Source of the DNA: Patescibacteria group bacterium | Lineage (GTDB): Bacteria > Patescibacteriota > Patescibacteriia > 2-01-FULL-39-33 | Reading direction: 5' to 3' | NCBI GenBank assembly: GCA_041645075.1 | Contig: JBAZQS010000002.1 | Span: forward strand, 693 to 64,692 | DNA: 64,000 nucleotides | Shown: in pieces, positions 1 through 64,000 of the stretch | Position numbering within the stretch: position 1 is the stretch's first letter | Layout of the letters: each line of letters starts with the position of its first letter | Position numbers and translations under genes: made by a program | The notes under the pieces: model-generated | The model's input: the letters and a program-made list of their open reading frames with translations, nothing else | The model's database searches: none | What the model was told of the DNA's origin: nothing

Positions 1-884
1 TAATTCCTTTGGCCATAGAAAATCATGATTTGATGGATTATGATATTGTGATTTCCAGCGCTTCCTCTTTTGCCAAGGGCGTGATTACCAAGCCCAGTAG
101 CCGGCACATTTGTTATTGCCACACGCCCACCCGTTATTTGTGGACCAGTACCCATTCCTATGTCCAGGAATTAAAAGTTAACCCGTTAATAAAAATATTT
201 TTGCCGTTAACTTTAAGGAAATTGCGGCTGTGGGACCGGTTGGCGGCTGACCGCGTTGATTTTTTTATTGCCAATTCCGAAACCGTCCGGGAAAGAATCA
301 GAAAATATTATAATCGCGACAGCCGAGTTATTTATCCGCCGGTGGCAGTTGAACAATATTATATTTCGCCCCATCCCAAAAAGTTTTATTTGGCGGGCGG
401 CCGTTTAGTGTCTTATAAAATGATTGATTTAGCGGTTAGGGCGTTCGCGCGCTTAGGCATACCCTTAAAAATTTTTGGCGTTGGCCCGGAAATGAAAATG
501 TTAAAGAAAATAGCGGCTCAAGGCGACCCATTAAAAAGCAATATTGAATTTTTGGGCCGGATTTCTGATAAGCAAAAAAGATGGCTTTTTGCCAATTGTC
601 TTGCTTATATTAATCCGCAAGAAGAGGATTTCGGCATTACGGCCGTGGAGGCCATGGCTTCCGGCCGTCCCGTAATTGCTTATCGGGCCGGTGGCGCCAC
701 GGAAACGGTTCGCGAGGGGGAAACGGGCGAATTTTTTGATGAGCAAGTCTGGGAAGAAATTGCCGACAAAGTGATTCGCTTTCAGCCGGAAAAATACCAG
801 CCGGAAAAAATTAAAGAACATGCTAACCAATTTAGCGTAGAGAGGTTTAAAAAAAGAATAATGGAGGTGGTGGATAATTTTTAG
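1..884 (+). CDS. Glycosyltransferase family 1 (GT4-like), C-terminal part; 5' end probably lies outside the window
   Basis: The ORF from 9 translates with the GT1 C-terminal motif EDFGITAVEAMASGRPVIAYRAGGATETVREGETGEFF. No convincing RBS or start inside the window. Confidence 0.7.
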   Translation, partial: IPLAIENHDLMDYDIVISSASSFAKGVITKPSSRHICYCHTPTRYLWTSTHSYVQELKVNPLIKIFLPLTLRKLRLWDRLAADRVDFFIANSETVRERIRKYYNRDSRVIYPPVAVEQYYISPHPKKFYLAGGRLVSYKMIDLAVRAFARLGIPLKIFGVGPEMKMLKKIAAQGDPLKSNIEFLGRISDKQKRWLFANCLAYINPQEEDFGITAVEAMASGRPVIAYRAGGATETVREGETGEFFDEQVWEEIADKVIRFQPEKYQPEKIKEHANQFSVERFKKRIMEVVDNF

Positions 885-966
885 TTGTCATTGCGAGGGA
901 GCGCGAGCGACCGTGGCAATCCTATAAGATTGCTTCGTCGGCGATTACGCCTCCTCGCAATGACAA
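885..966. repeat. Palindromic intergenic repeat (MITE-like), family A: TTGTCATTGCGAGG ... CCTCGCAATGACAA
   Basis: The 14-bp termini are perfect inverted repeats. An internal gattgcttcgtcggcg word is shared with a second copy at 50025-50134. Confidence 0.75.
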
Positions 967-970
967 TATT

Positions 971-2170
971 ATGAAAATCGGCATTGACATCCGTTGTCTG
1001 ATGAATAAAAATTATTCCGGCGTTTCTTATTACACTTTTAATTTATTAAAGGCGATTTTTGCGTTGGATAAAGAAAATCAATATTTGCTTTTTTATAATT
1101 CTTCCAAAAAAGTTGATTTGCCGGAATTTAATCAGCCAAACGTAAAATATGTCGGTTTTCACTGGCCGAATAAAATTTTCAATCTGGCCTTAAATTTTTT
1201 TAATGAGCCAAAAATTGACAAATTAATCGGCGGGGTGGATATTTTTTTTGCGCCCAACCTGCATTTTGTGGCTTGGTCGGAAAATTGTAAAAAAGTCATA
1301 GCGGTTCATGATTTGTCATTTTTGCGTTTTCCCGAGTTTTTTAATTTTAAAATGCGTTTATGGCATAAATTGATTTTGTGGAAAAATATTTTAGGCCAAG
1401 CCGATATGATTACGGCCGATTCAGAAAATACCAAGAATGATTTGATTGAATTGTTGAAAATACCGGAAGGTAAAATAAAAGTGGTTTATCTGGGTGTGAG
1501 CGAGGAGTTTAGGGTTTTGGCTAAAGACGATATTCGTTTAGAAAACGCGAGAAAAAAACATAATTTGCCGGAAAAGTTTATTTTATACTTGGGCACGCTG
1601 GAACCCAGAAAAAATATTGAGAGCATTGTTGAGGCATACAATTTATTTTCTCCCCCTTACGAAGGGGGGGATCAAAGAGGGGGTTATGATTTGGTGATTG
1701 CGGGCGGAGTTGGCTGGAAAGCAAAAAATATTTTTAAATTGGCAAAAAAAAATTCAAGAATAAAATTTATCGGCTACGTTGATGACCGCCCGGCTTTATA
1801 TAACTTAGCCAGCTTGTTTGTTTACCCGTCTTATTATGAGGGCTTTGGCTTGCCGTTACTAGAGGCCATGGCCTGTGGCTGTCCGGTTATCGCCGGCGCT
1901 AATTCTTCGCAGGGCGAGGTAGTGGGCGACGCGGGACTGCTGGTGGACCCGTATAATATTAATGAAATTAAAAAAGCCATGGAAATTTTATTGGCTAATA
2001 ATGAATTAAGAGATGATTTTATGAAAAGTGGATTGGAACGAGCAAAAGAATTCACCTGGCAAAAAACCGCGGAAAAAGTTTTGGAAAGTTTTATAAAATT
2101 TTTTCCCCCTTCCAAGGGGGTCGCCAGCGGGCGAGGGGACGGGCAAAAAAATTTATTTAAGTATTATTAA
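971..2170 (+). CDS. Glycosyltransferase family 1 (GT4)
   Basis: MKIGIDIR start typical of GT4; EGFGLPLLEAMACGCPVIA motif. Two short GC-rich palindromic in-frame segments at 1650-1688 and 2102-2143. Confidence 0.85.
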   Translation: MKIGIDIRCLMNKNYSGVSYYTFNLLKAIFALDKENQYLLFYNSSKKVDLPEFNQPNVKYVGFHWPNKIFNLALNFFNEPKIDKLIGGVDIFFAPNLHFVAWSENCKKVIAVHDLSFLRFPEFFNFKMRLWHKLILWKNILGQADMITADSENTKNDLIELLKIPEGKIKVVYLGVSEEFRVLAKDDIRLENARKKHNLPEKFILYLGTLEPRKNIESIVEAYNLFSPPYEGGDQRGGYDLVIAGGVGWKAKNIFKLAKKNSRIKFIGYVDDRPALYNLASLFVYPSYYEGFGLPLLEAMACGCPVIAGANSSQGEVVGDAGLLVDPYNINEIKKAMEILLANNELRDDFMKSGLERAKEFTWQKTAEKVLESFIKFFPPSKGVASGRGDGQKNLFKYY

Positions 2171-2206
2171 TCTATCGTGTTATAATTAAAAAACAAAATA
2201 GGTATT

Positions 2207-2965
2207 ATGAATAATGAAAAGTTAGAACAAAAAAATCAGGAATCGGAAATTTCTCTTTCAGAAGAATGGATTGCTTTATCGGAAGCAATGTATGATAGTG
2301 GGTTTATATCTGAATTATCCGATTTTTTTAAAGAAAATAATATCAAAACAATTCTTGAATGTGGTTGTGGTGGTGGACATATATTAAAAGGATTGGGTGA
2401 AAATGGTTTTGTTGGGACGGGTATTGATGCTGATGAGATAATGATTAAGCACGCACAAGATAAAAATAAAAATTTAGGTTTTAAATTTTTAAAATTAAAC
2501 TGGTTTGATATTGATAAATTAGAAGGAACTTTCGATGCCGTCATGTGCAGGGGGAACAGCCTGTCTAATTTTAATTGGGGAGGAAAAATAAATATTGATT
2601 ATCAAAAAGTAGAAGAACTAATTATAAATACTTTGCAAAAAATGTTTTCTAAGGTTAATCCAGGCGGGCTACTGTATGTAGATACGGAATCAAATGAAAA
2701 CATTTTAAAAGGGAATAGAAATATTGAAATAAAAAAAGAAAATCTACACCTAAGAGGAAGAGTTGAGTATGATTTTAAAAACAAAATTAGAAAAATTTTT
2801 GGAGAAGGATTGGTTAATGGTAAAAGATTTAAAGGAGGACAGAATTCTTATTTATTTCAACCCGTAGAAATTGAAAACTTTTTAAAGCAATTGAAACCTG
2901 AAAAAATCTGGACTCCAAAATTCAAGCATGAAATTAATTATCAAGTATTTTGCGCAAAAAAATAG
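2207..2965 (+). CDS. Class I SAM-dependent methyltransferase
   Basis: ILECGCGGGHILKGL glycine-rich motif I. Very AT-rich gene. Confidence 0.7.
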   Translation: MNNEKLEQKNQESEISLSEEWIALSEAMYDSGFISELSDFFKENNIKTILECGCGGGHILKGLGENGFVGTGIDADEIMIKHAQDKNKNLGFKFLKLNWFDIDKLEGTFDAVMCRGNSLSNFNWGGKINIDYQKVEELIINTLQKMFSKVNPGGLLYVDTESNENILKGNRNIEIKKENLHLRGRVEYDFKNKIRKIFGEGLVNGKRFKGGQNSYLFQPVEIENFLKQLKPEKIWTPKFKHEINYQVFCAKK

Positions 2966-2997
2966 GGTTTGCGTCAGCAAACCCTACACAGAGCATT

Positions 2998-3651
2998 TTA
3001 TATCTCCTTATACTGAATTACCACGAATTGACCACATGGCTCATCTTCTGGAAAGAAACCAGGAATGATCCAAAGAGTTTTGGCTCCGTTTTTTATATAG
3101 AAGCCGAGAACTGGGTCTTTGGATAACATTAATTCATCCGGCAATGGCGCTTTCCCCTCTAAGTGAGCTGTTATCGCATCATGTATTTCTTGATTTTTTA
3201 AAACCCTTTCCTGCTGAAATTCTGAGCTTCCGTTAAAAGATGGACATCTGCTGTCTCCTACAATGTAGGACATTCCATCTTCTTTTGCTTTTTTGATAGC
3301 TCCCTCAATTAGATATTTTGCCGCGTAACCGTTTCTATGTTCTGGCACAATGCCTAAACTGTGAACAAAAGCAGTGTTTGGATTTTCATCATGTGGGACT
3401 TCAGCATACATTTTTAATGTTTTAGGAAAGTTTTCATAATCATTTGGTGAAAAATTGGCGTATCTTAGGGCTATTGTGCCAATCAATTTTTCACCAATAA
3501 AAGCGCCAAGAAATATGTGATTCATTTCCAAGCATATTCTGATGTTTTTTTCAGTAATTTGGATTGTTGGTATAAATGCTCTTTTTTCAACATCCATTAT
3601 TTGAGTAATATTTTCTATACTCAATTGGATTACAGAAATTAAACTTTTCAT
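2998..3651 (-). CDS. GNAT-family N-acetyltransferase (probable)
   Basis: HRNGYAAKYL resembles the acetyl-CoA-binding R-x-x-G-x-A motif. Start placed at MKSLIS (3651) after an AGGAGG-like RBS; the longer track ORF (to 3822) lacks an RBS. Confidence 0.5.
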   Translation of the reverse strand: MKSLISVIQLSIENITQIMDVEKRAFIPTIQITEKNIRICLEMNHIFLGAFIGEKLIGTIALRYANFSPNDYENFPKTLKMYAEVPHDENPNTAFVHSLGIVPEHRNGYAAKYLIEGAIKKAKEDGMSYIVGDSRCPSFNGSSEFQQERVLKNQEIHDAITAHLEGKAPLPDELMLSKDPVLGFYIKNGAKTLWIIPGFFPEDEPCGQFVVIQYKEI

Positions 3652-3756
3652 TTTTCCTCCTTTTTTCAATAAAATGGTAAAATTCAATATAATTTGATAG
3701 ATTGTTAATGGACTATTTTGCTTAATATATAATATTAATTTAATTTTGTCAATAGT

Positions 3757-4974
3757 ATGAAAATCGGCATAGACGCGCGGCTTTATGGGACTAAACACGG
3801 CGGTATTGGGCGGTATGCGCAAAAATTAATTGAGCATTTGGAAAAAATTGATTCAGAAAATCAGTATGTGGTTTTTTTGCAAAAAAATAATTTTAGCGAG
3901 TACCAGCCGCAGAATAAAAATTTTACTAAGGTTTTGGCGGATTTTCGCGCTTATGGCTGGCAAGAGCAGATTTTATTTCCCAAACTTCTAAATAAATATA
4001 ATTTTGACTTTGTCCATTTTACGCATTTTAACGCGCCAATTTTTTTTGGCGGAAAATTTATGGTCACGATTCACGACTTGATAATTTCTCATTATCCGGA
4101 TAGCCGAGCCACGACCTTAAATCCGTTTTTATATAAAATAAAATTAATTTTTTATAATATCGTGATAAATCACGCCGCCAAGAAAGCGGAAAAAATTATC
4201 GCGGTTTCCGAGTATACAAAAAACGATATTATTAAATTTTTAAAAGTCGTCCCCGAAAAAATCGCGGTCACTTATGAGGGTTATGATCCGCCCAAGGATA
4301 TTGGCCATGATTGCCAAAATATAATTCAGCAATTTGGCATTAACGGCGAATATATTTTATATGTGGGTTCGGCCTATCCGCACAAGAATTTGGAAAGATT
4401 AATTTTGGCTTTTGAAAAGATAATTGAAGGATTACCCCACCCTAACCCTCCCCTTATAAAGGGGAGGGGGGAATCCTTATTTTCCTCCCCCTTCATAAGG
4501 GGGAGGTTAGGAGGGGGTAAATTGAATGACTTAAAATTAGTCCTTGTCGGCAGTAAAAATTATTTTTACGAGCGCTTAGAAAAAGAAATAAAAAAATTGA
4601 ATCTACAAAACGAAGTAATTCTCACCGGCTATTGCGATGACAATCAATTGGCCTGTCTGTATAAGAATGCCAAGGCCTATGTTTTCCCAAGTTTGATTGA
4701 GGGTTTTGGTTTGCCGCCACTGGAAGCGCAAAGTTATGGCGTGCCCGTGGCCAGCTCAAACGCCACTTGCTTGCCGGAAGTTTTGGGCGACAGCGCGTTT
4801 TATTTTGACCCCGAAAATATAAATGATATGGCGGAAAAAATATCGCGAATAATTAATGATGAAAATTTAAGAAACGATTTAATTAATAAGGGCCTTGAAA
4901 ACTTAAAAAAATATAGCTGGGAAAATTGCGCCCAGAAAACACTGGAGATTTATAATTTGACATTTATTAAATGA
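3757..4974 (+). CDS. Glycosyltransferase family 1 (GT4) carrying an in-frame palindromic insertion
   Basis: MKIGIDARLYG start; EGFGLPPLEAQSYGVPVASS motif. 4435-4519 is a nested GC-rich palindrome translated in frame. Confidence 0.85.
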   Translation: MKIGIDARLYGTKHGGIGRYAQKLIEHLEKIDSENQYVVFLQKNNFSEYQPQNKNFTKVLADFRAYGWQEQILFPKLLNKYNFDFVHFTHFNAPIFFGGKFMVTIHDLIISHYPDSRATTLNPFLYKIKLIFYNIVINHAAKKAEKIIAVSEYTKNDIIKFLKVVPEKIAVTYEGYDPPKDIGHDCQNIIQQFGINGEYILYVGSAYPHKNLERLILAFEKIIEGLPHPNPPLIKGRGESLFSSPFIRGRLGGGKLNDLKLVLVGSKNYFYERLEKEIKKLNLQNEVILTGYCDDNQLACLYKNAKAYVFPSLIEGFGLPPLEAQSYGVPVASSNATCLPEVLGDSAFYFDPENINDMAEKISRIINDENLRNDLINKGLENLKKYSWENCAQKTLEIYNLTFIK

Positions 4975-5066
4975 TGTAATAAAATACAAGTACCATAAGT
5001 CGCCGAAAGGGACTTATAAAAACCCGAAAGGGAAAACAAATTCCGAAAGGAAGAGGAGGATGTGTT

Positions 5067-5825
5067 ATGTTGAACATTGACAAGGGTGATTTGGGCCTGA
5101 TAAGAGATTTATTGGGCGCGAAGGGGAGCGCCGAAAGCGATTTTAGGGCTAGAGCGCTTTTATTGTTTAATGATGCAGAAGCATTAAATTCGCACCTTTC
5201 ATCGTGGGGTTGTTATTCCGTCCCCATCGCAATCAGAGCCAATATTATTATGGCGAAAACGGCGAATATATTGCCCAATAAATCGGATTATTACACCTGG
5301 TTAAATCTGCTTTCTAAAATTTTTGATTCGCCAATTCGTCAAAATTCGGCAAACCCAGAGATGATTAGCGGTCTGATTGTCGGGATATTCCAATCCCTTA
5401 AAGCTGGCCGTCGTTTTTTCCAGGGTGAACACGAGGATGAGTTTAGAAGATTTGGATTCTCAATTGTGGCCAAAATGGTTTTGGGGGAATATGGCAAGAG
5501 TTCTAGTTGGTCTCGTTTTGATAAATTGGAAGAAGTAGAAAATGCGGCCAAAGAATGGGTAAGGCAGACCGACTATCTATATAACGTGTCTGCCTTAAAA
5601 CGATTTTCTCCTTTGTTTGAGGAAATTTATCGTAAATTGCCGGGCACCTATTCTGAAATTACGAAGCGCATTTTAAATGGGCTGGTTTACGGATTGTTCG
5701 GCGCCCTGGGCACAGTTTATATGATAAAGCTCCTTTCTTTTATTCCGCTTCTGGAAAATCGTACTTTGTCCGTATCTCGAATATGCGGAATGCTCGACGC
5801 ATTGTCCGACCAAGACAAAGCGTAA
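5067..5825 (+). CDS. Hypothetical protein
   Basis: Long ORF with an AGGAGG RBS at 5055-5062. No recognisable motif. Confidence 0.55.
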   Translation: MLNIDKGDLGLIRDLLGAKGSAESDFRARALLLFNDAEALNSHLSSWGCYSVPIAIRANIIMAKTANILPNKSDYYTWLNLLSKIFDSPIRQNSANPEMISGLIVGIFQSLKAGRRFFQGEHEDEFRRFGFSIVAKMVLGEYGKSSSWSRFDKLEEVENAAKEWVRQTDYLYNVSALKRFSPLFEEIYRKLPGTYSEITKRILNGLVYGLFGALGTVYMIKLLSFIPLLENRTLSVSRICGMLDALSDQDKA

Positions 5826-6008
5826 AAAATAATCAACTCAAAATAATCTCCGTTTCGGCGGAGATTTTTAATTTTTAAAATTTTATCCCCAGTTAGTTGT
5901 TTTTAAATACGGTTTTATGTTATAATAAATTTATAAATTTTAGAAATTCCAGTCCAAAGCATATAATTTGGTCTGGCATGAATTGTATTTGTAATTGTCT
6001 AACCAAAG

Positions 6009-8834
6009 GTGACAAAAAACAGCAAAAAAACAGCCGGTTTGCCATCGCGACCTCCAAAAATCGTCAAGAAAAAGCCGGTTAAAAAGTCGGTCAGCAAAAG
6101 CAGCAAAAAAAGAGCCAGCCCATTTAAAAAACCCCGCGTGAGCCGGCCGCTTTTATCTATTGGCCGACTGGAAACCTCATCAAAAAAAATTGCCATTGCG
6201 AAAAAGGCGGATAAATCAGTCAATATTAATATTGTTGTTCATCCTCTTGATGTCTACCAATCACCCCATTTATTGGATTTATCCCAATCAAGGTTTATTG
6301 AAAAAGTCAGGCCGAGTTGGGACGGGGGCGATTTTTCTTATAATGATTTGCCGGGCGGCGCTCTTTTAGCCAAATTATATATTTTTGAATTATTATCTTT
6401 TGATAAAAGTGAAATTATCAATGGCTTTAAAAAATTGTTTAATGGTTTTGTTTCCGCGGTCAAAAAGCCGTTTCAAAGAGTTAATTTTTCCGCAAAATTG
6501 CCCTTGGTAAATAATGATAATCTTTTGGCGTCCAGGTTATCTTTTTGGCAGGAAATTACGTTTATAAATTTAATGGCCGCCGTTTTTTCCGGATTGTTAG
6601 GCCTCGGCCAAAATATTCGCAATTTGGCGGTTTATTTAAAACAAAATCAGCCGAAAACCGATGATGAAATTGATTTTGGCTTAAAGCCATCGGGTGCCGA
6701 TGATTTAGGTCGGGATTATTCCTTGGCCGGTGAGATTTTGGCGATGGTTCGCAAGCCGGTTTTAAATATTGAGAGCAAGCCGGTTTTAAATCAGAAAAAA
6801 TTTTTACCATCTTTATCTTTTAAAATATTTGCCTGGCCGGAATTGAAATCAGTGTCTTTTAGGGGCGTTATGGCTTTCGTCATAATCGCCCTATTGATTG
6901 TTTTGCCCATTAAGGCCATTAATTACTGGCAGGCGGTCAATGCCGCCAAGGGCCGGGTTTTGGGAGAAGCCGAACAGGCCATGCAAAATTTATCCTTGGC
7001 CCAAAATCAATTGGCTAATTTTAATTTTAATCAGTCGGAAAATTATTTTTCTTCGGCCGGCCGGTATTTTGTCTCGGCCCAGAGCCAATTAAATGAGATT
7101 AAGTCATTCCTCACGGTTTTGGCGGAGAGCGCGCCGGTAAGCAATTCATTCCGCAGCGGGAAAAATTTATTGTCTTTAGGCGAACACCTAGCCAACGCGG
7201 GCGAATATTTATTAGAGGGCATCAACGGCCTGGCGGGCGGAGAAGAACTAAAATTAACGGCTCAAATTAAAAACTTTAAAACCCAAAACAATCTTGCCTT
7301 GAACGAACTGAAATTAGCGCAGGACAATTTGAAAAAAGTGAATCTTAATCATTTGCCGGCCGAAAACCGGGATAAGTTTATTTCCTTGCGGAAACAGCTG
7401 CCTATTTTTATGGTTAGCTTGGAAAAGATTGGCGGCCTGACTGATTTCGCGGTTAAGTTTTTGGGGGACAATGACTTGAAAAGATATTTAATGGTTTTTC
7501 AGAATGACAATGAACTGCGGGCCACGGGCGGATTTATGGGCAGTTTTGCTTTGGTTGATTTAGAATCAGGCAAAATAAAAGACATAAAAATACCGGCGGG
7601 CGGCACTTATGACGTCAGGGCCGGTTTTAATGAATTAATCCGGCCGCCCCAGCCCATGCAGCTTTTAACGCCGCGTTGGGAATTTCAGGATGCCAATTGG
7701 TGGCCGGATTGGCCGACTTCGGCCAAAAGCATCACTTGGTTTTATCAGAAAAGCCAAGGGCCGACCATTGACGGCGTTATTGCCATTAATTCCGATTGGC
7801 TGGAGAGCTTATTGGGAATTGTGGGGCCGATAGATTTGCCCGAATATAAAAAGACGATTACGGCGGCTAATTTTGAAGACGAAGTGCAAAAAGAAGTGGA
7901 AATAACCCGTCAAAACGACAAACAGCCCAAGAAAATTTTGGCTGATTTGGCGCCAAAGCTATTGGATAAAATTTTTAATATTCAGCCGGAAAACATTTTA
8001 AATTTAATATCGGCCATTAATAGCGGTTTAAACCAAAAAGATATTTTAATTTATTTATCCGATCCGCAACTGGAAAATTTTGTCGCCCAAAATAGCTGGG
8101 ACGGCCGGTTGAAAAACACTGAATCCGATTATTTGAACGTCGTGGCCACGAACATTGGCGGCGGCAAAACCGACCGGGCCGTCAAGCAAAAAATTTATCA
8201 CCGGGCGGAAATTTTAGCCGACGGCTCGGTCATTGATCGCTTATTAATTTCCCGCTCTCATTTCGGCCCCATTGATGAAAATTTTACCACCATGGCCAAC
8301 CGCAGTTATTTGCGCCTTTATGTGCCCGAGGGCAGCCAGCTCATAAAAGCGGCTGGCTTTGTTCAGCCGCTTGCCGGCGAATTCAGAGCGCCGGAATATT
8401 ATTTAAAATTTGATGAGCGCTTGGCCGCCGAAAATAAAGCCAAGACAGATCCCGAATCAAAGACCAAAATATACAATGAAAACGGGAAGACCGTCTTTGC
8501 CAATTGGCTAAGCATTAATCCCGGCGAGTCAAAAGATGTGCTTTTAGTTTATAAATTGCCGTTTAAAATAAATCTGGCGCCGAAGGAAAATAATAACGGC
8601 TTGATCAATAAAATAAAAGCCGCTTTTTTGCCCAGCGAACTGTCTGCCTCCTACGGGCTTTTGATTCAGAAACAGCCGGGCAGCGATGAAGACGAAATTG
8701 TCAGTGAGGTGGCATACCCCGATGGCTTTAAGCCGTCATCAACCTATCCCCAGGCCTCGGCCAGTGATTTAAATAAGATTATTTTCCGGGGCAAGCTAAC
8801 AACCGACCAGTATTATTTTTCCGATTTTAAATAA
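6009..8834 (+). CDS. DUF4012-like membrane-anchored protein with a Lys-rich N-terminal tail
   Basis: Basic KKxxKK N-terminus, a TM segment, and the segment FQNDNELRATGGFMGSFALVDLESGKIKDI, which matches DUF4012 proteins as I recall them. Confidence 0.6.
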   Translation: MTKNSKKTAGLPSRPPKIVKKKPVKKSVSKSSKKRASPFKKPRVSRPLLSIGRLETSSKKIAIAKKADKSVNINIVVHPLDVYQSPHLLDLSQSRFIEKVRPSWDGGDFSYNDLPGGALLAKLYIFELLSFDKSEIINGFKKLFNGFVSAVKKPFQRVNFSAKLPLVNNDNLLASRLSFWQEITFINLMAAVFSGLLGLGQNIRNLAVYLKQNQPKTDDEIDFGLKPSGADDLGRDYSLAGEILAMVRKPVLNIESKPVLNQKKFLPSLSFKIFAWPELKSVSFRGVMAFVIIALLIVLPIKAINYWQAVNAAKGRVLGEAEQAMQNLSLAQNQLANFNFNQSENYFSSAGRYFVSAQSQLNEIKSFLTVLAESAPVSNSFRSGKNLLSLGEHLANAGEYLLEGINGLAGGEELKLTAQIKNFKTQNNLALNELKLAQDNLKKVNLNHLPAENRDKFISLRKQLPIFMVSLEKIGGLTDFAVKFLGDNDLKRYLMVFQNDNELRATGGFMGSFALVDLESGKIKDIKIPAGGTYDVRAGFNELIRPPQPMQLLTPRWEFQDANWWPDWPTSAKSITWFYQKSQGPTIDGVIAINSDWLESLLGIVGPIDLPEYKKTITAANFEDEVQKEVEITRQNDKQPKKILADLAPKLLDKIFNIQPENILNLISAINSGLNQKDILIYLSDPQLENFVAQNSWDGRLKNTESDYLNVVATNIGGGKTDRAVKQKIYHRAEILADGSVIDRLLISRSHFGPIDENFTTMANRSYLRLYVPEGSQLIKAAGFVQPLAGEFRAPEYYLKFDERLAAENKAKTDPESKTKIYNENGKTVFANWLSINPGESKDVLLVYKLPFKINLAPKENNNGLINKIKAAFLPSELSASYGLLIQKQPGSDEDEIVSEVAYPDGFKPSSTYPQASASDLNKIIFRGKLTTDQYYFSDFK

Positions 8835-8857
8835 ACTAAATGATTTAAATTATATTT

Positions 8858-9721
8858 ATGAATCCAGAAAAATTTGAGCAAGAACATCTTTCTTTAGAAG
8901 AACAATTTAAAAATCCAGAGATGATAGAACTTGGTGGCAAAACCGTTGAAGTAATTGATATACACCCAGAGATATCAAAGACGGAGGTGCCCGTGGTTGT
9001 TGCTCCGGGATGGGCAGCAACTCCCGAAGTGTTCAAAGATAATATTTTAACGCTAGCTGAATTAGGACGAAGGACAATCTCTGTAAATTCTCCTCACGGA
9101 ATAGAGACCAGCGAGATTGAAGGTTTGCCTGAGGCTGAATTAAGAAAAGTGGCCGCTTTGATGGAAGCACTAAAAGAAAAAGACATCGATCAGATTGATG
9201 CCATAGGCCATTCTGAAGCTGGTATCTATTTAACTATTGCCGCAACCTTGTATCCGGATAAGTTTAGAAATCTTGTCCTTGTTGACCCGGGGGGAATGAT
9301 TGGAAAAGATAAACCAGAATATTTGGCTGCCAGATTTTCCCTGGATATATTAAGACAAACCATTAGAAGTCTAAGAGAACATGAAATTATCAAACCGGCA
9401 ATGAAAGCCTCTTTGGTGGCGGGACGGGCAGTGGGGGGTGCCCCAGCGCAGTCTTTAAGAGAAGTTGTTGCTATTTCTAATACTCAAATTCACGATCTTT
9501 TGCGTGGCTTAAGGGAAAAGGGTATTGGCATATCAATTATTCATGCGGTTGATGATAAAGCCTTTCCCATGGAGAGAGTCCAAAAAATCGCTAAAAAAGA
9601 CCAGCTTAATGGTTTTTATTCAGTCAAAGGGACCCATAATGAATTTTATTTACATCCTGAAAAATATACTCGACTAGCCGAACACGCACTGGCTGCTTTA
9701 GAATCTAGGAAAACTAAATAA
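8858..9721 (+). CDS. Alpha/beta hydrolase fold protein
   Basis: G-H-S-E-A-G nucleophile elbow (GxSxG). Confidence 0.7.
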   Translation: MNPEKFEQEHLSLEEQFKNPEMIELGGKTVEVIDIHPEISKTEVPVVVAPGWAATPEVFKDNILTLAELGRRTISVNSPHGIETSEIEGLPEAELRKVAALMEALKEKDIDQIDAIGHSEAGIYLTIAATLYPDKFRNLVLVDPGGMIGKDKPEYLAARFSLDILRQTIRSLREHEIIKPAMKASLVAGRAVGGAPAQSLREVVAISNTQIHDLLRGLREKGIGISIIHAVDDKAFPMERVQKIAKKDQLNGFYSVKGTHNEFYLHPEKYTRLAEHALAALESRKTK

Positions 9722-9801
9722 AAAAAGAGACATTTTTAGATTCAAAATTATTTCAAAATTTAACATTTAAAATTGAAAATTAACAGCTTATTAATTTTTA
9801 T

Positions 9802-11910
9802 ATGCCCGATGGCTCGAATCCGTTAAATTCAAATCAAGAAAATCAAAATATGGATTTACCCTTAAACCCAAAACCAAGTAAAGATAATTTAAAAAAATTG
9901 AATTTTTTTTCTAATTATCCAGCCAATAAAGACAACGGCAGCCAAGGCAAAAAAGGGTCCGCCAGCCGGCGGATTAGATTTTTTAGAAAAGAAGTCAGCA
10001 CCATGCAAGACGACATCGCTAACTTAATCGCCAGCAAAAATCGTAAGGCCGGTAAAAAAAATGGCGTATCAAACCAGCGCCGGGATATTCAAAGGAATTT
10101 AACCGAGGTCTATACGGACGGCGACGGCAAAATTCCCGATTTAACCAAATTAGAAAGAATTCAGCGGCCGCTCTGGAAAACCGTTTTGTATGTTTTAATC
10201 GCGGTCTTAGCTGTTTTACTTGTGGCGGCGATTGCCGGTTTTTACTTTTTCAATAATTTAAATAATCAGGATGCCTTTACCAATGAGAAAGTGGCTTTAA
10301 AAATTGAAACGCCGATCGCCATTGTTTCCGGCCAGGAAATGGTTTATACCATCACCATCACCAATAAGGAAAAAGTCAATTTATATAATGCCGAATTGGA
10401 ACTTTTTTATCCTGATAATTTTGAATATGTCTCGGCCGAGCCGGTCGCCCTGGGCGATAAGAAAAATACTTGGGATTTTGCGGTTATTAAAACCGGGGAA
10501 ACCCAGAAAATCCAATTAACCGGAAAAATTTTAGCGCCCCTCAATTCCACCCAAACCATCAAGGGCACGTTAAATTTTAAGCCCTCTAATTTAAACGCGA
10601 CCTTCAAGCAGGAGGCCATTGTTGATGTCGTGGTCTCGGCTTCAAATATTAGTTTGGATGTTACGGGTCCGGAAAAGACCTTAGCCAACCAGAAAGTGGA
10701 ATATGTTATAAAATATAAAAATACCGGCCAAGACGATTTATCCGACTTACAGTTGGTGGCGGAGTATCCGGACGGATTTGTTTTTAATTCTTCCGACCCC
10801 GAGCCCCAAAACGATAATGGCAATAATAATGTGTGGGCGATAAAGGCCTTAAAACAAAATGCGGAAGGGCAATTGAAAATAAAAGGAGATTATTCCGCGG
10901 TCCAAACCGGCGGCAACCGCGATTTCAAAGTTCGCGTTCAATTAAAAAAAGATAATGATTATTATCCGCAAAGCGAAACGTCTTTCGTGACCACGATTAT
11001 TAAAGACCAATTATCTTTGCAGTTGATTATTAACGGTTCGGCCGAAGACCAGCCGATTAATTTTGATGACCTGCTTGTTTATTCTTTGAGTTTTAAAAAT
11101 ACCGGACAGGAAGAACTGAAAGACATAAAAATTTTCGCTAATATGAATTCGCAGATTTTGGATTGGAATACTTTAAAAGACGACCGTCGCGGTTCAAGAT
11201 CGCAGAATTCCATTGTTTGGACGGGCAAAGAAGCGCCCAAATTGTTGAAATTGGCGCCGGGCGAAGAGGGCCAGATTAACTGGAGCATTAGAGTCAAGGA
11301 TTCATCGGTCATTAATGATAAAAATGTAAATAAATTCAATGTAGAGAGTTATATTGAAGGCCGGGCCAGTCAAAGCGGCGAGGCCAGCGGCGAATCAATA
11401 GTAAAAAGCAAAACCGTGGTTAATGCCATAAATTCCGATTTGGGCTTAAATGCTTACGCGCGTTATTATGATGAAGATAATATGGCCTTGGGCGCGGGCC
11501 CGATTCAGCCAACCGTTGGGGAAAAATCCAGTTATAATATCAAATTGGAATTAGCCAATAATTTGCATGATGTTAAGGATTTGCTGGTGGTGGCAACTTT
11601 GCCGAAAGGCGCGGAGTGGGCCGGCCAAGAAACACACACGGCCGGGGATTTGAATTTTAATCAGCAAGCAAAAAAGATAACCTGGACGATTTCTCGTCTC
11701 GCTAAATCAGCCAATAAGGTGGCTGCGACATTTAATGTCGGCCTTAACCCTGGCGATGATGATTTCGGCAAGGTCTTAATTTTAATTTCGGAAATTCAAT
11801 TGACGGGCAAAGACGCGGAAACCGGAGCCGATATCAGCAAGTCATTAAAAGCCATCACCACTTCTTTTGATGACCCGATTTTAGGTCAGGTGAGCGGGAT
11901 AGTGAAATAA
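9802..11910 (+). CDS. Surface protein with DUF11-type repeats, N-terminal TM anchor
   Basis: Repeated segments such as YTITITNKEKVNLYNAELELFYPDNFEYVSAEP and YVIKYKNTGQDDLSDLQLVAEYPDGFVFNSSDP. Confidence 0.6.
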   Translation: MPDGSNPLNSNQENQNMDLPLNPKPSKDNLKKLNFFSNYPANKDNGSQGKKGSASRRIRFFRKEVSTMQDDIANLIASKNRKAGKKNGVSNQRRDIQRNLTEVYTDGDGKIPDLTKLERIQRPLWKTVLYVLIAVLAVLLVAAIAGFYFFNNLNNQDAFTNEKVALKIETPIAIVSGQEMVYTITITNKEKVNLYNAELELFYPDNFEYVSAEPVALGDKKNTWDFAVIKTGETQKIQLTGKILAPLNSTQTIKGTLNFKPSNLNATFKQEAIVDVVVSASNISLDVTGPEKTLANQKVEYVIKYKNTGQDDLSDLQLVAEYPDGFVFNSSDPEPQNDNGNNNVWAIKALKQNAEGQLKIKGDYSAVQTGGNRDFKVRVQLKKDNDYYPQSETSFVTTIIKDQLSLQLIINGSAEDQPINFDDLLVYSLSFKNTGQEELKDIKIFANMNSQILDWNTLKDDRRGSRSQNSIVWTGKEAPKLLKLAPGEEGQINWSIRVKDSSVINDKNVNKFNVESYIEGRASQSGEASGESIVKSKTVVNAINSDLGLNAYARYYDEDNMALGAGPIQPTVGEKSSYNIKLELANNLHDVKDLLVVATLPKGAEWAGQETHTAGDLNFNQQAKKITWTISRLAKSANKVAATFNVGLNPGDDDFGKVLILISEIQLTGKDAETGADISKSLKAITTSFDDPILGQVSGIVK

Positions 11911-11912
11911 TT

Positions 11913-13112
11913 TTGAATATGTTCCAACTCTTGAAACAGTCAAAAAAATCATCAGCGCGGCTGGGCAAGATTAAAACTATCCACGGCGAAATACAGACGC
12001 CGTTTTTTATGCCTGACGCGACCCGGGGTTTTGTCAAGTCAATTGACAATAAAGAGTTGGCGGCGGTAGGCACAGAAGCGATGGTAATAAATACGCTTCA
12101 TTTATATTTACAGCCGGGCACCAAAGTCATCAAAAAAGCCGGCCTGTCTGCCGGAACTTCAGCGCAGGCAGGCGGCGTTCATAAATTTATGAATTGGCCC
12201 GGCTTATTGCTTTCCGACAGCGGCGGTTTTCAGGTTTATTCTTTAATCCACCAAAGCCAGGAGCTCGGTAAGATTTACGATGATAAGGTTATTTTTAAAT
12301 CCTCATTAGACGGTTCAAAACATATTTTAACGCCGGAAAAATCAATTCAAATTCAATTTGATTTGGGCGCGGATATGATGGTTTGCCTTGATGATTGTCC
12401 GCCCAATGATTTTCACAGAAAGGACTTAGAAAAATCAGTCGCCAGAACAATTGTCTGGGCCAAGCGCTGCCGCCGGGAATTTGACAAGCAAATTAAAAAA
12501 AGAAAATTAACCGGTTTATCAAAACCGTTATTATTTAGCGTGATTCAGGGCGGCGCCGAACTGGACTTGAGAAAAAAATGCGCTGAAGCGCTGATTAAAA
12601 TCGGATTTGACGGCTATGGTTTTGGCGCCAGGCCGGTAGATAAAAAAGGCGGATTTTTAGGCGGGGTCTTAAAATTTACCGCTGATTTAATTCCCAAAAA
12701 TGCTTTGCGATTTGCCCTTGGCATCGGCCGGCCCGAAGATATTTTAAGATGCGTTCAAATGGGCTGGGATATGTTTGATTGCGTGATTCCGACCAGAGAA
12801 GCGAGGCATGGACGATTATATGTCTGGAAAAATTCAAAGCTTGTCCCCGACTCCGATCGGGGATTCCAAACTTGTCCTCGCCGAGGCGGGTATTCCAAAT
12901 TTTATTGTACTATAAATATTTCCAATTCAAAATATAAGTCGGATTTTACGCCCATAAACGGCATGAATCTAAAAAATTATTCTAAAGCGTATTTACACCA
13001 CCTCTTTAAAGTTGGCGACCCGTTGGCTATGCGATTGGCCACTTTAAATAACTTAAATTTCTATTCAACATTAATGTCTAATATTAGGCGGGAAATTAAT
13101 GAAGTTTGCTAA
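11913..13112 (+). CDS. tgt: Queuine tRNA-ribosyltransferase (tRNA-guanine transglycosylase), atypical
   Basis: TIHGEIQTPFFMPDATRGF and LLSDSGGFQVYSL core motifs; the C-terminal YSKAYLHHL block is present but the CxCxxC zinc motif is absent. Confidence 0.8.
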   Translation: MNMFQLLKQSKKSSARLGKIKTIHGEIQTPFFMPDATRGFVKSIDNKELAAVGTEAMVINTLHLYLQPGTKVIKKAGLSAGTSAQAGGVHKFMNWPGLLLSDSGGFQVYSLIHQSQELGKIYDDKVIFKSSLDGSKHILTPEKSIQIQFDLGADMMVCLDDCPPNDFHRKDLEKSVARTIVWAKRCRREFDKQIKKRKLTGLSKPLLFSVIQGGAELDLRKKCAEALIKIGFDGYGFGARPVDKKGGFLGGVLKFTADLIPKNALRFALGIGRPEDILRCVQMGWDMFDCVIPTREARHGRLYVWKNSKLVPDSDRGFQTCPRRGGYSKFYCTINISNSKYKSDFTPINGMNLKNYSKAYLHHLFKVGDPLAMRLATLNNLNFYSTLMSNIRREINEVC

Positions 13113-13172
13113 GCCACTTCCATTGACAGAAGAATTTTAATCGTTTACCATATAAACCAAGGAGGGGAAAAA

Positions 13173-13493
13173 ATGAGATGGTGGCAAAACCATCTCAACA
13201 GACAATTAAAAGAGGAGGGGACTCTAATGAAAGTTGATGGCAAAACAGAATATCGGCCCGGTGATGTTGACTGGGAAAAATACCGCCGTTTCTGGTTAAA
13301 CCAAAAAGTTAAATTGCTTAATTCGGGCTTTGATCCCGGTCAGCTCGCGACGATCATAAAAGTGGTAAAAAACCAAAAAGGACTCCCGCTTTTTTGGCTC
13401 GCCCTCGATCGTTTAGGCGGCGGCAACCAGACGGTGGTGATGAGGAAAAATTTTGAACCCATTGAAGAAGAAATGGGAGAGAAAAATGACTAA
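13173..13493 (+). CDS. Hypothetical protein
   Basis: ORF with AAGGAGGGG RBS. Confidence 0.5.
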   Translation: MRWWQNHLNRQLKEEGTLMKVDGKTEYRPGDVDWEKYRRFWLNQKVKLLNSGFDPGQLATIIKVVKNQKGLPLFWLALDRLGGGNQTVVMRKNFEPIEEEMGEKND

Positions 13494-13638
13494 TATCCAG
13501 GAGGGAAAAAAATGTCAACGTGGCCGATATCAGAGAAATGCCGCCTTTAGTGATTAAAAAAACTAAAATGGCGGCATTTTCACATTAAAATGGCTACAAA
13601 ACTATCTCGTTAGCGTTTTTCCTGATATAATAGAGACG

Positions 13639-14715
13639 ATGGAAACAATAAATCTAATATATTTATTGGCGATTATAAGTAGTTTTCTGCTGACTTTAAT
13701 TTTGACGCCATTTATTAAGGGACTGGCCTTGAAATACAATATCACGGATAAGCCGGGCGCGGACAGAAAAATACACCACAAGCCAATTCCGCTTTTAGGC
13801 GGCTTGGCCATATTTATTTCTACCTCAATGGTGATTTTTGTCTTTCGTTGGCTGGGGTTGGCGAATTTTTCTCAAATTCCGGATAAATTTTTAATCAGTG
13901 TTTTTTTAGCGGGTTTAATATTAATGGTTGGCGGCTTTTTGGATGATAAGTATAATTTAAGGCCCGGCCAACAAATTATTTTTCCCATGATCGCGGTGGC
14001 CCTGGTTTTGGTTTCCGGAATACAGATTACCTATATCACCAATCCGATCGGCAACGCCAGTAATGCGATTATATATTTATCGCCGGTCATCGGCCTCATC
14101 CTGTCTTTTTTGTGGTTGATGGGCATGATGTATACGACCAAATTTTTAGACGGCTTGGATGGCTTAGTGGCCGGTATGGCCATTATCGCCGGCCTGATTA
14201 TTTTTTTAATCGGCCTGGATTGGGATGTGGCCAGGTCGGCGACAGGCGTTTGGGCTTTGGCTCTGATCGGCGGTGCCGCCGCTTTTTTAATTTTCAATTG
14301 GCATCCGGCAAAAGTTTTTTTAGGCGAAGGCGGCAGCATCTGGCTGGGATTTATTCTGGGCGTTTTATCCATTATCACCGGTTCTAAAATCGCGACCACC
14401 CTTTTAGTGGTCGGCATTCCGGCGCTTGATGTTTTATGGGTAGTCATCAGGCGCGCCGTAAAGCATGAGTCGCCGTTTTCCCACGCGGATAAAAAGCATC
14501 TTCATTATCAATTGTTGAATCTTGGTTTTTCCCATCGGGGCGCGGTTTTATTCCTGTGCTTAATCGCCCTGACCTTTGGTTCGTTAGGAATTTTTACCAA
14601 TAGCCGAGGCAAATTAACTGGATTGATATTTTTATTTATTTTAATGATGCTCTCGGCCCTGGCCATTTATTTAAAATCAAAAAGAAATGAATCAACCAAC
14701 ATTGACCACCCATAA
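13639..14715 (+). CDS. Polyprenol-phosphate HexNAc-1-phosphate transferase (WecA/TagO/MraY family, GT4)
   Basis: RKIHHKPIPLLGGLAIF and TKFLDGLDGLVAG motifs; multi-TM. Confidence 0.8.
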   Translation: METINLIYLLAIISSFLLTLILTPFIKGLALKYNITDKPGADRKIHHKPIPLLGGLAIFISTSMVIFVFRWLGLANFSQIPDKFLISVFLAGLILMVGGFLDDKYNLRPGQQIIFPMIAVALVLVSGIQITYITNPIGNASNAIIYLSPVIGLILSFLWLMGMMYTTKFLDGLDGLVAGMAIIAGLIIFLIGLDWDVARSATGVWALALIGGAAAFLIFNWHPAKVFLGEGGSIWLGFILGVLSIITGSKIATTLLVVGIPALDVLWVVIRRAVKHESPFSHADKKHLHYQLLNLGFSHRGAVLFLCLIALTFGSLGIFTNSRGKLTGLIFLFILMMLSALAIYLKSKRNESTNIDHP

Positions 14716-15172
14716 AATCTCGGTCAAAATTTTTGTAAAAATTTTAATTGTCGCGCTCATCGCGAGCATTGCTTTTTTTGGCCTCGCTTATTTTATCAAT
14801 TCGGCTAACCGCCAAGCCGTCATCATTAATAATAAAAAAATTTTAGTTGATGTTGTTAAAACCGAGGCGGAGATGGCCAGGGGTTTGGGCGGGCGCCGGA
14901 ATTTGCCGGAAAACCGCGGCCTGCTTTTTGCTTATGATGGTTATTATGTCCCCAAATTCTGGATGAAAGATATGCGGTTTTCCATAGACATAATTTGGAT
15001 TAAGGACAAGATGGTTGTCGGCTTTGAAAAAAACACGCCGGTATCAAATCAAAACCCCTTGCCGACTTATCAGCCCAAAGATTTTGTAAATTACGTTTTA
15101 GAAGTAAATGCCGGCTTTGTGGATAAGAATCAGATAAAGATAGGGGATAGGGTGGAAATCAGACAGCATTAA
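14687..15172 (+). CDS. DUF192-family protein
   Basis: N-terminal TM; LLFAYDGYY...FWMKDMRFSIDIIWI pattern. Confidence 0.6.
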   Translation: MNQPTLTTHKISVKIFVKILIVALIASIAFFGLAYFINSANRQAVIINNKKILVDVVKTEAEMARGLGGRRNLPENRGLLFAYDGYYVPKFWMKDMRFSIDIIWIKDKMVVGFEKNTPVSNQNPLPTYQPKDFVNYVLEVNAGFVDKNQIKIGDRVEIRQH

Positions 15173-15264
15173 AACACGAAAACACGAAAACAATAAAACA
15201 AATATATTTGACTATTTTTAAAATTTAAGCTAAGATTATTTTTACGATCAATAACATTTAAATT

Positions 15265-15567
15265 ATGAAATTTGCAGTCATTAAGACCGGCGGTAAACAA
15301 TACGTGGTCAAAGAAAAAGATAAAATTAAAGTGGAAAAATTAAAAGCCGCGGCCGGGGAAGATGTTAATTTTGAGACATTGCTTATTGCCGATGGTGAAA
15401 AACTGGAAATCGGTTCACCAATTCTTTCTGAAAGGGTTACGGGCAAAATAATCAAAGAAGGCAGAAACAGAAAAGTGGTCGGCGTTAAATATAAGCCAAA
15501 AACCAGAGAGCATAAAAAATTCGGCCATCGTCAGTATTATACGGAAGTGGAAATAAATAAAATTTAA
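15265..15567 (+). CDS. rplU: 50S ribosomal protein L21
   Basis: MKFAVIKTGGKQYVV start and HRQYYTEVEI C-terminus. Confidence 0.9.
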   Translation: MKFAVIKTGGKQYVVKEKDKIKVEKLKAAAGEDVNFETLLIADGEKLEIGSPILSERVTGKIIKEGRNRKVVGVKYKPKTREHKKFGHRQYYTEVEINKI

Positions 15568-15583
15568 GATTTATTTTTAAAAA

Positions 15584-15607
15584 ACACCCCCAATGGTGTT
15601 TTTTTGA
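15584..15607. terminator. Bidirectional rho-independent terminator between rplU and recR
   Basis: acaccccc-aat-ggtgt hairpin followed by a T-run. Confidence 0.6.
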
Positions 15608-16207
15608 TTACAATTCTTGCCGGCTTTTAAGGGCGTTTTCCAATGTTATTTCATCGGCATATTCCAGGTCGGCGCCCATGGGCAGGCCGCGCGCCAAGCG
15701 GGTGATTTTTAAATTTTTAAATTGTTTTAAAAGTTTAGTCAGATAAAGCGAGGTGGTTTCGCCCGGCAAATCAGGATTCAGCGCCAAGATTATTTCATTG
15801 ATACTATTATTTTTTATCCTTTCTACTAAGTCATTGATTTTTATGTTTTCCGGCTTAATGTCTTCTAAGGGATTTATATTGCCCCCTAAAATATGGTAGA
15901 CTCCGTCATAGCGGTTGATTTTTTCAATCGCGGTTAAGTCCTGCGGCTTGGCGACCACGCAAATTATTTTTTGGTTTCGCCGGTGGTCGGCGCAGATATG
16001 GCAAGGATTAGTTTCGGAGAAATTAAAACAAACGGAGCAGATTTTAATATTTTCTTTCAGGTGTTCAAGCGCTTCGCCAAACTGGTTTAATTCTGATTGC
16101 GGCCGATATAATAAATAAAAAACCAATCGCTCGGCGGTTTTTGGGCCGATGCTTGGCAATTTGGCAAATTGATTGATTAAATTTTGGATTATTTTAGGAT
16201 AACTCAT
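15608..16207 (-). CDS. recR: Recombination protein RecR
   Basis: C4 zinc finger CSVCFNFSETNPCHIC and a Toprim region. Confidence 0.9.
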   Translation of the reverse strand: MSYPKIIQNLINQFAKLPSIGPKTAERLVFYLLYRPQSELNQFGEALEHLKENIKICSVCFNFSETNPCHICADHRRNQKIICVVAKPQDLTAIEKINRYDGVYHILGGNINPLEDIKPENIKINDLVERIKNNSINEIILALNPDLPGETTSLYLTKLLKQFKNLKITRLARGLPMGADLEYADEITLENALKSRQEL

Positions 16208-16299
16208 TGATTTGATTTATAACCGCGATTATAAATTTTAATTTTTAGTTATTTACCGCTCCAATTGACCGCCCATTGACAATAATATTTTTACCTGAT

Positions 16300-16760
16300 A
16301 ATATATTAATAACATTTATTGAACTTTAGAATTTGGGAAACGCAAGCGAGTCCGCCACATTAAGTCCAGTTGGCTGGGAATTTGATGACGAGCGCACACC
16401 ACTAATCATCGGAAATTCCCAATGAACGCGATAAATAGTGGTAATCCGTTCTTGCCACTTAACCTGGCCGTGGCCTATTCACATTCTGCGCTTGCCCAAA
16501 AGGGCTCCGGTCAATCTCTCTTTGGGGAGTTCGTCGGGATTGACTGGAGCCCACCAAAATCCCGTCCGGGTTTCAGTGAGGACATGTTTTGCCGGCGACT
16601 CGGCCCTGGGTGCTCTTGGGCACTCGTGGGCAAATGAGAGGGGGTTTTTCTCCACCCCCCAACCTCAAAGCTGCTCGCTCAAAACCCCTGTCTTCCATCA
16701 TTCCCGGGGGGGCGCCCTGCCAACAGTACTTGAAAAATCAAGATGTTGGCAGGGCTTTTA
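16300..16760. ncRNA. Unidentified GC-rich, hairpin-dense structured region (candidate structured RNA; strand unknown)
   Basis: GC far above the flanks. Perfect long stems: gggctccggtcaatc...gattgactggagccc, gggaatttgatga...tcatcggaaattccc. The overlapping + ORFs look like nonsense. Confidence 0.35.
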
Positions 16761-16817
16761 ATTTTGTAGGCCGGGAAATTCAATCCGCAATTGAAAATTT
16801 ATATTTAAGTTTTAAAA

Positions 16818-18200
16818 TTATGGCGCCATCTCAATATTTTTTCCCAAATTTTTAAAGCTCACTAAATCCTCATTAAAATATAATTTAATCACCCCGGTCG
16901 GTCCATTTCTGTGTTTGGCAATATGGATTTCCGCGATATGTTTTTCCTCCTCTGATAAAGAATTTAAGTCATAACCGCGGTCGGCGGATTTTCTGTAAAT
17001 AAACATGACCACATCCGCGTCCTGTTCAATAGAGCCGGATTCTCTCAAATGGGACAACTTCGGAATGGCCGGATGGCTGGCTTCCACGGCGCGGTTAAGC
17101 TGGGATATGGCCAAAACCGGGACATTTAATTCTCTGGCCACGCCCTTGAGCGAGCGGGATATTTCCGTGATTTCTTGCACCCGATTATCGCCGTGACTGC
17201 TTGACCCCTCCATTAATTGCAGATAATCAATAATAATCAGGTCTAAGCCGTGTTCCATTTGCAGTCGTCTGGCTTTGGTCCTGATTTCCATAATATTGCT
17301 GTTGGCAAAATCGTCAATAAATATCTGGCTTTCCGACAATTCGCTCATGGCGTGGCCGATTTTAGGAAAATCATCACCGCCCTCGGAAAGTTTGCCGGTG
17401 CGCATTTTCCACAGGCCCACGCCCGCCTCGGCGCAAATTAAGCGGTCCACTAATTGCTCTTTTGACATTTCCAAAGAAAATATGCCCACGGCCATTTTAT
17501 TTTTCGTGGCCACGTGTCTGGCGATATCAAGCGCCAAAGAGGTTTTTCCCACCGACGGCCTGGATGCCAAGATTAGCAAATCAGATTTTTGCATGCCGGC
17601 CAAAAGGTTGTCTAAATCCGTAAAGCCCGTCGGTATGCCTCTTAATTTTCCTTTTTCCCGGTGCAATTCGTCAATGCGGTCAAAAGCGTCTGATAAAATA
17701 TCCTGGATGGGCGTAAATTTTTCTTTCAAATAATTTTGCGAAACGGAAAAAATGGTTTGTTCGGCTTTATCAAGAACTTCGCTCACCTCCCGCTCTTCAT
17801 GATAACTGGTTTCCAGTATTTTGTTGGCCGCCGAAATCAACCTCCTTAAGGTGGATTTTTTTTGAATAATTTTTGCGTAAGAAATGACATGGGCGGCGGA
17901 GGGGACTTGGTTGGTCAGGGAAACCAAATAGCTCCGGCCGCCGATTTTTTCCAATAAATTTTTTTCCTGAAGCCGGCTGGATAAGCTCAAAAGGTCAATT
18001 TCCTCTTTCCGCTCAAATAAGTCCAAAATTGTTTCAAAAATAATATTATGATTTTCTGAATAAAAATCGCCCGCCTTGAGCAGGTCGGCGATTTTAATAA
18101 TCGCGTCCTTATCAATCAATAAGGCGCCCAATAAAGATTGCTCGGCTTCAATGTTTTGCGGGGGTAATTTTTCCACTAAATTTCGGGTATTGTCCGGCAT
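16818..18200 (-). CDS. dnaB: Replicative DNA helicase DnaB
   Basis: N-terminal QNIEAEQSLLGALLIDKDAI; Walker A/B region. Confidence 0.9.
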   Translation of the reverse strand: MPDNTRNLVEKLPPQNIEAEQSLLGALLIDKDAIIKIADLLKAGDFYSENHNIIFETILDLFERKEEIDLLSLSSRLQEKNLLEKIGGRSYLVSLTNQVPSAAHVISYAKIIQKKSTLRRLISAANKILETSYHEEREVSEVLDKAEQTIFSVSQNYLKEKFTPIQDILSDAFDRIDELHREKGKLRGIPTGFTDLDNLLAGMQKSDLLILASRPSVGKTSLALDIARHVATKNKMAVGIFSLEMSKEQLVDRLICAEAGVGLWKMRTGKLSEGGDDFPKIGHAMSELSESQIFIDDFANSNIMEIRTKARRLQMEHGLDLIIIDYLQLMEGSSSHGDNRVQEITEISRSLKGVARELNVPVLAISQLNRAVEASHPAIPKLSHLRESGSIEQDADVVMFIYRKSADRGYDLNSLSEEEKHIAEIHIAKHRNGPTGVIKLYFNEDLVSFKNLGKNIEMAP

Positions 18201-18361
18201 AGATATTTCATTCTGGCTAATTTTAATTCTAATGTATTTTAACTAATATATTTTATTTTCGCAAATGGAAGTTTTAAACAGATTATTCACGGATTGTTAG
18301 CCCCCTAAATGTTGCTAAAAATAAATTTATTTGTTATAATATTTTTTGATACTAATAATAA

Positions 18362-18521
18362 GCGCCTATAGCTCAGTCTGGGTCGAGACCGCAGGTCGAG
18401 ACGGGTTGGAAGCGAGGTTAGGAGCGAAGCGACGACGCCGAGAGTCGGACAATCTGCTGGTAGCAGATTGGACGCCAACCCAGGAAGAGCAACAGTATTG
18501 TTTTAAAAATTAATTAAGTCA
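18362..18521 (+). other. tRNA-Lys 5'-fragment duplication interrupted by a 102-nt GC-rich hairpin insert
   Basis: 18362-18381 is identical to the first 20 nt of tRNA-Lys. 18485-18494 (agagcaacag) again matches the tRNA. 18382-18483 is GC-rich with stems such as caatctgct-ggta-agcagattg. Confidence 0.45.
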
Positions 18522-18522
18522 C

Positions 18523-18599
18523 GCGCCTATAGCTCAGTCTGGTAGAGCAACAGCCTTTTAAGCTGATGGTCGCAGGTTCAAATCCTGCTGGGCGCACCA
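18523..18599 (+). tRNA. tRNA-Lys (anticodon TTT), CCA encoded
   Basis: Cloverleaf by hand: acceptor GCGCCTA/TGGGCGC, anticodon loop CTTTTAA, T-loop TTCAAAT. Confidence 0.85.
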
Positions 18600-18648
18600 A
18601 TAAGGAACTTTCTGCCGTTAAGGCGATACTTTTTGTTTTTAATTTTGA

Positions 18649-18684
18649 CATTTGACATTAAAAAATATTAGCGGTATATTTAAA
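18649..18684 (+). promoter_or_regulatory. Sigma70-like promoter candidate (TTGACA-17-TATATT) upstream of ORF 18843
   Basis: ttgacattaaaaaatattagcggtatatt. Confidence 0.4.
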
Positions 18685-18842
18685 GCAGAAACACTGATTT
18701 GAAAACAAAAAAACGAATATAATCAGGGAGTCAGTTCCTTGAAAATTTGTAAATTTAGCCAAAAAGTGGCTAAATTTTTGTTTAAATAAAGCAGAAATAG
18801 GGGTTTGTGAATAACTTTAAAAGAAAGGAGGATTGACAAAAA

Positions 18843-19472
18843 GTGGCGGCAGGCGGTAAAGATCGATTAGATCGCTTGGATCGAGCGGTCGGCAAATCAT
18901 TCAAGTTGATTTGGGGAAAACTCCAGCGCCTTGATCGCTGGGGCGAAAGACAATGGCGGGAATATAGAAATTTTTGGATTCGCAACATCTGGCACGGCGG
19001 CAGCAAACAGCTGACCAAGCCAAGAACGGGCAACCGATTTTGGGATTTCCTGCAAGGCCGATTTTATGATCTTTGCCGTTTTCTGGATTGGCTGGACACC
19101 ATTAGTTATTTCCGCGGCCGAATTTATCAGGCCAAGGCCTGCCGAGTAAGAAGCAAGGCGGAGAAAAAGATCGCCAATTATTTTACAGATCACGGCGTTA
19201 AATTCCAGTATGAAAAAAGGCTTTACCTCGGCCCAAGGTCATCCCGGCCATTTCGTCCAGATTTTTATCTTAGCGATTATGGTGTTTATGTGGAATACTG
19301 GGGCCTGGCAGACAGTGACCCGGATTACGACAGAAGACATCGTGTCAAGTTGGCTGCATACCATAAGCACAAGATTCCGGTTATTTCGATTTACCCGCGT
19401 CAACTCGGTAACCTGGAAAGAATTTTCCCCCAGCTTTTTCGAGAGATAACGGGCAGGGATTTTCCTGCCTAA
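18843..19472 (+). CDS. Hypothetical protein with a possible restriction-endonuclease-like (PD-(D/E)xK) C-terminal segment; GTG start
   Basis: AGGAGG RBS 8 nt upstream of the GTG. The pattern AEKKIANYF...RPDFYL...VYVEYWG resembles E...PD...E-x nuclease cores. GC-rich. Confidence 0.45.
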   Translation: MAAGGKDRLDRLDRAVGKSFKLIWGKLQRLDRWGERQWREYRNFWIRNIWHGGSKQLTKPRTGNRFWDFLQGRFYDLCRFLDWLDTISYFRGRIYQAKACRVRSKAEKKIANYFTDHGVKFQYEKRLYLGPRSSRPFRPDFYLSDYGVYVEYWGLADSDPDYDRRHRVKLAAYHKHKIPVISIYPRQLGNLERIFPQLFREITGRDFPA

Positions 19473-19605
19473 AAATCAGATTAACAATGAAAGGAGGATT
19501 TTGAGGGCGAAATAAACCCACCCGCCTGCCCGCTGGCAAGGCAAGTCCGGCTCTCAACTCGTTTGAGAGAAAACCATTCCAATTTTTGTAAACCGGAGGT
19601 ATGTC

Positions 19606-20547
19606 ATGATGAAGGTTCTCGTTACCATTGGCGCCATCATCCTGCTGGTGCTTATCACTCTGCCGTGGTCGCGCGACTACTTCAAACAGAGCCGCAACAA
19701 CGCCAATAACGCGTTTCGCGATCGGGTTAGTATCGAACAGAAAATCGCCGCTGCGAAGGAAGAGCTCGGGAAAGCCCAGGCTTATGTGACCGAGCAGTAT
19801 GCCAAGGCCATCGGGGGCAAACGCATGTTGGCCGAACAAGAAGCGGCTCTGGACGGCAAAAAGGGGGAATTGGGCGTGAAACAGCCCATTTTCCTACGTG
19901 CTTCGGAGTGGATAGAAAAGTACAAGCCAGGCGACACCTTGTCGCTCGGCCCTCAGACCTTTTCTTACGCCGAAGTGTGCACCGACGCTTCCAATCGAGC
20001 TAATGCGATTAAAGACCTGAAAGCCACCGTTAAGATCCTGAGCCAGGGCAGTGACAGGCTGCGCAACACCATCAACGACAGTGAAGCCAACGCCAAAGAA
20101 GCATTGCGTCAGATCGCTAAAAGGGAAGGCGAGCTTCAGGCTCAAGAAATCGCCTTGAGAACCTGGGAAATAATCCAGGCAAATGAGGCCGTGTGTAAAG
20201 GCATTGCCTTTAATGGCAAGATGCCATTTAATACGCGGCATCTCCAGGCGATTGATGAGGCGATGGACAAAATGAAGGCCTCCATAGAAACTTCAGCCTG
20301 GGTTAAGACCAATTCAGGCGGCATTCCTTATGAAGGACCTCAACCATCAAATCAGAATGAGCTGGAAAACATCAAGGCGACTCGCCAGATGATTACCGGC
20401 GTGGTCCCGACTCCGGAAGCGACTTCCGAACCGATGTCGCCGGCCGAAGCGGCCAGCGAAGCGCTTAGCCAGTTGCCCGAATCGGCCCTGAAGCAACCCG
20501 CCAGCAAACCGGCGATTGCCACCCCGGCCGCGACCCCTGTTCATTAA
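19606..20547 (+). CDS. Membrane-anchored coiled-coil protein (hypothetical)
   Basis: N-terminal TM, long helical region, Pro/Ala-rich C-terminus. GGAGG RBS. GC-rich with unusual codon use. Confidence 0.55.
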   Translation: MMKVLVTIGAIILLVLITLPWSRDYFKQSRNNANNAFRDRVSIEQKIAAAKEELGKAQAYVTEQYAKAIGGKRMLAEQEAALDGKKGELGVKQPIFLRASEWIEKYKPGDTLSLGPQTFSYAEVCTDASNRANAIKDLKATVKILSQGSDRLRNTINDSEANAKEALRQIAKREGELQAQEIALRTWEIIQANEAVCKGIAFNGKMPFNTRHLQAIDEAMDKMKASIETSAWVKTNSGGIPYEGPQPSNQNELENIKATRQMITGVVPTPEATSEPMSPAEAASEALSQLPESALKQPASKPAIATPAATPVH

Positions 20548-20754
20548 TTCAATCTCGCCAATAAGCCGTAGCTTACAGCCAAACAATGGTTACAACAGGC
20601 AGACATCTCTGCCTCAAGTAAATACCGCATGGGCAGCCCCATGTCTCGTTTGACCTAAGCTCCCTTAGAGCGAATGCTTTTAGGAGTTTTTTCCCACGGA
20701 CCAGATTACCTCATCTGTTCAATAAGAAAAAACTCCTTTTTTTATTTTGAGATT

Positions 20755-20802
20755 CCGCCGAATACCTCGTCCCGACGTAACGTCGGGGCGAGGATGAGGC
20801 GG
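20755..20802. repeat. Palindromic repeat family B (CCCGACGTAACGTCGGGG core)
   Basis: Nested inverted repeat. Related copies at 49913-49936 and 63054-63077. Confidence 0.6.
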
Positions 20803-21189
20803 AAGTTTATGATTTAATCTGTGAGCTTTTGCCGATTCGCCAACAGGCGAAAAAGGCAAAAGCGAACACTGATCAAAAGAGGATTCCAAAGGGGCGCCCC
20901 CTTTGGTCGGTGGGCGGGATCTAAATAACCCGCCCACCGAAACCTACTTTATTTTTAGTTTTAGTTAAAATATGAGATTGACAAAGGTTTATTTTAGTCC
21001 TACGATATTATCAGCGGCACCTTGACAATTAAATAAAATAAAGCATTAAATCAGTTAGATATAGCTAAAATTGGAGAAAGGAACGCGGTTTTGTTTGGGC
21101 GGTAAAAATCTCTAAATTAAAGTTTGATTTTTGGTTATCAACCAGATGACTCTTTAATGATACAAAGAACGAAAAAGGAGGAAAGGAAA

Positions 21190-23256
21190 ATGAAGGGTGT
21201 TAAGGGATTCGCGTTTAAAGCTCTGGGAGCTTTAGTTTTGGTTTTTGTCTTGTGCGGTTATTCCTGTAAAGGCAAGGTTAAGCCGGAGTCGCTGTTGACA
21301 CCAAGTTCGGTCGGTCCGGTGGCCATACCCCAAGAGGAAATGCCCAATATGGATAATCCGACCCAATGCCTAACCAATGAGAATGGCATTCGTCAGAAGG
21401 CGATTATTACTCGCCGCGGCGTTTCTTGCAGCCAAGAGCCGGGCGGCGTGGAAGATGGTTTTGATTTGGATTATTTCCATTCTTATTTCGTCTTTGAAAC
21501 CGTAGAGGTAAACGGCATCATTTATTATCGGGTTGGCATTACCCCCCGGCGGGCAAATATTAAGGGCTGGGTGTCCGGCGCCAAAGTCCAATTATGGGAT
21601 ACAGCGATCGGCGCCCGGTACGCGCGTCCGGAAAGTGACGATCCGGAAAAGAAAGTCAGCCAGATTCTGCCCCCGCTTTACGTGTATGGGGAAAAGGAAG
21701 ATTCAATCAAGGCAATTAAAAGCGAGTCGGTTGAACCGATTGCCCAGACCCTCTATGACTACAAGTACAAAACCCAAATGGCTTGGCCCATAACTAAGAA
21801 AGAAGAATTTCCTTTCCAGGGCAAGACCTATGAGGTTTTTCAGATCGCTTTCTTGAGTGAATACCCGCAGGGCGGCGATATTAACGCGCCCCCGCCGGTA
21901 ATTACGCCCACGGTTGTGAGAACGGAAAAGCAGAAACAAGTGAAAGAAGGCGTTAAGACGATTGATGTCGTTTTTGTGATTGACACCACGCTTTCCACGA
22001 CGCCGTATATTGAAGCCGTCAAAGAGACGATCCGGAAAATTATGAACAGCTTGAATGGTATTAGCGCCGGTTCATTTAAACCGGACATCGCTTTCGGGCT
22101 GGTTGAATACCGCGATTTCGTCGACGGGCTTTACTTTAATGATAATGGCGCACAGAAGGTTTATCGGCTGTTCCAATTAACTAAGGATGCCCAGGCGTTT
22201 CTTAACCGCATTAATATTGTTAAGTCCGCTGGCAAATCCAGTGAGGGCTGGCAGGAAGCGGTTCTTGATGGTTTAAAAGCGGGTTTGATGGAAATCAGTT
22301 GGAGCAATGATTATTCGGAAAGGATATTGATTCTGATCGGAGATAATTCCGGCCACTCATCGGATTCGCCGGAAATTAAGACGGGCAGTAAAAGTCCGAA
22401 TAATATTTCGGTTGGCGATATTACCGTTTTAGCCAGTCGTAACCGGGCCACTATTTTTTCTTTGTTGGTTAAAAACCAAGCCGAGGCGGCCGAAGTGGCT
22501 CGTCACCTTAATCAGTTTACCGAGTTTGCGGAAAAAACCGGCGGTAAATGTTTTCCTTTGGAAGTGGTCGGCGAGATGGTTGGTTTGGTTTCTAACCGTA
22601 TTATTGACCCTAAAATCCAGGAAGCGGAAATCGGTACGGAAGTGGTGACGGCTAAACTTCGTGGCAGCTCGGAATCAGCCATTAAGGAAAAAGTCGGCGA
22701 GAAGCAATATGTGGAAGTGATGAAATGGCTTAGCAAGCGCAACATCACTGACCGCGATTTAAAACCGGGGGAAATTTTCTTTTCTACCGGTTGGGTGGTT
22801 TCTGAAGCGGGCGGCGTTAAGATTCTGGCCAAAGAGGCCTATATGGCCCGTTCGGAATTGAATCTGCTTTTGACCAATCTTCAGTCACTCAAAGATTTCT
22901 TAGCCAATCCTAAGGCCTCGGTTTCACTGATTGCCGCTGCATATTTTCCTCGTGTTCGAGAGAATATGCCGAATGTTGTTCGAGAGAATATGCCGAATTT
23001 CCTCGGCGAGGAGATTTCCTTGCCCATGAATGTTTGGCTGCAAATTAAGGGCATTCCCTTGTCCGAATACAGCATCTTGAAATTCAATAAGTCAATATTG
23101 GAACAGATGCCGGAGGAGACCAGGCGGACGATCAAACAACGGATCACGACTCAATGCCTGCCGGCGTTGATGAATGATTATAATGATTTTATCCGCTTTT
23201 CCAATCAGGATGATATAAACAGCTTTGGCTGGGTGAGGGAAAAATACCTGCCCTAA
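21190..23256 (+). CDS. Secreted/lipoprotein-like VWA domain protein
   Basis: Signal peptide MKGVKGFAFKALGALVLVFVLCGYSC. DVVFVIDTTLST (MIDAS-like) and ILILIGDNSGHS segments typical of vWA. RBS AAAGGAGG. Confidence 0.65.
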   Translation: MKGVKGFAFKALGALVLVFVLCGYSCKGKVKPESLLTPSSVGPVAIPQEEMPNMDNPTQCLTNENGIRQKAIITRRGVSCSQEPGGVEDGFDLDYFHSYFVFETVEVNGIIYYRVGITPRRANIKGWVSGAKVQLWDTAIGARYARPESDDPEKKVSQILPPLYVYGEKEDSIKAIKSESVEPIAQTLYDYKYKTQMAWPITKKEEFPFQGKTYEVFQIAFLSEYPQGGDINAPPPVITPTVVRTEKQKQVKEGVKTIDVVFVIDTTLSTTPYIEAVKETIRKIMNSLNGISAGSFKPDIAFGLVEYRDFVDGLYFNDNGAQKVYRLFQLTKDAQAFLNRINIVKSAGKSSEGWQEAVLDGLKAGLMEISWSNDYSERILILIGDNSGHSSDSPEIKTGSKSPNNISVGDITVLASRNRATIFSLLVKNQAEAAEVARHLNQFTEFAEKTGGKCFPLEVVGEMVGLVSNRIIDPKIQEAEIGTEVVTAKLRGSSESAIKEKVGEKQYVEVMKWLSKRNITDRDLKPGEIFFSTGWVVSEAGGVKILAKEAYMARSELNLLLTNLQSLKDFLANPKASVSLIAAAYFPRVRENMPNVVRENMPNFLGEEISLPMNVWLQIKGIPLSEYSILKFNKSILEQMPEETRRTIKQRITTQCLPALMNDYNDFIRFSNQDDINSFGWVREKYLP
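22954..23001 (+). repeat. 24-nt in-frame tandem duplication inside the VWA gene (VRENMPNV/VRENMPNF)
   Basis: gttcgagagaatatgccgaatgtt occurs twice. Confidence 0.8.
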
Positions 23257-23328
23257 GCTGATTAATCCGGGGAAGGCCTCGCAAATAAGCAACCTTCCCC
23301 GGAAACGTAAACTCAAACCAAGAAAAGG

Positions 23329-24114
23329 ATGAAACTCATGGAACCAGTGGTAGAGAGAGAAACAATGAAAAAAAAACTAACATGGTATCCGACTTTTGTC
23401 TTGCAAAACGTTAGTAAATTTTTTACCGTCGGCGGAGAAACAATTAAAGCGGTTGGTAATGCCTCGGTTTCAATTCCTTCTGGATGTATTACTGGGATTA
23501 TAGGCGAAAACGGTTCCGGCAAAACCACTTTATTGCATTTAATGGGCGGGCTCTATAAACCCGACCGTGGCCGGATTTATTACTATCATCCTGAGTACAA
23601 ACGTTATTTCCTCATACCGTATAACAACAAAAAATATATGCAGTATTTTTTGCGCCATCAGGTCGCTTGGATTTTTCAGAAATTAAATCTGATTTCACAT
23701 TTGACGGTTTGGCAAAATATCGTATTGCCGCTTTTCTTGAAAGGACAGTCCTATAAAAAAGAGGAGATTATCAAGCTTTTAAAAATACTGCGCCTGATCG
23801 ATCCGGAAAGAAATATTAATTTAATGAATAAGCGGCCGGAACAGCTTTCCAGCGGCGAGCAGCAGCGCGTAGCCATTGCTCGAGCTTTGGTGGCCAGGCC
23901 GCAGGTGATTTTGGCCGATGAGCCGACCGGCAACCTTGACTTGCGAAACCGCGATGTTTTTATGGAGATTCTTAAAGCGGCAAACCGAGATTACGGTATT
24001 ACAGTCGTTTTAATTACGCAGGAAGTTAGCTTGGTGAAGAAGTACTGCCATGCCTGTATTCTGTGTGAAAAATCCAATCAAGGAAATATTTGCGGTCAGC
24101 TGCAATGGCTTTAA
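23329..24114 (+). CDS. ABC transporter ATP-binding protein (MacB/FtsE/LolD-like)
   Basis: Walker [10 protein letters not shown], signature [15 protein letters not shown], Walker [12 protein letters not shown]. Start may be 23338 or 23353. Confidence 0.85.
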
Positions 24115-24149
24115 AATCCCACGCAGATTACTAAAGGGAGGTAAGATAA

Positions 24150-27100
24150 ATGAGAGGGTCAGATGATGGTATTTATGTTAGACCAATTAAACCGAAAGAT
24201 CGCGATAAAGAGCCGGGAGCGATTAAAACATTGCGGTATACTATTTCCTATATCCGCTTTAACTTTTTTGCTTTCTTGCTTAATATTTTGACGATTGGCA
24301 TTGCGGGAATTTCGATTATGGCCTTTGGCTATCTGGCTTATGCCGGCTATCAGGAAGCGCGGAGTAAACTGGAAAATAGTCAGACCAAAAAAATTATCGT
24401 CAGCTGTGTGGCTGATGAACGGCTTGATGAGACCAAGCGGTTTAATGCCAAGAAAATTGAAGAAATGAAAAAATTGCCTTGGGTGGTTGTCGCTTTTGAA
24501 CGGGTCTGCCAGAATGTTTATTTAAATATCTCCGGCGGCGACCCAAAATTGTCTTACATTGAAGGCACGATTCCCCATGACCCAGAAATTGACCCATTGT
24601 CAATGGAATGGGGCGGCGGTGTCAGTTCGCAGGACTCGGAAGAAATCGTCGTTACCTCATCGCTTTTAGATGAGCTTATCCGGCCGGCAATGGGGCGCGC
24701 TGGCGAATCAAGGGCTTTGCGACCGGAGGTGATTCGTTTGACGGTCAGAAGAACGGCCGGCAACGAAGAAAAAGATTTCCGCCGCGAGTACCAATTGGTC
24801 GGTGTCTTGAACAGCAAAATCAAGAAGGCCTTTATTCCGTTACGGCAAGCCAAATATCTGGAAATGTGGTGCGGCAGCAAGATTGACGACATGCCCGTGG
24901 TAGGCGGCAAAATTTCTCAACCGGAGATTGAAGTCAAAACCGGCCGCCTGTATGTTTCCAGTAATATCAGCGGAGAGACCCTGGATCAGGCCAAGAAGCA
25001 TTTCCAAATTGACCTAAAAGAAATTTTTTCTTATCGGGAGCCGGTTATCGGCGACATCGGCGAGATGAGAATTTTCCGAAAAGATAATCAGGCATTTTAT
25101 AACGCGGATATCGCCAAATTACAGAGCTTATTGCCAAATGATGTTAATATTTTTTCGGGCAATCAGGTTAAGGCGACATTTCGACTGGAACAGCGTGAAG
25201 TAAAAGGAGCAATCCTGCAGGCATTTTCCCTAAACGATCCACGTTTACGGAATTTAAAAATGATGGACAACAAAGGCATTGATACGGCCATCACCTCTCT
25301 TTACAGCGTGGTTATTTCCAAAGATCTCGCCAGCCGGCATTTGCCTTATGGCCTTGAGTCCCAGCCGGATTTAGTAGTGGAAATCGGACCGTTTCCGGTT
25401 AGCCTGAAAATTGTCGGCGCTTCCGAGGGCTATATTAACGATACGCCTTTTGACGCCTTATGCAGCCTTGATACTTTCAATTGTTTAAATCTGAACGTGG
25501 AATTAAAGAAGTTTTGCTTGGTGGTCATGACCAATCGGGCGACCGCTAAGCGGCTGAAAAACGGCGACTATCCAGTGAAAAAGGGCCAAACAGCCAAGAC
25601 CTTTCCGATTATTGAAAAGAAAATCAAAACTTGGGATTCCGACCCAAGTTCTAAGACGGTTCATTCTGCTGCCGGCGCGGATCGGAGAGATTCGGCCACC
25701 GCCCAAATAAATTCTTCTAACTCGTCTTTTGATGCGGGAGATTATTGCGCGATTGCCGCTCTGGAAGGCGATCGCGGCTCAATCAGTAAATTCATTAAAG
25801 ATCATTTCAACGACCCAAAGGTTGAAGTCATTGAACTCTCGGTTGTTGGCAACTGCAAGGTCTTAAGCGGCGACAAGACCAGAGAAGCAGAAATCGCTTT
25901 TTGCAATCCGGAAGAAATCAGTCATAGTCAATTGCCTTGGGCCTACCGGAGTTATCCTCTGGAAAGTGGCTCTGGTCTGGCAAGCGAAGAGGATTTTCCG
26001 TCGGATTATTCAATTGGGATAGGCGATACCCGCCTTGATTTGGTAAAAATTGACCAGGTCTTTCCGCGCGGGTACATTCTAGTCGGTCAAAAAAAGATGT
26101 CGGTTTTACTTCCCGGTCTGCAGAAACTTGAGGCAAAAAAAAGTACTGACGGAGAATATTTACCCGGCTTCCTTGATGTAACCATTAATAATCCGGTTAG
26201 TTATGAAAACGTGAAAGCGGCGATTGAGGGGCAGGGGCTTATCGTTAAAGAAGTCCGGGTGCCAAAAAACATCCAGGTGACTTGTTACCAATTCAGTTCG
26301 CTTCAGCCAGATGGGAAAATCAGCCGCCAATTAATTTCTTCTTTAAAGGCCGATAGAACATTTCTTGATGTTTGCCCCGAGATTAAAATTGAAGCGGCAA
26401 TCGGCGGCCTGCCACTGGAAAATAAATTTTCTTTTATCGGCAGTTACGTTGATGACCGGATCAAAACAAACATACCGGTTAAACTTGGCGGTTGGCTTAC
26501 CGGCTCGTCGCCTAATGAAGTGATGTTGCCGGAAAAAATGCTGGCAAACACCTCTAAGGATCCGAAAAATTTGATTGGTGAAAGCGTGACTCTGATATTT
26601 GAACGCCAAGTCAAGAGGTCCTACGGCGAGCCAACACTAGACGTTAAATGCGCTGTGGCCGGAATCACCACTGACGATCATGGCTATCTGCCCTTGGATC
26701 TGGTGAAAAGGGCTTACCTCTGGCAAACCGGTCGTCTGCCCTACAACGAGCGCAGTGGCACCTTCGTCAGCTCGGAAAACCTTTACGATAAATCCGGCCA
26801 CGAGTCGTGCAAGATCTACGTCAGAAATATTGCCGACGTTCGGCCGGCCGTTAACTACTTGCGCCAAGACCTTGGCTATGATACGGAAGATTATCTAAAA
26901 GATCAAGAACGAATTCGCGAGCTGGGCCGGATTTTGACTTTCTTGGTGATGATGATTGTTGTTGGCAACGTGATTTCCGGCATTCTTAATGTCGTGATCA
27001 CCACCTTAATGAACACCAAAACCAGGATTTATGAAATCGGCATCTTGCGGGCTCATGGCGCCAGCAATCGGTTGATTAAACGGATTTTTTTCCAACTCGG

Positions 27101-27362
27101 CTTAATGATGGGATTCGCCTCCTTTGCGGTTGCTTTTGCGGCCGCACCGCTGGTAATCGAACTGATCGCTTTTTCAATCAAGAAGGCCTTCTCAGTTGAG
27201 CTGACCAGGATTATGTCGGTCCCGTTTATCAGTTTTGATTACTGGTGGCTGCATTTGCTTGGACTGTTAATTACGGTTTTGTTCTGTGTCTTCGGCGTAT
27301 TTTGGTCAGCGCTTTTGGCCTGCAAAACGCCAATTGTTAAGGCCTTAATTTCCGGAAAATAA
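24150..27362 (+). CDS. MacB/FtsX-type ABC permease with a giant (~800 aa) extracytoplasmic domain
   Basis: N-terminal TM, a long soluble domain, and a C-terminal FtsX-like 3-TM module containing IYEIGILRAHGAS. AAGGGAGG RBS. Confidence 0.7.
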   Translation: MRGSDDGIYVRPIKPKDRDKEPGAIKTLRYTISYIRFNFFAFLLNILTIGIAGISIMAFGYLAYAGYQEARSKLENSQTKKIIVSCVADERLDETKRFNAKKIEEMKKLPWVVVAFERVCQNVYLNISGGDPKLSYIEGTIPHDPEIDPLSMEWGGGVSSQDSEEIVVTSSLLDELIRPAMGRAGESRALRPEVIRLTVRRTAGNEEKDFRREYQLVGVLNSKIKKAFIPLRQAKYLEMWCGSKIDDMPVVGGKISQPEIEVKTGRLYVSSNISGETLDQAKKHFQIDLKEIFSYREPVIGDIGEMRIFRKDNQAFYNADIAKLQSLLPNDVNIFSGNQVKATFRLEQREVKGAILQAFSLNDPRLRNLKMMDNKGIDTAITSLYSVVISKDLASRHLPYGLESQPDLVVEIGPFPVSLKIVGASEGYINDTPFDALCSLDTFNCLNLNVELKKFCLVVMTNRATAKRLKNGDYPVKKGQTAKTFPIIEKKIKTWDSDPSSKTVHSAAGADRRDSATAQINSSNSSFDAGDYCAIAALEGDRGSISKFIKDHFNDPKVEVIELSVVGNCKVLSGDKTREAEIAFCNPEEISHSQLPWAYRSYPLESGSGLASEEDFPSDYSIGIGDTRLDLVKIDQVFPRGYILVGQKKMSVLLPGLQKLEAKKSTDGEYLPGFLDVTINNPVSYENVKAAIEGQGLIVKEVRVPKNIQVTCYQFSSLQPDGKISRQLISSLKADRTFLDVCPEIKIEAAIGGLPLENKFSFIGSYVDDRIKTNIPVKLGGWLTGSSPNEVMLPEKMLANTSKDPKNLIGESVTLIFERQVKRSYGEPTLDVKCAVAGITTDDHGYLPLDLVKRAYLWQTGRLPYNERSGTFVSSENLYDKSGHESCKIYVRNIADVRPAVNYLRQDLGYDTEDYLKDQERIRELGRILTFLVMMIVVGNVISGILNVVITTLMNTKTRIYEIGILRAHGASNRLIKRIFFQLGLMMGFASFAVAFAAAPLVIELIAFSIKKAFSVELTRIMSVPFISFDYWWLHLLGLLITVLFCVFGVFWSALLACKTPIVKALISGK

Positions 27363-27374
27363 GGAGGAAGTAAA

Positions 27375-28208
27375 ATGAATCAAGAAGAACATGACCAAAA
27401 CGAAGGATTACCTTCAATTCCAATTAAGACCCCTGAAGCAGAACCCGATCGCGAACCGATTTTGCTTAAACCCATGTTCTCGCCGTTTTTGAGGAAGAGG
27501 CAGAAAAGTTCGTGGTCCGCTTTTCAGATCATCGGTCAGTTGATTATCATCGCCGGTTTTTTCTCGGCGGGCTGGATCGCGCATGATTATCGGTCGCAGC
27601 TGAAACCACTGATTAATAAAATTAATCCGTCGCCCGCGCCAACACCTGAACCGTTTATTGAGTTAAACAAATCGCTGGTTGTGGCCATGCTCTCGGAAAT
27701 CAACGCCGAGCAGAAGCGAGTCAGTGATGATAAATACGGATTGCAAGATAGGATTGACCGGTGCGATTTAACCTGGAAGGTTTTGAGAAATTCCGGTTAC
27801 ACTAAGGATTCAAATGAATGTAAGGGAATCTTCAAAGAAGCCCGGGAGCTTAAGAGGGGTTTGATTCAGAATAATCAACAGCTGGCCAAACTCAATAAAG
27901 CGGCCGATGGCTTGCGCGATGTGCTTCAGGACATTCGTTTGAAGGGCTATGTTATCAATAATCCGAAAACCCAGAAGTTGGTTTCTAATGTTGAGATTGC
28001 TCTGGGCGTCCGCCAGGGTCTTAATGAAGATGGCGGCGGATTAATTTCAGACCGAGATTGGAATGGCGAGGACCCCGACGAATTTATGAAGGGCCTTAAA
28101 AATAGCGGTCTAGAAAAACCGGTTGTCACTCCGTCATCGGTTCCGGTTGCGACCCAGTCGCCGGCTTCAAAAATTCCCGTCGCGGTGCCGATAACCGGGA
28201 ATCAGTAA
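27375..28208 (+). CDS. Hypothetical membrane-anchored protein
   Basis: GGAGGAAG RBS, one TM, Pro-rich C-terminus. Confidence 0.5.
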   Translation: MNQEEHDQNEGLPSIPIKTPEAEPDREPILLKPMFSPFLRKRQKSSWSAFQIIGQLIIIAGFFSAGWIAHDYRSQLKPLINKINPSPAPTPEPFIELNKSLVVAMLSEINAEQKRVSDDKYGLQDRIDRCDLTWKVLRNSGYTKDSNECKGIFKEARELKRGLIQNNQQLAKLNKAADGLRDVLQDIRLKGYVINNPKTQKLVSNVEIALGVRQGLNEDGGGLISDRDWNGEDPDEFMKGLKNSGLEKPVVTPSSVPVATQSPASKIPVAVPITGNQ

Positions 28209-28368
28209 CGTTCTTTTTTGACCGTTCTTTATCAATATCAACAGTCCAGTACTAAAAGTGCTGGACTTTTTATTTATATTTAATGCCTTGACAACCAGGG
28301 TAATTAAGCGTAAATTGAAATGAAACGAATGGTTTTTTGACAATTAATTATTATCAGGAGGAAGATAA

Positions 28369-28824
28369 ATGAGCCGCAGAAAAAGGAAATCAAACTTATT
28401 TCGATTCCCGACCAGTAAGTGGTGGCGTCGCGGCCAAGCCTTAGCCGATTTTTTAGGCGGTATGATTTTTGGCCTGGCGGAACAATTGGCTGGCTGGCTG
28501 ATTAGGTTTTTTAAGTTTTTTGGGCGGGTAATCTATTGGTTAATAATCAAGATTCCGGGTCGTAAGAAGAAAGACACGAGACAAAACGAAATCCAGCCAG
28601 AAAAAAATTTACCGAAAGAAACTGCCAGTCCTTTGGCGGACTGGCCGCCTCAAGCCCAAGAGGCCATTGCCGCCTTAATTTCTTTGGGGGTGGCAAAAGC
28701 AAACGCCGGCCCGGCCATTGCCAAGGCCCGGGCTAACCTTGGGTCAGGCGCTTCAACCCAGGATTTAATTAGAGAAGGTCTGAAATACCGACGCGGAATA
28801 TCGGAGATGGGAGCGGAAAAATGA
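28369..28824 (+). CDS. Small membrane protein with a RuvA domain-III-like (UBA-like) C-terminus
   Basis: AQEAIAALISLGVAKANAGPAIAKA...TQDLIREGLKY resembles the RuvA C-terminal domain. Confidence 0.45.
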   Translation: MSRRKRKSNLFRFPTSKWWRRGQALADFLGGMIFGLAEQLAGWLIRFFKFFGRVIYWLIIKIPGRKKKDTRQNEIQPEKNLPKETASPLADWPPQAQEAIAALISLGVAKANAGPAIAKARANLGSGASTQDLIREGLKYRRGISEMGAEK

Positions 28825-29477
28825 TTGGCGATAAAAATTTTTGGCTTTCAGTTATGATTTTTATAGTTGCTTGGTATTTATGGAAAAGCTTGTTGATGTA
28901 TCCGTTGCGGCTGTTGGTCACTCTACTTCATGAAAGCGGCCACGCCTTAGCCGCGGTTTTGACCGGTGGCGCCACGGAATTTATCAGTGTTGATATTCGT
29001 GGCAATGGCCGCGCGGTAACCAAGGGCGGGATCCGGCTGGTCATTTTAAACGGTGGCTATTTGGGCAGCGTGATTCTTGGCGTTTTTGTCTACCTTCTGC
29101 CTTATGGCCGATTTGGCCGCTATGCCCTAATGATTTTAGCCGCCTTGCTTTTGCTGATTGCCATTTTGTGGATCAGGGACTTTTTTACTATGATTTTTTC
29201 GCTCGGCTTAGGTCTGGGACTGGTTTTAATCAATTTATCGGTCTCCAATTCTTCCGCCATGCTCGTCGCCAAGTTTATCGGTTCTTGCTGTATTCTTTAC
29301 TCGGTGTTAAATATTGATTTCCATTTTCGTTACGGCAGGATGTTCTTTAACCGCCAAACCGACGATCAGGAATTGGCAAAATTAACAAAAATACCTGCCC
29401 GCCTTTGGCAGTTGGTCTGGCTCATTATTTCTCTGGTTATTTTTCTGCTCCTTACCAAGTCCACCCTAATGGAATAG
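28821..29477 (+). CDS. M50B-like integral membrane zinc metallopeptidase
   Basis: HESGHALAAVLTGG HExxH motif in a TM helix. ATGA overlap with the upstream gene. Confidence 0.6.
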   Translation: MIGDKNFWLSVMIFIVAWYLWKSLLMYPLRLLVTLLHESGHALAAVLTGGATEFISVDIRGNGRAVTKGGIRLVILNGGYLGSVILGVFVYLLPYGRFGRYALMILAALLLLIAILWIRDFFTMIFSLGLGLGLVLINLSVSNSSAMLVAKFIGSCCILYSVLNIDFHFRYGRMFFNRQTDDQELAKLTKIPARLWQLVWLIISLVIFLLLTKSTLME

Positions 29478-29560
29478 GGCGATGCCCAAATTTTTGCTTT
29501 AGCAAAAATTTTATTCCACAGGGTGAACCCTTAACGGTGTTTATTAGTAGCATTTATTAA

Positions 29561-29600
29561 GTCCGGACCGAGAGTGGTGCCGGACTTTTTAATTTTTTTT
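29561..29600 (+). terminator. Rho-independent terminator after the 21.2-29.5 kb operon
   Basis: gtccggaccgagagtggtgccggac hairpin followed by a T-run. Confidence 0.6.
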
Positions 29601-29677
29601 ATCAATTTCCGCCATTTGGTTCAAATCTATCATTCGTGTTATAATTAATTTGGAAAATATTAATTTTTAATCTTTAA

Positions 29678-32350
29678 ATGCCAAGTCAAATTGAAAAAAA
29701 ATGGCACAGTTTAAGTATGGCCAAAGTTTTTGCGTTGCTAAAAAGCGCAAAAGCCGGCTTATCCGGCGCCGAGGCAAAAAATCGGCAAAAAATTTACGGC
29801 TTAAATCGTCTGCCCAAAGAAAAGCCCTTTTCGCGCTTAAAATTATTGATTAGCCAAATAAAGTCACCTTTGGTTTATATTTTGTTTTTTGCCGCGATAA
29901 TTTCACTACTGCTTGACCACCTTACTGATTTTAGCGTCATATTTTTTGTCGTGGTGGTAAATACCATCTTTGGCTTTTGGCAGGAAAGCAAGGCCAACAA
30001 GTCCTTGGAGAAGCTGAAAGAAATCATCAAATACAAAGCCAAGGTCTTGCGCGATGGTTATGAAGTGATGATTGAGGCGGACGAACTGGTTCCCGGCGAT
30101 GTTATATTGGTTTCGGCCGGCGATCGGATTCCGGCTGATGCCAGAATATTTATCGCCGATAATTTGCAGATTACCGAAGCCGCTTTAACCGGCGAATCAA
30201 ATCCCTCAAAAAAAGGCGTCCGGGTTTTATCTGATAATGTGCCCTTGGCTGACCGGGAAAATATGGTTTATCTGGGCACCTTGGCCTCTCGCGGCAGCGG
30301 TTGGGCCGTGGTTTGCGCCACGGGCGGCAGAACAGAAGTGGGTAAGATTGCCGGGCTAATAAGAGAAGTTAGGGAAGAAAAAACGCCTCTTCAGAGAAAG
30401 CTGGCCCAATTCAGCAATTGGCTTACTTTAGTTATCGTTTTTTTATGCCTGTTAATTTTTATTATCGGATTTTTGGCGGGTAAGGATCCGATAGAAATGC
30501 TTATGTTCACGGTCGCCTTGGCCGTGGCCGCCATTCCCGAAGGATTATTAGTCGCGGTGACCATTATTTTAACGGTTGGCATGCAGTTTATTCTAAAACG
30601 GCAGGCCTTGGTCAGAAAGCTTATTGCCACCGAAACCTTGGGCAGCGTTTCCATTATTTGCGCCGATAAAACCGGCACCATTACCACCGGAGAAATGCAA
30701 GTTTCAAAAATTATTACGGCCGACAAAGAATACGCCATTCCCCAGAGCGGTGAATATTTAAAAAAAGAAAAAGTGCAGGACTTAATTTTAAAAATTTCTG
30801 TTTTGTGCAGCAGCGCGCAAATTGAAAATCCCAACGCCGAATTGGAGGCCTTAAGGATTATCGGCGACCCCACGGAAAAGGCGCTTGTTTTAGCGGCCGT
30901 CCAATCCGGATTCAATAAAGAGAAATTAGACAATGATTATACCAAGCAATCAGCCATTCCCTTTGATTCGCAGAAAAAGTTTATGGCCACGATTCATAAT
31001 CATGCGAGTGAAAACCATCAGCATGTTTTTGTTAAGGGCGCGCCCGAGATTGTCTTTAAATTTTGTCATCAGGTGTTGGTTGAAGGCATGGCCAAGCCAT
31101 TAGACGTTAAAATGCAAGAGTATTTAAAAACCAAACATGAAAATTTAACCAAGAAGGGCTTGCGCTTATTGGGCTTTGCCTATAAAACCGGTCAATTTAA
31201 AAACATAGAGGCAGAATTAAATGGCTTGGTTTTTTTGGGTTTTGTCGCCCTCAAGGATCCATTGCGAGAGGGGATTAAAGAAACATTTCAGTTGTGCCAT
31301 CGGGCGGGCATCAGGCCGGTAATTATCACCGGCGACCATAAATTGACCGCTAAAGCGATTTTTGAAGAATTGAAATTGCCGGTTGACGGCAATATAATTG
31401 AAGGCAGCGAGCTTGATAAATGGGACGACGAAGAATTAAAAAAGCAAGTAAAGCATATAGATGTTTACGCGCGCGTTGAGCCGATTCATAAATTAAGGAT
31501 TGTCAAGGCCTGGCAAGCGTGCGATGAGGTTGTGGCCATGACCGGCGATGGCATCAATGACGCGCCGGCCATAAAATCGGCTGATATCGGCATTGCTTTG
31601 GGCAGCGGCTCGGATGTGACCAAGGAAACAGCTGATTTGGTCTTATTGGATAATAATTTTAAGGTTATAGTGGCGGCTATTGAGCAGGGCCGGATAATTT
31701 TTGACAATATTAGAAAAGTAATTTTGTATTTGCTTTCTAATAGTTTTGCCGAAATGATATTAATTGCCAGTAGCATTGTTTTGGGTTTGCCTATGCCGAT
31801 TTTAGTCACCCAAATTTTATGGATAAATTTAATTACCGACGGCTTGCCTAATTTAGCGATTGCCTTGGAGCCCGGCGAAAGAGGGGTAATGGCCGACCGT
31901 CCTCGTCGGCGAAATGAGCCGCTTTTAAGCCAGCAGATGAAAATTTTAATTTTTGTTATCGGCCTGATTGTAAATTTTATGTTGTTGGGCGTTTTTGTAT
32001 ATTTACTGCGAATTTCTAATAACCTTGATTATATTCGGACCATTATTTTCGCCGCGCTTGGAATGAATACCTTGTTTTATGTTTTCAGTATTCGCTCGGT
32101 TCGGCATTCAATCTTTGCGCAGAACCCTCTTAGCAATAAATATCTTAATTTTGCGGTTTTAACTTCGGTTGTTATATTGCTTGCCGCCATTTATGTTCCT
32201 TTTCTTCAAGAGGTCTTCCAGACCGTATATTTGGGGTGGACTGAATGGATGTTTGTGGTGGCGATTAGTATCATCCAGATAATGCTGATAGAATTAGTAA
32301 AATATTATTTTATAATTAAAAGAAATAAATCCTTAAGCCATGCCCAGTAG
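29678..32350 (+). CDS. P-type cation-transporting ATPase (type II, Ca2+/Mg2+-like)
   Basis: DKTGTIT phosphorylation motif, TGDGINDAPAIK hinge, about 10 TM. Confidence 0.9.
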   Translation: MPSQIEKKWHSLSMAKVFALLKSAKAGLSGAEAKNRQKIYGLNRLPKEKPFSRLKLLISQIKSPLVYILFFAAIISLLLDHLTDFSVIFFVVVVNTIFGFWQESKANKSLEKLKEIIKYKAKVLRDGYEVMIEADELVPGDVILVSAGDRIPADARIFIADNLQITEAALTGESNPSKKGVRVLSDNVPLADRENMVYLGTLASRGSGWAVVCATGGRTEVGKIAGLIREVREEKTPLQRKLAQFSNWLTLVIVFLCLLIFIIGFLAGKDPIEMLMFTVALAVAAIPEGLLVAVTIILTVGMQFILKRQALVRKLIATETLGSVSIICADKTGTITTGEMQVSKIITADKEYAIPQSGEYLKKEKVQDLILKISVLCSSAQIENPNAELEALRIIGDPTEKALVLAAVQSGFNKEKLDNDYTKQSAIPFDSQKKFMATIHNHASENHQHVFVKGAPEIVFKFCHQVLVEGMAKPLDVKMQEYLKTKHENLTKKGLRLLGFAYKTGQFKNIEAELNGLVFLGFVALKDPLREGIKETFQLCHRAGIRPVIITGDHKLTAKAIFEELKLPVDGNIIEGSELDKWDDEELKKQVKHIDVYARVEPIHKLRIVKAWQACDEVVAMTGDGINDAPAIKSADIGIALGSGSDVTKETADLVLLDNNFKVIVAAIEQGRIIFDNIRKVILYLLSNSFAEMILIASSIVLGLPMPILVTQILWINLITDGLPNLAIALEPGERGVMADRPRRRNEPLLSQQMKILIFVIGLIVNFMLLGVFVYLLRISNNLDYIRTIIFAALGMNTLFYVFSIRSVRHSIFAQNPLSNKYLNFAVLTSVVILLAAIYVPFLQEVFQTVYLGWTEWMFVVAISIIQIMLIELVKYYFIIKRNKSLSHAQ

Positions 32351-32460
32351 TGAAAATTTGAACATTTGGTTGGGCAGATATTGTAGGGTTTTTACAAGAT
32401 ATTTACCAAATAAAGGTAAAAGTTTATAAAAAAATATAATTCAAATTTCTACTACTGGGC

Positions 32461-33060
32461 ATGCTGAATAACGTATTATTAAAAAATATCAATCTGCGCG
32501 AAGGCGAAAGGATAAAGAGGATTGTCCGGCGCTCAACCTGGCATTATTTCTGGCCGATAATATTGGCGATTATTTTAATTATTCTGCCCTTCTTTTTAAT
32601 CTACCCGCTTTTCCAAAGGGGCTGGTGGGGGATGGCGATTTTTTTTCTCTTATTGATCTTCGGCGTTTGGCTTATTTTAAGAATTTATTTTTCTCATTTT
32701 TTCACGGTTTTCGTGATGACTAATATGAGAGTTATTGATTTTGACCAGAGGGGATTATTTAATCAGGTTGTGACCGAGGCGCTTTATGGCAAGATTGGCG
32801 ATGTTTCCTGCGAGTCCCGGGGCGCGGTCAATGCGATTCTACGTCTGGGCAATATTTATATCAATCTTTTAAATAAGGGACGGGTGAAATTAAAATTAAG
32901 CGCCATTAAAAATCCCCAGAGCGTGGTCGGCGATATTTTATATTGGCAGGAAAATTACCTAAAAGGCAATTCTGCCGGCGGCGCGCAAGCCGGATTTCTG
33001 CTTAATAAGATTAAAGAAAAGATGGGCGATGACGCTTTTAATAAATTGATTACCGATTAA
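32461..33060 (+). CDS. Bacterial PH-domain (bPH_2/YdbT-like) membrane protein
   Basis: Two TM then a PH-like region. Confidence 0.5.
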   Translation: MLNNVLLKNINLREGERIKRIVRRSTWHYFWPIILAIILIILPFFLIYPLFQRGWWGMAIFFLLLIFGVWLILRIYFSHFFTVFVMTNMRVIDFDQRGLFNQVVTEALYGKIGDVSCESRGAVNAILRLGNIYINLLNKGRVKLKLSAIKNPQSVVGDILYWQENYLKGNSAGGAQAGFLLNKIKEKMGDDAFNKLITD

Positions 33061-33105
33061 ATAAATCCAGCCCCGTCTTTCGCGAGGGGCGGGGGTATTT
33101 CAAAG

Positions 33106-33558
33106 GTGCTGGATAAATGCTATAATATGCTTAATCGCTCACGGCGCAAAAATAAATATCATTTTTCTCGCGTTCAGATAATCATCGCCATTGGCAGTAT
33201 TATTTTGATTTTTTTGATTGTCGGCATTATTAAAGAGAAGATTAACCGCCGCCAAATTGATAATGAAGTTGCCAATTTAGAGAAACAGGTTAAAACATCA
33301 GAAAAGGAAAATCTGGAACTTGGGTCTCTGATTGAAGAATGGCGCGGCGGGAGCCGAGTGGAAAAAGAAGCGCGTCTTAAATTGGGCCTAAAAAAGCCGG
33401 GAGAAAAGGTGGTGATGATTATGAAAGAAACACCCAGCGCCCCCGAGAATATTATTAATAAAAATACCGAGATTATCGGCAATATTATCAAACCAAAGGA
33501 ATTAGAGGGAGCGGCCAATCCCTTAAAATGGTGGCGTTATTTTTTTTCAAAAATATAA
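33106..33558 (+). CDS. Septum formation initiator (FtsB/DivIC-like)
   Basis: TM plus coiled coil, then EKEARLKLGLKKPGEKVV. Confidence 0.65.
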   Translation: MLDKCYNMLNRSRRKNKYHFSRVQIIIAIGSIILIFLIVGIIKEKINRRQIDNEVANLEKQVKTSEKENLELGSLIEEWRGGSRVEKEARLKLGLKKPGEKVVMIMKETPSAPENIINKNTEIIGNIIKPKELEGAANPLKWWRYFFSKI

Positions 33559-33571
33559 ATAATTAATTATT

Positions 33572-34732
33572 ATGGCTCAACTATCTCCGGAAAAAAAAGT
33601 GAAGCTCAAAGCCGACGTCCTCGCCGAATTAGAAGCTGATTCCCGCCGTCTTTCTGGTTTAAAAAATAATATTAGTGAAAAGCCACCGAGGGAAAAACGG
33701 ACGGTTAAAATTTCCTCGGAGCGGATCGGCGAGGCGGTTCTTGAAGTCAATAAGCCGCTCAAAGAAAATTTACCAAATAAAATTAAGGTAAGATTGCCAA
33801 AAATTAATTTGCCTAAAAATAATCTTTTTTTCGCCATGATTAAAGGCGCCATTATTCTAATATCGATTATTTTGCTTGTTCTCGTTGTTGATATCGTCTT
33901 TATTTATAAATTCAGCTGGCAAGATAATTTCAGCTATCAGGTCGCTAAAATTTTTAATTTGCCGGCCGGCGCGGTTAACGGCCAGAACATTAAACTCATT
34001 GATTATTTAGATAATATTAGAGTCCTAAAAGTAGCGATAAGCAATAATCGGGAAGGCGTGGCTCTAAATTTGGGCGGGGGAAATAATGTCAATGAAAAAA
34101 TATTTCAAATTTTAACGGCCAATAATTTAGTGAAAGAACAGTTGAGAAAGTATAATAAAGTCGTTAATGAACAGGACTTGGACAATCCCCTGAAGGCCAT
34201 AATTACCCAGCTGGGCGGCAAGCAAAAAGCCGAAGAAACCATCAGCCGTTTATATAATTTGAATTTGGGCGAATTTAAGGAAAAAATTTTAAGGCCGCTG
34301 ATGGAGCGGGAAAATTTGCAGGCCGCGATAATGAAAGATGAAAATTTAGAAATTAATAAGGAAGCGAAATTTAAAGCCGAAGAGGTTTTAAAAATCGCTC
34401 TTCAGCCAAAGGTGGATTTTAAGGTCTTAGCCAAGCAATATACGGAAGACGAGGCGGGCATAAATACAGGCGGCGACTTGGGGCTGATTTCCAAAGGTGA
34501 AACCGCGCCCGAGTTTGAATCAATTGTATTTTTTCTGCCGCCACGCACGGTTTATGATAAATTATTTGTTAATAAAATCGGCTACTATATTATTAAGGTG
34601 GATGAAAAATTAACCGACCCGGAGAGCGGACGGGAAAGCGTGAAAGTTAGCGATATTTTAATTCGCGTTGATGTGGATAAATACATCAAAGGACTAATGG
34701 ATAAAGCGGTGATTAAAAAGTATGTTCGGTAA
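33572..34732 (+). CDS. PpiC-type peptidyl-prolyl isomerase (PrsA/SurA-like)
   Basis: Parvulin segment GGDLGLISKGETAPEFESIVFFL...IGYYIIKV. Confidence 0.7.
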   Translation: MAQLSPEKKVKLKADVLAELEADSRRLSGLKNNISEKPPREKRTVKISSERIGEAVLEVNKPLKENLPNKIKVRLPKINLPKNNLFFAMIKGAIILISIILLVLVVDIVFIYKFSWQDNFSYQVAKIFNLPAGAVNGQNIKLIDYLDNIRVLKVAISNNREGVALNLGGGNNVNEKIFQILTANNLVKEQLRKYNKVVNEQDLDNPLKAIITQLGGKQKAEETISRLYNLNLGEFKEKILRPLMERENLQAAIMKDENLEINKEAKFKAEEVLKIALQPKVDFKVLAKQYTEDEAGINTGGDLGLISKGETAPEFESIVFFLPPRTVYDKLFVNKIGYYIIKVDEKLTDPESGRESVKVSDILIRVDVDKYIKGLMDKAVIKKYVR

Positions 34733-34739
34733 ATATTTG

Positions 34740-34812
34740 AGCCACCCATCGGATTCGAACCGATGACCTACGCGTTACGAGTGCGTTGCTCTACCAACTG
34801 AGCTAGGGTGGC
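34740..34812 (-). tRNA. tRNA-Thr (anticodon CGT)
   Basis: Reverse complement folds: GCCACCC acceptor, anticodon loop CTCGTAA, T-loop TTCGAAT. Confidence 0.85.
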
Positions 34813-34815
34813 CTA

Positions 34816-34886
34816 AGCGGGATACGGGAGTCGAACCCGTCTTTCTACCTTGGGAAGGTAGCATTAAACCGATTAATTAATCCCGC
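34816..34886 (-). tRNA. tRNA-Gly (anticodon CCC)
   Basis: Reverse complement folds: GCGGGAT acceptor, anticodon stem CTACC/GGTAG with loop TTCCCAA, T-loop TTCGACT. Confidence 0.8.
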
Positions 34887-34925
34887 AGACAGTATATATA
34901 GTATATAATTTTTTGCCAAAAATCA

Positions 34926-35795
34926 ATGATTTTAAATATTATCTCATCAAAAAACAGCCAAAAGCACGGTTGGAGGCAATTTAAAACAAGTTATTTTGTT
35001 TTTTTTGTGATATTTACGCCATTAATGGCTTTTTTCTTTCTCATAAATCCCGTCCGGGCGGAAAATTTTGTTTTTATCAGGCAGATTGAATATCCCTTGA
35101 ATAAAAATTATATTTTAACCTCGCCGGCCGAGGAAATAACGTTTTCGGTGGCGGCCAACTCCATCGATCAAAATGCGGTGATTAAATTAATGCATTTGGC
35201 CGATCAGAAAAATATCAGCGATTATTTTACCTATTCAGAAAATATTGAACCCGCCAGCGATTTGTACTATTTTGAATTTGTGAATAAGGACGGTTTTCAA
35301 AAAACCAGCTATTCAATCCGGCCGAAAATTACCATCAAATACAAACCGGATAATAAATATAAAGAAATATATTATTACAGCTGGCTGTATTTAAAATTTT
35401 TAAAATTAGATACGATTCGCGATACCATTAATAATACCCTAACTTTTGAAATTCCCGAGCAACAATCGCTTATTTTTGCTTTGTTTGATGAAAAGGAAAT
35501 TGCGGGCAAGGCCTCATGGTATGTCCATAATAAATATAAAAATCAATTAATCGCGGCCAGCGTGGATTTTGCCCAGGACGCGAAGGTAAGAGTCATAAAT
35601 TCCGACAACAACAAAGAAGTTATTGTCACCATAAAGGATTATGGCCCAAAGAAATGTCCCGATTGGACCGAGAAAGAACAAAAAACCATGGGCCCCTGCC
35701 AAGATCGGCTATTGGATTTATCAAAAACCGCTTTCAAAGTTTTGGCGCCGACCAGCTTGGGCATAATAAATGTGAAAGTAATGCCCGCGGAATAA
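34926..35795 (+). CDS. RlpA-like double-psi beta-barrel protein
   Basis: ASWYVHNKYKNQLIAASVDFAQDAKVRVINSDNNKEVIVTIKDYGP matches the RlpA DPBB pattern. Confidence 0.65.
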   Translation: MILNIISSKNSQKHGWRQFKTSYFVFFVIFTPLMAFFFLINPVRAENFVFIRQIEYPLNKNYILTSPAEEITFSVAANSIDQNAVIKLMHLADQKNISDYFTYSENIEPASDLYYFEFVNKDGFQKTSYSIRPKITIKYKPDNKYKEIYYYSWLYLKFLKLDTIRDTINNTLTFEIPEQQSLIFALFDEKEIAGKASWYVHNKYKNQLIAASVDFAQDAKVRVINSDNNKEVIVTIKDYGPKKCPDWTEKEQKTMGPCQDRLLDLSKTAFKVLAPTSLGIINVKVMPAE

Positions 35796-35804
35796 AATAC
35801 TAAT

Positions 35805-36485
35805 ATGATTCATTTAATCAAAGTAACAAAAAAATTTGAGGGCGAGACCGTGGCCCTAAAGGAGGTCGCGCTTCATATTGAGCCCGGCGAGTTTGTTTCT
35901 ATTGTCGGCCAGTCGGGCTCGGGCAAAACCACCATTATCCGCTTATTGATCGCGGAAATCAGGCCGACCGCCGGTAAAATTATTATCGGCGGCTGGGATA
36001 TTACCGATATCAAACGCCGTCAAATTCCCATATTGAGGCGGCAAATCGGCGTAGTATTTCAGGATTTTAAATTATTGCCCAAAAAAACGGTATTTGAAAA
36101 TGTGGCCTTTGCCTTGCAGGTTTCCGGCAGCGCCAAAAGCCGCATCAATAAAATTGTGCCGCAGGTTTTAAAAATCGTGGATTTGGAAGATAAGACGGGC
36201 CGGTATCCGCAAAATTTGTCGGGCGGCGAAAAGCAAAGGGTGGCGATTGCCCGAGCCCTGATTCATCGGCCGAAAATATTATTAGCCGATGAGCCGACCG
36301 GCAATTTAGACGCCTTAAATTCAAAAGATATTATTGATTTGCTTTTGAAAATCAATGATTTCGGCACGACCGTGGTTTTGGTTACCCACAATAAAGATAT
36401 TGTTAATTCGTTAAGAAAACGAGTCATCACTCTTGAGCGCGGCGTCGTTATCCAAGACCAGAAAGTGGGAAAGTATGTTTTATAA
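35805..36485 (+). CDS. ftsE: Cell division ATP-binding protein FtsE
   Basis: [35 protein letters not shown]. Confidence 0.85.
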   Translation: MIHLIKVTKKFEGETVALKEVALHIEPGEFVSIVGQSGSGKTTIIRLLIAEIRPTAGKIIIGGWDITDIKRRQIPILRRQIGVVFQDFKLLPKKTVFENVAFALQVSGSAKSRINKIVPQVLKIVDLEDKTGRYPQNLSGGEKQRVAIARALIHRPKILLADEPTGNLDALNSKDIIDLLLKINDFGTTVVLVTHNKDIVNSLRKRVITLERGVVIQDQKVGKYVL

Positions 36486-36495
36486 ATTATAAACC

Positions 36496-37419
36496 TTGAT
36501 TATGTTATTAGTCGCCATACACCGAAGCGTGCTTTTCGCCCTCCAATCATTTTGGCGAAATTTTTGGCTGTCTCTGGCCACGATTTTTATAATTTTTTTG
36601 GCGTTTGTCTCAATTAATTTTTTAATTTTTCTCAGCGCCGTCTCTGATTCGGCCATAAACGCGGTCAAGGAAAAAATTGACGTGTCAATATATTTCAAGC
36701 CCGATATCAGAGAAAGCAAAATCAACGAAGTCAAATCGCATTTAGAGACCTTGTCCCAGGTAAAAGAGATTACTTATCATTCTTCGGCGCAAAATTTGGA
36801 AAGTTTTACCCAGCGCCACGCCAGTGATGCGGTCATCAGCGATACCTTAAAAGAATTGGCGGGCAATCCGCTGGGCGCCACTTTAATTATTAAGGCGAAA
36901 GAATTATCCGATTATCCCGAGATATTAAAGGCCGTGGACAATCCCGCCTATAATGAATTAATTGAAGAGAAAAATTATGACGACCATCGCGTCGTCATAG
37001 ACCGCATTAACAGCATTACCAACAACATCAGGCGAGGCGGGCTGATTATCAGCTTGATATTTGTGATCATCGCCATTCTCATTGTTTTTAATACCGTAAG
37101 AATCGCGATTTTTACCCATCAAAATGAAATCAGCATTATGAAACTGGTGGGCGCGAGCAATTGGTTTATCCGAGCGCCATTTATATTGGAAAGCATATTT
37201 TCCGGCGTGATTGCCTGTTTATTGGCCGTGGCTTTGGTGTATCCCGTCTTATCGTTCATCCAGCCCCATCTTGCCAATTTTTTTGACGGCGCCGCTTTTG
37301 ATCTGGTCGGCTATTTTAATCAGCGCTTCTTGCTTATTTTCGGCGGCCAGCTCTTGGGAATTATTCTTTTAAATATTATTGCCAGCAGCTTGGCTATTGG
37401 AAAATATTTGAAGGTCTAA
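36496..37419 (+). CDS. ftsX: Cell division permease FtsX
   Basis: MKLVGASNWFIRAPF motif; 4 TM. Confidence 0.85.
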   Translation: MIMLLVAIHRSVLFALQSFWRNFWLSLATIFIIFLAFVSINFLIFLSAVSDSAINAVKEKIDVSIYFKPDIRESKINEVKSHLETLSQVKEITYHSSAQNLESFTQRHASDAVISDTLKELAGNPLGATLIIKAKELSDYPEILKAVDNPAYNELIEEKNYDDHRVVIDRINSITNNIRRGGLIISLIFVIIAILIVFNTVRIAIFTHQNEISIMKLVGASNWFIRAPFILESIFSGVIACLLAVALVYPVLSFIQPHLANFFDGAAFDLVGYFNQRFLLIFGGQLLGIILLNIIASSLAIGKYLKV

Positions 37420-37598
37420 GCGGCTTGAAAAAAATAAAATTATTTGATATAATAATTAAGCTTAAAATATAAATATTATTATGGCAAAAAGAAAAAGAGA
37501 CCCGAGAGTTAAAGTGCCGATTTTAAAGCATACTTTAAAAAGAAAGAAGAAGTAGATTTTCTCCCCCACAATGGGGGAGATTTAGGAAAAAGAAATAT

Positions 37599-37669
37599 TC
37601 GGGGATCGTCTAATGGTAGGACAGTGGCCTTTGAAGCCATTAATTCTGGTTCGAATCCAGGTCCCCGAG
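37599..37669 (+). tRNA. tRNA-Gln (anticodon TTG)
   Basis: U1-A72 pair and G73 discriminator typical of tRNA-Gln; anticodon loop CTTTGAA; T-loop TTCGAAT. Confidence 0.8.
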
Positions 37670-37715
37670 CAAATAACAAAATTAATTATATTTAATTAAC
37701 TCAAATTAACTTAAT

Positions 37716-38351
37716 ATGGGAAATTTTAATCGAGATAATAAAAAATCTAGTGGCGGTTTTAACCGTGGATTTGGCGGTGGTAAATCGTTTGGCAATGAAA
37801 AGAGATTCGGCGGAAGAGACGGCGGTAAGCCGGCGATGTATAAAGCGACTTGCAGTGAATGTGGCGCGAGTTGCGAACTGCCTTTTAAGCCGACCGGAGA
37901 CCGGCCCGTGTTTTGCCGTGATTGTTTTGGAAAACAGGGCGGCGGCGGCGGCCGGCCGAATAAATTCGGTGGTGAAAGACGCGAAAAACCTCGTTTTGAA
38001 GATAGACAAATGCATAATGCGGTTTGCGCTAAATGCGGCAAGGATTGCCAAGTGCCCTTTAGGCCGACGGCCGGCAAACCTATTTTTTGCAATGATTGTT
38101 TTGATAAGGGCGGAAGCGGCTCGCCTCGCGGCGAAGCGGGCAGCAAAGATTCCTCTGGCGGAATCATGGAACAGATCAAGATGTTAAATGCCAAAGTTGA
38201 TAAACTTATAAAAGTGTTAATTCCGAATGCTTCGGTAGAAAAAGTTGATAAATCGGAGTTTAGAAAAGAAGTAATGGTTAAAGAAGTCGTGAAAGGAAAA
38301 GCCAAAACAAAAATTGCGTCGAAAAAAATTTCAGCTAAAAAGAAAAAATAA
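37716..38351 (+). CDS. Gly/Arg-rich protein with two CxxC-x17-CxxC zinc ribbons and a Lys-rich tail (probable nucleic-acid-binding)
   Basis: CSECGASCELPFKPTGDRPVFCRDCF and CAKCGKDCQVPFRPTAGKPIFCNDCF; RGG/GGG tracts; KAKTK C-tail. Confidence 0.6.
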   Translation: MGNFNRDNKKSSGGFNRGFGGGKSFGNEKRFGGRDGGKPAMYKATCSECGASCELPFKPTGDRPVFCRDCFGKQGGGGGRPNKFGGERREKPRFEDRQMHNAVCAKCGKDCQVPFRPTAGKPIFCNDCFDKGGSGSPRGEAGSKDSSGGIMEQIKMLNAKVDKLIKVLIPNASVEKVDKSEFRKEVMVKEVVKGKAKTKIASKKISAKKKK

Positions 38352-38353
38352 GA

Positions 38354-38971
38354 ATGGATAAAATACCGGAAAAAGAATTGAGGATTTTAAAAAAATTGAA
38401 GACGCCGGTTAAGATTCAGGATTTTTTGGATAAAATGAAAATTAATTTTGAAAAAGACGGTGATACTTTTTTCTCGCCCCTGTCGGTATTGGAGAAAAGG
38501 ACTTGTCATTGTTGCGAGGGCGCGATTTTAGCGGCTTTGGCTTTGCGCGTCAATGGTTGGCCGCCCTTGGTCTTAGACCTTACGGCCAGTAAAAATGATT
38601 TTGACCATGTGGTGGCGGTTTTTCAAATAAACGGCAAGTGGGGAGCGATTTCTAAAACCAATCACGCGTGCCTAAGATATCGGGAGCCGGTTTATGCCTC
38701 AATCAGGGAATTGGTAATGAGTTATTTTCATGAGTATTTTGACGACCGGGGCCGAAAAAATTTAAGAAGCTATTCGCGGCCAGTTAATCTTAAACGGTTT
38801 GATTCCCGCAACTGGATGACCACCAAAAAACACATTGATTACATTCCTGAATATTTAGTGGAGGTAAAACATTATCCCATTCTTAACCGAAAACAGATTA
38901 GGAATTTGAGAAAAGCCGACCCGATTGAAATCAAGGCCGGTAAAATTACGGAATGGAAGGGAAATTTTTAA
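38354..38971 (+). CDS. Hypothetical protein (possible Cys-His papain/transglutaminase-like fold)
   Basis: CHCCEGAIL ... DHVVAVF spacing. Confidence 0.4.
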   Translation: MDKIPEKELRILKKLKTPVKIQDFLDKMKINFEKDGDTFFSPLSVLEKRTCHCCEGAILAALALRVNGWPPLVLDLTASKNDFDHVVAVFQINGKWGAISKTNHACLRYREPVYASIRELVMSYFHEYFDDRGRKNLRSYSRPVNLKRFDSRNWMTTKKHIDYIPEYLVEVKHYPILNRKQIRNLRKADPIEIKAGKITEWKGNF

Positions 38972-39032
38972 TTGGCCGATCTTATTGGCTGATCTTGATT
39001 TTTCCCAAAAATTTGTTTAGGATTAATTTGAT

Positions 39033-40118
39033 TTATGTCCTTTTTGATAGTTTTTTAACCCAATCTTTTACTCCTAAAATATCTTTTAAGCTGGGATTAA
39101 AAATTGGCTGGTGAGTTTTTAGAATTTTTTCAATAATTTTCGGAATATCTAAAAAGCTAATTTTATTTTCCAAAAACATTTCCACTGCCACTTCGTCAGC
39201 AAAATTCAGAGCCGCCGGCATTGTTCCCCCGATTTTCCCGGCCAAGTAAGCATAATTTAGACAGGGAAAGGTTTTGGTGTCCGGTTTTTGGAAAGATAAA
39301 TTTTTAATTTCGGCTAAATCTAAATTTTTCCAGGGATTTTGGAGGCGTTGTGGATAAAAAAGAGCATATTGGATAGGGAAGCGCATATCTGGCCGGGAAA
39401 GCAGGGCTTTTATGGTCCCGTCATTGAATTCTACCATTGAATGAATAATCCCTTCAGGATGAATCAAAACCTCGATTTTTTCAAGAGGCAGATCGAAGAA
39501 ATATTGAGCTTCGAGGACCTCAAAACCCTTGTTCATTAAGGTCGCCGAATCAACCGTAATTTTCGGCCCCATTTTCCAAACAGGGTGGGAAAAGACCTGT
39601 CCCTTTTTTATCGAATTTAAGTCCGCCTTTTTCCAATTCCTAAACGGTCCTCCGGAACAAGTTAGAATTATTCTTTTTAAGGTTTTTTTATCCTCTCCCC
39701 TGAGGCATTGGAGGATAGCCGAATGTTCTGAATCGAGGGGGAACAATTGAGCCCCGTATTTTTTTAAAGCCTTCTTTATTAGGGGACCGGCTGCCACTAA
39801 AATTTCCTTTGTTGCCAAAAAAATTATTTTTTTCTCTTTGATGGCCCTTAGGGTAGCTTCCAGGGCTACTGTTCCTGGAATGGCCACTACCACATTATTA
39901 ACCCAGGGGAAGCTCACCAATTTTTCAAGAGATTTTGGGCCATTTTCTTCGAGGACAACCATCCTTGGTTTAAATTCCTTTATTTGAGAAGTTAGTTCGG
40001 TTGTTTTATTTTTAGCAGCGATACCTACCACTTTGTAGGTTTGGGAATAAGCCCTGATTACCTCTAGAACCTGTCTGCCTATTGATCCGGTGGATCCTAA
40101 AATAATCAAATTTTTCAT
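39033..40118 (-). CDS. dxr: 1-deoxy-D-xylulose 5-phosphate reductoisomerase
   Basis: N-terminal ILGSTGSIGRQVLEVI NADPH-binding motif. Confidence 0.85.
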   Translation of the reverse strand: MKNLIILGSTGSIGRQVLEVIRAYSQTYKVVGIAAKNKTTELTSQIKEFKPRMVVLEENGPKSLEKLVSFPWVNNVVVAIPGTVALEATLRAIKEKKIIFLATKEILVAAGPLIKKALKKYGAQLFPLDSEHSAILQCLRGEDKKTLKRIILTCSGGPFRNWKKADLNSIKKGQVFSHPVWKMGPKITVDSATLMNKGFEVLEAQYFFDLPLEKIEVLIHPEGIIHSMVEFNDGTIKALLSRPDMRFPIQYALFYPQRLQNPWKNLDLAEIKNLSFQKPDTKTFPCLNYAYLAGKIGGTMPAALNFADEVAVEMFLENKISFLDIPKIIEKILKTHQPIFNPSLKDILGVKDWVKKLSKRT

Positions 40119-40897
40119 TTTAAAATATTTAACCCCTTATTTTGAGGATGACAGATAAAAATGTCGCCATTAAAATTTTTAAAATTTTCGGCAATTTTTT
40201 TAGCTAATTTATAATTATTCGTTCCACAAAAAATGGTTGGACCCGAACCAGAAAGTTTGGGTTTTAGATTAAATTTTAAAAAACATTTTTCTGCCTTTTT
40301 GATTTCCGGACAAATTTCTCGATTTATTTCCAAAAAACTTTTCCCTGTTTTATCATAAAGATTATAAATCGCCTTGGTTTCGACTCTTTTATGGGGGCGG
40401 GAAAGCACAAAAAATTTCGGCACTCTTAGTTTAATCGACGTAACTAATTCCCCAATTCCTTCAATCCGGCAAGTCCCGCCGTAAAAGAAAAAGGGAACAT
40501 CCGAACCCACCCTTATCCCAATTTCCCCCAACTCCTTTAGTGATAATCTCAAATTATAAAGCTTATTCAAGGCGATTAAGGTGGCGGCAGCATCCGTGCT
40601 GCCGCCACCGAGACCAGCGGCAATGGGAATGACTTTTTGAAGGTGAATCCGGCAGGGCAGTTTTCGTTTAAGCTCTTTTTCCAAAATTCTTTTCGCTCTT
40701 AAAATAATGTTTTCCGATTCAGGACAGATAATACTGCCTGAAAAACAATCTTTTTTTGATTTCTCAAATAGTAAAAAATCAGCCAAATCAATTGATTGAA
40801 AAGTGCTTTCAATATTATGATAGCTGTCTGGTCTTTTGCCTAAAATTTTAAGATTAAGGTTTATTTTCGCATTCGCCTGAATTAAAATCGATTTCAT
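40115..40897 (-). CDS. ispE: 4-diphosphocytidyl-2-C-methyl-D-erythritol kinase
   Basis: AKINLNLKILGKRPDSYHNIESTFQSIDL; GHMP kinase Gly-rich motif. Confidence 0.8.
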   Translation of the reverse strand: MKSILIQANAKINLNLKILGKRPDSYHNIESTFQSIDLADFLLFEKSKKDCFSGSIICPESENIILRAKRILEKELKRKLPCRIHLQKVIPIAAGLGGGSTDAAATLIALNKLYNLRLSLKELGEIGIRVGSDVPFFFYGGTCRIEGIGELVTSIKLRVPKFFVLSRPHKRVETKAIYNLYDKTGKSFLEINREICPEIKKAEKCFLKFNLKPKLSGSGPTIFCGTNNYKLAKKIAENFKNFNGDIFICHPQNKGLNILK

Positions 40898-41212
40898 TCT
40901 TTTATTGTATCAAATTTTACTGATTAGAGAAATAAACAATGTTTCGGCGGACTAGACTTTTTATTTTGGAAAATAAATTTTCGGCGGGCAGTTCGTCAGT
41001 TCAGATTTTGTTTTTTGGATTTATGGATTAAATTCGGCAAAGTAATCGTGAAAGTTTGTTGATATTCTTGTTGAGGAGCCAATCATAAAAGAAAGCGGTT
41101 CAAACCGCTTTTTTTATAGTTGGCAAAAAACCAGATTTATGTTAAGGTTGCGGCTAGAAACGGCTTTATAAGCTGATTGTACTTTTTTCAATCTAATAAG
41201 GAGAATAAGGTC

Positions 41213-42811
41213 ATGCTAGACACCTTTAAAAGAGCCACGGCAGAGGTTTTGGCCGCCATCCATCAGGAAATGAAGATTCGCCGGACAAATGAGGTTTTCC
41301 TTTTATTCACCATGGGAAGCCAGTTTGACCATTTGATTTTCCAGGCCCTAAGCAAGCTTGGAATTTATTGTCTTATTGCCGACCCGGCTTCGGTCACGGC
41401 CACTGATGTTTCCGCGCTCAAACCAGTGGGCATTATAATTTCAGGCGGACCCGCTTCGGTTCAGGCCGAGCCGCCGCCATTTGATGAAAAAATTTTTGAC
41501 CTCGGCATCCCGGTGCTTGGCATTTGCCTTGGGTTTCAGATGTGGGCAAAACATATTGGCGTTTGCGTGGCGTCGTCTCTTCATAAGGAATTTGGCACGC
41601 ATCAGGCAATAGTAATATCCGATAGCGGGCTTTTTAATGGTTGTGATTCAATAATTTCCGTGCTTCAGAGCCATGGCGATCAAGTAGAATTCAATGATCG
41701 CCTGAAAATTTTGGCTTTAACCTCCAAAATTCTGTCCGCGGCTTCATATCAGCATTTATATGGCGTGCAATTCCATCCCGAAGTCACGGAAACCATTTGC
41801 GGACCGCTTATTTTTCAAAATTTTTGTTTTAAAATTTGCGGCGCTAAGGATTGTTTTCCGGCGCATAACGTCGCTGAGCAAAAAATTATTCAGCTTCATG
41901 AAGAAGTCGGTGATAAAAGAGTTCTCCTCGCGCTCTCGGGCGGATCGGACTCATCAACCGTGGCTTATCTGCTGAAGGAGGCAATCAAAAATCAAGCTGG
42001 TCAAATCCGAGCGGTTTATATCAAGGGACTTGACCGTCCTGATGACGAATTATTCGTCCGAAAGCATTTTAGCCATCAATCATGGCTGGAGCTTGTCATT
42101 ATTGATGCCACTGTTCAATTTTTGGAAGCGCTTGCCGGAAAGAGCGGTATGCGAGATAAGCGTCTGGCCATGCGCTCGGTCTATAAGGATATTTTAGAAG
42201 TTCAAGCCAAAGAGTTTGGCGCTGATTTCATCGCTCAAGGCACCTTATACACCGACATTTCCGAAAGCGGCGGCGGTCTGGCCAGTGGCGCGCGAAAAGC
42301 GGTAATTAAAATTCACCATAATACCAACTTGGGATTTAGCCTTCCCGAGCTTACGCCCCTTGATGATTGCGTTAAAGACGGGGGACGCAATATTGGCCGA
42401 GACATTGGCGTGCCCGAAGAGCTTTTGGTCCGCCATCCATTTCCCGGTCCCGGCCTTGCGGTTCGGATTGAAGGAGAGGTTACGGCCGAAAAACTGGCTA
42501 TGGCCCGACAGCTCGACGGTATTTATATTGAGGAGCTTCGCCGAGCCGATCTTTATCGGCAAATATGGCAAGCGGGAGCCGTGGTTACTCTCTCAATCCA
42601 CACTTATACCAAAGGCGATGATGCCGGTAGCGGACCCGTTATTGCCCTGTGGGCGGTTTGGAGCGTGAATGGATTTACGGCCCGAGCCGCTTTCCTGCCC
42701 CCTGATTTTATTGAGCATTTAATTCGGCGAATCGGAAACGAGGTTTTAGGCATCGGCGCCATTGTTTATCGCTATTCCGACAAGCCACCCTCTACTATTG
42801 AGTGGGGATAG
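41213..42811 (+). CDS. guaA: GMP synthase (glutamine-hydrolysing)
   Basis: GATase GICLGFQ; PP-loop SGGSDSS; C-terminal IEWG. Start placed after the AAGGAG RBS. Confidence 0.85.
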   Translation: MLDTFKRATAEVLAAIHQEMKIRRTNEVFLLFTMGSQFDHLIFQALSKLGIYCLIADPASVTATDVSALKPVGIIISGGPASVQAEPPPFDEKIFDLGIPVLGICLGFQMWAKHIGVCVASSLHKEFGTHQAIVISDSGLFNGCDSIISVLQSHGDQVEFNDRLKILALTSKILSAASYQHLYGVQFHPEVTETICGPLIFQNFCFKICGAKDCFPAHNVAEQKIIQLHEEVGDKRVLLALSGGSDSSTVAYLLKEAIKNQAGQIRAVYIKGLDRPDDELFVRKHFSHQSWLELVIIDATVQFLEALAGKSGMRDKRLAMRSVYKDILEVQAKEFGADFIAQGTLYTDISESGGGLASGARKAVIKIHHNTNLGFSLPELTPLDDCVKDGGRNIGRDIGVPEELLVRHPFPGPGLAVRIEGEVTAEKLAMARQLDGIYIEELRRADLYRQIWQAGAVVTLSIHTYTKGDDAGSGPVIALWAVWSVNGFTARAAFLPPDFIEHLIRRIGNEVLGIGAIVYRYSDKPPSTIEWG

Positions 42812-42814
42812 TAT

Positions 42815-42845
42815 GAGATGGTTACAAAACTATATTTCTCTAAAT
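42815..42845. repeat. Solo terminal inverted repeat of MITE family C (GAGATGGTTACAAAACTATATTTCTCTAAAT)
   Basis: 31-nt identity with the left TIR of the MITE at 62973-63156. Confidence 0.7.
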
Positions 42846-42983
42846 CCGATTATCTTATAAAAGAGATGGTCGGTTTTTTTTGATTTTTAAATAACAAATT
42901 TTATCCTCTCTTGATTAAATAATCAAATTGTGATATAGTTACCAGAGGTCATCGCGCCTATTCTAATTAATTAAAAAATTACA

Positions 42984-43139
42984 ATGGACGACCAACAGAA
43001 CCCGGCAGTGGATCCTCAAAAAGAGGCCACGGCTGTGGAAGAATCAACAGAAGAGCAGACAGAAGAAGAAACTTCAACACCGGAAGTCACAACCGAAGAA
43101 GAAGTTACACCTGAAAAAACCGAAGATACACAAGAGTAA
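42984..43139 (+). CDS. Small acidic protein (51 aa)
   Basis: ORF MDDQQNPAVDPQKE...EDTQE directly followed by a strong terminator hairpin at 43147-43184. Confidence 0.4.
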   Translation: MDDQQNPAVDPQKEATAVEESTEEQTEEETSTPEVTTEEEVTPEKTEDTQE

Positions 43140-43251
43140 ATTTCAAATCCCACCCTTACCGGTGGGATTTGTTTTTTTATTTTAATTTTAGAAGCCAGAT
43201 TAAGAATTTAAATTTGACTATAAACCGCATTGGTAATAAAATTAATTAATT

Positions 43252-44250
43252 ATGAATATAGAAAAATTATTTACAATCTTAAAAGAACAACCCGTCTATC
43301 GCGTCAAGCAAGTCAAAACCGCGATTTTTAAAAATTTAATAGATGACTGGGCCGGGGCATTAAATTTGCCGCTTACTTTGCGCGAAGAATTAAATAAGGA
43401 CTGTCCACTACAAATTGACGGCCAAGTTTTTCAATCCACCGATAAATCATTTAAGTCGCTTATTACTTTGGCCGATGGTTTAAAAATTGAGTCGGTTTTG
43501 CTTGGCCATAAAGACGGCCATCACACCATTTGTGTTTCTTCGCAGATTGGCTGTCCGCTCAAGTGCGGATTTTGCGCGACCGGACAAATGGGTTTTAAAA
43601 GAAATCTAACCGTCTGGGAAATTGTGATGCAGGTTTTGTTTTTTTTGAGATATTTGAAAGCCAAAAAAATTGATTTGGAAAAATCAATTAATGTGGTTTT
43701 TATGGGCATGGGCGAGCCGTTTTTAAATTATGATAATGTGATGGCGGCGATAAAAATTTTAAACGATAAAGACGGGCTCAATATCGGCGCGCGGCATATT
43801 TCAATTTCCACCGTCGGCATTATTGAGGGGATAAATAAATTAGCCAAAGAAAATTTGCAAGTTAACCTGGCGATTTCTTTGCATGCGCCGGAAGATTCTC
43901 TTCGTTCAAAACTGGTGCCGGTCAATGAAAAATATTCTATTGGAAAAATACTATCTGCTGTTGATAGCTATATTGAAAAAACCTCTCGCCGGGTGATGTT
44001 TGAATATATTCTCGTTGATGGCGTCAACGACCGCGAAAAGGACGCGGAACAGTTAGCGGCCTTAATGGACCGTCCTTTATACTTTGTTAATTTAATCTCT
44101 TATAATCCCACGGGTAAATTCAAACCGTCGTCCGCGGAGAATATTAATCGCTTTCGCCAGACCTTACAGCGTTCGGGAATTTTTGTGACCCAGCGCTATC
44201 ATTTTGGCGGTAAAATCAAAGCCGCTTGCGGCCAACTGGCAGGTGATTGA
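43252..44250 (+). CDS. rlmN: 23S rRNA (A2503-C2) methyltransferase RlmN (radical SAM)
   Basis: CPLKCGFCATG radical-SAM motif; MGMGEPFLNYDNV. Confidence 0.85.
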   Translation: MNIEKLFTILKEQPVYRVKQVKTAIFKNLIDDWAGALNLPLTLREELNKDCPLQIDGQVFQSTDKSFKSLITLADGLKIESVLLGHKDGHHTICVSSQIGCPLKCGFCATGQMGFKRNLTVWEIVMQVLFFLRYLKAKKIDLEKSINVVFMGMGEPFLNYDNVMAAIKILNDKDGLNIGARHISISTVGIIEGINKLAKENLQVNLAISLHAPEDSLRSKLVPVNEKYSIGKILSAVDSYIEKTSRRVMFEYILVDGVNDREKDAEQLAALMDRPLYFVNLISYNPTGKFKPSSAENINRFRQTLQRSGIFVTQRYHFGGKIKAACGQLAGD

Positions 44251-44340
44251 CTTTTCTGAATTTTTTAGGTAAATTATAGGCACTATATTGGAGGGTATAC
44301 GCACCTTCTATTTTTATTTTAAAGCAAAGGAGAATGCTTA

Positions 44341-45072
44341 ATGTCGCATTCTACAGAATTGCCACCCGAGCGATTGCTTAAAGTATCAGCAAAAGAACTC
44401 GAGATGAAACGATTTGAGTCATCGGAAATTGAAGCAATTTTTAGGGCCTGCAATGCCTTTTGGTTGCATAATGGCAACCCAAAGAAACCGCACGTGGTTT
44501 TGACCTCGGGCCTTTGCAGTAATGGCTACATCAATTGCCGCGAAGTGCTTAAACGCAGTAATCTTTGCCAAATCATGGCCCAGCAACTTGTCTATTTACT
44601 TGAGCACTATCGGAGTTGGCTTGATAATTTTAATAACCCCATCGAATGGGTGGTTGGTTCGGCTTCGGCCTCAACCGGTCTTGCCAAAGACGTGGCCAAT
44701 ATCCTCGGCGCCAAATGGTACCCGCTTCAAAAGGGTCCGGACAAAACCCAGATTTGGGACGGGGTGATTATTGAAGAGGGAGAAACGGTTCTGCACGTTG
44801 AGGAATTAATGACCACGGCACTCACCGCCAAAATGGTGCGGCAAGGCATTAAAGCGGCGCATAAACACCCGATTAATTTCCTGCCGTTTTTGCCGGTCAT
44901 CATTCATCGCCCGGATCGTGGCGAAGGTGATGAGGTAGATGGCAGTAAAGTTATCCACCTTAATCATTATGACATTTGGGCTATGCCGCAAGAAAATTGT
45001 CCGCTTTGCGCTCAGGGTTCGGAGCGCATCGTGCCCAAGGGTGAAAATTGGAATCGGCTGATTAACGGCTGA
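44341..45072 (+). CDS. Type I phosphoribosyltransferase (orotate PRTase-like)
   Basis: PRPP-binding-like VLHVEELMTTALTA; adjacent to pyrF. Confidence 0.5.
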   Translation: MSHSTELPPERLLKVSAKELEMKRFESSEIEAIFRACNAFWLHNGNPKKPHVVLTSGLCSNGYINCREVLKRSNLCQIMAQQLVYLLEHYRSWLDNFNNPIEWVVGSASASTGLAKDVANILGAKWYPLQKGPDKTQIWDGVIIEEGETVLHVEELMTTALTAKMVRQGIKAAHKHPINFLPFLPVIIHRPDRGEGDEVDGSKVIHLNHYDIWAMPQENCPLCAQGSERIVPKGENWNRLING

Positions 45073-45107
45073 TTTAAAATCTCAAACGAAAAAGAGGACG
45101 CTTATCA

Positions 45108-45965
45108 ATGAATTTAGAACCCGATGCAAGCTTCAATGACATTCTGTTTGCGGTCCAGGCAAATCGCATGAGTCACTTATGTGTTGGTCTTGATCCCGAC
45201 CAAAAATTATGGCCGATTCATATTCCGTTTACGCCCAATGGCCTGCTTCGTTGGGCCAAGGCCATTGTGGATGCCACCGCAGAGTATGCCTGCATTTTCA
45301 AGCCCAATGCCGCCTTCTGGGAAGTCATGAGAGCGGAGCGGCAATTGGAAAAGTTGATCGCCTACATTCAGGAAAATTTGACCCAGGCAATTTTTGATGG
45401 CAAACGTGGCGACATCGGCGCAACCGCTGAAAAATATGCCCAAGCGGTTTTTGGCAATTATAATGCCGATGCGGCGACCGTTAATCCATATTTGGGCTTA
45501 GATACGCTTGACCCGTGGATTGAGGCGGGACAAGGCCGAGCGATTTTCGTGCTTTGCCATACCACCAATCCCGGCGCCAAGCAAACCCAGGAAAAAAAAC
45601 TTGCCTCTGGGGAGATGATCTTTGAGGATCTGGCGCATGAGCTTTCGTTAAAACACGTCAGCATTCAAGGAGACCGGGGCAAGAATTGTCAAATCGGCTT
45701 GGTCATGGCCGCGACCTTTCCCGATCAGATTAAGGCGCTTTATGGCAAAATCGCCATGAACATGCCTCTACTTCTGCCGGGCGTGGGCAAGCAAGAGGGG
45801 GATTTGAAGGCGACTGTGGCCAATGCCAAAATTTATCCTTTCTTTATTAATGTCTCCAGCAAAATCGGCCACGCGTCAACTGGTCGGAGTTTTGCCAGAG
45901 ACGCCGCCCTGGCCGCCAAGAAATACCGCGACGAAATCAATCAGGCCCTGGCCGAAGCCGGGTAA
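45108..45965 (+). CDS. pyrF: Orotidine 5'-phosphate decarboxylase (type 2)
   Basis: LCVGLDP and KPNAAFWE motifs. Confidence 0.75.
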   Translation: MNLEPDASFNDILFAVQANRMSHLCVGLDPDQKLWPIHIPFTPNGLLRWAKAIVDATAEYACIFKPNAAFWEVMRAERQLEKLIAYIQENLTQAIFDGKRGDIGATAEKYAQAVFGNYNADAATVNPYLGLDTLDPWIEAGQGRAIFVLCHTTNPGAKQTQEKKLASGEMIFEDLAHELSLKHVSIQGDRGKNCQIGLVMAATFPDQIKALYGKIAMNMPLLLPGVGKQEGDLKATVANAKIYPFFINVSSKIGHASTGRSFARDAALAAKKYRDEINQALAEAG

Positions 45966-46090
45966 AAAGTGACAACCACCTTTGCGGTTACTGCCAGCTT
46001 AGCCCAAAAGAAAAAATAGAACAATAATAAATCCGCATCCAAAAAAGATGCGGTTTTTTAATTTTTACAAATTATGATAAACTTTAATTT

Positions 46091-49000
46091 ATGAGCAACA
46101 ACTTGGAAAATTTAAATAGCGAACAGCAACAAGCGGTTATCCACGACGATGGACCGCTTTTAATCGTGGCTGGCGCCGGCACGGGCAAAACCACGGTGAT
46201 TACCCAACGCATTTCATATTTGATTAATGAAAAAAAATGCCGGCCCGAGGAAATTTTGGCTTTAACTTTCACGGATAAGGCCGCCGGAGAAATGGAGGAA
46301 AGGGTGGATCGCCTCTTGCCTTACGGCTATGTGGATTTATGGATTTCCACCTTTCATGCTTTTGCCGAACGCATTTTGAAAGACCATGGTTTGGAAATCG
46401 GCCTGCCCAATGATTTTAAACTACTCTCCGCGACCCAGCAATGGCTGATTGTCCGCCAGAATTTAGATAAATTCAATCTTGACTATTATCGTCCGCTTGG
46501 CAATCCCACTAAATTTATTCACGCTTTAATAAAACATTTTTCCCGCGCCAAAGATGAAAATATCAGCGCCCAAGATTATCTTAAATATGTGGAGGATTTA
46601 AAAATGAATTCTGACTCGGCCGAATACGTCAGAACCATTATTGACGAAGAAACCGCTAACCAACTTTCTAAAAAAGAATTAAAAGAGGTTTTGGCGCATG
46701 AAATTTTAAAACAGGAAGAAGTGGCTAATGCCTATCATATTTATCAGCAGTTGTTATTGGATAATAATGCTTTGGATTTCGGTGATTTGATAAATTATTG
46801 CCTCAAATTATTCAGCGAAAGAAAAAATCTGCTCGCCAAATACCGCAGTCAATTCAAATATATTTTGGTAGACGAATTTCAGGATGTTAATTATGCCCAA
46901 TATGAATTAGTAAAAATCATCGGAGCTCCTAAAAATAATATTACCGTTGTTGGAGATGATGATCAATCAATCTATCGGTTCCGCGGGGCATCCATTGCCA
47001 ATATTTTACAGTTCAAAGATGATTACCCGAATCTTAAAGAAATATTTTTGACCGCCAATTACCGCAGCCGGCAGAATATTCTGGACCTGTCTTATAAATT
47101 CATTCAGCAGAATAATCCTTATCGGCTGGAAGTGAAATTAGCCAAAGATAAAAAATTATGCAAAGTATTAAGAGCCGAACAAGAGGGAATAGCCGAGATA
47201 TCGCATCTGCACGGCCACGCTTTGGCCGACGAAGTTAAAATTACGGTGGAAAAAATAATTGAACTGTATAATAAAAGTAAAAACACAAATTGGTCTGATT
47301 TTGCGATTTTGGTGCGTGCCAATGCCAGCGCCAACAATTTTATTTACGCGCTTGAGCGGGCCGATATCCCGTATAATTTTGTGGCTTCCCGGGGGCTTTA
47401 CGCCAAAAACGTGGTCTTGGATATTTTGGCGTATTTAAAATTATTGGATAATTATCATGAGAGTTCGGCCATGTATCGGATATTATCTTTGCCGATTTGG
47501 GGCTTTGACGCCCGCGACATTATCAATCTTAATTATTGGTCCAAGCGCAAGGGCTGGTCTGTTTATGAATCTATGAAGCAAACCGCAATTTTAAATAATA
47601 TTTCTCATGAAGGCAAAAAACGTTTTGAGCAAATTTTAGGCCTGATTGACCGCCACGGCCAGATGATCCGAGAAAACAAAAATACCACGGAAATTATCCA
47701 GGCCTTTCTGATTGATACGGGCTATCTGAAAAATTTAACCGCCATAGACAATCAAATTCATAGAGAGCAATTAAATTATCTAAATCAATTTTATAAAAAA
47801 GTTCAGGAATTTGAATTGGAAACCGACGAAAAAGGCGTAAGAAATTTTTTGGCCTTAATCGGACTGGAGCTTGAATCGGGCGAAGAGGGAACATTGAAAC
47901 AAAACCTGGAAGAGGAGGGGCCGGATGCGGTCAAAATCATGACCGTGCACGCGGCCAAGGGACTGGAATTTAAATATGTTTTTATTGTTAACTTGGTAGA
48001 TAAAAAATTTCCTTCCGTGAGCCAGTCCGAGCCCATTGAGTTGCCGGAAAAATTAATTAAGGAGATTACGGCCGAGGGCGATATCCATTTGCAGGAGGAA
48101 AGGCGATTATTTTATGTGGGTATGACCAGAGCCAAGGAAGGCCTGTATTTTACTTCGGCCGATGATTACGGCGGGAACAGAAAGAAAAAACTATCCAGAT
48201 TTTTAATTGAGCTGTCAGAGGCGGGTTTGGAATTATCTTCCTCCGAATCCCCCCTCCCCTTTACAAGGGGAGGGTTGGGGAGGGGTCTTGTTGGTGAAGA
48301 TAAATTAGACACGCCAAATAAAAAGAAAGAGATAATTGAAAATTTACTCCCGGCTACTTTTTCTTTCAGCCAGATCAGGGCTTTTGAAAGTTGCCCCTAT
48401 CAATATCGTTTTGCTTATATTTTAAAAGTCCCGACCAAGGGCAACCCCCAATTTTCTTTCGGCAAGACCATCCACTCAACATTGCAGAAATATTTCCAAT
48501 TGGCTAATTTGCGAAAAATGAGCCGGCAGAAGAATTTATTCGGCGATGAAACGGCGTCAAAAATTCCCACCGGCGAAGAATTATTAAAAATTTATGAGAC
48601 GTCGTTTATTGACGATTGGTATCCGGACCGCAAAACCAAAGAGCAATATTTTGAAAAAGGGAAAAAAGCGCTTAAAGAGTTTTATGAAAAACACAAAGAT
48701 AATTTGCCCGAGGTTAAATTTTTGGAATACCCGTTTAATTTGAAAATTAAAAATGACGCGGTTTATGCTTTTTTTGGCGTGATTGACCGGGTAGATAAGA
48801 CAAATGAGGGGATAAGGATTGTTGATTACAAAACCGGCCGAGTAAAAAATAAATTAGAGCCGGAAGATAAGGAACAGCTTTTAATCTATCAATTAGCCGC
48901 CCAGGAAGTGATGAAAGAAAAGGTTAAAGAATTAATTTTTTATTATATTGAAGAAAATAAAGAAATGGCATTTTTGGGGACGGACAAAGAGTTGGATAAG

Positions 49001-49117
49001 TTAAAGAAAAAAATTATCGCTATCATAGAGGAAATTAAAAAGGGAAGTTTTCCGCCCAAACCGGGAAATATCTGCCAGTGGTGCGATTTTAATTCCATTT
49101 GCGAGTTTAAGGGATAG
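46091..49117 (+). CDS. UvrD/PcrA-family helicase fused to a C-terminal Cas4/RecB-like PD-(D/E)xK nuclease with an Fe-S Cys cluster
   Basis: AGAGTGKTT motif I, helicase motifs, C-terminal CPYQYRF ... CQWCDFNSIC. In-frame GC palindrome at 48248-48287. Confidence 0.85.
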   Translation: MSNNLENLNSEQQQAVIHDDGPLLIVAGAGTGKTTVITQRISYLINEKKCRPEEILALTFTDKAAGEMEERVDRLLPYGYVDLWISTFHAFAERILKDHGLEIGLPNDFKLLSATQQWLIVRQNLDKFNLDYYRPLGNPTKFIHALIKHFSRAKDENISAQDYLKYVEDLKMNSDSAEYVRTIIDEETANQLSKKELKEVLAHEILKQEEVANAYHIYQQLLLDNNALDFGDLINYCLKLFSERKNLLAKYRSQFKYILVDEFQDVNYAQYELVKIIGAPKNNITVVGDDDQSIYRFRGASIANILQFKDDYPNLKEIFLTANYRSRQNILDLSYKFIQQNNPYRLEVKLAKDKKLCKVLRAEQEGIAEISHLHGHALADEVKITVEKIIELYNKSKNTNWSDFAILVRANASANNFIYALERADIPYNFVASRGLYAKNVVLDILAYLKLLDNYHESSAMYRILSLPIWGFDARDIINLNYWSKRKGWSVYESMKQTAILNNISHEGKKRFEQILGLIDRHGQMIRENKNTTEIIQAFLIDTGYLKNLTAIDNQIHREQLNYLNQFYKKVQEFELETDEKGVRNFLALIGLELESGEEGTLKQNLEEEGPDAVKIMTVHAAKGLEFKYVFIVNLVDKKFPSVSQSEPIELPEKLIKEITAEGDIHLQEERRLFYVGMTRAKEGLYFTSADDYGGNRKKKLSRFLIELSEAGLELSSSESPLPFTRGGLGRGLVGEDKLDTPNKKKEIIENLLPATFSFSQIRAFESCPYQYRFAYILKVPTKGNPQFSFGKTIHSTLQKYFQLANLRKMSRQKNLFGDETASKIPTGEELLKIYETSFIDDWYPDRKTKEQYFEKGKKALKEFYEKHKDNLPEVKFLEYPFNLKIKNDAVYAFFGVIDRVDKTNEGIRIVDYKTGRVKNKLEPEDKEQLLIYQLAAQEVMKEKVKELIFYYIEENKEMAFLGTDKELDKLKKKIIAIIEEIKKGSFPPKPGNICQWCDFNSICEFKG

Positions 49118-49237
49118 CTTGTAGGAATTAGCTTGTAGCTGGTAGTTTTATAAATAAAAAAATATAAATAGCCGATTTTTGGCTATTTTATTTTGGCCAA
49201 ATTTAGAGTAAATAATCATTAAAACTTTTTGGTGGTC

Positions 49238-49266
49238 TTGACAATTTTAGCCACATGTGCTATAAT
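49238..49266 (+). promoter_or_regulatory. Perfect consensus sigma70-type promoter (TTGACA-17-TATAAT)
   Basis: ttgaca attttagccacatgtgc tataat. Confidence 0.65.
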
Positions 49267-49400
49267 GGACATATTAAGAATAAATCAGGACATTACAATA
49301 TTTGAAGTTCCTCACTAGGGCGGTAGTCCAGTATTCTGGGTTTATCGCCGTAGTGAGGACATTTAAAGCAAAATCCAAAGTATCTTGAAAGGAGATTCTA

Positions 49401-49547
49401 ATGAGAATGAAAATCCGAAAGCCAATGGGAACCGTTGTCCTGCTGGTGGCTCTCGCCATCTTCAACTTCTGTGCGGCAAGTTGGATGGGAGTCGCGAGCG
49501 GACTGCTCCTGCTGTCGCTCGTGCTCTACATCTACAGGACTCATTGA
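49401..49547 (+). CDS. 48-aa hydrophobic small membrane peptide (type-I-toxin-like)
   Basis: GAAAGGAG RBS 6 nt before the ATG. MRMKIRKPMGTVVLLVALAIFNFCAASWMGVASGLLLLSLVLYIYRTH. GC-rich codons. Confidence 0.5.
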   Translation: MRMKIRKPMGTVVLLVALAIFNFCAASWMGVASGLLLLSLVLYIYRTH

Positions 49548-50024
49548 GTAGGGGAGCGTCTGAGGTGAAAAACACCAAAAGACGCTCTCCCACAAAACCA
49601 TTTTGCGAATTTAGATTGGCAAAATAGTTTTGGAGAGGACATTACAATATTTGGAGCCATAATTTAGAGGAGGGGGAGAGTATTAGCGCCAATCTATCTA
49701 AAAGGATTCTTATTGGGTTTACTCAATATCAATCCTTTATAAAATAGCGGCGCCTGCCGCTCTCGGTAAATTTCAGGTCACAAACAATTTATTGTAAGGA
49801 CCGGAAGAAATTTAACCATCCTCTATATTATCGCTCTAAATGTTGTATGTTTTTTCCCTTCTTGATGATGGCCATTAACCTGCCTCGGCCACTTACTTCC
49901 ACCCTCCTAAATCCCCGCCCCGACGTCACGTCTGGGCACTTCCCACCGTCTCGCGAGAGCGAGACACAAAAGCGAGTAGAGAATTTTATAAAGAAATTTG
50001 AAGCTCGCTTTTTTCTTTGGTATT

Positions 50025-50134
50025 GTCATTGCGAGAAGGCGTACTCGCCGACGAAGCAATCTAAATTTAAAAACAAGATTGCTTCGTTGGATTACCTCCT
50101 CGCAATGACAATTCGACGGGGCGCAATGACAAAA
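50025..50134. repeat. Palindromic repeat family A, second copy
   Basis: TTGTCATTGCGAG...CTCGCAATGACAA plus a third GCAATGACAA arm; shares the gattgcttcg core with 885-966. Confidence 0.75.
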
Positions 50135-50387
50135 AAAATATTTTTCAACAGCCAAGCCCTTGACAAGCGATTATTTATTGTTTTTGGTTTTATTTGGTGC
50201 TATAATCTTGGGAAGGGAAGGACTTCACATTGGAATATTATAATTGCGCTTTCCTAAATGCTATTTAGGATAATTGCTTTAGCGCAATTTCTCAATATTC
50301 TAATTCGTCCCTCTCCAGATCCCGCCCACTGGGCGGGATCTTTTATTTATGATATAATAAAACATATAAAACATTAAAAAGTAAAAT

Positions 50388-50768
50388 ATGACCCTCAAAC
50401 AATTAATGATTATAATGTTCTTTGCCACGATGATTTGCTGGGCGATTTGGGTCGCGGTTCTGTTTCAAATAGATCCAAATGAGAGCGGCATCACTGGCTT
50501 TTTTATGTTTTATGCCAGTTTATTTTTTGCGCTTTTGGGAAGTTTTTTTCTGGCCAGTTTCGGCTGGAGAAAACTCTTCAGCAAATTCGTGATGGATTAC
50601 AAAATAGTCGCCACCTCATTCAGGCAATCCATATTCTTCGCCCTCTTGGTGGTTGGCATTTTATTATTGCAAAGCAAGGACTTATTGACCTGGTGGAATA
50701 TCATTTTAATAATCGCGGCCTTGACCATAATTGAAAGTTTATTTTTAAGCGCCAGAAGGCAGATCTGA
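50388..50768 (+). CDS. Hypothetical small membrane protein
   Basis: Hydrophobic ORF with 3-4 predicted TM. Confidence 0.5.
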   Translation: MTLKQLMIIMFFATMICWAIWVAVLFQIDPNESGITGFFMFYASLFFALLGSFFLASFGWRKLFSKFVMDYKIVATSFRQSIFFALLVVGILLLQSKDLLTWWNIILIIAALTIIESLFLSARRQI

Positions 50769-50769
50769 T

Positions 50770-51804
50770 ATGGAGAAAAAATTAAATAAATTAAAAGAAG
50801 GTTTTTCTAAGGCCATGGAGCAGATAAAAACATTAGCCGAACTGGAAGAATTGGAAAATAAATTTTTGAGCCGAAAAAACGGGGCTTTGACCTTGCTTTT
50901 AAAAGAGCTGAAGGACTTGTCCAAAGAAGAAGTGGCTGCTGTTGGCAAATTAGCCAATGAAGTTAAAAATTATATAAACGAACAAATCGCTTTGTTTAAT
51001 AATAAATTAAGCGGCCGGAAAAACGGCGGCGTGGCTTTTGATATTACCTTGCCGGGCCAGCCGCCGGCACTTGGCCATCTTCATTTGGTCACTCAAGCAA
51101 TCCGAGAAATTTCTTCCATATTTGAAAAAATCGGTTTTGAGCGCGTAAGGTATCCGGAAGTTGAATGGGATTATTATGCTTTTGAATCCTTAAATATGCC
51201 TCTAGACCATCCGGCCAGAGACGAATGGGAGACATTTTTTATTGACCGCCAACCTATAAACAAAAAATACGGCCAGCGGATTTTAACGCCCCATACCTCA
51301 TCCGGCCAAGTGCGAGAAATGGAAAAGGGCAAACTGCCGATCAGGATGATGAATATTTCCAAATGCTATCGCCGGCAAATGGATGTTTCTCATGTTCCGA
51401 TGTTTCATCAATTTGAGGGCTTGGTCATTGATAAGGATATTAATATTACGCATTTAAAAGGGACGATAGAATATTTTGTAAAACAGTTTTTCGGGCCGGA
51501 CCGGGAAATCCGCTTGCGCCCGCACCATTTTCAGTTTACCGAACCGAGTTTTGAAATTGATGTCAGTTGCGGTGTTTGCGGCGGCAAGGGCTGTAAAATG
51601 TGCAAAGAGGGCTGGCTTGAATTGGCCGGTTCGGGTATGGTGCATCCCAATGTTTTGAAAGCCGGCGGCGTTGACCCGACCAAATACAGCGGCTTTGCCT
51701 TCGGCTGGGGCGTGGAAAGATGCTATCTAATGAAATCCGGACTTAATATTGATGATATTCGGTTGATGTATAAAAATGATTTGCGATTTTTACAGCAATT
51801 TTGA
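50770..51804 (+). CDS. pheS: Phenylalanine--tRNA ligase alpha subunit
   Basis: MFHQFEGLVID class II motif. Confidence 0.9.
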   Translation: MEKKLNKLKEGFSKAMEQIKTLAELEELENKFLSRKNGALTLLLKELKDLSKEEVAAVGKLANEVKNYINEQIALFNNKLSGRKNGGVAFDITLPGQPPALGHLHLVTQAIREISSIFEKIGFERVRYPEVEWDYYAFESLNMPLDHPARDEWETFFIDRQPINKKYGQRILTPHTSSGQVREMEKGKLPIRMMNISKCYRRQMDVSHVPMFHQFEGLVIDKDINITHLKGTIEYFVKQFFGPDREIRLRPHHFQFTEPSFEIDVSCGVCGGKGCKMCKEGWLELAGSGMVHPNVLKAGGVDPTKYSGFAFGWGVERCYLMKSGLNIDDIRLMYKNDLRFLQQF

Positions 51805-51850
51805 TTTTTTCCTCCCCCGTAATTCGTAATTTGAAATTCGTAATTAAAAT

Positions 51851-54211
51851 ATGAACCTAAATATTTCCTACAACTGGCTCAAAGAATACCTCGCCACAAA
51901 AAAATCAGCTCACGAATTCGCCAAGGAAATTTCCTTATGCGGACCGTCCGTGGATTTTATTACCGAAAAAAAAGTAAACTTTGAAAAAGTGGTAGTTGGT
52001 CAAATTTTAGAATTAGAAAGACATCCGGACGCTAATAAATTAAATGTTTGTAAGGTAAATATCGGCAAAGAAATATTAACTATTATCTGCGGGGCGCCAA
52101 ATATAAAGATCGGTCAAAAAGTGCCGGTGGTTTTGGTTGGCGGCAAAGTGGGGGATATACAAGTTACCAAGGCAAAAATCAGGGGCAGGGAAAGCTTTGG
52201 CATGATGTGCTCGCAAAAAGAATTGGGTATAAGCGATGAACATGCCGGCATTTATATTTTGCCGGATTATGTGGAAATTGGTTTGCCCTTGGAAAAAATA
52301 ATTCCCCTGCAGGATTATATTTTTGATTTGGAAATTACTTCTAATCGCCCCGACGCCATGAGCATAATCGGCGTGGCTAGAGAGGCCTCGGCCATTATGG
52401 CGGAAAAATTTTTATACAAAGAGCCAACACCAAATTTAAAAATTTATAAAAACGTTAAGCTATCTGTCTCCATTAAAGAGCCAAGCCATTGTCCCAGATA
52501 TCAGGCCGTGGTCATGACTGATATTAAGGTTGACTCTTCGCCCCTTTGGGTCCAGCAAAGATTGCTTTCGGCCGGACTTCGGCCGATAAATAATCTGGTA
52601 GATATTACTAATTATATTTTACTTGAATTCGGCCAGCCAATACATGTTTTTGATTATGAAAAACTGCAAGGCCGGGAAATTATTGTCCGTTTAGCCAAAA
52701 AAGGTGAAAAAATATTGGCGCTTGACGGCAAAATATACGAGTTAAATCCGGAAAATTTAGTAATTGCTGATTCTAAAAATCCGGTAGCGGTGGCGGGGGT
52801 TATGGGTGGCGAGTCCTCGGCGGCTCATAGTGAAACAAAAATCATTGTTTTTGAAGCCGCCAATTTTGACCCGGTTTCTGTTCGCAAAACCGCCAGGGTC
52901 TTAAATTTACATTCGGATAGTTCAAATTTATTTGAAAAGGATTTAAGCCCGGAAGGAACGTATCCCGCCTTATTAAGAGCCATAGAATTGACCGGGGAAT
53001 TGGCGGGCGGAAAATTGGCTTCAAAAATTTTTGATGTAAAGAATTATAAAGAAAAAAAGAGGGAAATTAAATTAGCCGTGGAAAATGTAAATAAAATTCT
53101 TGGCATTGAGCTTAAAAAAGACAAAGTGAAAAGCATTTTAGAGGGTCTGGGGTTTAAGGTATCAGAAAGCGCCAAAATAATGGCGGTAAGCGTTCCTTGG
53201 TGGCGGGATAAAGACATTGAAGGCGAACACGATTTAATTGAAGAGGTGGCCAGAATTTACGGCTATCATAAACTGCCGTCTCATTTGCCAGCCGGGGAAA
53301 TTCCGATTAATTATTCCGCGGGAAAAGAATTTTTAATAGAAGACAAGACAAAAGATATTTTAGCGGGTTTGGGCTTTGCCGAAAATTATAATTATTCATT
53401 TATTTCCGAGAAGCTAATCAAAAATTGCTTATTAAATATTAACGACCATATAAAAATTTCCAATCCGTTGAATTTGGATTTTGAATATATGCGAACCACG
53501 CTTATTGCCGGCATATTGCAAGCCGTTGAGGAAAACGAAAGTAATTTTGAAAAAATAAAAATATTTGAATTGAGCGGAGTTTATATTAAAAAAGAAAATG
53601 ATTTGCCCGATGAAACAATGAATTTATGCTTGGTACTGGCTGGAAGCAATAAAGAGGAGGCTTATTTTGAATTGAAGGGCGCCTTAATTGGCTTGTTTAA
53701 GAGATTGAATATTGCGGATTATGATTTTAAGGCGGTTGAGGGTGGCGGATATTGGCAAAAAAATCAGGTCTTAGAGATAAAGGCGGGGGGCAACTCGGTG
53801 GGCAAGATTGGCTCAATCAACCAAGAAATTTTATATTTATTTGGCCTAAAAAAATCCGTGGCGGCCGCGGAAATTGATTTTGCCAAATTAATGGCGGCCA
53901 TTAAAACCAGTCCAACTTATACGCCGTTACCAAAATTTCCGGGCCTCGATTTGGATTTATCAATGGAAATAGACCAGAGCGTTCCTTATGCTGATATAGT
54001 AAGCTCGGTCAAGGAATTAGACCCGTTGATTAAGGATATTTTATTTTTATCACAATACCGGGGCGAGAAAGTGGCCGACGGGAAAAAGGCGGTGGCCATA
54101 AGAGTTGTTTATTTAGACGAAAATAAAACCTTAAAATTGGAAGAAGCGCAAAGTATTCACCATCGGGTTGTGGAAGAATTGAAAAAGAGGTATAATATAA
54201 AAGTAAGATAA
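51851..54211 (+). CDS. pheT: Phenylalanine--tRNA ligase beta subunit
   Basis: N-terminal MNLNISYNWLKEYL; tRNA-binding and B3/4 domain order. Confidence 0.9.
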   Translation: MNLNISYNWLKEYLATKKSAHEFAKEISLCGPSVDFITEKKVNFEKVVVGQILELERHPDANKLNVCKVNIGKEILTIICGAPNIKIGQKVPVVLVGGKVGDIQVTKAKIRGRESFGMMCSQKELGISDEHAGIYILPDYVEIGLPLEKIIPLQDYIFDLEITSNRPDAMSIIGVAREASAIMAEKFLYKEPTPNLKIYKNVKLSVSIKEPSHCPRYQAVVMTDIKVDSSPLWVQQRLLSAGLRPINNLVDITNYILLEFGQPIHVFDYEKLQGREIIVRLAKKGEKILALDGKIYELNPENLVIADSKNPVAVAGVMGGESSAAHSETKIIVFEAANFDPVSVRKTARVLNLHSDSSNLFEKDLSPEGTYPALLRAIELTGELAGGKLASKIFDVKNYKEKKREIKLAVENVNKILGIELKKDKVKSILEGLGFKVSESAKIMAVSVPWWRDKDIEGEHDLIEEVARIYGYHKLPSHLPAGEIPINYSAGKEFLIEDKTKDILAGLGFAENYNYSFISEKLIKNCLLNINDHIKISNPLNLDFEYMRTTLIAGILQAVEENESNFEKIKIFELSGVYIKKENDLPDETMNLCLVLAGSNKEEAYFELKGALIGLFKRLNIADYDFKAVEGGGYWQKNQVLEIKAGGNSVGKIGSINQEILYLFGLKKSVAAAEIDFAKLMAAIKTSPTYTPLPKFPGLDLDLSMEIDQSVPYADIVSSVKELDPLIKDILFLSQYRGEKVADGKKAVAIRVVYLDENKTLKLEEAQSIHHRVVEELKKRYNIKVR

Positions 54212-54306
54212 AGTTGGTAAGTTTATAAGTTTTAAGTTGCTAAGGTAAGTTTTTTAATTTAGCAAACTCTAAACTTATTAACTTAGTAACCTATTAACTT
54301 AATCCT

Positions 54307-54606
54307 ATGTTTGAATCATCAAAAGACATTTTATGGATCGTTTTGGCGTTTGTCATACTTTGGATCGGCGTGTTTGCGGGCTGGGGCGCTTATTATGTGG
54401 CCATGATTTTGCGCGATGTCTACCGGATTACCGGCAGTTTGCGCCGGAAAATTGAGTTAATTGACCAAATTTTAAAAACCATAAAGGAGAAAACCGAAAA
54501 AACCGCCAATTATGTGCCACCCTTAATTGAGGGCGTCAGCAAGATAGTAGAGCATTTTATGGAGAAAAAGAGGGTAAAGGAGAAAAAGAAAAAGGCCAAA
54601 GATTAG
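54307..54606 (+). CDS. Hypothetical small membrane protein
   Basis: ORF with a TM; terminator hairpin at 54615-54650. Confidence 0.45.
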   Translation: MFESSKDILWIVLAFVILWIGVFAGWGAYYVAMILRDVYRITGSLRRKIELIDQILKTIKEKTEKTANYVPPLIEGVSKIVEHFMEKKRVKEKKKKAKD

Positions 54607-54718
54607 AAAGAATCAATCCCCCCGCCTCTCGCGAGAGACGGGGGGATTTTTAAGTACTTGTAAAAAGTATTACAATTTAGTAAAATAAAACCATTACAAT
54701 GACCTTATTTTTATAATT

Positions 54719-56167
54719 ATGCCAGAAAAATTAAGCGAACAAGAAGTTCGACTAAAAAAGCTAAAGGCCATAAGGCAAGCCGGGATAAATCCTTATCCGG
54801 AAAAATTTGATAAACAAATAGATTTAGCCGAAGCCAAAAAATTACCGGAAGGTACGGCCGTCAAATCAGCCGGCCGAATAATGACCATCCGCCTGATGGG
54901 TAAAATCGCCTTTTGCCATTTGCAGGATTTTTCTGGCCAAATGCAGGCGGTTTTAAAAGAAGATGAAATTGGCGCCGATAGTTTTAAATTTTTTGTGGAT
55001 TATATTGATCTGGCCGATTTTATCGGGGTTGAGGGCGAGATATTTACCACTAAAAAGGGCGAGATTTCTGTTTTAGTTAAAAAATATCAATTATTGGCCA
55101 AGGCAATTTTACCATTACCGGAAAAATGGCATGGCCTTAAAGACAAGGAAATTAGGTATCGCCAAAGATATTTGGATTTGATTATGAATCCAGAAGTTAA
55201 GGAAGTATTTTTAAAGCGGGAAAGAGCCATCAATCTGATTAGAGAATTTTTATTAAAACAAAATTTTCATGAAGTGGAGACGCCACTACTCCAGCCGCTT
55301 TACGGCGGCGCCGAAGCCCAGCCATTTATTACCAAATTAAACGCCTTGGATATTAAGTTATATCTTTCTATCTCACCGGAAATTTACCTTAAAAAACTTT
55401 TGGTGGGCGGCATTGATAAAATATTTACTATCTGTAAAAATTTCCGCAATGAGGGCATAGACAAGTGGCATAATCCGGAATTTACCATGATGGAAGTCTA
55501 TGCTTCTTATTGGGACTATAACGACATTAGAAAATTAACCGAAAATTTATTAGAAAAACTGGCCAAAGAGATAACGGGCAATACAAAAATAAATTATCAG
55601 GGTCAAGAAATTGACTTTAAAGCGCCTTTCCAGTGTATAACGCTAAAGAAAGCCATAAAAAAATATGCCGGCATTAATCCCGATGATGAAAAAGTCATAA
55701 AAGAAGAGGCAAAAAAACTTGGAATAAAAGGCGCGCACGATGAAATGCTTGAAGCTATATTTAAAGAGAGGGTGGAATCAAAATTAATTCAGCCGACATT
55801 TATTACGGATTATCCAAAATCAATTTGTCCCTTGACCAAAGAGCATAGAAAAAATAAAGATGAGGTTGAAAGGTTTGAACTATTTGTTAATGGCGTAGAG
55901 CTGGCTAATGCTTATTCGGAATTAAACGATCCAATTGAGCAAGAAAAACGGCTCAAAGAACAAATGGGGCGTCGTGAACGATTGGAAAAATTTAAAACGC
56001 ACTTGGAAGCCAATGTTTTAGATGATGATTTTATTGAAGCCATGAAACACGGCATGCCGCCGGCCGGGGGATTGGGCCTGGGTATTGATCGTCTAGTTTT
56101 ATTATTGACCGATTCACCATCAATTAGAGATGTAATTTTATTCCCATTTATGAGGCCACAAGAATAA
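54719..56167 (+). CDS. lysS: Lysine--tRNA ligase (class II)
   Basis: N-terminal EQEVRLKKLKAIRQAGINPYP; FELFVNGVELANAYSELNDP. Confidence 0.9.
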   Translation: MPEKLSEQEVRLKKLKAIRQAGINPYPEKFDKQIDLAEAKKLPEGTAVKSAGRIMTIRLMGKIAFCHLQDFSGQMQAVLKEDEIGADSFKFFVDYIDLADFIGVEGEIFTTKKGEISVLVKKYQLLAKAILPLPEKWHGLKDKEIRYRQRYLDLIMNPEVKEVFLKRERAINLIREFLLKQNFHEVETPLLQPLYGGAEAQPFITKLNALDIKLYLSISPEIYLKKLLVGGIDKIFTICKNFRNEGIDKWHNPEFTMMEVYASYWDYNDIRKLTENLLEKLAKEITGNTKINYQGQEIDFKAPFQCITLKKAIKKYAGINPDDEKVIKEEAKKLGIKGAHDEMLEAIFKERVESKLIQPTFITDYPKSICPLTKEHRKNKDEVERFELFVNGVELANAYSELNDPIEQEKRLKEQMGRRERLEKFKTHLEANVLDDDFIEAMKHGMPPAGGLGLGIDRLVLLLTDSPSIRDVILFPFMRPQE

Positions 56168-56205
56168 AAACAATAAAGCAACCTAAAAAAATATAAAATA
56201 AAAAT

Positions 56206-57471
56206 ATGCTTGATATAAAATTCATTCGGGAAAATGCCGAATTAGTTAAAGAAAATTGCAAAAACCGCTTGGCCAAAGTGGATATTGATAAATTACTGGA
56301 AGTAGATACTAAAAGAAGAGAAATGGAATTAAAAATCAGCGAATGGCGCGCCAAAAGAAATGAGGTTTCTAAAATCAAACCATCTCCGGAACAAATCGCC
56401 GAAATGAAACAGGTGGGCGAAGAAATCAAAAAATTAGAAGCCGATATTGTACCTATTGAAGAAAAATTTAGAAATTTATGGCTCCAAGTGCCAAACATAA
56501 CCCATCCGGATGTGATAGTGAGCCAAAACGAAGAAGATAATCCGGTTTTAGACACTTATAAAGAACCGACTAAATTTGATTTTGAACCATTAGACCACGT
56601 TCAATTAGCGGAAAAATTGGACTTGATTGATTTTGACCGAGCCACTAAGGTTAGCGGGGCAAAATTTTATTATCTAAAAAATGAATTGGTATTATTGGAA
56701 TTTGCTTTAATTCAATATGCCTTAAATACTGTTACTAAGCACGGGTTTATTCCATTTTCCACTCCGGATTTGGCCAAGCAGGAAATTTTGGAAGGCCTGG
56801 GATTTAATCCGAGAGGGGAGTCAACCCAGATTTATAATATAGAAAATAGCGATTTAAGCTTGATTGGCACCGCGGAAATCACTATGGGCGGTTATCATAT
56901 GGATGAGATTTTAGACGCCGCTGAATTGCCAAAAAAATACGTGGCCATTTCTCATTGCTTTAGGACCGAAGCCGGCAGCTATTCAAAATTTACCAAAGGC
57001 ATTTTCCGCGTTCATCAATTCACAAAAGTAGAAATGTTCCAATATGTTTTGCCCGGTGAAAGCGAAAAAGCCCATCAAGAATTATTGGCGATTGAGAGAG
57101 AAATTTTTGAGGGCTTAGAAATACCATTTAGAGTTATTGACCATTGCACGGCTGATTTGGGCGGTCCAGCCATAAGAACTTTTGATTTAGAGGCCTGGCT
57201 GCCGGGGAAACCAGGCAAAAATAACAAGAAAGGGGATTGGGCCGAAATTACCTCAACCTCTAATTGCGCTGACTATCAAGCCAGGGGATTAAACATAAAA
57301 TATAAAACAGTTGACGGCAAAAAAGAATATGTTCATATGATTAATGGCACGGCCATTGCCGTTGGCCGGACGCTGATTGCCATTATGGAAAATAATCAGC
57401 AAGTAAATGGCAGTATTTTAGTGCCTAAAATATTACAAAAATATTGCGGCTTTAAAATAATAAAAAGATAA
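56206..57471 (+). CDS. serS: Serine--tRNA ligase
   Basis: MLDIKFIRENAELVKE start; class II motifs. Confidence 0.9.
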   Translation: MLDIKFIRENAELVKENCKNRLAKVDIDKLLEVDTKRREMELKISEWRAKRNEVSKIKPSPEQIAEMKQVGEEIKKLEADIVPIEEKFRNLWLQVPNITHPDVIVSQNEEDNPVLDTYKEPTKFDFEPLDHVQLAEKLDLIDFDRATKVSGAKFYYLKNELVLLEFALIQYALNTVTKHGFIPFSTPDLAKQEILEGLGFNPRGESTQIYNIENSDLSLIGTAEITMGGYHMDEILDAAELPKKYVAISHCFRTEAGSYSKFTKGIFRVHQFTKVEMFQYVLPGESEKAHQELLAIEREIFEGLEIPFRVIDHCTADLGGPAIRTFDLEAWLPGKPGKNNKKGDWAEITSTSNCADYQARGLNIKYKTVDGKKEYVHMINGTAIAVGRTLIAIMENNQQVNGSILVPKILQKYCGFKIIKR

Positions 57472-57532
57472 AAAAATCCGATACGCCCTTGGGGAGTATC
57501 GGATTAAGGTGCATAAATCGGATGATTTTCTG

Positions 57533-57844
57533 TTAATTGGGGCAGTTAAGAATGGCTTTCATAATATCATTAAAGCAATCCGGCGGCAGGGCCTTGATTT
57601 GAGCCGCCACATCCGGAAACCTGGAAGCGGTCATAAAAAGCTCATCAAGACCACTGCCCAATGCTCTAATAATTTGCTGCCTTGGCATCCCATCTCTTAG
57701 CGCCTGCAAACATGCTCGTTTGGTTTGCTTGACGGCGGTGGTTGTGCAGCAGGTTGATGCCAGCCCCTTTATGGTATATACATCCGATTTGAAATTCAAA
57801 AGAACGGGAATTGACGGCGCGGGCACTTCATAGACCGTTTTCAT
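57533..57844 (-). CDS. Hypothetical protein
   Basis: AAAGGAAGGA RBS upstream on the minus strand; GC-rich. Confidence 0.45.
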   Translation of the reverse strand: MKTVYEVPAPSIPVLLNFKSDVYTIKGLASTCCTTTAVKQTKRACLQALRDGMPRQQIIRALGSGLDELFMTASRFPDVAAQIKALPPDCFNDIMKAILNCPN

Positions 57845-58002
57845 AAAAATCCTTCCTTTCAGTTTCGGGTTACCAGGTTTATGTTTGTGCTATCGAGCAA
57901 ATTATTTATATCATTAGAATTATCAATTGTCAACCCCATTAGAGAAAAGCGCCACTTCGAAGAGGGCGGATCTCTAACGGGGTCAACCCCTCTTTAATTA
58001 TT

Positions 58003-58890
58003 ATGCTGACGGAAAATTTTTTCGCCAAAGGCGGAGAAAAAAATTCAGACCGGGATTTTAGCCAAAATAAGGCACTAATAAGCCGCAGTCAAGTTAAAAA
58101 GGACTATTTAAAAAAGGATTTTGCCAATCCTTATTTTGTTAAAAACAAAAAGCCGGCTGGTTTTAACACCAAGTTTTATTTGAAAATTTTTTTCATTATA
58201 TTGATTATTTATATTTTAATTTACAGCGATTTATTCAAGATAAAAAATCTCGCCATCCAAGGCACGGAAATGATTAGACCAGAAGAATTGACGGCGTTAA
58301 TCAATAACAAATTAAATACTCGGCGTTGGTTTTTAATACCGCGAAGAAATTTATTTTTCTACGATAAAAGCGATTTACAAAAAGCGATTAAGGCCAAATA
58401 TAATTTAAGCGCGTTAGAAATAAAGAGGGGTTGGCAATCATTGACCATTAAAATAAAAGAAAAAATTTCTTATCTGATAGTTTATAATTTGGGCGACCAA
58501 CGTTTTTATTTGGCTGATATGGCAGGAGCGGTGGATGAAGAAATACCCAAAGAGGGGATAGCGGAATTTTGGCAGCGTTTTCCTATTTTAAACATCAACA
58601 ATCAAGAGATTAAAATAGGCGAGAATATTATTACCGCAAAAATGGTCAATTACATTTTGGACCTGGATAAAAATTTAAAATCCCAGCCCTTTAATATTCA
58701 GGGCTATGAAAAAGAGGGAATTGATGAGGTCTCCGCCGTAATGAAAGAGGGCTGGCGAGCGCGTTTTGACGTTAATTCTAATATTAAGGACTCGGTGGAA
58801 AATTTATTATTGGTTTATAATAAAATAGACAAATCAAAAACAATTGAATACATTGATTTAAGATTCGGCAATAAAGTTTTTTATAAATAG
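58003..58890 (+). CDS. FtsQ/DivIB-like cell division protein (POTRA)
   Basis: Cytoplasmic tail, TM, then IKNLAIQGTEMIRPEEL...LEIKRGWQSLTIKIKE POTRA-like pattern. Confidence 0.55.
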   Translation: MLTENFFAKGGEKNSDRDFSQNKALISRSQVKKDYLKKDFANPYFVKNKKPAGFNTKFYLKIFFIILIIYILIYSDLFKIKNLAIQGTEMIRPEELTALINNKLNTRRWFLIPRRNLFFYDKSDLQKAIKAKYNLSALEIKRGWQSLTIKIKEKISYLIVYNLGDQRFYLADMAGAVDEEIPKEGIAEFWQRFPILNINNQEIKIGENIITAKMVNYILDLDKNLKSQPFNIQGYEKEGIDEVSAVMKEGWRARFDVNSNIKDSVENLLLVYNKIDKSKTIEYIDLRFGNKVFYK

Positions 58891-58981
58891 CCATGTCATC
58901 CAAGGTGGGGATAGGTGGATTTGACTGCTTATCAAAGATAATTATATAATAAATATAACTTCGCATAACACGGGATAACCG

Positions 58982-59962
58982 TTGATACGGCCATTAAATT
59001 ATATGAAAAAATCCGAAACTTCCATAATTAAACACATTCCTACTTTTCTTGAGTATTGTGAGGTGGAAAAGGGTTTAAGCCCCGTTTCAACCCATAATTA
59101 CCATAATTTCCTTAAGCCGTTTGTGGAATGGCTCAAAATACATAAATTAGACCAAATTAAGCCCCATAATCTTAGTCCGGATCATATTTGGGATTACCGT
59201 CTTTATCTATCTCATAAAAAGGATTATAAAGGTCAGTATATTAAAAAAACGAGCCAAAGTTATTATTTACGAGCATTGCGCAATTTACTTAATTACTTTG
59301 CTAATAGAGATATTATATCTTTATCCGCGGAAAAAATTAAATTACCAAAGTTAACCGACAAAGATAAAAAAATTAAATTTTTAAAATTTGAACAAGTGGA
59401 AAAATTAATGGCCATGCCAGATTCAAATATCATTTCTGGCTTAAGGGATAGAGCCATTTTAGAAATACTATTCTCTACTGGTTTGCGAGTATCCGAATTA
59501 ACTTCGCTTAACGCTAAATTTTTTAATTTACAAGAATTAAAAAAACATCAAAAAGATGGGTTGGAATTTACAATTTATGGAAAGGGTGGAGTGGCTAGGC
59601 CGGTATTTATTTCAGAATGCGCCCTATCTTGGCTTATAAGATATATGGAAAAGAGAAAAGATATGTTCGCTCCCCTATTTATTAATTATCAAAAAAATAA
59701 TAGTGCCGATTGTGACCATCGACTATCTTCTAGGTCGGTCGAATCCATTGTTAAAAAATATGCAGTAATGGCCGGCTTACCCGTGGATGCGACACCACAC
59801 ACCCTGCGGCACAGCTATGCCACCGACTTATTAAATCAAGGAGCGGATTTAAGATCGGTTCAAGAGCTTTTGGGTCATAAAGATATTGGCACGACTCAAA
59901 TTTATACACACGTAACTAATAAAAGACTAAAAGATGTTTATAAAAAATACCATAGCGTATAA
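58982..59962 (+). CDS. Tyrosine recombinase (XerC/XerD-like integrase)
   Basis: HTLRHSYATDLLNQGADLRSVQELLGHKDIGTTQIYTHV with the catalytic Y. Confidence 0.85.
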   Translation: MIRPLNYMKKSETSIIKHIPTFLEYCEVEKGLSPVSTHNYHNFLKPFVEWLKIHKLDQIKPHNLSPDHIWDYRLYLSHKKDYKGQYIKKTSQSYYLRALRNLLNYFANRDIISLSAEKIKLPKLTDKDKKIKFLKFEQVEKLMAMPDSNIISGLRDRAILEILFSTGLRVSELTSLNAKFFNLQELKKHQKDGLEFTIYGKGGVARPVFISECALSWLIRYMEKRKDMFAPLFINYQKNNSADCDHRLSSRSVESIVKKYAVMAGLPVDATPHTLRHSYATDLLNQGADLRSVQELLGHKDIGTTQIYTHVTNKRLKDVYKKYHSV

Positions 59963-60464
59963 AGAAATAAATAAAATAGATATGGGTTTAACTTGGTTAA
60001 CTATAGAAAAATCAATTAAAAAAGAAACTGATTGGCTAAAAAGTAATATTTTCCCTTTTCATTCTGATAAAAATCCACTTAATTTGCCCGATGATACATT
60101 TTACAGATTAATTGCTATTCTAATTGTTTCTGGGCAAGTTAAAACAACTGAATATTTTTATGACAGTAGCAAAATTATTGGATTTAACTCAGTTCATTCT
60201 CCAAATAAAGAACATGGCACCGAATGGCATAATAATTTAATAAATTATTTGCATGATTATTTTGAAAAACAAGGATTTGAAGTATATACCTCGGAGCCAA
60301 TGCTATATTATGGACAAGCTGATTTAAAGGTTATTTCTGAAAAAGTTATATATTTTGAAATTGATACGGTGGGTATATTTAAGTTGTGGGTAAATTTGAA
60401 AAATATGAAAAATATTAATATAATCATTTTAACATCTAATAAAATTATTAAATTTGAATTATGA
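59934..60464 (+). CDS. Hypothetical protein (very AT-rich; start uncertain, perhaps 59982)
   Basis: ORF overlapping the recombinase 3' end. Confidence 0.35.
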   Translation: MFIKNTIAYKEINKIDMGLTWLTIEKSIKKETDWLKSNIFPFHSDKNPLNLPDDTFYRLIAILIVSGQVKTTEYFYDSSKIIGFNSVHSPNKEHGTEWHNNLINYLHDYFEKQGFEVYTSEPMLYYGQADLKVISEKVIYFEIDTVGIFKLWVNLKNMKNINIIILTSNKIIKFEL

Positions 60465-61291
60465 AAGATTTGCCAAACATAAATGAATATGTTAAACACT
60501 TAAATTCAAATAATTACGGTAATTCAACGCTGGTTGCATATTTGACTGGCTTGAACCATTTTAAAAAATATCTTACCATTAAGAATATTAAAAATTTTAA
60601 TGAGATTAATATAGAAGTTATTAATCAATTTATTCAAGAATTAAGTATTTCAAATAATACCGCAAATGTATATATAAACGGCGTCAAAAATTATTTCAAT
60701 TTTTTAGAAAAATATAAAAGTTTAAATTTTAATTTTAAAATTGAAGACATCAAGGAAATTAAGCGTTCAAAAGTGGTTAATAAGGAGATTGATTACGAAC
60801 TCATGACCCGTAGGTTAAATGTAATTAAAAAAAATGATTCCTTATCTTCGAAAAGAGACTATATTATAATACAGCTTGTTATAAAAACAGGGATTAGGAT
60901 CTCTGATTTAATTAAGATAAGGGTTGATCAATTTTCGGATGATAGTATTAAAATAAATGACTATTTTTACTACATTGATCGTGAATTATCAAAAGATATT
61001 AATGATTATTTAAGCCGTTTAGATCATAAGTTCGCGTATCTATTTGTTTCATTCTCGAGAAATATTAAACTTAATGGCGATCAATGCCTAACATCGAGCA
61101 GTGTTGCGAGAATGATCAAAAAAAACTTTGGCAATATTAGTTATAATGGCTTGAAGTCGATTTATTTTAAAAATATAATAGATGATCTTCCAGAGATAGA
61201 AACAACTCATTGTCATAATATTGGTGGCAAAACTATGATTGATGATTTGTACAAAATAATTAACAATGAAGATGAAAAATATTCAAATTAA
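60461..61291 (+). CDS. Divergent tyrosine-recombinase-like protein (possibly inactive paralog)
   Basis: Integrase N-terminal SAM-like region; box-I-like TGIRISDL. No clear HxxR...Y catalytic tail. Confidence 0.45.
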   Translation: MKDLPNINEYVKHLNSNNYGNSTLVAYLTGLNHFKKYLTIKNIKNFNEINIEVINQFIQELSISNNTANVYINGVKNYFNFLEKYKSLNFNFKIEDIKEIKRSKVVNKEIDYELMTRRLNVIKKNDSLSSKRDYIIIQLVIKTGIRISDLIKIRVDQFSDDSIKINDYFYYIDRELSKDINDYLSRLDHKFAYLFVSFSRNIKLNGDQCLTSSSVARMIKKNFGNISYNGLKSIYFKNIIDDLPEIETTHCHNIGGKTMIDDLYKIINNEDEKYSN

Positions 61292-61751
61292 AAAAATTAA
61301 TCTTAACCAACTGCCAGAGGTGATAAAAATGACTTGGCAAGCTTTTAATGTTCCCTTTTTGAAAGGCGGGATTATTTCTGATTATAAAGAATCGGAAAAT
61401 CTAAAAGAAATGGTGGAAAATAAAAAAATTTTTATCTTAGCCGCATTATCTAATAATAAAATTGTGGGCGCTGTCAGATACAAATCCACCGCCAATGGCC
61501 AGAATATTTATTTATTCAGATTGGCGGTTTTAAAATTTTATCGGTATATGGGCATCGGGTCTAAATTAGTAAAACGAGTGGAAAAAATAACAAAAAAATT
61601 GGGCTATAAAAAGATTAAATTGGATTGCGTGCTGGAAAAGGGCTTATTCCCCTATTATAAAAAATTGGGTTATCGCGTTTATAATATAAAAAAACACGAT
61701 GACCATTATGATGTCTTTATGTATAAGAGGGTCAACTCATTTAAAAAATAA
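61266..61751 (+). CDS. GNAT-family N-acetyltransferase
   Basis: Motif A RYMGIGSKLV. Confidence 0.6.
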   Translation: MKMKNIQIKKINLNQLPEVIKMTWQAFNVPFLKGGIISDYKESENLKEMVENKKIFILAALSNNKIVGAVRYKSTANGQNIYLFRLAVLKFYRYMGIGSKLVKRVEKITKKLGYKKIKLDCVLEKGLFPYYKKLGYRVYNIKKHDDHYDVFMYKRVNSFKK

Positions 61752-61756
61752 ATTTA

Positions 61757-61782
61757 AAAGCGTCCTAAGGGGACGCTTTTAT
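61757..61782. terminator. Bidirectional terminator between convergent genes
   Basis: aaaagcgtcc-taag-gggacgctttt. Confidence 0.6.
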
Positions 61783-61788
61783 TTCAAC

Positions 61789-62205
61789 TTACTTAATTTT
61801 TTTAACCTTTTCCTCAAAAGGGCGAAGAATCGCTTCCAGCTTGTCATCAAGCAGGTAGTCAAGTTCGGATAAAAATTTGATTATCGCATCTTCAATGTCC
61901 AATAAATACAATAATCTTAAATTTTCAACTGTTTGTTTTTCTTTTTGTAATACTTGGCGCGCCACATTGCCCAATTGGTAAAATTTGGCCTTACACTTAT
62001 CACTCATGAAACTAAGTGCTGTCCAACTGTAAAGATCATCCTTTGTGATTTTGGTATCGTCCTTGGTTAAATGCCGAAAGGTTTGAATTCGAGCATTAAT
62101 TAAATCCGGCCAATAATCATCATCAAACGAATGATGACCAATTAACATCTTAATAACCAAGGTAATTACCAAAGAATCGGCTACTGGATTTGAACTGTGC
62201 TTCAT
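61789..62205 (-). CDS. Hypothetical protein
   Basis: ORF only. Confidence 0.4.
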   Translation of the reverse strand: MKHSSNPVADSLVITLVIKMLIGHHSFDDDYWPDLINARIQTFRHLTKDDTKITKDDLYSWTALSFMSDKCKAKFYQLGNVARQVLQKEKQTVENLRLLYLLDIEDAIIKFLSELDYLLDDKLEAILRPFEEKVKKIK

Positions 62206-62243
62206 TTTCTTTCCTCCTTGGGCTTAAAATAGCATCAATCTGG

Positions 62244-62666
62244 CTATCTGTCAATTTTTTTATAGCCAGCATTTTTAAGCAATTCAGAACTTGACCTTAT
62301 TTTACCGCCACCCACATTATCAATTATCTCAATACCCAACTCTTCGCAGACCGCCGCTTCGGGTATATTACCCGCATTTCTATCGCCGCCGTTGGCAAAT
62401 ATGTCGGGCTTGACCGCCCTTAATGACTCGCAAACCGACCGGTCTTTGTCTATGGCGATAAATACCTCATCCACGTCTTTTAAGGCGCGGACAATTTCGG
62501 CCCGGTCTTGCTCGGTCATAAAGGGGATGCTGCCTTTTAATTTTACTTGTTCATTATTATTTACAATCACCACTAAATAATCCCCTAATTTTTTGGCCTC
62601 TCTTATCATTTGCAAATGACCGACATGGAGAGGATTAAAATAACCGCTCACCGCCACCTTTTTCAT
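62244..62666 (-). CDS. Cytidylyltransferase-family nucleotidyltransferase (RfaE domain II / TagD-like)
   Basis: GYFNPLHVGHLQMI (HxGH) motif. Confidence 0.7.
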   Translation of the reverse strand: MKKVAVSGYFNPLHVGHLQMIREAKKLGDYLVVIVNNNEQVKLKGSIPFMTEQDRAEIVRALKDVDEVFIAIDKDRSVCESLRAVKPDIFANGGDRNAGNIPEAAVCEELGIEIIDNVGGGKIRSSSELLKNAGYKKIDR

Positions 62667-62720
62667 CGGTATAAATATTATTAATTAATTTTAAAAACGC
62701 CGCTCGCAGCGTTTTTAAAA

Positions 62721-62951
62721 TCACTTTTTTCGGCCACGCCTTTTTTTAATTGCACCCATACCGACCACTAGGGCGGCGGCGCCGGCAAGGCCAACCGCGA
62801 TTTTCTTTTTTGTCTTGTCGTCTAATTTATCATATTTGCCCTTCAATTCTCTGGCCTTATCCATAAGACCGTCTCCCACCCTTTTAATTTCCTCAATCCC
62901 CCGCTCTAAATTTACCTTTGATTTTTTGTTGTTTTTCTTTTTGGTTGCCAT
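62721..62951 (-). CDS. Small Lys-rich protein with C-terminal TM
   Basis: ORF; downstream terminator at 62695-62716. Confidence 0.4.
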   Translation of the reverse strand: MATKKKNNKKSKVNLERGIEEIKRVGDGLMDKARELKGKYDKLDDKTKKKIAVGLAGAAALVVGMGAIKKRRGRKK

Positions 62952-62972
62952 AAATTTATGATTAATTATATT

Positions 62973-63156
62973 GAGATGGTTACAAAACTATATTTCTCTA
63001 AATTTGTCCTTTTTGGCTGCGACTTCGTCGGGCGGGCGTAAAAAGATTCTCACCGCCCCGATGTTACGTCGGGGCGGCTCAAATCTTTTTCCTGGCCCTC
63101 CTTGTCTCGCTCAAAAAGTCCTAAATTTATAGATAAAATAGTTTTGTAACCATCTC
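62973..63156. mobile_element. MITE family C: 184-bp element with ~31-bp terminal inverted repeats
   Basis: Left TIR gagatggttacaaaactatatttctctaaat; right TIR (reverse complement) gagatggttacaaaacta... A family B palindrome at 63054-63077 lies inside. Confidence 0.75.
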
Positions 63157-63237
63157 ATTGATTTATATTAACAGAAAAAAATAAAAAATTCCAATTTAAA
63201 AGGGGTGTCTTAATAGGCCCCTTTTAAATTATGCCAA

Positions 63238-63366
63238 TCACTCTTTTTCTGAACAGCCGCAGCCACAGCCCGCTTCGCAGGAACAGCAATGATAGCAAAC
63301 CGCGGGCTCGCAAGAACACTTGGTCTCGCCGTCAATGGGCAGGCCGCATTTTACGCATGTGTCCAT
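63238..63366 (-). CDS. Cys-rich 42-aa small protein (12 Cys)
   Basis: MDTCVKCGLPIDGETKCSCEPAVCYHCCSCEAGCGCGCSEKE. No clear SD. Confidence 0.35.
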   Translation of the reverse strand: MDTCVKCGLPIDGETKCSCEPAVCYHCCSCEAGCGCGCSEKE

Positions 63367-63406
63367 GTTTTTGAATATTAATAATTAAATATCTCTAATC
63401 ATCTCA

Positions 63407-64000
63407 TTAAGGCAGATAACTTAAGGGATTGACCGGTATGCCGTTATAGCGGACTTCAAAATGTAAATGCGGTCCGGAAGAAAAGCCGGTATTGCCGCTT
63501 AAGCCGATAATTTGGCCCTGGCTTACATATTGGTCGCTCTTAACGTTGGCGCTGCTTAAATGGGCGTAAAGCGTGGCCAAGTTATTATTATGAATAATTA
63601 AAATATAGTTTCCATACCAGCGAGTGCCCAGCGCCACCTTGGCGACATAACCCGCTTCGGCCGAAGCGACTGGCGTACCCGATGGCATGCCCAGATCAAG
63701 GCCCGAATGTTCAAATAGGTTGCGATAGGGATAATCCGGGTCGCGAAAATAAACCGTAATTCTTCTAATGTTTGTCGGCCAAGCCAAAACCGCGTCGCCA
63801 AACAAATTAAATTTTTCTTTGGCTCCCCTCTTTTCCAGCTCATCCCTTAAACGCCTTTCCAAATTAGTGATTAAAGAATTAACCGCCATTTGTTCTTTTT
63901 TCAAATTTTCTACCAAACCTTGAAATTTTCTTTCGGAATTTTTCGTCTCACTGATCAATTGCTGTTTAGTGTCCTTCTGTTCATCTAAAATATCCTTCTC
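63407..64000 (-). CDS. M23 family peptidase (LytM domain), N-terminal part beyond the window
   Basis: GLDLGMPSGTPV ... HLHFEVRYNG. The frame stays open to the window edge. Confidence 0.8.
   Translation of the reverse strand, partial: EKDILDEQKDTKQQLISETKNSERKFQGLVENLKKEQMAVNSLITNLERRLRDELEKRGAKEKFNLFGDAVLAWPTNIRRITVYFRDPDYPYRNLFEHSGLDLGMPSGTPVASAEAGYVAKVALGTRWYGNYILIIHNNNLATLYAHLSSANVKSDQYVSQGQIIGLSGNTGFSSGPHLHFEVRYNGIPVNPLSYLP

Follow-up and report, generated by a model that had tools for sequence, protein, structure and literature searches.

What is the function of a gene cluster in which a von Willebrand-type (VWA) protein, a MacB/FtsX-type ABC module and an M50B-like membrane protease are encoded side by side in an ultra-small Patescibacteria bacterium? 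The cluster lies in a window of 64,000 nt, the whole stretch that was analysed (assembly GCA_041645075.1, contig JBAZQS010000002.1, positions 693-64,692, forward strand), and its features are numbered from the first letter of the window. The original prediction described an envelope block of six same-strand genes (g1-g6); all six are real genes, and two further ORFs upstream, u1 and u2, also belong, giving a cluster of eight genes (Table 1). The domains proposed for the six genes are upheld by Pfam (VWA, ABC_tran, FtsX, RuvA_C and Peptidase_M50B), with g4 having no Pfam family, and the combination corresponds to no named system in the protein-family libraries or the literature searched. The cluster is rare but conserved, and we tentatively favour, at somewhat less than an even chance, the reading that it is an undescribed dedicated type VII (MacB/FtsX-fold) ABC mechanotransducer and not a solute transporter, with the VWA protein and a coiled-coil protein as its partners outside the membrane. 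If true, it would be a variant of those envelope machines by which force or signals are relayed from one side of the membrane to the other.

Table 1. Features of the cluster and its surroundings, in window coordinates.
Feature	Position	Strand	Evidence
u1, 209-aa T7-endonuclease-I-like protein (PD-(D/E)xK fold), no TM segment	18843..19472	+	Pfam Phage_endo_I 28.6 bits, below cut-off 29.1
u2, 313-aa TM/coiled-coil protein	19606..20547	+	TM at residues 1-23
Intrinsic terminator after u2	20682..20750	+	25-nt arms then T-run; inverted repeat, fold
Four further GC-rich hairpins in array	20751..20930	+	Within 642-nt u2-g1 spacer
Promoter-like site TTGACA-17-TACGAT	20978..21006	+	Upstream of VWA gene
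g1, 688-aa membrane-tethered extracytoplasmic VWA protein	21190..23256	+	Pfam VWA 24.1 bits
GC-rich stem-loop, 11 bp, without T-run	23266..23303	+	Between VWA and ABC genes
g2, ABC ATPase, FtsE/LolD/MacB type	23329..24114	+	Pfam ABC_tran 112 bits
g3, 1070-aa type VII ABC permease	24150..27362	+	FtsX C-terminal domain 34 bits, residues 935-1061 (Pfam)
g4, 277-aa bitopic helical protein	27375..28208	+	TM prediction
Intrinsic terminator after g4, strong	28243..28277	+	11-bp stem then T-run
Promoter-like site TTGACA-17-TAAATT	28288..28316	+	Upstream of g5-g6
g5, 151-aa RuvA-domain-III-like protein	28369..28824	+	Pfam RuvA_C 36.8 bits
g6, 218-aa polytopic M50B-like metalloprotease	28821..29477	+	Pfam Peptidase_M50B 131 bits; TM prediction
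Intrinsic terminator after g6	29560..29600	+	Downstream of g6
Canonical ftsE/ftsX pair	35805..37419		FtsX_ECD domain in FtsX

Conservation and genomic setting

The permease family is rare and patchy, with 67 representative clusters (E <= 1e-30) among 1.84 billion proteins. The VWA, ABC and FtsX genes lie next to one another in the window and at the loci L002, L003, L006, L009, L010, L091, L092, L093, L094, L096 and L098/L099; in L005 the contig ends after VWA-ABC, in one relative the VWA gene adjoins a fused ABC-FtsX protein, and in L011 the three genes are in divergent orientation. An AAA+ or RuvA_C-like gene and an M50B gene follow in the window, L001, L002, L009 and L098/L099, and the contig of L096 breaks off after the AAA+ gene. 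The predicted link of the ABC module to the VWA and M50B proteins thus recurs in independent loci, which contradicts the lack of co-occurrence in other genomes that the original prediction had named as grounds for dropping it. The u1/u2 pair accompanies the block in four lineages, before or after it. A chance arrangement of unrelated transporter, VWA and protease genes would fit the fact that each domain is common by itself and that terminators divide the block into several transcription units, but it is hardly credible: the gene order is identical in independent metagenomic loci at 25-66% permease identity, and u1/u2 stay attached though their position is permuted. These synteny data contradict chance, and since the order is kept down to 25% permease identity, the coupling of the genes is not accidental.

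The GC content of the block had been thought to set it apart from its neighbours. The difference is marginal (0.459 versus 0.408 for the window) and, given a per-ORF standard deviation of 0.06 and DnaB and FtsE genes that equal the block in GC richness, the block is not an outlier. Likewise, the duplication scar proposed at the nearby tRNA-Lys was not recovered, as no second tRNA-Lys 3' end occurs in the window, even at 3 mismatches. A genomic island at tRNA-Lys is not supported: neither an att repeat nor an integrase is present, and the GC shift is marginal. Downstream of tRNA-Lys there is a weak repeat of 35 nt (71%).

The VWA protein and the ABC module

The g1 protein comprises a signal/lipobox, a disordered linker of ~40 residues, a beta-rich N-domain, the VWA domain and a helical C-domain, and the VWA domain carries a MIDAS-like DxTxS...D motif conserved among homologues. 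It has an N-terminal anchor, but the lipobox implied by its original description as a lipoprotein departs from the canonical form (FVLC or GYSC). Canonical lipoboxes (LVGC and VAGC) occur in the homologues of L002 and L003, and g1 is a probable lipoprotein.

The ATPase g2 scores ~148 bits against the NCBIfam FtsE and LolD families, under their cut-offs, and the motif alignment shows that it has kept Walker A, the signature and Walker B intact. ATP turnover may be impaired or slow, because the H-loop His, present in all homologues compared, is a Gln in g2. The permease g3 has a predicted 1+3 topology, with one TM helix, an extracytoplasmic domain of ~850 residues (66-923) and three further TM helices, and its model adopts a MacB/FtsX (type VII ABC) fold. 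The outside domain holds an internal duplication; in the model it appears as two lobes, consisting of two modules like the MacB periplasmic domain, ferredoxin-like inserts and a flexible linker. Against PDB sequences, the permease family profile matches YtrF (1.3e-22), LolF/LolE (~4e-12) and MacB (2e-5). YtrF of the Bacillus subtilis YtrBCDEF system, in which it pairs with YtrE, is nevertheless only 436 aa long, and the ytr operon, as outlined in the sources cited, has no VWA, M50B or nuclease-like gene (PMC8060467; PMC12772383).

This similarity raises the possibility of an extractor or exporter like LolCDE or MacB, in which a membrane or periplasmic substrate (a lipid, a peptide or a lipoprotein, either the VWA protein or a different one) would be pulled out and handed outward along the tall outside domain. 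LolF, LolE and LolC are the nearest sequence matches after YtrF, LolE/LolC are the top NCBIfam matches of g3, the VWA protein is probably a lipoprotein, and the stem-loop after its gene, also found in L002, L009 and L091, suggests that, as expected of a substrate, more of it is made than of the pump. We nonetheless consider export unlikely: the NCBIfam scores for Lol reach 30-33 bits where the cut-offs stand at 362-540, the cluster lacks a LolA/LolB-like acceptor, an HlyD-family adaptor and an outer-membrane channel such as TolC, and the VWA homologue P0005 has a plain TM anchor instead of a lipobox. The g3 outside domain also differs from LolCDE and MacAB in that the periplasmic-domain-like module is duplicated in one chain.

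The g4 protein and the comparison with FtsEX

The g4 protein is predicted to have a cytoplasmic N-tail, a TM segment (50-70), an extracytoplasmic helical region and a Pro/Ser/Thr-rich tail, and alignable homologues follow the permease in eight loci (L001, L002, L003, L009, L089, L090, L096 and L098). Being helical and extracytoplasmic, with its gene immediately behind that of the permease, a frequent position for EnvC-like partners, g4 could take the place of EnvC/PcsB in a second FtsEX-like regulator of cell-wall remodelling, with the beta-rich VWA N-domain binding the wall; the surrounding region also holds divIC, an RlpA-like gene and ftsEX. Such a role is very unlikely, however, given that no cluster protein has a LytM, amidase, CHAP or NlpC/P60 domain and that g3 scores 14-21 bits against NCBIfam FtsX (cut-offs 225-255). 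Pfam finds no FtsX_ECD domain in g3, unlike in the canonical FtsX encoded 9 kb downstream, and the outside domain of g3 measures ~850 residues versus roughly 100 in FtsEX-EnvC and FtsEX-PcsB. The organism retains, as originally noted, a separate canonical FtsEX.

The AAA+/protease pair and the nuclease-like protein

The g5 protein consists of a basic/hydrophobic N-terminal anchor (~65 residues) and a RuvA-domain-III-like C-terminal domain. Its N-terminus is homologous to that of AAA+ ATPases at the equivalent position in L002, L009, L096 and L098, and position five in most relatives is a membrane-anchored AAA+ ATPase, whose place in the window is taken by a RuvA_C-like domain. The HExxH motif of g6 (residues 37-41) is conserved in four homologues. 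In L002, L009, L096 and L098 the gene of a membrane-anchored classic-clade AAA+ protein immediately precedes that of an HExxH membrane protease, an arrangement reminiscent of FtsH, whose family the AAA+ proteins of L002 and L009 match at 1e-48 to 2e-51. Unlike in FtsH, the two activities sit on separate proteins, the protease belongs with M50B and not M41, and the window has the RuvA_C-like domain without an AAA+ module.

Upstream, u2 has a TM/signal anchor at its N-terminus, followed by a long helical/coiled-coil stretch and a tail rich in Pro, Ala, Ser and Thr; family searches returned only coiled-coil noise, and homologues were found in L002 (x2, E 7e-33), L009 (9e-7) and L098 (d3, 9e-14). 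Among PDB sequences, T7 endonuclease I (2pfj, 1m0d) is matched by the u1 family profile at E 4e-4, over the catalytic core (E...PDF...VE). The u1 protein differs from the phage enzyme in an additional Arg/Trp-rich N-terminal region of ~95 residues and in being chromosomal and not found in the phage collections searched. Genes placed after M50B in L002, L009 and L098 encode proteins with 63%, 42% and 40% identity to u1.

A nuclease-like protein in the cluster brings to mind a conflict or defence system, in which the outside parts would sense phage adsorption or an envelope breach and AAA+/M50B would free or activate u1 as a cytoplasmic, DNA-acting effector. In PADLOC, where u1 has matches to nuclease domains only, its nuclease domain matches the candidate defence domains PDC-S69 (4e-15), HEAT_CxxC_PD-DEXK and PDC-S68, u1 is the best-conserved cluster protein (63% to L002 versus 29-44% for the others), the AAA+ proteins match IetA, though more weakly than FtsH or CDC48, and a rare and patchy family would be in keeping with such a role, as would TagQRST-PpkA, the nearest architectural analogue, which senses envelope attack. 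Defence is still distinctly unlikely, since none of the six core proteins has a system-level match in PADLOC, and the catalytic Lys (Lys67 of T7 endonuclease I) is a Trp in all four u1 homologues, in u1 itself within YVEYWG. Moreover, L003 has the VWA-ABC-FtsX-g4 core without nuclease, AAA+ or protease, the neighbouring genes are housekeeping genes, and the cluster was not found in the plasmid and viral collections searched.

A proposed type VII ABC mechanotransducer

The Pfam FtsX domain, the PDB profile matches, the 1+3 topology, the duplicated outside domain, the VWA motif and anchor, and the gene linkage together suggest the mechanotransducer reading. Of the mechanisms offered originally, both mechanotransmission to the VWA protein and export are reasonable proposals. 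A g2 dimer, with its motifs in place, would cycle ATP in the cytoplasm; the four-helix g3, given its modelled fold and duplication, could pass this cycle through stalk helices into the outside domain, which may move and, as the strict gene adjacency hints, act on or be acted on by the tethered VWA/MIDAS protein g1 and the bitopic g4. The likely output would be control of VWA-domain binding at the cell surface, or the sensing of contact or of an event in the envelope. In the clade with the giant domain, this core is joined by four more components: AAA+, M50B, the endonuclease-I-like protein and a second coiled-coil membrane protein. The membrane-anchored AAA+ unfoldase (RuvA-domain-III-like here), translationally coupled to M50B, could act with it as a split FtsH-like pair, whose task is probably to process or remove some component of the membrane.

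Distant g1 homologues occur in clusters of VWA, ABC, FtsX (405 aa) and FGE-sulfatase genes. With the FGE-sulfatase family, which we take to be that of TagR from a COG1262-to-domain mapping, these have the domain set of Pseudomonas TagRST/PpkA. The latter is part of TagQRST-PpkA, the threonine-phosphorylation sensor of the Pseudomonas aeruginosa H1-T6SS, which, like the cluster, combines an FtsX/LolE-type permease, an ABC ATPase and an extracytoplasmic VWA domain. TagS, TagT and TagR belong to COG4591, COG1136 and COG1262, respectively (PMC13584744); TagTS is an ABC-transporter-like complex of an envelope-damage signalling pathway (PMC7817224; PMC13584744), whose kinase, PpkA, carries a VWA sensor domain outside the cell (PMC3224232). 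Every characterised type VII ABC system relies on an extracytoplasmic partner, namely EnvC, LolA, MacA-TolC or TesA (PMC12646458). By analogy, the partnership of g3 with g1 and g4 may resemble that of FtsEX acting via EnvC, or of TagTS with the VWA sensor domain of PpkA. On the other hand, the VWA protein of the window lacks a kinase domain, Fha, PppA, TagQ, TagR and T6SS genes are missing from the cluster, the outside domain of its permease is ~four times larger, and its output side is made up of a protease, an AAA+-like and a nuclease-like protein. Pairwise, the permeases at TagRST-like loci are no more similar to g3 (E 0.015-0.3) than the window's own FtsX is, which is nothing specific, so the TagTS link rests on the VWA protein and the shared architecture. 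Several points count against a mechanotransducer: turnover may suffer from the Gln in g2, the cluster lacks a kinase, a cell-wall hydrolase, an HlyD-type adaptor and a LolA-like acceptor, conserved terminators divide its parts between transcripts, and an envelope role leaves u1 unexplained.

Transcription and translation signals

The original prediction envisaged a single operon with a Shine-Dalgarno sequence before every gene, spacers of 0-70 nt and flanking promoter and terminator. GGAGG-type Shine-Dalgarno sequences do precede all six genes, and the outer boundaries were confirmed by the promoter-like site before g1 and the terminator after g6. The spacers from g1 to g6 are in fact 72, 35, 12, 160 and -4 nt, the last being the overlap of the g6 start with the g5 end, and the 160-nt gap after g4 contains an internal terminator and promoter, a feature conserved in three loci: the terminator is kept in L001 and L002, where TTGACA sites also lie at the equivalent place before g5-g6. 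Because the terminators are conserved, the parts of the cluster do not form one transcript. The hairpin array between u2 and g1 matches no Rfam family, and the region 20670-20960 has a folding energy of -137 kcal/mol (z = -12.1).

Gene organization and transcription units

The region examined holds six ORFs, all on one strand, which encode a VWA protein (g1), an ABC ATPase (g2), a giant FtsX-type permease (g3), a bitopic helical protein (g4), a RuvA-domain-III-like protein (g5) and an M50B-like protease (g6). Family-profile searches (Pfam) bore out the domains assigned to all six genes in the original prediction, and GGAGG-type ribosome-binding sites were found upstream of each, as it had also held. 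Its single tight operon with spacers of 0-70 nt had to be given up: the spacers measure 72, 35, 12, 160 and -4 nt, the last being a 4-nt overlap of g5 and g6, and the 160-nt gap downstream of g4 contains a strong intrinsic terminator followed by TTGACA-17-TAAATT. Since a terminator followed by a promoter also occurs at the g4/g5 junction of the related metagenomic loci L001 and L002, the split after g4 is a conserved feature and not noise. In the window, L002, L009 and L091, the VWA gene is also followed by a stem-loop. To judge from these sequence signals, the block appears to be divided into several transcription units, with read-through possible.

The 642-nt spacer between u2 (the gene of a TM/coiled-coil protein) and the VWA gene carries five successive near-perfect hairpins (MFE -137 kcal/mol, z = -12.1), the first of which is a terminator; the other four matched no Rfam family. 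Terminator stems of the form GTCCAG...CTGGAC (or GTCCGG...CCGGAC), followed by TTTTTAT, are common to the window and related loci and look like a lineage-typical form.

Features of the cluster, its surroundings and related loci
Feature	Source	Position	Strand	Length	Description
DUF4012 protein	window	6009-8834		941 aa	large neighbouring gene
DUF11 surface-repeat protein	window	9802-11910		702 aa	large neighbouring gene
u1	window	18843-19472	+		directly upstream of the six genes
u2	window	19606-20547	+		directly upstream of the six genes
Hairpin array	window	20670-20960			five hairpins
Six-gene block	window	21190-29477	+		g1-g6
g1	window	21190-23256	+	688 aa	VWA
Tandem duplication	window	22953-23000			within g1
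g2	window	23329-24114	+	261 aa	ABC_tran, 112 bits
g3	window	24150-27362	+	1070 aa	FtsX C-terminal domain match limited to last ~130 residues
g4	window	27375-28208	+	277 aa	no family
Terminator stem	window	28243-28277			in the gap after g4
g5	window	28369-28824	+	151 aa	RuvA_C, 36.8 bits, residues 96-139
g5 N-terminus	window	28369-28500			bacteriocin-like stretch, not significant
g6	window	28821-29477	+	218 aa	Peptidase_M50B, 131 bits; HExxH at 37-41
Terminator stem	window	29560-29600			
ftsE/ftsX	window	35805-37419			canonical pair
AddA-type UvrD helicase	window	46091-49117		1008 aa	with PD-(D/E)xK nuclease domain
AT-rich region	window	59934-61291			compositional outlier
Terminator stem	L001	4381-4412			
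Terminator stems	L002	7676-7710, 9704-9735			
Terminator stem	L091	3393-3428			
Extra gene	L098	15837-16724		295 aa	membrane protein

Conservation and extent of the cluster

The permease family is rare: an exhaustive HMMER search of 1.84 billion representatives yielded 248 proteins at E <= 1e-3, of which 67 reached E <= 1e-30, and 36 of the 66 best representatives have at least 900 aa. Word-indexed searches with the permease returned only g3 itself and one 66% relative. When gene neighbourhoods were compared across relatives, the core gene order was found to be kept in independent loci, a synteny that contradicts a chance adjacency of the genes, which is highly improbable.

Related loci, with permease identity to g3
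Locus	Identity	Gene order
L001	66%	ABC, FtsX, g4, g5, M50B
L002	29%	VWA, ABC, FtsX(1076), g4, AAA+, M50B, x1, x2
L009	25% and 31% over two segments, no end-to-end value	as L002, FtsX(1192)
L096	33%	VWA, ABC, FtsX(1048), g4, AAA+, then contig end
L098/L099	25%	VWA, ABC, FtsX(1032), g4, AAA+, M50B, d1 (extra gene), x1, x2
L089, L090	about 32%	ABC, FtsX, g4
L091	partial	VWA, ABC, FtsX

The six predicted ORFs stand, but the extent of the block does not, since homologues of u1 (a T7-endonuclease-I-like protein) and u2 accompany the cluster in L002, L009 and L098. In these loci, u1 is respectively 63%, 42% and 40% identical to its homologue x1, and u2 matches x2 at E 7e-33, 9e-7 and 9e-14. The pair lies downstream of the M50B gene in all three and upstream of the VWA gene in the window; because it stayed attached through this rearrangement, there is good evidence that both genes are part of the system. 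A shorter-permease form, consisting of VWA, ABC, FtsX (about 700 aa) and g4-like genes without AAA+, M50B or x1/x2, is found in the high-GC loci L003, L010 and L011, several of them labelled Planctomycetota. Loci of the cluster itself carry Patescibacteria labels and, in the case of one MAG, the label DPANN archaeon.

That archaeal label belongs to L009 (contig JAUXAV010000018.1, binned as Candidatus Aenigmatarchaeota), where a complete eight-gene version adjoins the gene of a HerA-like ATPase that has a winged-helix domain; either a bacterial contig was mis-binned or the genes passed between ultra-small bacteria and archaea. L098, the most distant complete locus, has an extra membrane protein between M50B and the u1 homologue that matched no family. 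In the locus of P0049 (JGI 3300047160), a 1332-aa relative, ABC ATPase and FtsX permease are fused as in MacB, directly downstream of a VWA gene.

The permease and its ATPase

In the predicted topology of g3, a single TM helix precedes an outside domain of about 850 residues, and three more TM helices follow it; this 1+3 arrangement, the FtsX C-terminal domain and the large extracytoplasmic domain between TM1 and TM2, which has a Porter/Sabre-type periplasmic core, are those of a type VII ABC permease. Its AF2 model, built on an alignment of 33 family members, has a mean pLDDT of 84 and a pTM of 0.54, which leaves the domain packing uncertain. Residues about 135-260 and 760-878 are homologous in profile-profile comparison (98% probability, E 3e-14), so the periplasmic core module is duplicated in one chain; between the copies lie further alpha/beta modules and a disordered linker (493-530), a stretch missing from the 700-aa relatives. 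The permeases of this cluster type, 1000-1370 residues long, have two to three times the length of the matched solved type VII permeases.

The partner g2 is an FtsE/LolD-like ATPase. Its Walker A, signature and Walker B(-Glu) motifs are intact; Gln replaces the H-loop His found in L001, L002, L003, L006, L009 and the window's own FtsE. The H-loop, near residue 228, reads ITQE, while a 77%-identical fragment from L001 has His, and the replacement is a single third-position change. Judged from the sequence, it could be a genuine drop in ATPase rate or an assembly error.

Sequence-profile matches of g3 are strongest to YtrF (1e-22), followed by LolF/LolE (4e-12) and MacB (2e-5), and a Lol/MacB-like extractor or exporter is a rather unlikely explanation of the cluster. 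Scores stay far from those of LolCDE components (LolE 32.9 bits for g3 against a cut-off of 540, LolD 147.6 for g2 against 307.75), and there is no LolA/B-like acceptor among the cluster genes; as for MacAB-TolC, neither the cluster nor the related loci contain an HlyD-family adaptor, and g4 gave no HlyD, biotin-lipoyl or barrel-domain match. An FtsEX-like regulator of wall remodelling is improbable: the cluster is without any hydrolase partner, g3 has no FtsX_ECD match, and its NCBIfam FtsX scores are 14-21 bits against cut-offs of 225-255. The canonical ftsE/ftsX genes noted earlier from the sequence were confirmed elsewhere in the window, with an FtsX_ECD domain present, so the block is a second FtsX-type module.

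The VWA protein and the TagQRST-PpkA pathway

The hydrophobic N-terminus of g1 leads through a disordered linker into a beta-rich domain, which is followed by the VWA domain and, at the C-terminus, by a helical domain; the protein has the Rossmann-like VWA/integrin I-domain fold with a MIDAS, and the MIDAS-like motif DxTxS...D is conserved in the family. A canonical lipobox in two homologues and a TM anchor in one indicate that the family is membrane-tethered and outward-facing. Within g1, an in-register 24-nt tandem duplication (96% identical) gives VRENMPNV-VRENMPNF; P0004, 78% identical to g1, has this VRENMPN-type repeat in one copy only. Identification of g1 as TssR of the Bacteroidota T6SS-iii was rejected, with TssR_VWA at 23.3 bits (below 25.7), covering only profile positions 36-169 of 304 and equally partial in homologues, and the TssR N-barrel at E 0.072.

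The resemblance to the TagQRST-PpkA pathway is one of architecture only: an FtsX-type ABC pair and an extracytoplasmic VWA domain are present, whereas no VWA-fused Ser/Thr kinase, Fha/PppA, TagR (FGE-sulfatase) or TagQ was found among the eight cluster proteins and the scanned flanking and other large ORFs of the window. An FGE-sulfatase, the family that we take COG1262 to be, occurs only in the distant loci L092-L094. The g1 relatives there are more distant, and their alignments with g1 span the beta and VWA domains (E 1e-15 to 1e-21). Their clusters encode a TM/helical protein together with VWA, ABC, FtsX (about 405 aa) and FGE-sulfatase proteins, the last being absent from the otherwise similar L006; several VWA proteins of these clusters are named PpkA by JGI. 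In P. aeruginosa, the kinase PpkA lies downstream of TagR (COG1262), TagS (COG4591) and TagT (COG1136) (PMC13584744); its extracellular sensor is a single VWA domain (PMC3224232), and the pathway detects envelope damage (PMC7817224). The same four domain families are thus neighbours in both systems. Orthology of g3 to the small FtsX of TagRST-like loci was rejected, there being no specific pairwise similarity, and the suggested link to TagRST-PpkA is based on VWA homology and shared architecture.

Helical, AAA+, protease and nuclease-like components

Both g4 and u2 are bitopic with long helical outside regions, matching one another at best at E 1e-4 over 83 residues of coiled coil, and the u2 tail has a high content of Pro, Ala, Ser and Thr. 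Neither is supported as a PspA/ESCRT-III partner of a Vps4-like AAA+ protein, as PDB profile searches gave coiled-coil noise only and the single weak PspA_IM30 match, in one homologue, reached E 0.002 and 18 bits against 33.9.

The first ~65 residues of g5, with the motif MxRRxR...KWxRRG and then hydrophobic helices, are common to the AAA+ proteins of L002, L009, L096 and L098. Downstream of this shared N-terminus, g5 has a RuvA-domain-III-like domain, whereas the other four have a classic-clade AAA+ module, whose matches are to FtsH (1e-48 to 2e-51) and also to CDC48, PAN and CdvC. The AAA+ protein is the common state at the fifth position; the RuvA_C-like form is seen only in the window and in L001, and the unfoldase has been lost in the window. 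The g5 protein is not a RuvA, for it has domain III only, with domains I and II (OB, HhH) unmatched and TIGR00084 ruvA at 21.9 bits against 85. Within g5, residues 16-42 (SKWWRRGQALADFLGGMIFGLAEQLAG) bear a faint, non-significant similarity (E 0.14) to the part of the class IIa bacteriocins curvacin/sakacin A that lies at their C-terminus and inserts into membranes.

The g6 protein matches Peptidase M50B-like (PF13398) at 131.4 bits against a cut-off of 26, over profile positions 3-200 of 201, and its HExGH, which falls in a TM helix, is kept in four homologues. The AAA+/M50B pair is like a split FtsH and probably serves to process or clear a membrane component.

The u1 protein can be aligned with T7 endonuclease I, a junction-resolving PD-(D/E)xK nuclease, over the catalytic core (E 4e-4), with a Pfam score marginally below the family cut-off. 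Its E107, D140 and E151 are aligned and W153 takes the place of Lys67, leaving the full catalytic set (E, D, E, K) incomplete; the Trp is invariant in all four homologues. Three Holliday-junction themes meet in these clusters: the RuvA-domain-III-like domain, the endonuclease-I-like protein and an AAA+ protein whose RuvB_N match is faint. An envelope-triggered defence system with u1 as its effector is quite unlikely: cluster proteins matched no system-specific PADLOC model, g2 gave generic ATPase matches only, and u1 and the AAA+ proteins gave nuclease-domain or AAA-domain matches only. A known defence system was rejected on these generic matches, the mad3 match of g2 being ordinary ABC similarity.

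Proposed mechanism and significance

The reading that we favour, tentatively, is that the cluster encodes a type VII ABC mechanotransducer. It draws on folds in the models, motifs, topology and conserved adjacency, from which we infer every interaction, the direction of signalling and the output. ATP cycling by g2 would act through g3 to move its very tall, two-lobed outside domain, which would have the tethered VWA protein and the coiled-coil g4 as partners and would either control binding at the VWA site or report a surface event.

A broader and doubtful proposal makes the eight genes one trans-envelope device of ultra-small episymbionts, in which a surface VWA receptor and a giant ABC-driven tower would detect or enforce contact with another cell or an envelope breach, and in which a split FtsH-like AAA+/M50B protease, together with an endonuclease-I-like DNA-binding protein, would act on the signal inside. 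If true, the cluster would represent a contact-sensing, DNA-handling or defence machine of a new kind, with the Pseudomonas TagRST-PpkA pathway as its distant, kinase-wired cousin.

As originally suggested, the combination is not a named system in Pfam, NCBIfam, PADLOC or the literature searched. As a type VII ABC system it is of a known kind; the partner set, the duplicated and greatly expanded outside domain, the AAA+/RuvA_C-like swap and the attached nuclease-like gene are new. Characterised type VII ABC systems each perform a different mechanical work outside the membrane (division, lipoprotein sorting, efflux, lipid hydrolysis), to which the cluster would add a VWA/MIDAS partner; unexpectedly, it would also couple such a system to an intramembrane protease, to an AAA+ unfoldase and to a nuclease-like protein. 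The same domain set without a kinase or T6SS would offer a comparative handle on what TagTS and the PpkA VWA domain sense. Little is known of the surface machinery with which Patescibacteria live on host cells, and among them the cluster is a concrete candidate for a part in host contact or envelope surveillance.

Genomic setting

The cluster lies on a 79-kb MAG contig labelled Patescibacteria group bacterium by NCBI, with generic gene names only, among housekeeping genes (DnaB, aminoacyl-tRNA synthetases, GMP synthase, DivIC, P-type ATPase). The distinct GC content and the duplication scar at tRNA-Lys that had been reported did not survive: the block's GC of 0.459 is unremarkable beside the window's 0.408, given a per-ORF SD of 0.06, and no further copy of the tRNA-Lys 3' end occurs anywhere in the window. 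A genomic island at tRNA-Lys was rejected, with no tRNA 3'-end repeat, no integrase and GC within about 1 SD; I1 and D14, which seemed to be flanking repeats, are promoter-like sequences rich in AT. A phage or plasmid origin was likewise rejected, as plasmid and viral-contig collections gave no g3 relative; u1 gave weak nuclease-core matches only.

The window's most GC-rich ORF is u2 (GC 0.54, GC3 0.64). The very AT-rich region near the end of the window stands out more strongly in composition than the six-gene block does: its ORFs have a GC of 0.25 (GC3 0.18-0.25), compared with 0.41 in the window as a whole.

Follow-up and report, generated by a model that had tools for sequence, protein, structure and literature searches.

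The permease gene described here encodes a membrane protein in which one loop of about 860 amino acids separates the first transmembrane (TM) helix from the second. By analogy with characterised relatives, we consider it probable (roughly 60%) that this protein is the membrane subunit of an uncharacterised type VII (MacB/FtsX/LolCE-class) ABC system, one that would act by mechanotransmission onto extracytoplasmic partners. Profile comparisons indicate that the ectodomain contains a duplicated MacB-type core together with family-specific inserts. We refer to the whole stretch of DNA that was analysed, 64,000 nucleotides long, as the window; the features under discussion are collected in Table 1.

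Topology and size of the permease

A good ribosome-binding site, AAAGGGAGG, lies 5-13 nt upstream of the permease ATG. Four hydrophobic segments stand out in the hydropathy profile (Kyte-Doolittle, 19-residue window), at aa 35-65, 924-955, 979-1011 and 1029-1063, and the profile never exceeds 1.15 between aa 70 and 900; the ~860 aa between TM1 and TM2 (aa 63-924) are non-hydrophobic. An AlphaFold model built on an alignment of 30 family sequences (pLDDT 82.7; 35 and unusable when the sequence was modelled singly) has long helices at 39-76 (TM1 and stalk), 916-958 (stalk and TM2), 973-1014 and 1029-1059, the two stalk/TM helices being 38 and 43 residues long. The model is confident along the entire chain apart from a 38-residue linker. 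Pfam FtsX (PF02687) matches aa 935-1061 at 34 bits against a cut-off of 25.5 (E = 3e-8), and the motif RIYEIGILRAHGAS occupies aa 958-971. The protein has the features expected of a type VII permease, that is, a C-terminal FtsX three-TM module, a 1+3 arrangement of TM helices and a big domain between TM1 and TM2.

These results, with the structural matches given below, agree with the original prediction, which had assigned the frame to the MacB/FtsX family and had recognised both TM1 and the C-terminal module with its motif. Its estimate of about 800 aa for an unusually large extracytoplasmic domain was slightly conservative, and the domain is indeed several times the typical size, being about seven times as large as its counterpart in the ordinary FtsX that the window encodes at a distance of 9 kb. 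A cytoplasmic location, which the prediction had named as a possible flaw, is argued against by homology to solved MacB/LolCE structures, which puts the large domain outside the cytoplasm; we infer the same from the K/R-rich N-terminus and TM2-TM3 loop and from the exported partners.

Table 1. Features of the cassette and of the permease, in window coordinates
Feature	Position	Strand	Description
Promoter-like site (TTGACA, 17 nt, TACGAT)	20978..21006	+	Upstream of VWA gene; consensus scan 10/12; pattern match only
VWA (MIDAS) protein, probable lipoprotein	21190..23256	+	~688 aa; Pfam VWA, lipobox
Cognate ABC ATPase, FtsE/LolD/MacB-NBD type	23329..24114	+	261 aa; Pfam ABC_tran, E = 3.7e-32
Giant type VII ABC permease	24150..27362	+	1,070 aa; ATG start; ORF intact
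TM1 (aa ~39-62)	24264..24335	+	Hydropathy; AlphaFold helix 39-76, the stalk continuing to aa 76 in the model
Ectodomain unit 1 (aa ~80-253)	24387..24908	+	Beta-alpha-beta, then Sabre-like subdomain; helix bearing W240
Family-specific middle region (aa ~254-705)	24909..26264	+	Several alpha/beta modules in the model
Disordered Ser/Asp/Ala-rich linker (aa 493-530)	25626..25739	+	pLDDT ~30
Ectodomain unit 2 (aa ~706-871)	26265..26762	+	Second beta-alpha-beta and Sabre-like unit; bears W858
Terminal helix and beta-alpha-beta (aa ~875-913)	26772..26888	+	Runs into TM2 stalk; AlphaFold
FtsX three-TM module (aa 925-1070)	26922..27362	+	Cytoplasmic coupling loop RIYEIGILRAHGAS; Pfam FtsX; PDB sequence matches LolE, YtrF
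Bitopic protein	27375..28208	+	277 aa; basic N-terminus, single TM at ~aa 49-70, charged ectodomain
Terminator-like hairpin	28243..28267	+	11-bp stem, then TTTTATTTAT; pattern match only

Anatomy of the ectodomain

A Pfam scan of the ectodomain, whole and as four pieces, returned no match even at E <= 10, and BLASTP of the permease against itself found no internal repeat. The earlier statement that the domain holds no recognisable motif therefore stands for a plain Pfam scan; it fails under profile-profile comparison, which reveals two divergent MacB-core-like units and is the only one of these methods to bring out the duplication. Aligned with each other (hhalign), units 1 and 2 are paralogous at Prob 98.5% and E = 2e-15. 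Against MacB-like proteins, TM1 plus unit 1 scored Prob 95.7% (E = 9e-9) and unit 2 scored Prob 82.5% (E = 1e-5), while comparison of whole profiles aligned aa 756-1068 at Prob 99.3%. The Pfam family MacB_PCD matches six of the 30 family members directly, the window permease not among them; in one homologue, P0015, positions 2-178 of its 207 fall on the region equivalent to unit 1. W858 is the sole fully invariant residue of the 30-sequence permease alignment.

The element that follows unit 2 (H875-882, E886-891, H894-907 and E911-913 in the AlphaFold model) corresponds, in the hhalign comparison, to the last part of the periplasmic domain of MacB. From its position it is presumed to be the C-terminal half of the Porter subdomain, and we infer which of the beta-alpha-beta halves pair in the Porter-type core.

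Between the two units, the middle region of ~450 residues is the least conserved part of the permease in a conservation profile. Its secondary structure is modelled mostly at pLDDT 75-90, with a beta-alpha-beta-beta-alpha-beta-beta arrangement at 264-359 and again at 670-751, and other modules at 386-471 and 532-660. In hhalign it matched neither the canonical MacB domain nor any other part of the permease; a weak profile match to the secretin 8co1 (E = 0.044) was taken as noise. Relatives have large indels at the linker (alignment columns 510-700). Five cysteines, C86, C241, C438, C456 and C887, are disulfide candidates that are partly conserved and whose co-occurrence is not clean.

Structural comparison of the model with the PDB (Foldseek, E <= 0.001) points to the same class: the best 50 of 51 matches were all type VII ABC permeases or isolated periplasmic domains, with LolC/E, MacB, YtrF, YbbP, HrtB, BceB and FtsX among the matches listed. 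E-values were 1.2e-11 for LolE and 1e-9 for MacB, and isolated LolE, LolC, MacB and YknZ domains gave TM-scores of ~0.45-0.55. A Porter-type core and extended stalk helices are thus found in the permease both by hhalign and by Foldseek. A PDB profile search ranked YtrF first (1e-24), followed by LolF, LolE, LolC and MacB. Foldseek against the viral structures of BFVD gave nothing significant.

The permease family and its gene cassette

An all-against-all HMMER search found the same ectodomain in 83 clusters among 1.84 billion representatives, about 45 of these clusters being 970-1,370 aa long. Pfam FtsX matches all 30 aligned members, and 27 of the 30 full-length members combine the 1+3 TM pattern with a TM1-TM2 gap of 785-1,008 residues. 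The nearest homologue, of 1,070 aa, is 66% identical to the window permease and is the only other sequence above 50%; further homologues, 20-33% identical, align with it end to end. All members are metagenomic, and those with taxonomic labels come mostly from diderm Planctomycetota. In one of them, P0032, the ATPase is fused N-terminally to the permease, as in MacB. A word-indexed protein search with the single permease returned itself and one homologue; the same search with the 30-sequence alignment returned generic FtsX proteins and no additional family members.

The permease is the third of four genes in a cassette whose order is VWA lipoprotein, FtsE/LolD-like ATPase, giant permease and small bitopic protein. 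Intergenic spacing is operon-like (72, 35 and 12 nt), the terminator-like hairpin closes the four-gene unit 35 nt past the fourth gene, and from this layout the four genes look co-transcribed. Every locus that extends upstream (L002, L003, L005/6, L008, L010 and L011) carries the VWA-ATPase-permease triad, and a gene of the same architecture as the bitopic one lies directly 3' of the permease in every locus having downstream DNA. Because the flanking genes vary among Planctomycete loci, only the four cassette genes travel together. Planctomycetota MAGs carry the cassette, as does the window MAG, for which Patescibacteria is the NCBI submitter's label. The low-GC clade also conserves, downstream of the cassette, a gene for an M50B-like membrane metalloprotease; this gene is absent from the Planctomycete loci.

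Pfam and locus comparison found no match to a LolA/LolB-like carrier, HlyD/MFP or TolC in the cassette or its flanking genes. Locus comparison likewise found no two-component system or bacteriocin gene conserved with the cassette, and Pfam no peptidoglycan hydrolase domain within it. PADLOC models matched the locus only as generic ABC-ATPases, and a defence-system reading was rejected for that reason.

The called start of the VWA gene is the ATG at 21190, giving a 688-aa product (P0101); the mechanical ORF starts at a TTG at 21124. The VWA domain is central and scores 24.0 bits in Pfam against a cut-off of 23.8, with TssR_VWA and VWA_4 weaker, and other family members score better (VWA_4 39 bits, VWA 29.9 bits, TssR_VWA 29.7 bits). 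Genes at the same position in distant loci are 32-36% identical to it over ~650-690 aa (E = 7e-112 and 1e-131). The lipobox Cys and D287, T289, S291 and D407 are invariant in the family; the lipobox is degenerate (GYSC) in the window protein and canonical in its relatives. Conservation is higher in the VWA protein (30-39%) than in the permease (20-33%). With the VWA alignment as query, the word-indexed protein search gave 10 matches, and a genome scan with VWA patterns yielded no confirmed relative.

The ATPase gene, kept in all loci, supplies the FtsE/LolD/MacB-type nucleotide-binding subunit expected next to a type VII permease. Its top NCBIfam matches are FtsE, LolD and MacB-NBD/bacteriocin-export NBDs, all under their equivalog cut-offs. 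The bitopic protein ends in a Pro/Ser/Thr/Val-rich tail, and its ectodomain is predicted to be helical or coiled-coil-like, with the protein oriented N-in/C-out. It is 55% identical to its counterpart in L001 and 24% identical to that in L002 (E = 5e-12); the low-GC and Planctomycete groups align with each other at Prob 78% and E = 1.8e-5 (hhalign).

Candidate function and relation to known systems

If the class mechanism, as drawn from MacB, LolCDE, FtsEX-EnvC and YbbAP-TesA (PMC5985334, PMC7668044, PMC12646458), applies here, a permease dimer with two ATPase subunits would not translocate a substrate; ATP binding and hydrolysis in the cytoplasm would instead drive scissoring of the stalk helices and, through it, movement of the ectodomain. 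This movement would act on both co-encoded extracytoplasmic partners. Most likely the membrane-anchored VWA lipoprotein would be held and conformationally switched or positioned, with the bitopic helical protein as a possible adaptor comparable to the EnvC or PcsB coiled coils of FtsX. The ~450-residue family-specific insert and the duplicated Sabre-like unit would form an enlarged docking and lever surface. Adhesion, surface-layer assembly and envelope assembly are candidate outputs. It is synteny by itself that suggests the link between the ectodomain and these two proteins. More speculatively, and in our judgement improbably, the four genes might be an undescribed type VII machine whose duplicated-core ectodomain and ATP hydrolysis mechanically switch an integrin-I-domain-like VWA lipoprotein, that is, an ATP-powered, 'inside-out' regulated adhesin or surface-assembly device that Planctomycetota would have in common with a CPR/Patescibacteria lineage and may have exchanged with it.

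We regard it as unlikely that the complex instead works as LolCDE does, pulling the acyl chains of its own VWA lipoprotein from the cytoplasmic membrane for transfer to an outer layer or for release. The invariant partner is a lipoprotein, most labelled members come from diderms, LolE and LolC are top structural matches, and LolF and LolE follow YtrF in the PDB profile search. LolE and LolCE are also the best NCBIfam matches of the permease, but at 30-33 bits against cut-offs of 360-540 and through the TM module alone. Lol membership was rejected on these scores, on the single permease gene in place of a LolC/LolE pair and on the missing LolA/LolB-like neighbour. The shared features are the 1+3 TM arrangement, the C-terminal FtsX module, a TM1-TM2 periplasmic domain on stalk helices, a separate LolD/FtsE-like ATPase and a lipoprotein partner (LolCDE/LolDF). 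LolC, LolE and LolF, however, are ~400-415 aa long with one ~200-aa periplasmic domain, and no Lol system has a counterpart to a duplicated 860-residue ectodomain with two Sabre-containing units and ~450 extra residues. The cassette is also found in a MAG labelled Patescibacteria (a label only), bacteria that are usually taken to have no outer membrane.

Rather less credible is a role in efflux, export or sensing on the model of MacAB, BceAB or HrtBA. The ectodomain would then bind a ligand (a peptide, toxin, lipid-linked intermediate or hydrophobic compound) on the outer side of the membrane, and the ligand would be expelled, its target shielded or its presence signalled, the VWA protein serving as an accessory binder. 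The significant structural matches include MacB, BceB, HrtB and YbbP, one member has the MacB-type ATPase-permease fusion, and the M50B-like metalloprotease of the low-GC clade could fit a signalling route, though its absence from Planctomycete loci speaks against this. The cassette shows no conserved association with a membrane-fusion or adaptor protein, a TolC-like protein, a two-component system or a bacteriocin gene, and what is most strongly co-conserved is a 690-aa protein rather than a small-molecule pathway. MacB pump membership was rejected because the window ATPase is a separate gene and no HlyD/MFP or TolC match lies nearby, and membership of the BceB/YbbP double-FtsX type because the permease has four hydrophobic segments and one FtsX module rather than ten TM helices and two modules. 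A very improbable reading, which we consider effectively refuted, is that the frame is an artefact, either a fusion of an N-terminal membrane protein, unrelated sequence and an FtsX gene, produced by a frameshift (as the original prediction had cautioned) or by assembly, or else a division FtsX with a lineage-specific insertion. The lone sequence above 50% identity and the purely metagenomic origin of the family could suggest as much, but collinear full-length homologues occur in dozens of independent metagenomic sequences, the paralogous halves of the ectodomain both flank TM helices as in MacB, and the model is confident outside the linker. The window also encodes a canonical FtsEX pair at 35805-37419 (FtsE 277.6 bits against a cut-off of 264.85; FtsX at 36496-37419, 307 aa, FtsX_ECD in Pfam at aa 62-148 and TM module from aa 184), so the giant permease is not the divisome FtsX. 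It scores far below the FtsX equivalogs (TIGR00439, 20.9 bits against 255; NF038347, 18.9 bits against 225) and, whole or in pieces, has no Pfam FtsX_ECD match; a divisome FtsX was ruled out on these grounds.

For the preferred reading, a mechanotransmitting type VII permease, comparison with individual systems shows where the likeness ends. The permease shares with MacB the Porter/Sabre-type periplasmic core (hhalign 96-99%), the stalk helices and the mechanotransmission class, but the periplasmic domain of A. actinomycetemcomitans MacB spans residues 306-503, ~200 aa with a single Sabre (PMC5985334), and the cassette has no gene for a MacA-type adaptor. FtsEX with EnvC, PcsB, CwlO or RipC performs no transport and relays ATP-driven motion to a partner outside the cytoplasm, in many cases by way of a helical or coiled-coil adaptor (PMC7668044, PMC6355983, PMC6705773), a role the bitopic protein could fill here. 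FtsX, by contrast, has an ectodomain of ~100-130 aa without a substantial Sabre subdomain, and the cassette encodes no hydrolase domain. YbbAP-TesA of E. coli is a type VII system that works with a dedicated extracytoplasmic protein partner (PMC12646458), but YbbP (804 aa, 10 TM helices) carries two separate periplasmic domains on one chain, whereas both core units of the giant permease lie inside a single TM1-TM2 loop. YtrF of the Bacillus subtilis YtrEF system, the top PDB sequence-profile match, has only 436 aa. The partners also differ from those of YtrEF and YbbAP-TesA, being a VWA lipoprotein and a bitopic protein.

Among ABC proteins, the type VII systems are the classic case in which the work done is mechanical and takes place outside the membrane, with no substrate being transported. 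To our knowledge only a handful of their outputs are known, namely MacA-TolC efflux, lipoprotein extraction, hydrolase activation, haem or lipid extrusion and target protection. Literature searches found no described FtsX/VWA system or giant-ectodomain FtsX. Relative to that literature and to the solved type VII structures matched, one TM1-TM2 loop of 800-1,000 residues with two paralogous periplasmic-core units is a new architecture, and the obligate partner of the family is a VWA lipoprotein, not an adaptor, carrier or hydrolase. Should the partners be correctly assigned, mechanotransmission would extend to MIDAS-type adhesion or assembly modules, and a conserved cassette of the poorly understood Planctomycetota and Patescibacteria would gain a function. 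The family is rare and known only from uncultured organisms, so the immediate impact is modest.

Two features of the window copies weigh against the preferred reading. One is the degenerate lipobox of the VWA protein; the other concerns the ATPase. The latter retains Walker A, the Q-loop, the signature and Walker B, but the H-loop His, which relatives retain, is replaced by Gln (codon 24019-24021) in the window sequence only; this copy may hydrolyse ATP poorly, or the codon may reflect a variant or an erroneous base call.

Topology and family of the giant permease

The giant permease is a 1,070-residue protein read on the + strand from an ATG that has AAAGGGAGG 5-13 nt 5' of it, and NCBI holds it under a generic name ('MAG: FtsX-like permease family protein [Patescibacteria group bacterium]', MFA4871527.1, on a 79-kb contig). 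Kyte-Doolittle hydropathy, taken over 19 residues at a time, shows four hydrophobic segments (aa 35-65, 924-955, 979-1011 and 1029-1063) and stays at or below 1.15 from aa 70 to aa 900. The Pfam FtsX model matches aa 935-1061 (34 bits against a cut-off of 25.5). These results bear out the MacB/FtsX topology of the original prediction, one TM segment and, after a long gap, three more with a C-terminal FtsX module; the motif that it quoted, RIYEIGILRAHGAS, does occur, in the TM2-TM3 loop. The ectodomain is as outsized as was claimed, with 862 residues between TM1 and TM2, that is, about 860 rather than the predicted ~800. It was also said to hold no recognisable motif. This is true of Pfam, which gave no match to the ectodomain at E <= 10 whether it was scanned whole or as four pieces, but not of profile-profile comparison, which finds MacB-type units in it.

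Apart from the protein itself, a word-indexed search returned a single relative, a 1,070-aa protein of 66% identity on a JGI contig with identical gene order. A profile of the ectodomain alone, run exhaustively with HMMER against 1.84 billion cluster representatives, matched 83 clusters at E <= 1e-3, of which 62 reached E <= 1e-10 and 15 reached E <= 1e-30. Some 45 of the 83 measure 970-1,370 aa, and the shorter sequences look like fragments. Thirty full-length members could be aligned over their whole length, with 18-33% identity to the giant permease, and by hydropathy 27 of them have the 1+3 TM pattern, with 785-1,008 residues between TM1 and TM2. Because this full-length architecture recurs across the family, the ORF cannot be an artefact of a frameshift fusion.

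We also rejected the giant permease as the FtsX of the divisome. The window encodes a separate canonical FtsE and FtsX, so the giant permease represents a paralogous system; its ectodomain is ~7 times as large as the one that the organism's FtsX carries. The FtsE-FtsX pair and an RlpA/DPBB-like protein make up a canonical division module (34926-37419).

Anatomy of the ectodomain

Conservation in the giant permease peaks at aa ~65-260 and ~700-925, with minima at aa ~320-420 and ~540-680. Self-BLAST found no internal repeat; profile-profile comparison of sub-alignments aligned aa ~80-253 with ~706-871 over 161 columns (probability 98.5%, E = 2e-15). Each of these two units consists of a beta-alpha-beta element, a beta-rich subdomain and a helix with a conserved Trp (LEMW240C in unit 1, YLW858Q in unit 2), W858 being the sole invariant residue of the 30-sequence alignment. 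Against MacB-like proteins, profile-profile comparison scored 95.7% (E = 9e-9) for TM1 plus unit 1, and for unit 2 plus the final beta-alpha-beta 82.5% alone and 99.3% with the TM module. By these profiles, unit 1 and unit 2 alike are homologues of the canonical periplasmic core of MacB.

In the homologue P0015, positions 2-178 of the 207 in Pfam MacB_PCD cover the region of TM1 and unit 1, while the last beta-alpha-beta of the model has no counterpart in that region, as it should not if the C-terminal half of the Porter sits 650 residues downstream, just before TM2. In MacB, the Porter halves (306-346 and 466-503) lie around one Sabre subdomain (347-465) (PMC5985334), whereas the giant permease has two Sabre-like units. 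The unit homologies, the mapping in P0015 and the comparison with MacB together give a layout in six parts: TM1 with its stalk; unit 1 (beta-alpha-beta and Sabre-like); ~450 family-specific residues in several alpha/beta modules; unit 2 (a second beta-alpha-beta and Sabre-like); a terminal beta-alpha-beta; and a stalk followed by TM2. The middle ~450 residues have no Pfam model. Two of their alpha/beta modules follow the ferredoxin-like order beta-alpha-beta-beta-alpha-beta-beta, and a disordered, indel-prone linker (aa 493-530) breaks up the region.

From the single sequence, AlphaFold reached a pLDDT of 35. The later model, built on the 30-sequence alignment, has a mean pLDDT of 82.7 and a pTM of 0.55, the latter as low as expected for a multidomain chain, and only aa 1-16, 185-188, 493-530 and 666-668 are of low confidence. 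Its helices at 39-76 and 916-958 are well beyond the length that a bilayer requires and match the stalks on TM1 and TM2 that MacB-class proteins usually have. Foldseek returned 51 PDB matches at E <= 0.001, and the best 50 are without exception permeases of type VII ABC systems or periplasmic domains isolated from them. They include LolE (1.2e-11), LolC and MacB (1e-9), as well as YtrF, YbbP, a pneumococcal Spr0694-type transporter, HrtB, BceB and FtsX; isolated domains of LolE, LolC, MacB and YknZ gave target-normalised TM-scores of 0.45-0.55. A profile search of PDB sequences found YtrF (1e-24), LolF, LolE, LolC, MacB and FtsX, with the C-terminal module alone aligning.

Very large FtsX-domain permeases also occur in some Mollicutes, so that size by itself may not make the giant permease unique. 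A full-text literature search yielded no account of an FtsX/MacB protein with a giant ectodomain, nor of a cassette that combines FtsX and VWA genes. We rate the protein as a clear type VII ABC permease whose duplicated and expanded ectodomain is unprecedented and which has an obligate partner of a new kind.

The four-gene cassette and its possible function

The permease gene belongs to a cassette of four, spaced by 72, 35 and 12 nt. A promoter-like site lies 5' of the cassette, and a strong hairpin that resembles a terminator lies 3' of its fourth gene.

Features of the window, with positions in related loci where a locus is named
Feature	Position	Remarks
GT4 glycosyltransferases (run) and methyltransferase	9-4974	
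DUF4012 protein	6009-8834	941 aa; after the GT4 run
DUF11-repeat protein	9802-11910	702 aa; after the GT4 run
tRNA-Lys	18523-18599	just upstream of cassette
209-aa ORF	18843-19472	just upstream of cassette; sub-threshold Phage_endo_I match (28.6 bits vs 29.1)
313-aa ORF	19606-20547	upstream of cassette; no Pfam match
VWA protein	21190-23256	upstream of ATPase; 688 aa; signal sequence, conserved lipobox cysteine, central VWA domain
ABC ATPase	23329-24114	directly upstream of permease; best NCBIfam matches FtsE, LolD and related exporter NBDs
Giant permease	24150-27362	+ strand
Bitopic protein	27375-28208	downstream of permease; 277 aa; basic N-terminus, one TM helix, charged ectodomain
M50B-like metalloprotease neighbourhood	28369-29477; L001 4503-5608; L002 7909-9703; L011 17743-19554	downstream of cassette
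DivIC/FtsB-like gene	33106-33558	
tRNA-Thr and tRNA-Gly	34739-34886	just upstream of division module, opposite strand
RlpA/DPBB-like protein	34926-35795	just upstream of FtsE
FtsE	35805-36485	canonical; TIGR02673 277.6 bits vs cut-off 264.85
FtsX	36496-37419	307 aa; FtsX_ECD match aa 62-148

The triad of VWA protein, ATPase and permease is present in every related locus with upstream DNA (L002, L003, L005/L006, L008, L010 and L011), and in every locus with downstream DNA the gene after the permease encodes a small N-anchored protein. L010 is a Planctomycete cassette, from Planctomycetota bacterium HK-STAS-PLAN-21. Identity of this last protein is 27-39% among the Planctomycete group and 24-55% among the low-GC group, and the two groups align with each other in hhalign (78%, E = 1.8e-5). 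Since the genes flanking the cassette in Planctomycete loci are otherwise not alike, the conserved unit consists of these four genes. In one high-GC member from the representative search (P0032, 1,332 aa), an ABC ATPase is fused to the permease N-terminus, as in MacB, which supports the pairing of the ATPase with the giant permease. In L013 (9001-12681 of metagenome contig Ga0335394_10005448), the VWA homologue spans only aa ~60-337 and permease-like sequence begins <100 nt after it, with no intervening ABC ATPase gene; the cassette may have been degraded or rearranged at this locus.

The VWA protein is better conserved across loci than the permease (32-36% identity over ~650-690 residues, E = 7e-112 to 1e-131), and its MIDAS-type residues D287, T289, S291 and D407 are invariant. 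Its gene carries a perfect 24-nt in-frame tandem duplication (22953-22998, 1.9 copies, VRENMPNV twice), which looks recent because the additional copy is an insertion relative to the homologues. In the ATPase, the H-loop residue is Gln (LITQEV, codon CAG, 24019-24021) and the remaining motifs are intact; four relatives, including the closest, L001, retain His (VTHD, VTHE or VTHN). The Gln may reflect a true substitution that lowers activity, variation in the population or an error in base calling. Judged from its sequence, the charged ectodomain of the 277-aa protein is probably helical or coiled-coil.

These comparisons establish that the giant permease is of the type VII ABC class, and they establish its architecture and its conserved partners; the function of the family, every member of which comes from uncultured organisms, is one that we infer. 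In MacB, LolCDE, FtsEX-EnvC and YbbAP-TesA, ATP binding and hydrolysis move the stalk helices and reshape the periplasmic domains, and none of the four forms a transmembrane path for a substrate (PMC5985334, PMC7668044, PMC12646458). Because the three products of the cassette other than the ATPase all lie mainly beyond the cytoplasmic membrane, the simplest interpretation is an ATP-driven extracytoplasmic machine. By analogy, the enlarged, duplicated ectodomain would grip and move the VWA lipoprotein, with the bitopic helical protein as an adaptor, and we give this general model a probability of about 0.6.

The main rival is a Lol-like system that extracts and releases the VWA lipoprotein. LolE and LolC are indeed the best structural matches, but the cassette has no carrier gene and occurs in a lineage that, by its label, lacks an outer membrane, and we consider this reading unlikely. 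Efflux or sensing of the MacAB, BceAB or HrtBA kind is somewhat less likely still, as neither an adaptor, an exit duct nor a two-component system is conserved with the cassette. A role in defence was rejected, PADLOC giving generic ABC matches only.

Surroundings and distribution

Other genes lie close to the cassette in the low-GC clade. One encodes an M50B-like membrane metalloprotease, another a Vps4-like AAA protein or a relative of its N-terminus, and a third is homologous to the 313-aa ORF. The AAA ATPase precedes the M50B-like gene in L002 and L003. In the window and L001 that place is taken by a ~150-aa protein related only to the N-terminus of the AAA protein and bearing a RuvA_C/UBA-like stretch. 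The M50B-like and AAA-related genes are absent from the Planctomycete loci; a functional tie to the cassette is possible. The homologue of the 313-aa ORF lies downstream of the cassette in L002 (10675-11412, 27% identity, E = 2e-27), and the ORF may thus be part of an extended cassette neighbourhood.

High-GC members occur in three species-representative genomes, two labelled as Planctomycetota/Planctomycetaceae MAGs and one as 'bacterium', and one further member has neighbours typical of Planctomycetes (DUF1501, DUF4058, ECF sigma factor). The Patescibacteria name of the window's contig is the submitter's label, with which the gene content (DUF4012, DUF11, compact housekeeping genes) is compatible without proving it. 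The G+C content is 0.43-0.48 over ~16-32 kb of the window and 0.32-0.42 in the ~16 kb on each side. Together with the tRNA-Lys and the 209-aa ORF, this shift might be a sign of acquisition by transfer. The genes at 9-11910 look like a cell-surface/envelope cluster of a type common in Patescibacteria-like genomes.

Follow-up and report, generated by a model that had tools for sequence, protein, structure and literature searches.

The locus considered here lies in the genome of a Patescibacterium near Candidatus Buchananbacteria, within a 64,000-nt stretch of DNA that was analysed as a whole (hereafter called the window). It is flanked on one side by a gene for a UvrD/PD-(D/E)XK helicase (46091-49117) and on the other by a gene for a 126-aa membrane protein, which is followed by pheS and pheT. 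An initial annotation of this DNA described a small GC-rich gene for a hydrophobic peptide, placed behind a perfect consensus promoter and between 20-bp direct repeats, and likened the arrangement to a type I toxin locus or a mobile mini-cassette. The features that we recognize are listed below, together with the type of evidence used to define them.

49238-49266, + strand: sigma70-type promoter, a perfect TTGACA-17-TATAAT with a TGn extended -10 element (12/12 in the promoter scan)
49288-49307, + strand: direct repeat copy 1, GGACATTACAATATTTGAAG (repeat search, folding, motif comparison across loci)
49301-49367, + strand: H1, a conserved hairpin RNA with the core GGCGGUA..CCAG-UAUU-CUGG..UAUCGCC (covariance model, covariation)
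49368-49636, + strand: putative lineage-specific cargo block at the junction of H1 and D2, comprising a 5' UTR, ORF48 and two hairpins (nhmmer, indel comparison)
49401-49547, + strand: ORF48, a 48-aa hydrophobic ORF with AAGGAG 6 nt before its ATG; its codon usage is foreign, and it may be a decayed remnant
49548-49593, + strand: GC-rich hairpin (GGGGAGCGTCT...AGACGCTCTCCC) that closes the cargo and is not a terminator (inverted-repeat search, fold, terminator scan)
49593-49632, + strand: terminal hairpin with conserved ends (CAAAACCATTTTGC / GCAAAATAGTTTTG) (inverted-repeat search)
49637-49656, + strand: direct repeat copy 2, GGACATTACAATATTTGGAG, which contributes the 5' strand of the D2 closing helix (repeat search)
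49643-49847, + strand: D2, a structured RNA domain with a 21-32-bp closing helix (…UUUAGAGGAGGG / CCAUCCUCUAUA…) and an internal CAGGUCACAAA hairpin
49968-50012, + strand: probable intrinsic terminator, an extended stem followed by UUUUUU (RNA fold)

The promoter is as perfect as the initial annotation had it, with TTGACA at 49238-49243 separated by a 17-nt spacer from TATAAT at 49261-49266. It is the sole exact TTGACA-N17-TATAAT in the 64-kb window, where by our arithmetic approximately 0.03 occurrences would be expected by chance. From the position of these hexamers, transcription would start near 49273, and a transcript of approximately 740 nt that ends at the 49968-50012 structure is plausible. 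The terminator scan lists no + strand terminator between 49189 and 50316, and the structure at 49968-50012 is missing from its list because the loop is longer than 8 nt.

Promoter and structured RNA domains in related genomes

Relatives were retrieved by way of homologues of the helicase and of the membrane protein, the neighbours of the locus being a helicase (or MacB) and the membrane protein, then pheST. The comparative depth is small, amounting to 8-9 distinct loci, which are referred to below by number. Two further assemblies, L001 and L082, represent the same population assembled twice more, and each differs from the window by two SNPs, none of which lies in the locus. The closest relative is L002, whose helicase is 91% identical. 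As far as sampled, the locus that combines the promoter with the structured RNA is restricted to one Buchananbacteria-like subclade.

The promoter and H1 occur together in nine loci, namely the window, L002, L003, L006, L086, L088, L090, L092 and L097. The hexamers are kept and the spacer has diverged in the eight loci of the relatives, with L088 carrying a near-perfect TATACT. H1 is a hairpin of approximately 70 nt located at a fixed distance (about +28) from this strong promoter, and the distance between the promoter and the H1 core is 78-81 nt in seven of the nine loci, including the window.

A 49-nt hairpin had initially been placed at 49310-49358. The hairpin is real and is longer than claimed, as the fold that spans 49301-49367 reaches -37.9 kcal/mol (z = -7.8). 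A covariance model built for H1 matches the window at 49300-49369 with 75.9 bits on the + strand versus 34.9 bits on the - strand, and across the loci it scores 55-81 bits on the + strand versus 24-35 bits on the - strand, a preference of about 40 bits. No match outside these loci was found in 1.1 Mb of DNA from 88 sources, and searches of phage, plasmid and IMG/VR collections with the H1 core or the locus gave no match either.

The H1 core is almost invariant (GGCG(G/U)UA ... UAUCGCC), the apical stem alternates between CCAG/CUGG, CUGG/CCAG and GCAG/CUGC, and the basal stems are wholly different in sequence. When eight sequences were placed in a model-fitted alignment, a kind of alignment that leans towards structure, 85.6% of the cells were found to pair, compared with 40-60% when the partners are slid, and double changes were counted in 15 of the 27 pairs. 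None of 500 shuffles reaches the observed values for pairing and for double changes. We judge the covariation support for H1 to be solid but not deep.

D2 is closed in the window by a 32-nt inverted repeat (49643-49674 / 49816-49847), and this closing helix covaries among seven loci when analysed with RNAalifold. The domain was found in L003, L006, L086, L090, L092 and L093, and also in L002, where only its 3' half (5906-6006) is present past a scaffold gap. Positions 49741-49841 of the window are 96% identical to L002. This identity, together with a minus-strand terminator-like site, had prompted the idea of a minus-strand small RNA at 49741-49841. The idea was dropped, given that these positions constitute the 3' half of D2 and that a G-U pair survives the substitution in L002 on the + strand alone. 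G-U pairs throughout the RNA of the locus favour the + strand.

Relatives also carry a domain termed D3, whose closing helix (GAURCGAAGG... / ...UUCGUAUC) has 22 predicted pairs with compensatory changes in 12 of them, and downstream of which a small zinc-ribbon ORF is often present. Both D3 and the zinc-ribbon ORF are missing from the window, in which D2 is followed by a GC-rich tail and by the plausible terminator at 49968-50012.

At the gathering threshold, neither the window nor any of nine relatives gave a match to an Rfam 15 family, among which are tmRNA, RNase P, 6S, SRP, T-box, ROOL, GOLLD, OLE and raiA. When E values of up to 1-10 were allowed, searches confined to the locus itself, for the window as well as for L090 and L006, gave noise only. 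ARAGORN predicts no tmRNA. We consider the promoter-H1-D2-D3 RNA, which is absent from Rfam, to be a candidate for a new structured RNA class. Candidate roles for its three domains would include RNA stability, processive antitermination, or service as a scaffold for recombination.

The cargo slot between H1 and D2

Comparison with L006 by nhmmer aligns window positions 49255-49351 with 9084-9176 and window positions 49649-49863 with 9199-9438. The 297 nt that lie between these blocks in the window (49352-49648) correspond to 22 nt in L006, and homology is confined to the two sides. A similar relationship exists between L006 and L092, where flanks that are approximately 92% identical are interrupted by one clean 160-nt indel located exactly between H1 and D2. 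The slot is empty in L006 and likewise in L090, where H1 runs straight into D2, and both of these loci retain the promoter and H1 without any ORF behind them.

Other relatives have an occupied slot. L092 holds non-coding remnant sequence and a hairpin only, L093 holds a 282-aa membrane ORF, and L086 holds a pair of paralogous ORFs, one of 148 aa with 56% GC and one of 201 aa with 52% GC, compared with approximately 36% for native genes. The slot of L003 contains four small ORFs, separated by hairpin repeats of 76-84 nt. The cargo found across relatives consists of unrelated, GC-rich, promoterless ORFs, whose number ranges from zero (L006 and L090) through one (the window) and two (L086) to four (L003). 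All of them point the same way, and every one is preceded by a ribosome-binding site of its own. ORF48 is absent from this slot in L006, L090, L092, L086 and L003. L002 is uninformative on this point because it has a 100-N scaffold gap at 5806-5905 of CAYIRS010000006.1 that extends from the end of H1 into D2, exactly at the slot of ORF48, and since L001 and L082 derive from the same population as the window, the comparative depth for ORF48 is none.

Each cargo block ends with two hairpins, of which the first is a GC hairpin (GGGAG...CUCCC) and the second is an imperfect AAC...GTT hairpin of 42-85 nt. This end module is represented in the window by 49548-49593 plus 49593-49632, three times in L003, and once each in L086, L092 and L093. 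The terminal hairpins of these relatives occupy 10474-10549, 11179-11254 and 11547-11630 in L003, 1993-2077 in L086, 4740-4821 in L092 and 973-1015 in L093. Equivalently placed GGGAG...CTCCC hairpins exist in L003 (three copies), L086 and L093, and the stems of these GC hairpins covary. The second, or terminal, hairpins have conserved ends (5' C(C)AAAAC.AU.UUGC and 3' GCAARAUAGUUKUGG) and a variable middle, and the hairpin at 49593-49632 is a short form of those, 43-85 nt in length, that end the cargo blocks of relatives. By-eye alignment gives approximately 85% identity between the terminal hairpin copies of L003 and L092, the H1 sequences of which are approximately 60% alike. In the sampled DNA, terminal hairpins with at least 14 of 16 arm pairs and a preceding ...CTCCC are found only at this locus, and they are missing from the cargo-free loci. 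Owing to G-U pairs, their fold is better on the sense than on the antisense strand, which suggests a role at the RNA level.

The hairpin just downstream of ORF48 had been described initially as terminator-like. This description does not fit the 49548-49593 stem, which is followed by CACAAAACC, lacks a U-tract, and is not listed by the terminator scan.

The 20-bp direct repeats were correctly recognized from the outset. The two copies are identical at 19 of 20 positions, no further copy with three or fewer mismatches exists in the window, and none of 100 shuffles yields two or more matches. A proposed half-copy at 49267-49278 was discarded, as it matches at only 8 of 12 positions and is absent as a conserved feature in L002. 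Within each repeat, the 3' half (AUUUGRAG) provides the 5' strand of a basal helix, which belongs to H1 in the case of copy 1 and to D2 in the case of copy 2. The 5' half (GGACAUUACAA) matches the motif GnAcAUUAmAA, which nearly all loci carry 12-20 nt upstream of H1 and which recurs directly after the terminal hairpins (window copy 2, L086, L092, L093 and L003). Given this placement before H1 and again after the terminal hairpins, with H1 enclosed, the repeats constitute a junction motif of the platform, flanking H1 and D2 on their 5' sides, rather than transposon ends.

A MITE- or IS-type insertion would instead treat the repeats as the target-site duplication around a 329-bp element. Although a discrete segment does lie between two direct repeats, as such an event would produce, we judge this origin to be highly improbable. 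The segment, which starts with TTCCTCAC... and ends with ...GTTTTGGAGA, has no terminal inverted repeats, and no second copy was found, whether in the window, among 100 loci, or within the phage, plasmid or IMG/VR collections. Moreover, the segment includes the ancestral H1 hairpin, which is present in cargo-free relatives, and therefore the repeats do not bound inserted DNA. An IS200/IS605-type insertion 3' of TTAC was considered as well; neither a Y1 transposase nor TnpB was seen in the vicinity of the locus. A reading of the repeat as a dif/Xer site was rejected on the grounds that dif-like arm symmetry, as judged by eye, is absent. An exact scan of JGI metagenomes returned three matches to the 20-bp repeat, which we attribute to chance because none is accompanied by similarity in the flanking DNA.

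L002 carries a different GC-rich gene, of 194 aa, after D2. The family to which it belongs extends over many Patescibacteria and some Acidobacteria at 60-82% identity, and its members reside in unrelated contexts elsewhere. This gene is a clear case of horizontal acquisition. The platform does not travel with this cargo family, because the contexts of P0061 and P0049 are unrelated.

No recombinase linked to the locus was found. The two tyrosine recombinases of the window (58982-61291) are Xer-like and are located 9-11 kb away, and the better of them scores 94.6 bits against TIGR02249, for which the cut-off is 265. An excised or empty-site form of the ORF48 cassette was not seen. The suggestion of a mobile mini-cassette survives in part: there is an insert that is present or absent at an exact junction, other foreign ORFs occur at this place, and the same end module follows them, but the promoter and the hairpin are parts of the conserved platform and not of the cassette.

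ORF48 and its peptide

The ribosome-binding sequence and ORF that had been noted initially are both present. AAGGAG precedes the ATG by 6 nt, and the predicted peptide is strongly hydrophobic (GRAVY +1.15), with 36 consecutive, mostly apolar residues and a basic N-terminus. With -3.9 kcal/mol over 51 nt, the ribosome-binding region is open, and because this site is accessible, ORF48 may be translated into a membrane peptide.

Among 5.8 billion proteins, a word-indexed search retrieved nothing beyond the sequence itself, in the form of a 40-aa call. A full phmmer search over 1.84 billion representatives returned the self-match and five multi-stretch matches inside proteins of 786-1989 aa. Comparison with Pfam gave only sub-threshold matches (DUF2842 with E = 0.013 and 16 bits, versus a cut-off of 25), and there was no match in PADLOC and none by tblastn on plasmids. 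The initial annotation had held that a lack of conservation would refute its proposal; no homologue of ORF48 was found, and the peptide is an orphan.

A score of the codon adaptation index (CAI) type is 0.41 for ORF48, compared with 0.71±0.06 for native sequence, and none of 809 native 48-codon windows is as low. All nine of its Leu codons are CTG or CTC, which together account for 18% of the Leu codons in the long genes of this genome. GC content differs by codon position, with GC3 (0.71) exceeding GC1 (0.52) and GC2 (0.40), as 25, 19 and 34 of the 48 codons have G or C at positions 1, 2 and 3, respectively (chi-square of approximately 9.6 with 2 df, by our arithmetic). This significant periodicity indicates that the stretch is, or once was, coding, and that it came from a GC-richer source.

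The GC content of the segment had also been described as far above the local background. This holds relative to the adjacent intergenic DNA, which has 29-34% GC compared with 53% for the segment, but not relative to the window as a whole, since the segment exceeds the mean of the window by only about 1.6 SD and 38 other stretches of the window have a GC content of at least 52%. The real compositional outlier is codon usage, rather than GC content.

These data bear on the possibility that there is no gene here at all, and that the GC-rich stretch is an expansion segment of a large non-coding RNA in which an ORF occurs by accident. Such an explanation would accommodate the extensive structure of the region, the orphan status of ORF48, and the slot of L092, with its non-coding remnant and hairpin only. 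However, the codon-position bias just described is a signature of coding DNA from a GC-richer donor, the AAGGAG is a match to consensus at the correct spacing in an unstructured context, and in L086, L093 and L003 the slot is clearly occupied by real genes. We therefore regard an accidental ORF as unlikely.

A type I toxin locus was one of the two readings offered initially, and in it ORF48 would encode a membrane-damaging toxin and an antisense RNA would restrain its structured mRNA. The resemblance to systems such as hok/sok, fst/RNAII and tisB/istR is evident from the small and very hydrophobic ORF with its basic N-terminus, the strong promoter, and the heavily folded transcript (z = -6.9), and repeats are present in some type I toxin-antitoxin systems. 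Nevertheless, the locus departs from these systems in several ways, and we consider this assignment to be very unlikely. An antisense promoter had been proposed as something to look for on the minus strand, and no promoter-like site (at least 9/12 in a consensus scan, which an atypical promoter could escape) is found on that strand within 49245-49660, either in or beside the ORF. The peptide has no homologue apart from itself in the 5.8 billion proteins or the 1.84 billion representatives, and it belongs to no Pfam or PADLOC toxin family. Its ribosome-binding region is open, not occluded. The strong fold of the transcript stems from H1 and the two cargo-end hairpins, elements that are conserved beside unrelated cargo in relatives. 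ORF48 itself is unconserved, and the promoter and hairpin exist without any ORF in L006 and L090. In annotations, this 48-aa orphan ORF should not carry a toxin label.

A different uncertainty concerns the present state of ORF48. Cargo does decay, as is evident from the remnants found in L092 and L003. ORF48 could just as well be a truncated leftover, and we consider a functional membrane peptide and a decayed remnant to be about evenly balanced.

Interpretation and comparison with known systems

We judge that ORF48 and its two hairpins probably represent an acquired cargo cassette, possibly decayed, which resides in a conserved promoter-RNA platform with integron-like logic. According to this model, the segment would make up the 5' half of a locus that is specific to a clade of Buchananbacteria-like Patescibacteria. 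Its perfect promoter would start a transcript of approximately 740 nt in which H1 comes first and D2 follows, with relatives adding D3 and often a zinc-ribbon gene. Positions 49368-49636 would be lineage-specific cargo of foreign composition that is not part of the conserved RNA and that was inserted exactly at the junction of H1 and D2, and this cargo would be expressed from the promoter of the platform. The slot would gather horizontally acquired, promoterless ORFs, each closed by the two-hairpin module, and ORF48 would be the single small cargo of the source lineage. The cargo may have arrived by a site-directed process.

Integron arrays consist of a Pc promoter, an attI site, and promoterless cassettes that each end in a folded attC site, and CALIN arrays are versions that have no integrase. 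The locus resembles these arrays in having one strong upstream promoter, followed by between zero and at least four promoterless ORFs of foreign composition that share one orientation and that each have their own ribosome-binding site. It also resembles them in that an imperfect hairpin of 42-85 nt follows each ORF, with 5' ...AAC and 3' GTT... ends and a variable middle, and in that the content of the array differs between close relatives. However, an IntI-type integrase is absent beside the array, although CALIN arrays do not require one, and the nearest candidate is Xer-like and 9 kb away. The hairpin ends CCAAAAC and GTTTTGG/GTTGTGG have the AAC/GTT orientation seen in integrons but misfit the attC consensus RYYYAAC/GTTRRRY. 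Furthermore, the hairpins fold better on the sense strand, the array lies between conserved structured RNA domains, and the host is a Patescibacterium.

A stronger version of this interpretation is that the locus is a previously undescribed gene-capture platform, in which a promoter and a hairpin would express horizontally acquired, promoterless ORF cassettes that are collected at one junction in an integron-like manner without an integrase and that each terminate in the two-hairpin module with its AAC...GTT ends. A new multi-domain structured RNA (H1-D2-D3) would surround this platform. Insertion might then proceed via a trans-acting Xer-like recombinase or by an RNA-level mechanism. We put this proposal forward tentatively, as we currently consider it more doubtful than probable.

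What makes the locus interesting is mainly its RNA platform, which is conserved yet unannotated, together with the cargo slot. Patescibacteria (CPR) are host-dependent bacteria with tiny genomes, and the ways in which they acquire new genes and express them are poorly understood. If our interpretation is correct, a fixed and strongly promoted slot for foreign genes encoding membrane or secreted proteins would provide a concrete mechanism for adaptive gene flux in these organisms, and it could also offer a ready-made expression site for their engineering.

Two additional comparisons can be made on the basis of the RNA. Promoter-proximal RNA elements such as HK022 put and Bacillus EAR act on RNA polymerase or on RNA stability, and for H1, with approximately 70 nt at about +28 ahead of a hairpin-rich operon, a comparable function would be purely conjectural. 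The ornate ncRNAs ROOL, GOLLD, OLE and raiA constitute the second comparison. The locus differs from these in having no Rfam 15 match, in accepting ORF insertions between its domains, and in being confined, as far as sampled, to one Buchananbacteria-like subclade. It shares with them the lack of an assigned function and the character of a strongly promoted, multi-domain intergenic RNA, which spans 400-600 nt in relatives and has long, covarying closing helices.

A possible leader unit preceding the membrane-protein gene and pheST

A second conserved unit lies immediately 5′ of the gene for a 126-aa membrane protein and of pheST, and is arranged as a promoter, a ...GGGAAGG... segment and an intrinsic terminator, in that order. 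Other copies are found in six of the comparison loci. Matches to Rfam were confined to rnk_pseudo, and these were weak and driven by the terminator. The unit looks like a separate leader of the attenuator type.

The possible leader unit in the window and its other copies
Window 50170-50345, complete unit
Window 50197-50206, promoter, GTGCTATAAT
Window 50317-50341, terminator, CCYTCTCTAAATCCCGCC-loop-GGCGGGATTT
Other copies: L090 6780-6945; L088 6770-6935; L086 2430-2560; L006 10050-10240; L003 12880-13040; L095 about 5893

A zinc-ribbon protein following D3

In relatives, the structured RNA domain D3 is directly followed by a conserved ORF for a small zinc-ribbon protein of 52-63 aa with the pattern M.VQCC.C...G.W...SHG.CP.C, for which no Pfam family scored above threshold. 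This protein is missing from the window.

Zinc-ribbon ORFs in relatives
L090 6539-6727; L006 9590-9757; L093 1434-1625; L092 about 5240-5412; L003 about 12069-12227

Assembly gap and membrane protein in the closest relative

In L002, the closest relative, an assembly gap of exactly 100 N (5806-5905) begins within the RNA hairpin H1 and ends within the RNA domain D2. It covers the sole place able to reveal whether ORF48, the 48-aa hydrophobic ORF, is conserved. Strain heterogeneity in the acquired ORFs of this slot may be the cause of the gap. The same locus carries a 194-aa multi-pass membrane protein (6057-6641) in which a Pfam search found no domain. Its family comprises at least 274 clusters, with 60-82% identity across many Patescibacteria and some Acidobacteria, which is unusually high for an uncharacterised protein.

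Neighbouring repeats and recombinase genes

The palindromic element listed below has related copies in L018 and L009, and appears to be a dispersed hairpin repeat. The sequence TAGCTTGTAG occurs twice at the stop codon of the upstream helicase gene, and this repeat is kept, with substitutions, in L002. Further downstream, at 9-11 kb from the locus, lie two genes for Xer-like tyrosine recombinases. Both fall short of the XerC/XerD equivalog cut-offs, and the match of the second is confined to the N-terminal domain.

Other features of the window
49115-49138, two copies of TAGCTTGTAG 14 nt apart, from the stop codon of the helicase gene onwards
50022-50112, long palindrome, ATTGTCATTGCGAGAAGG ... 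CCTCCTCGCAATGACAAT, inner CCGACGAAGCAATCT/AGATTGCTTCGTTGG
58982-59962, Xer-like tyrosine recombinase gene
60461-61291, second Xer-like tyrosine recombinase gene
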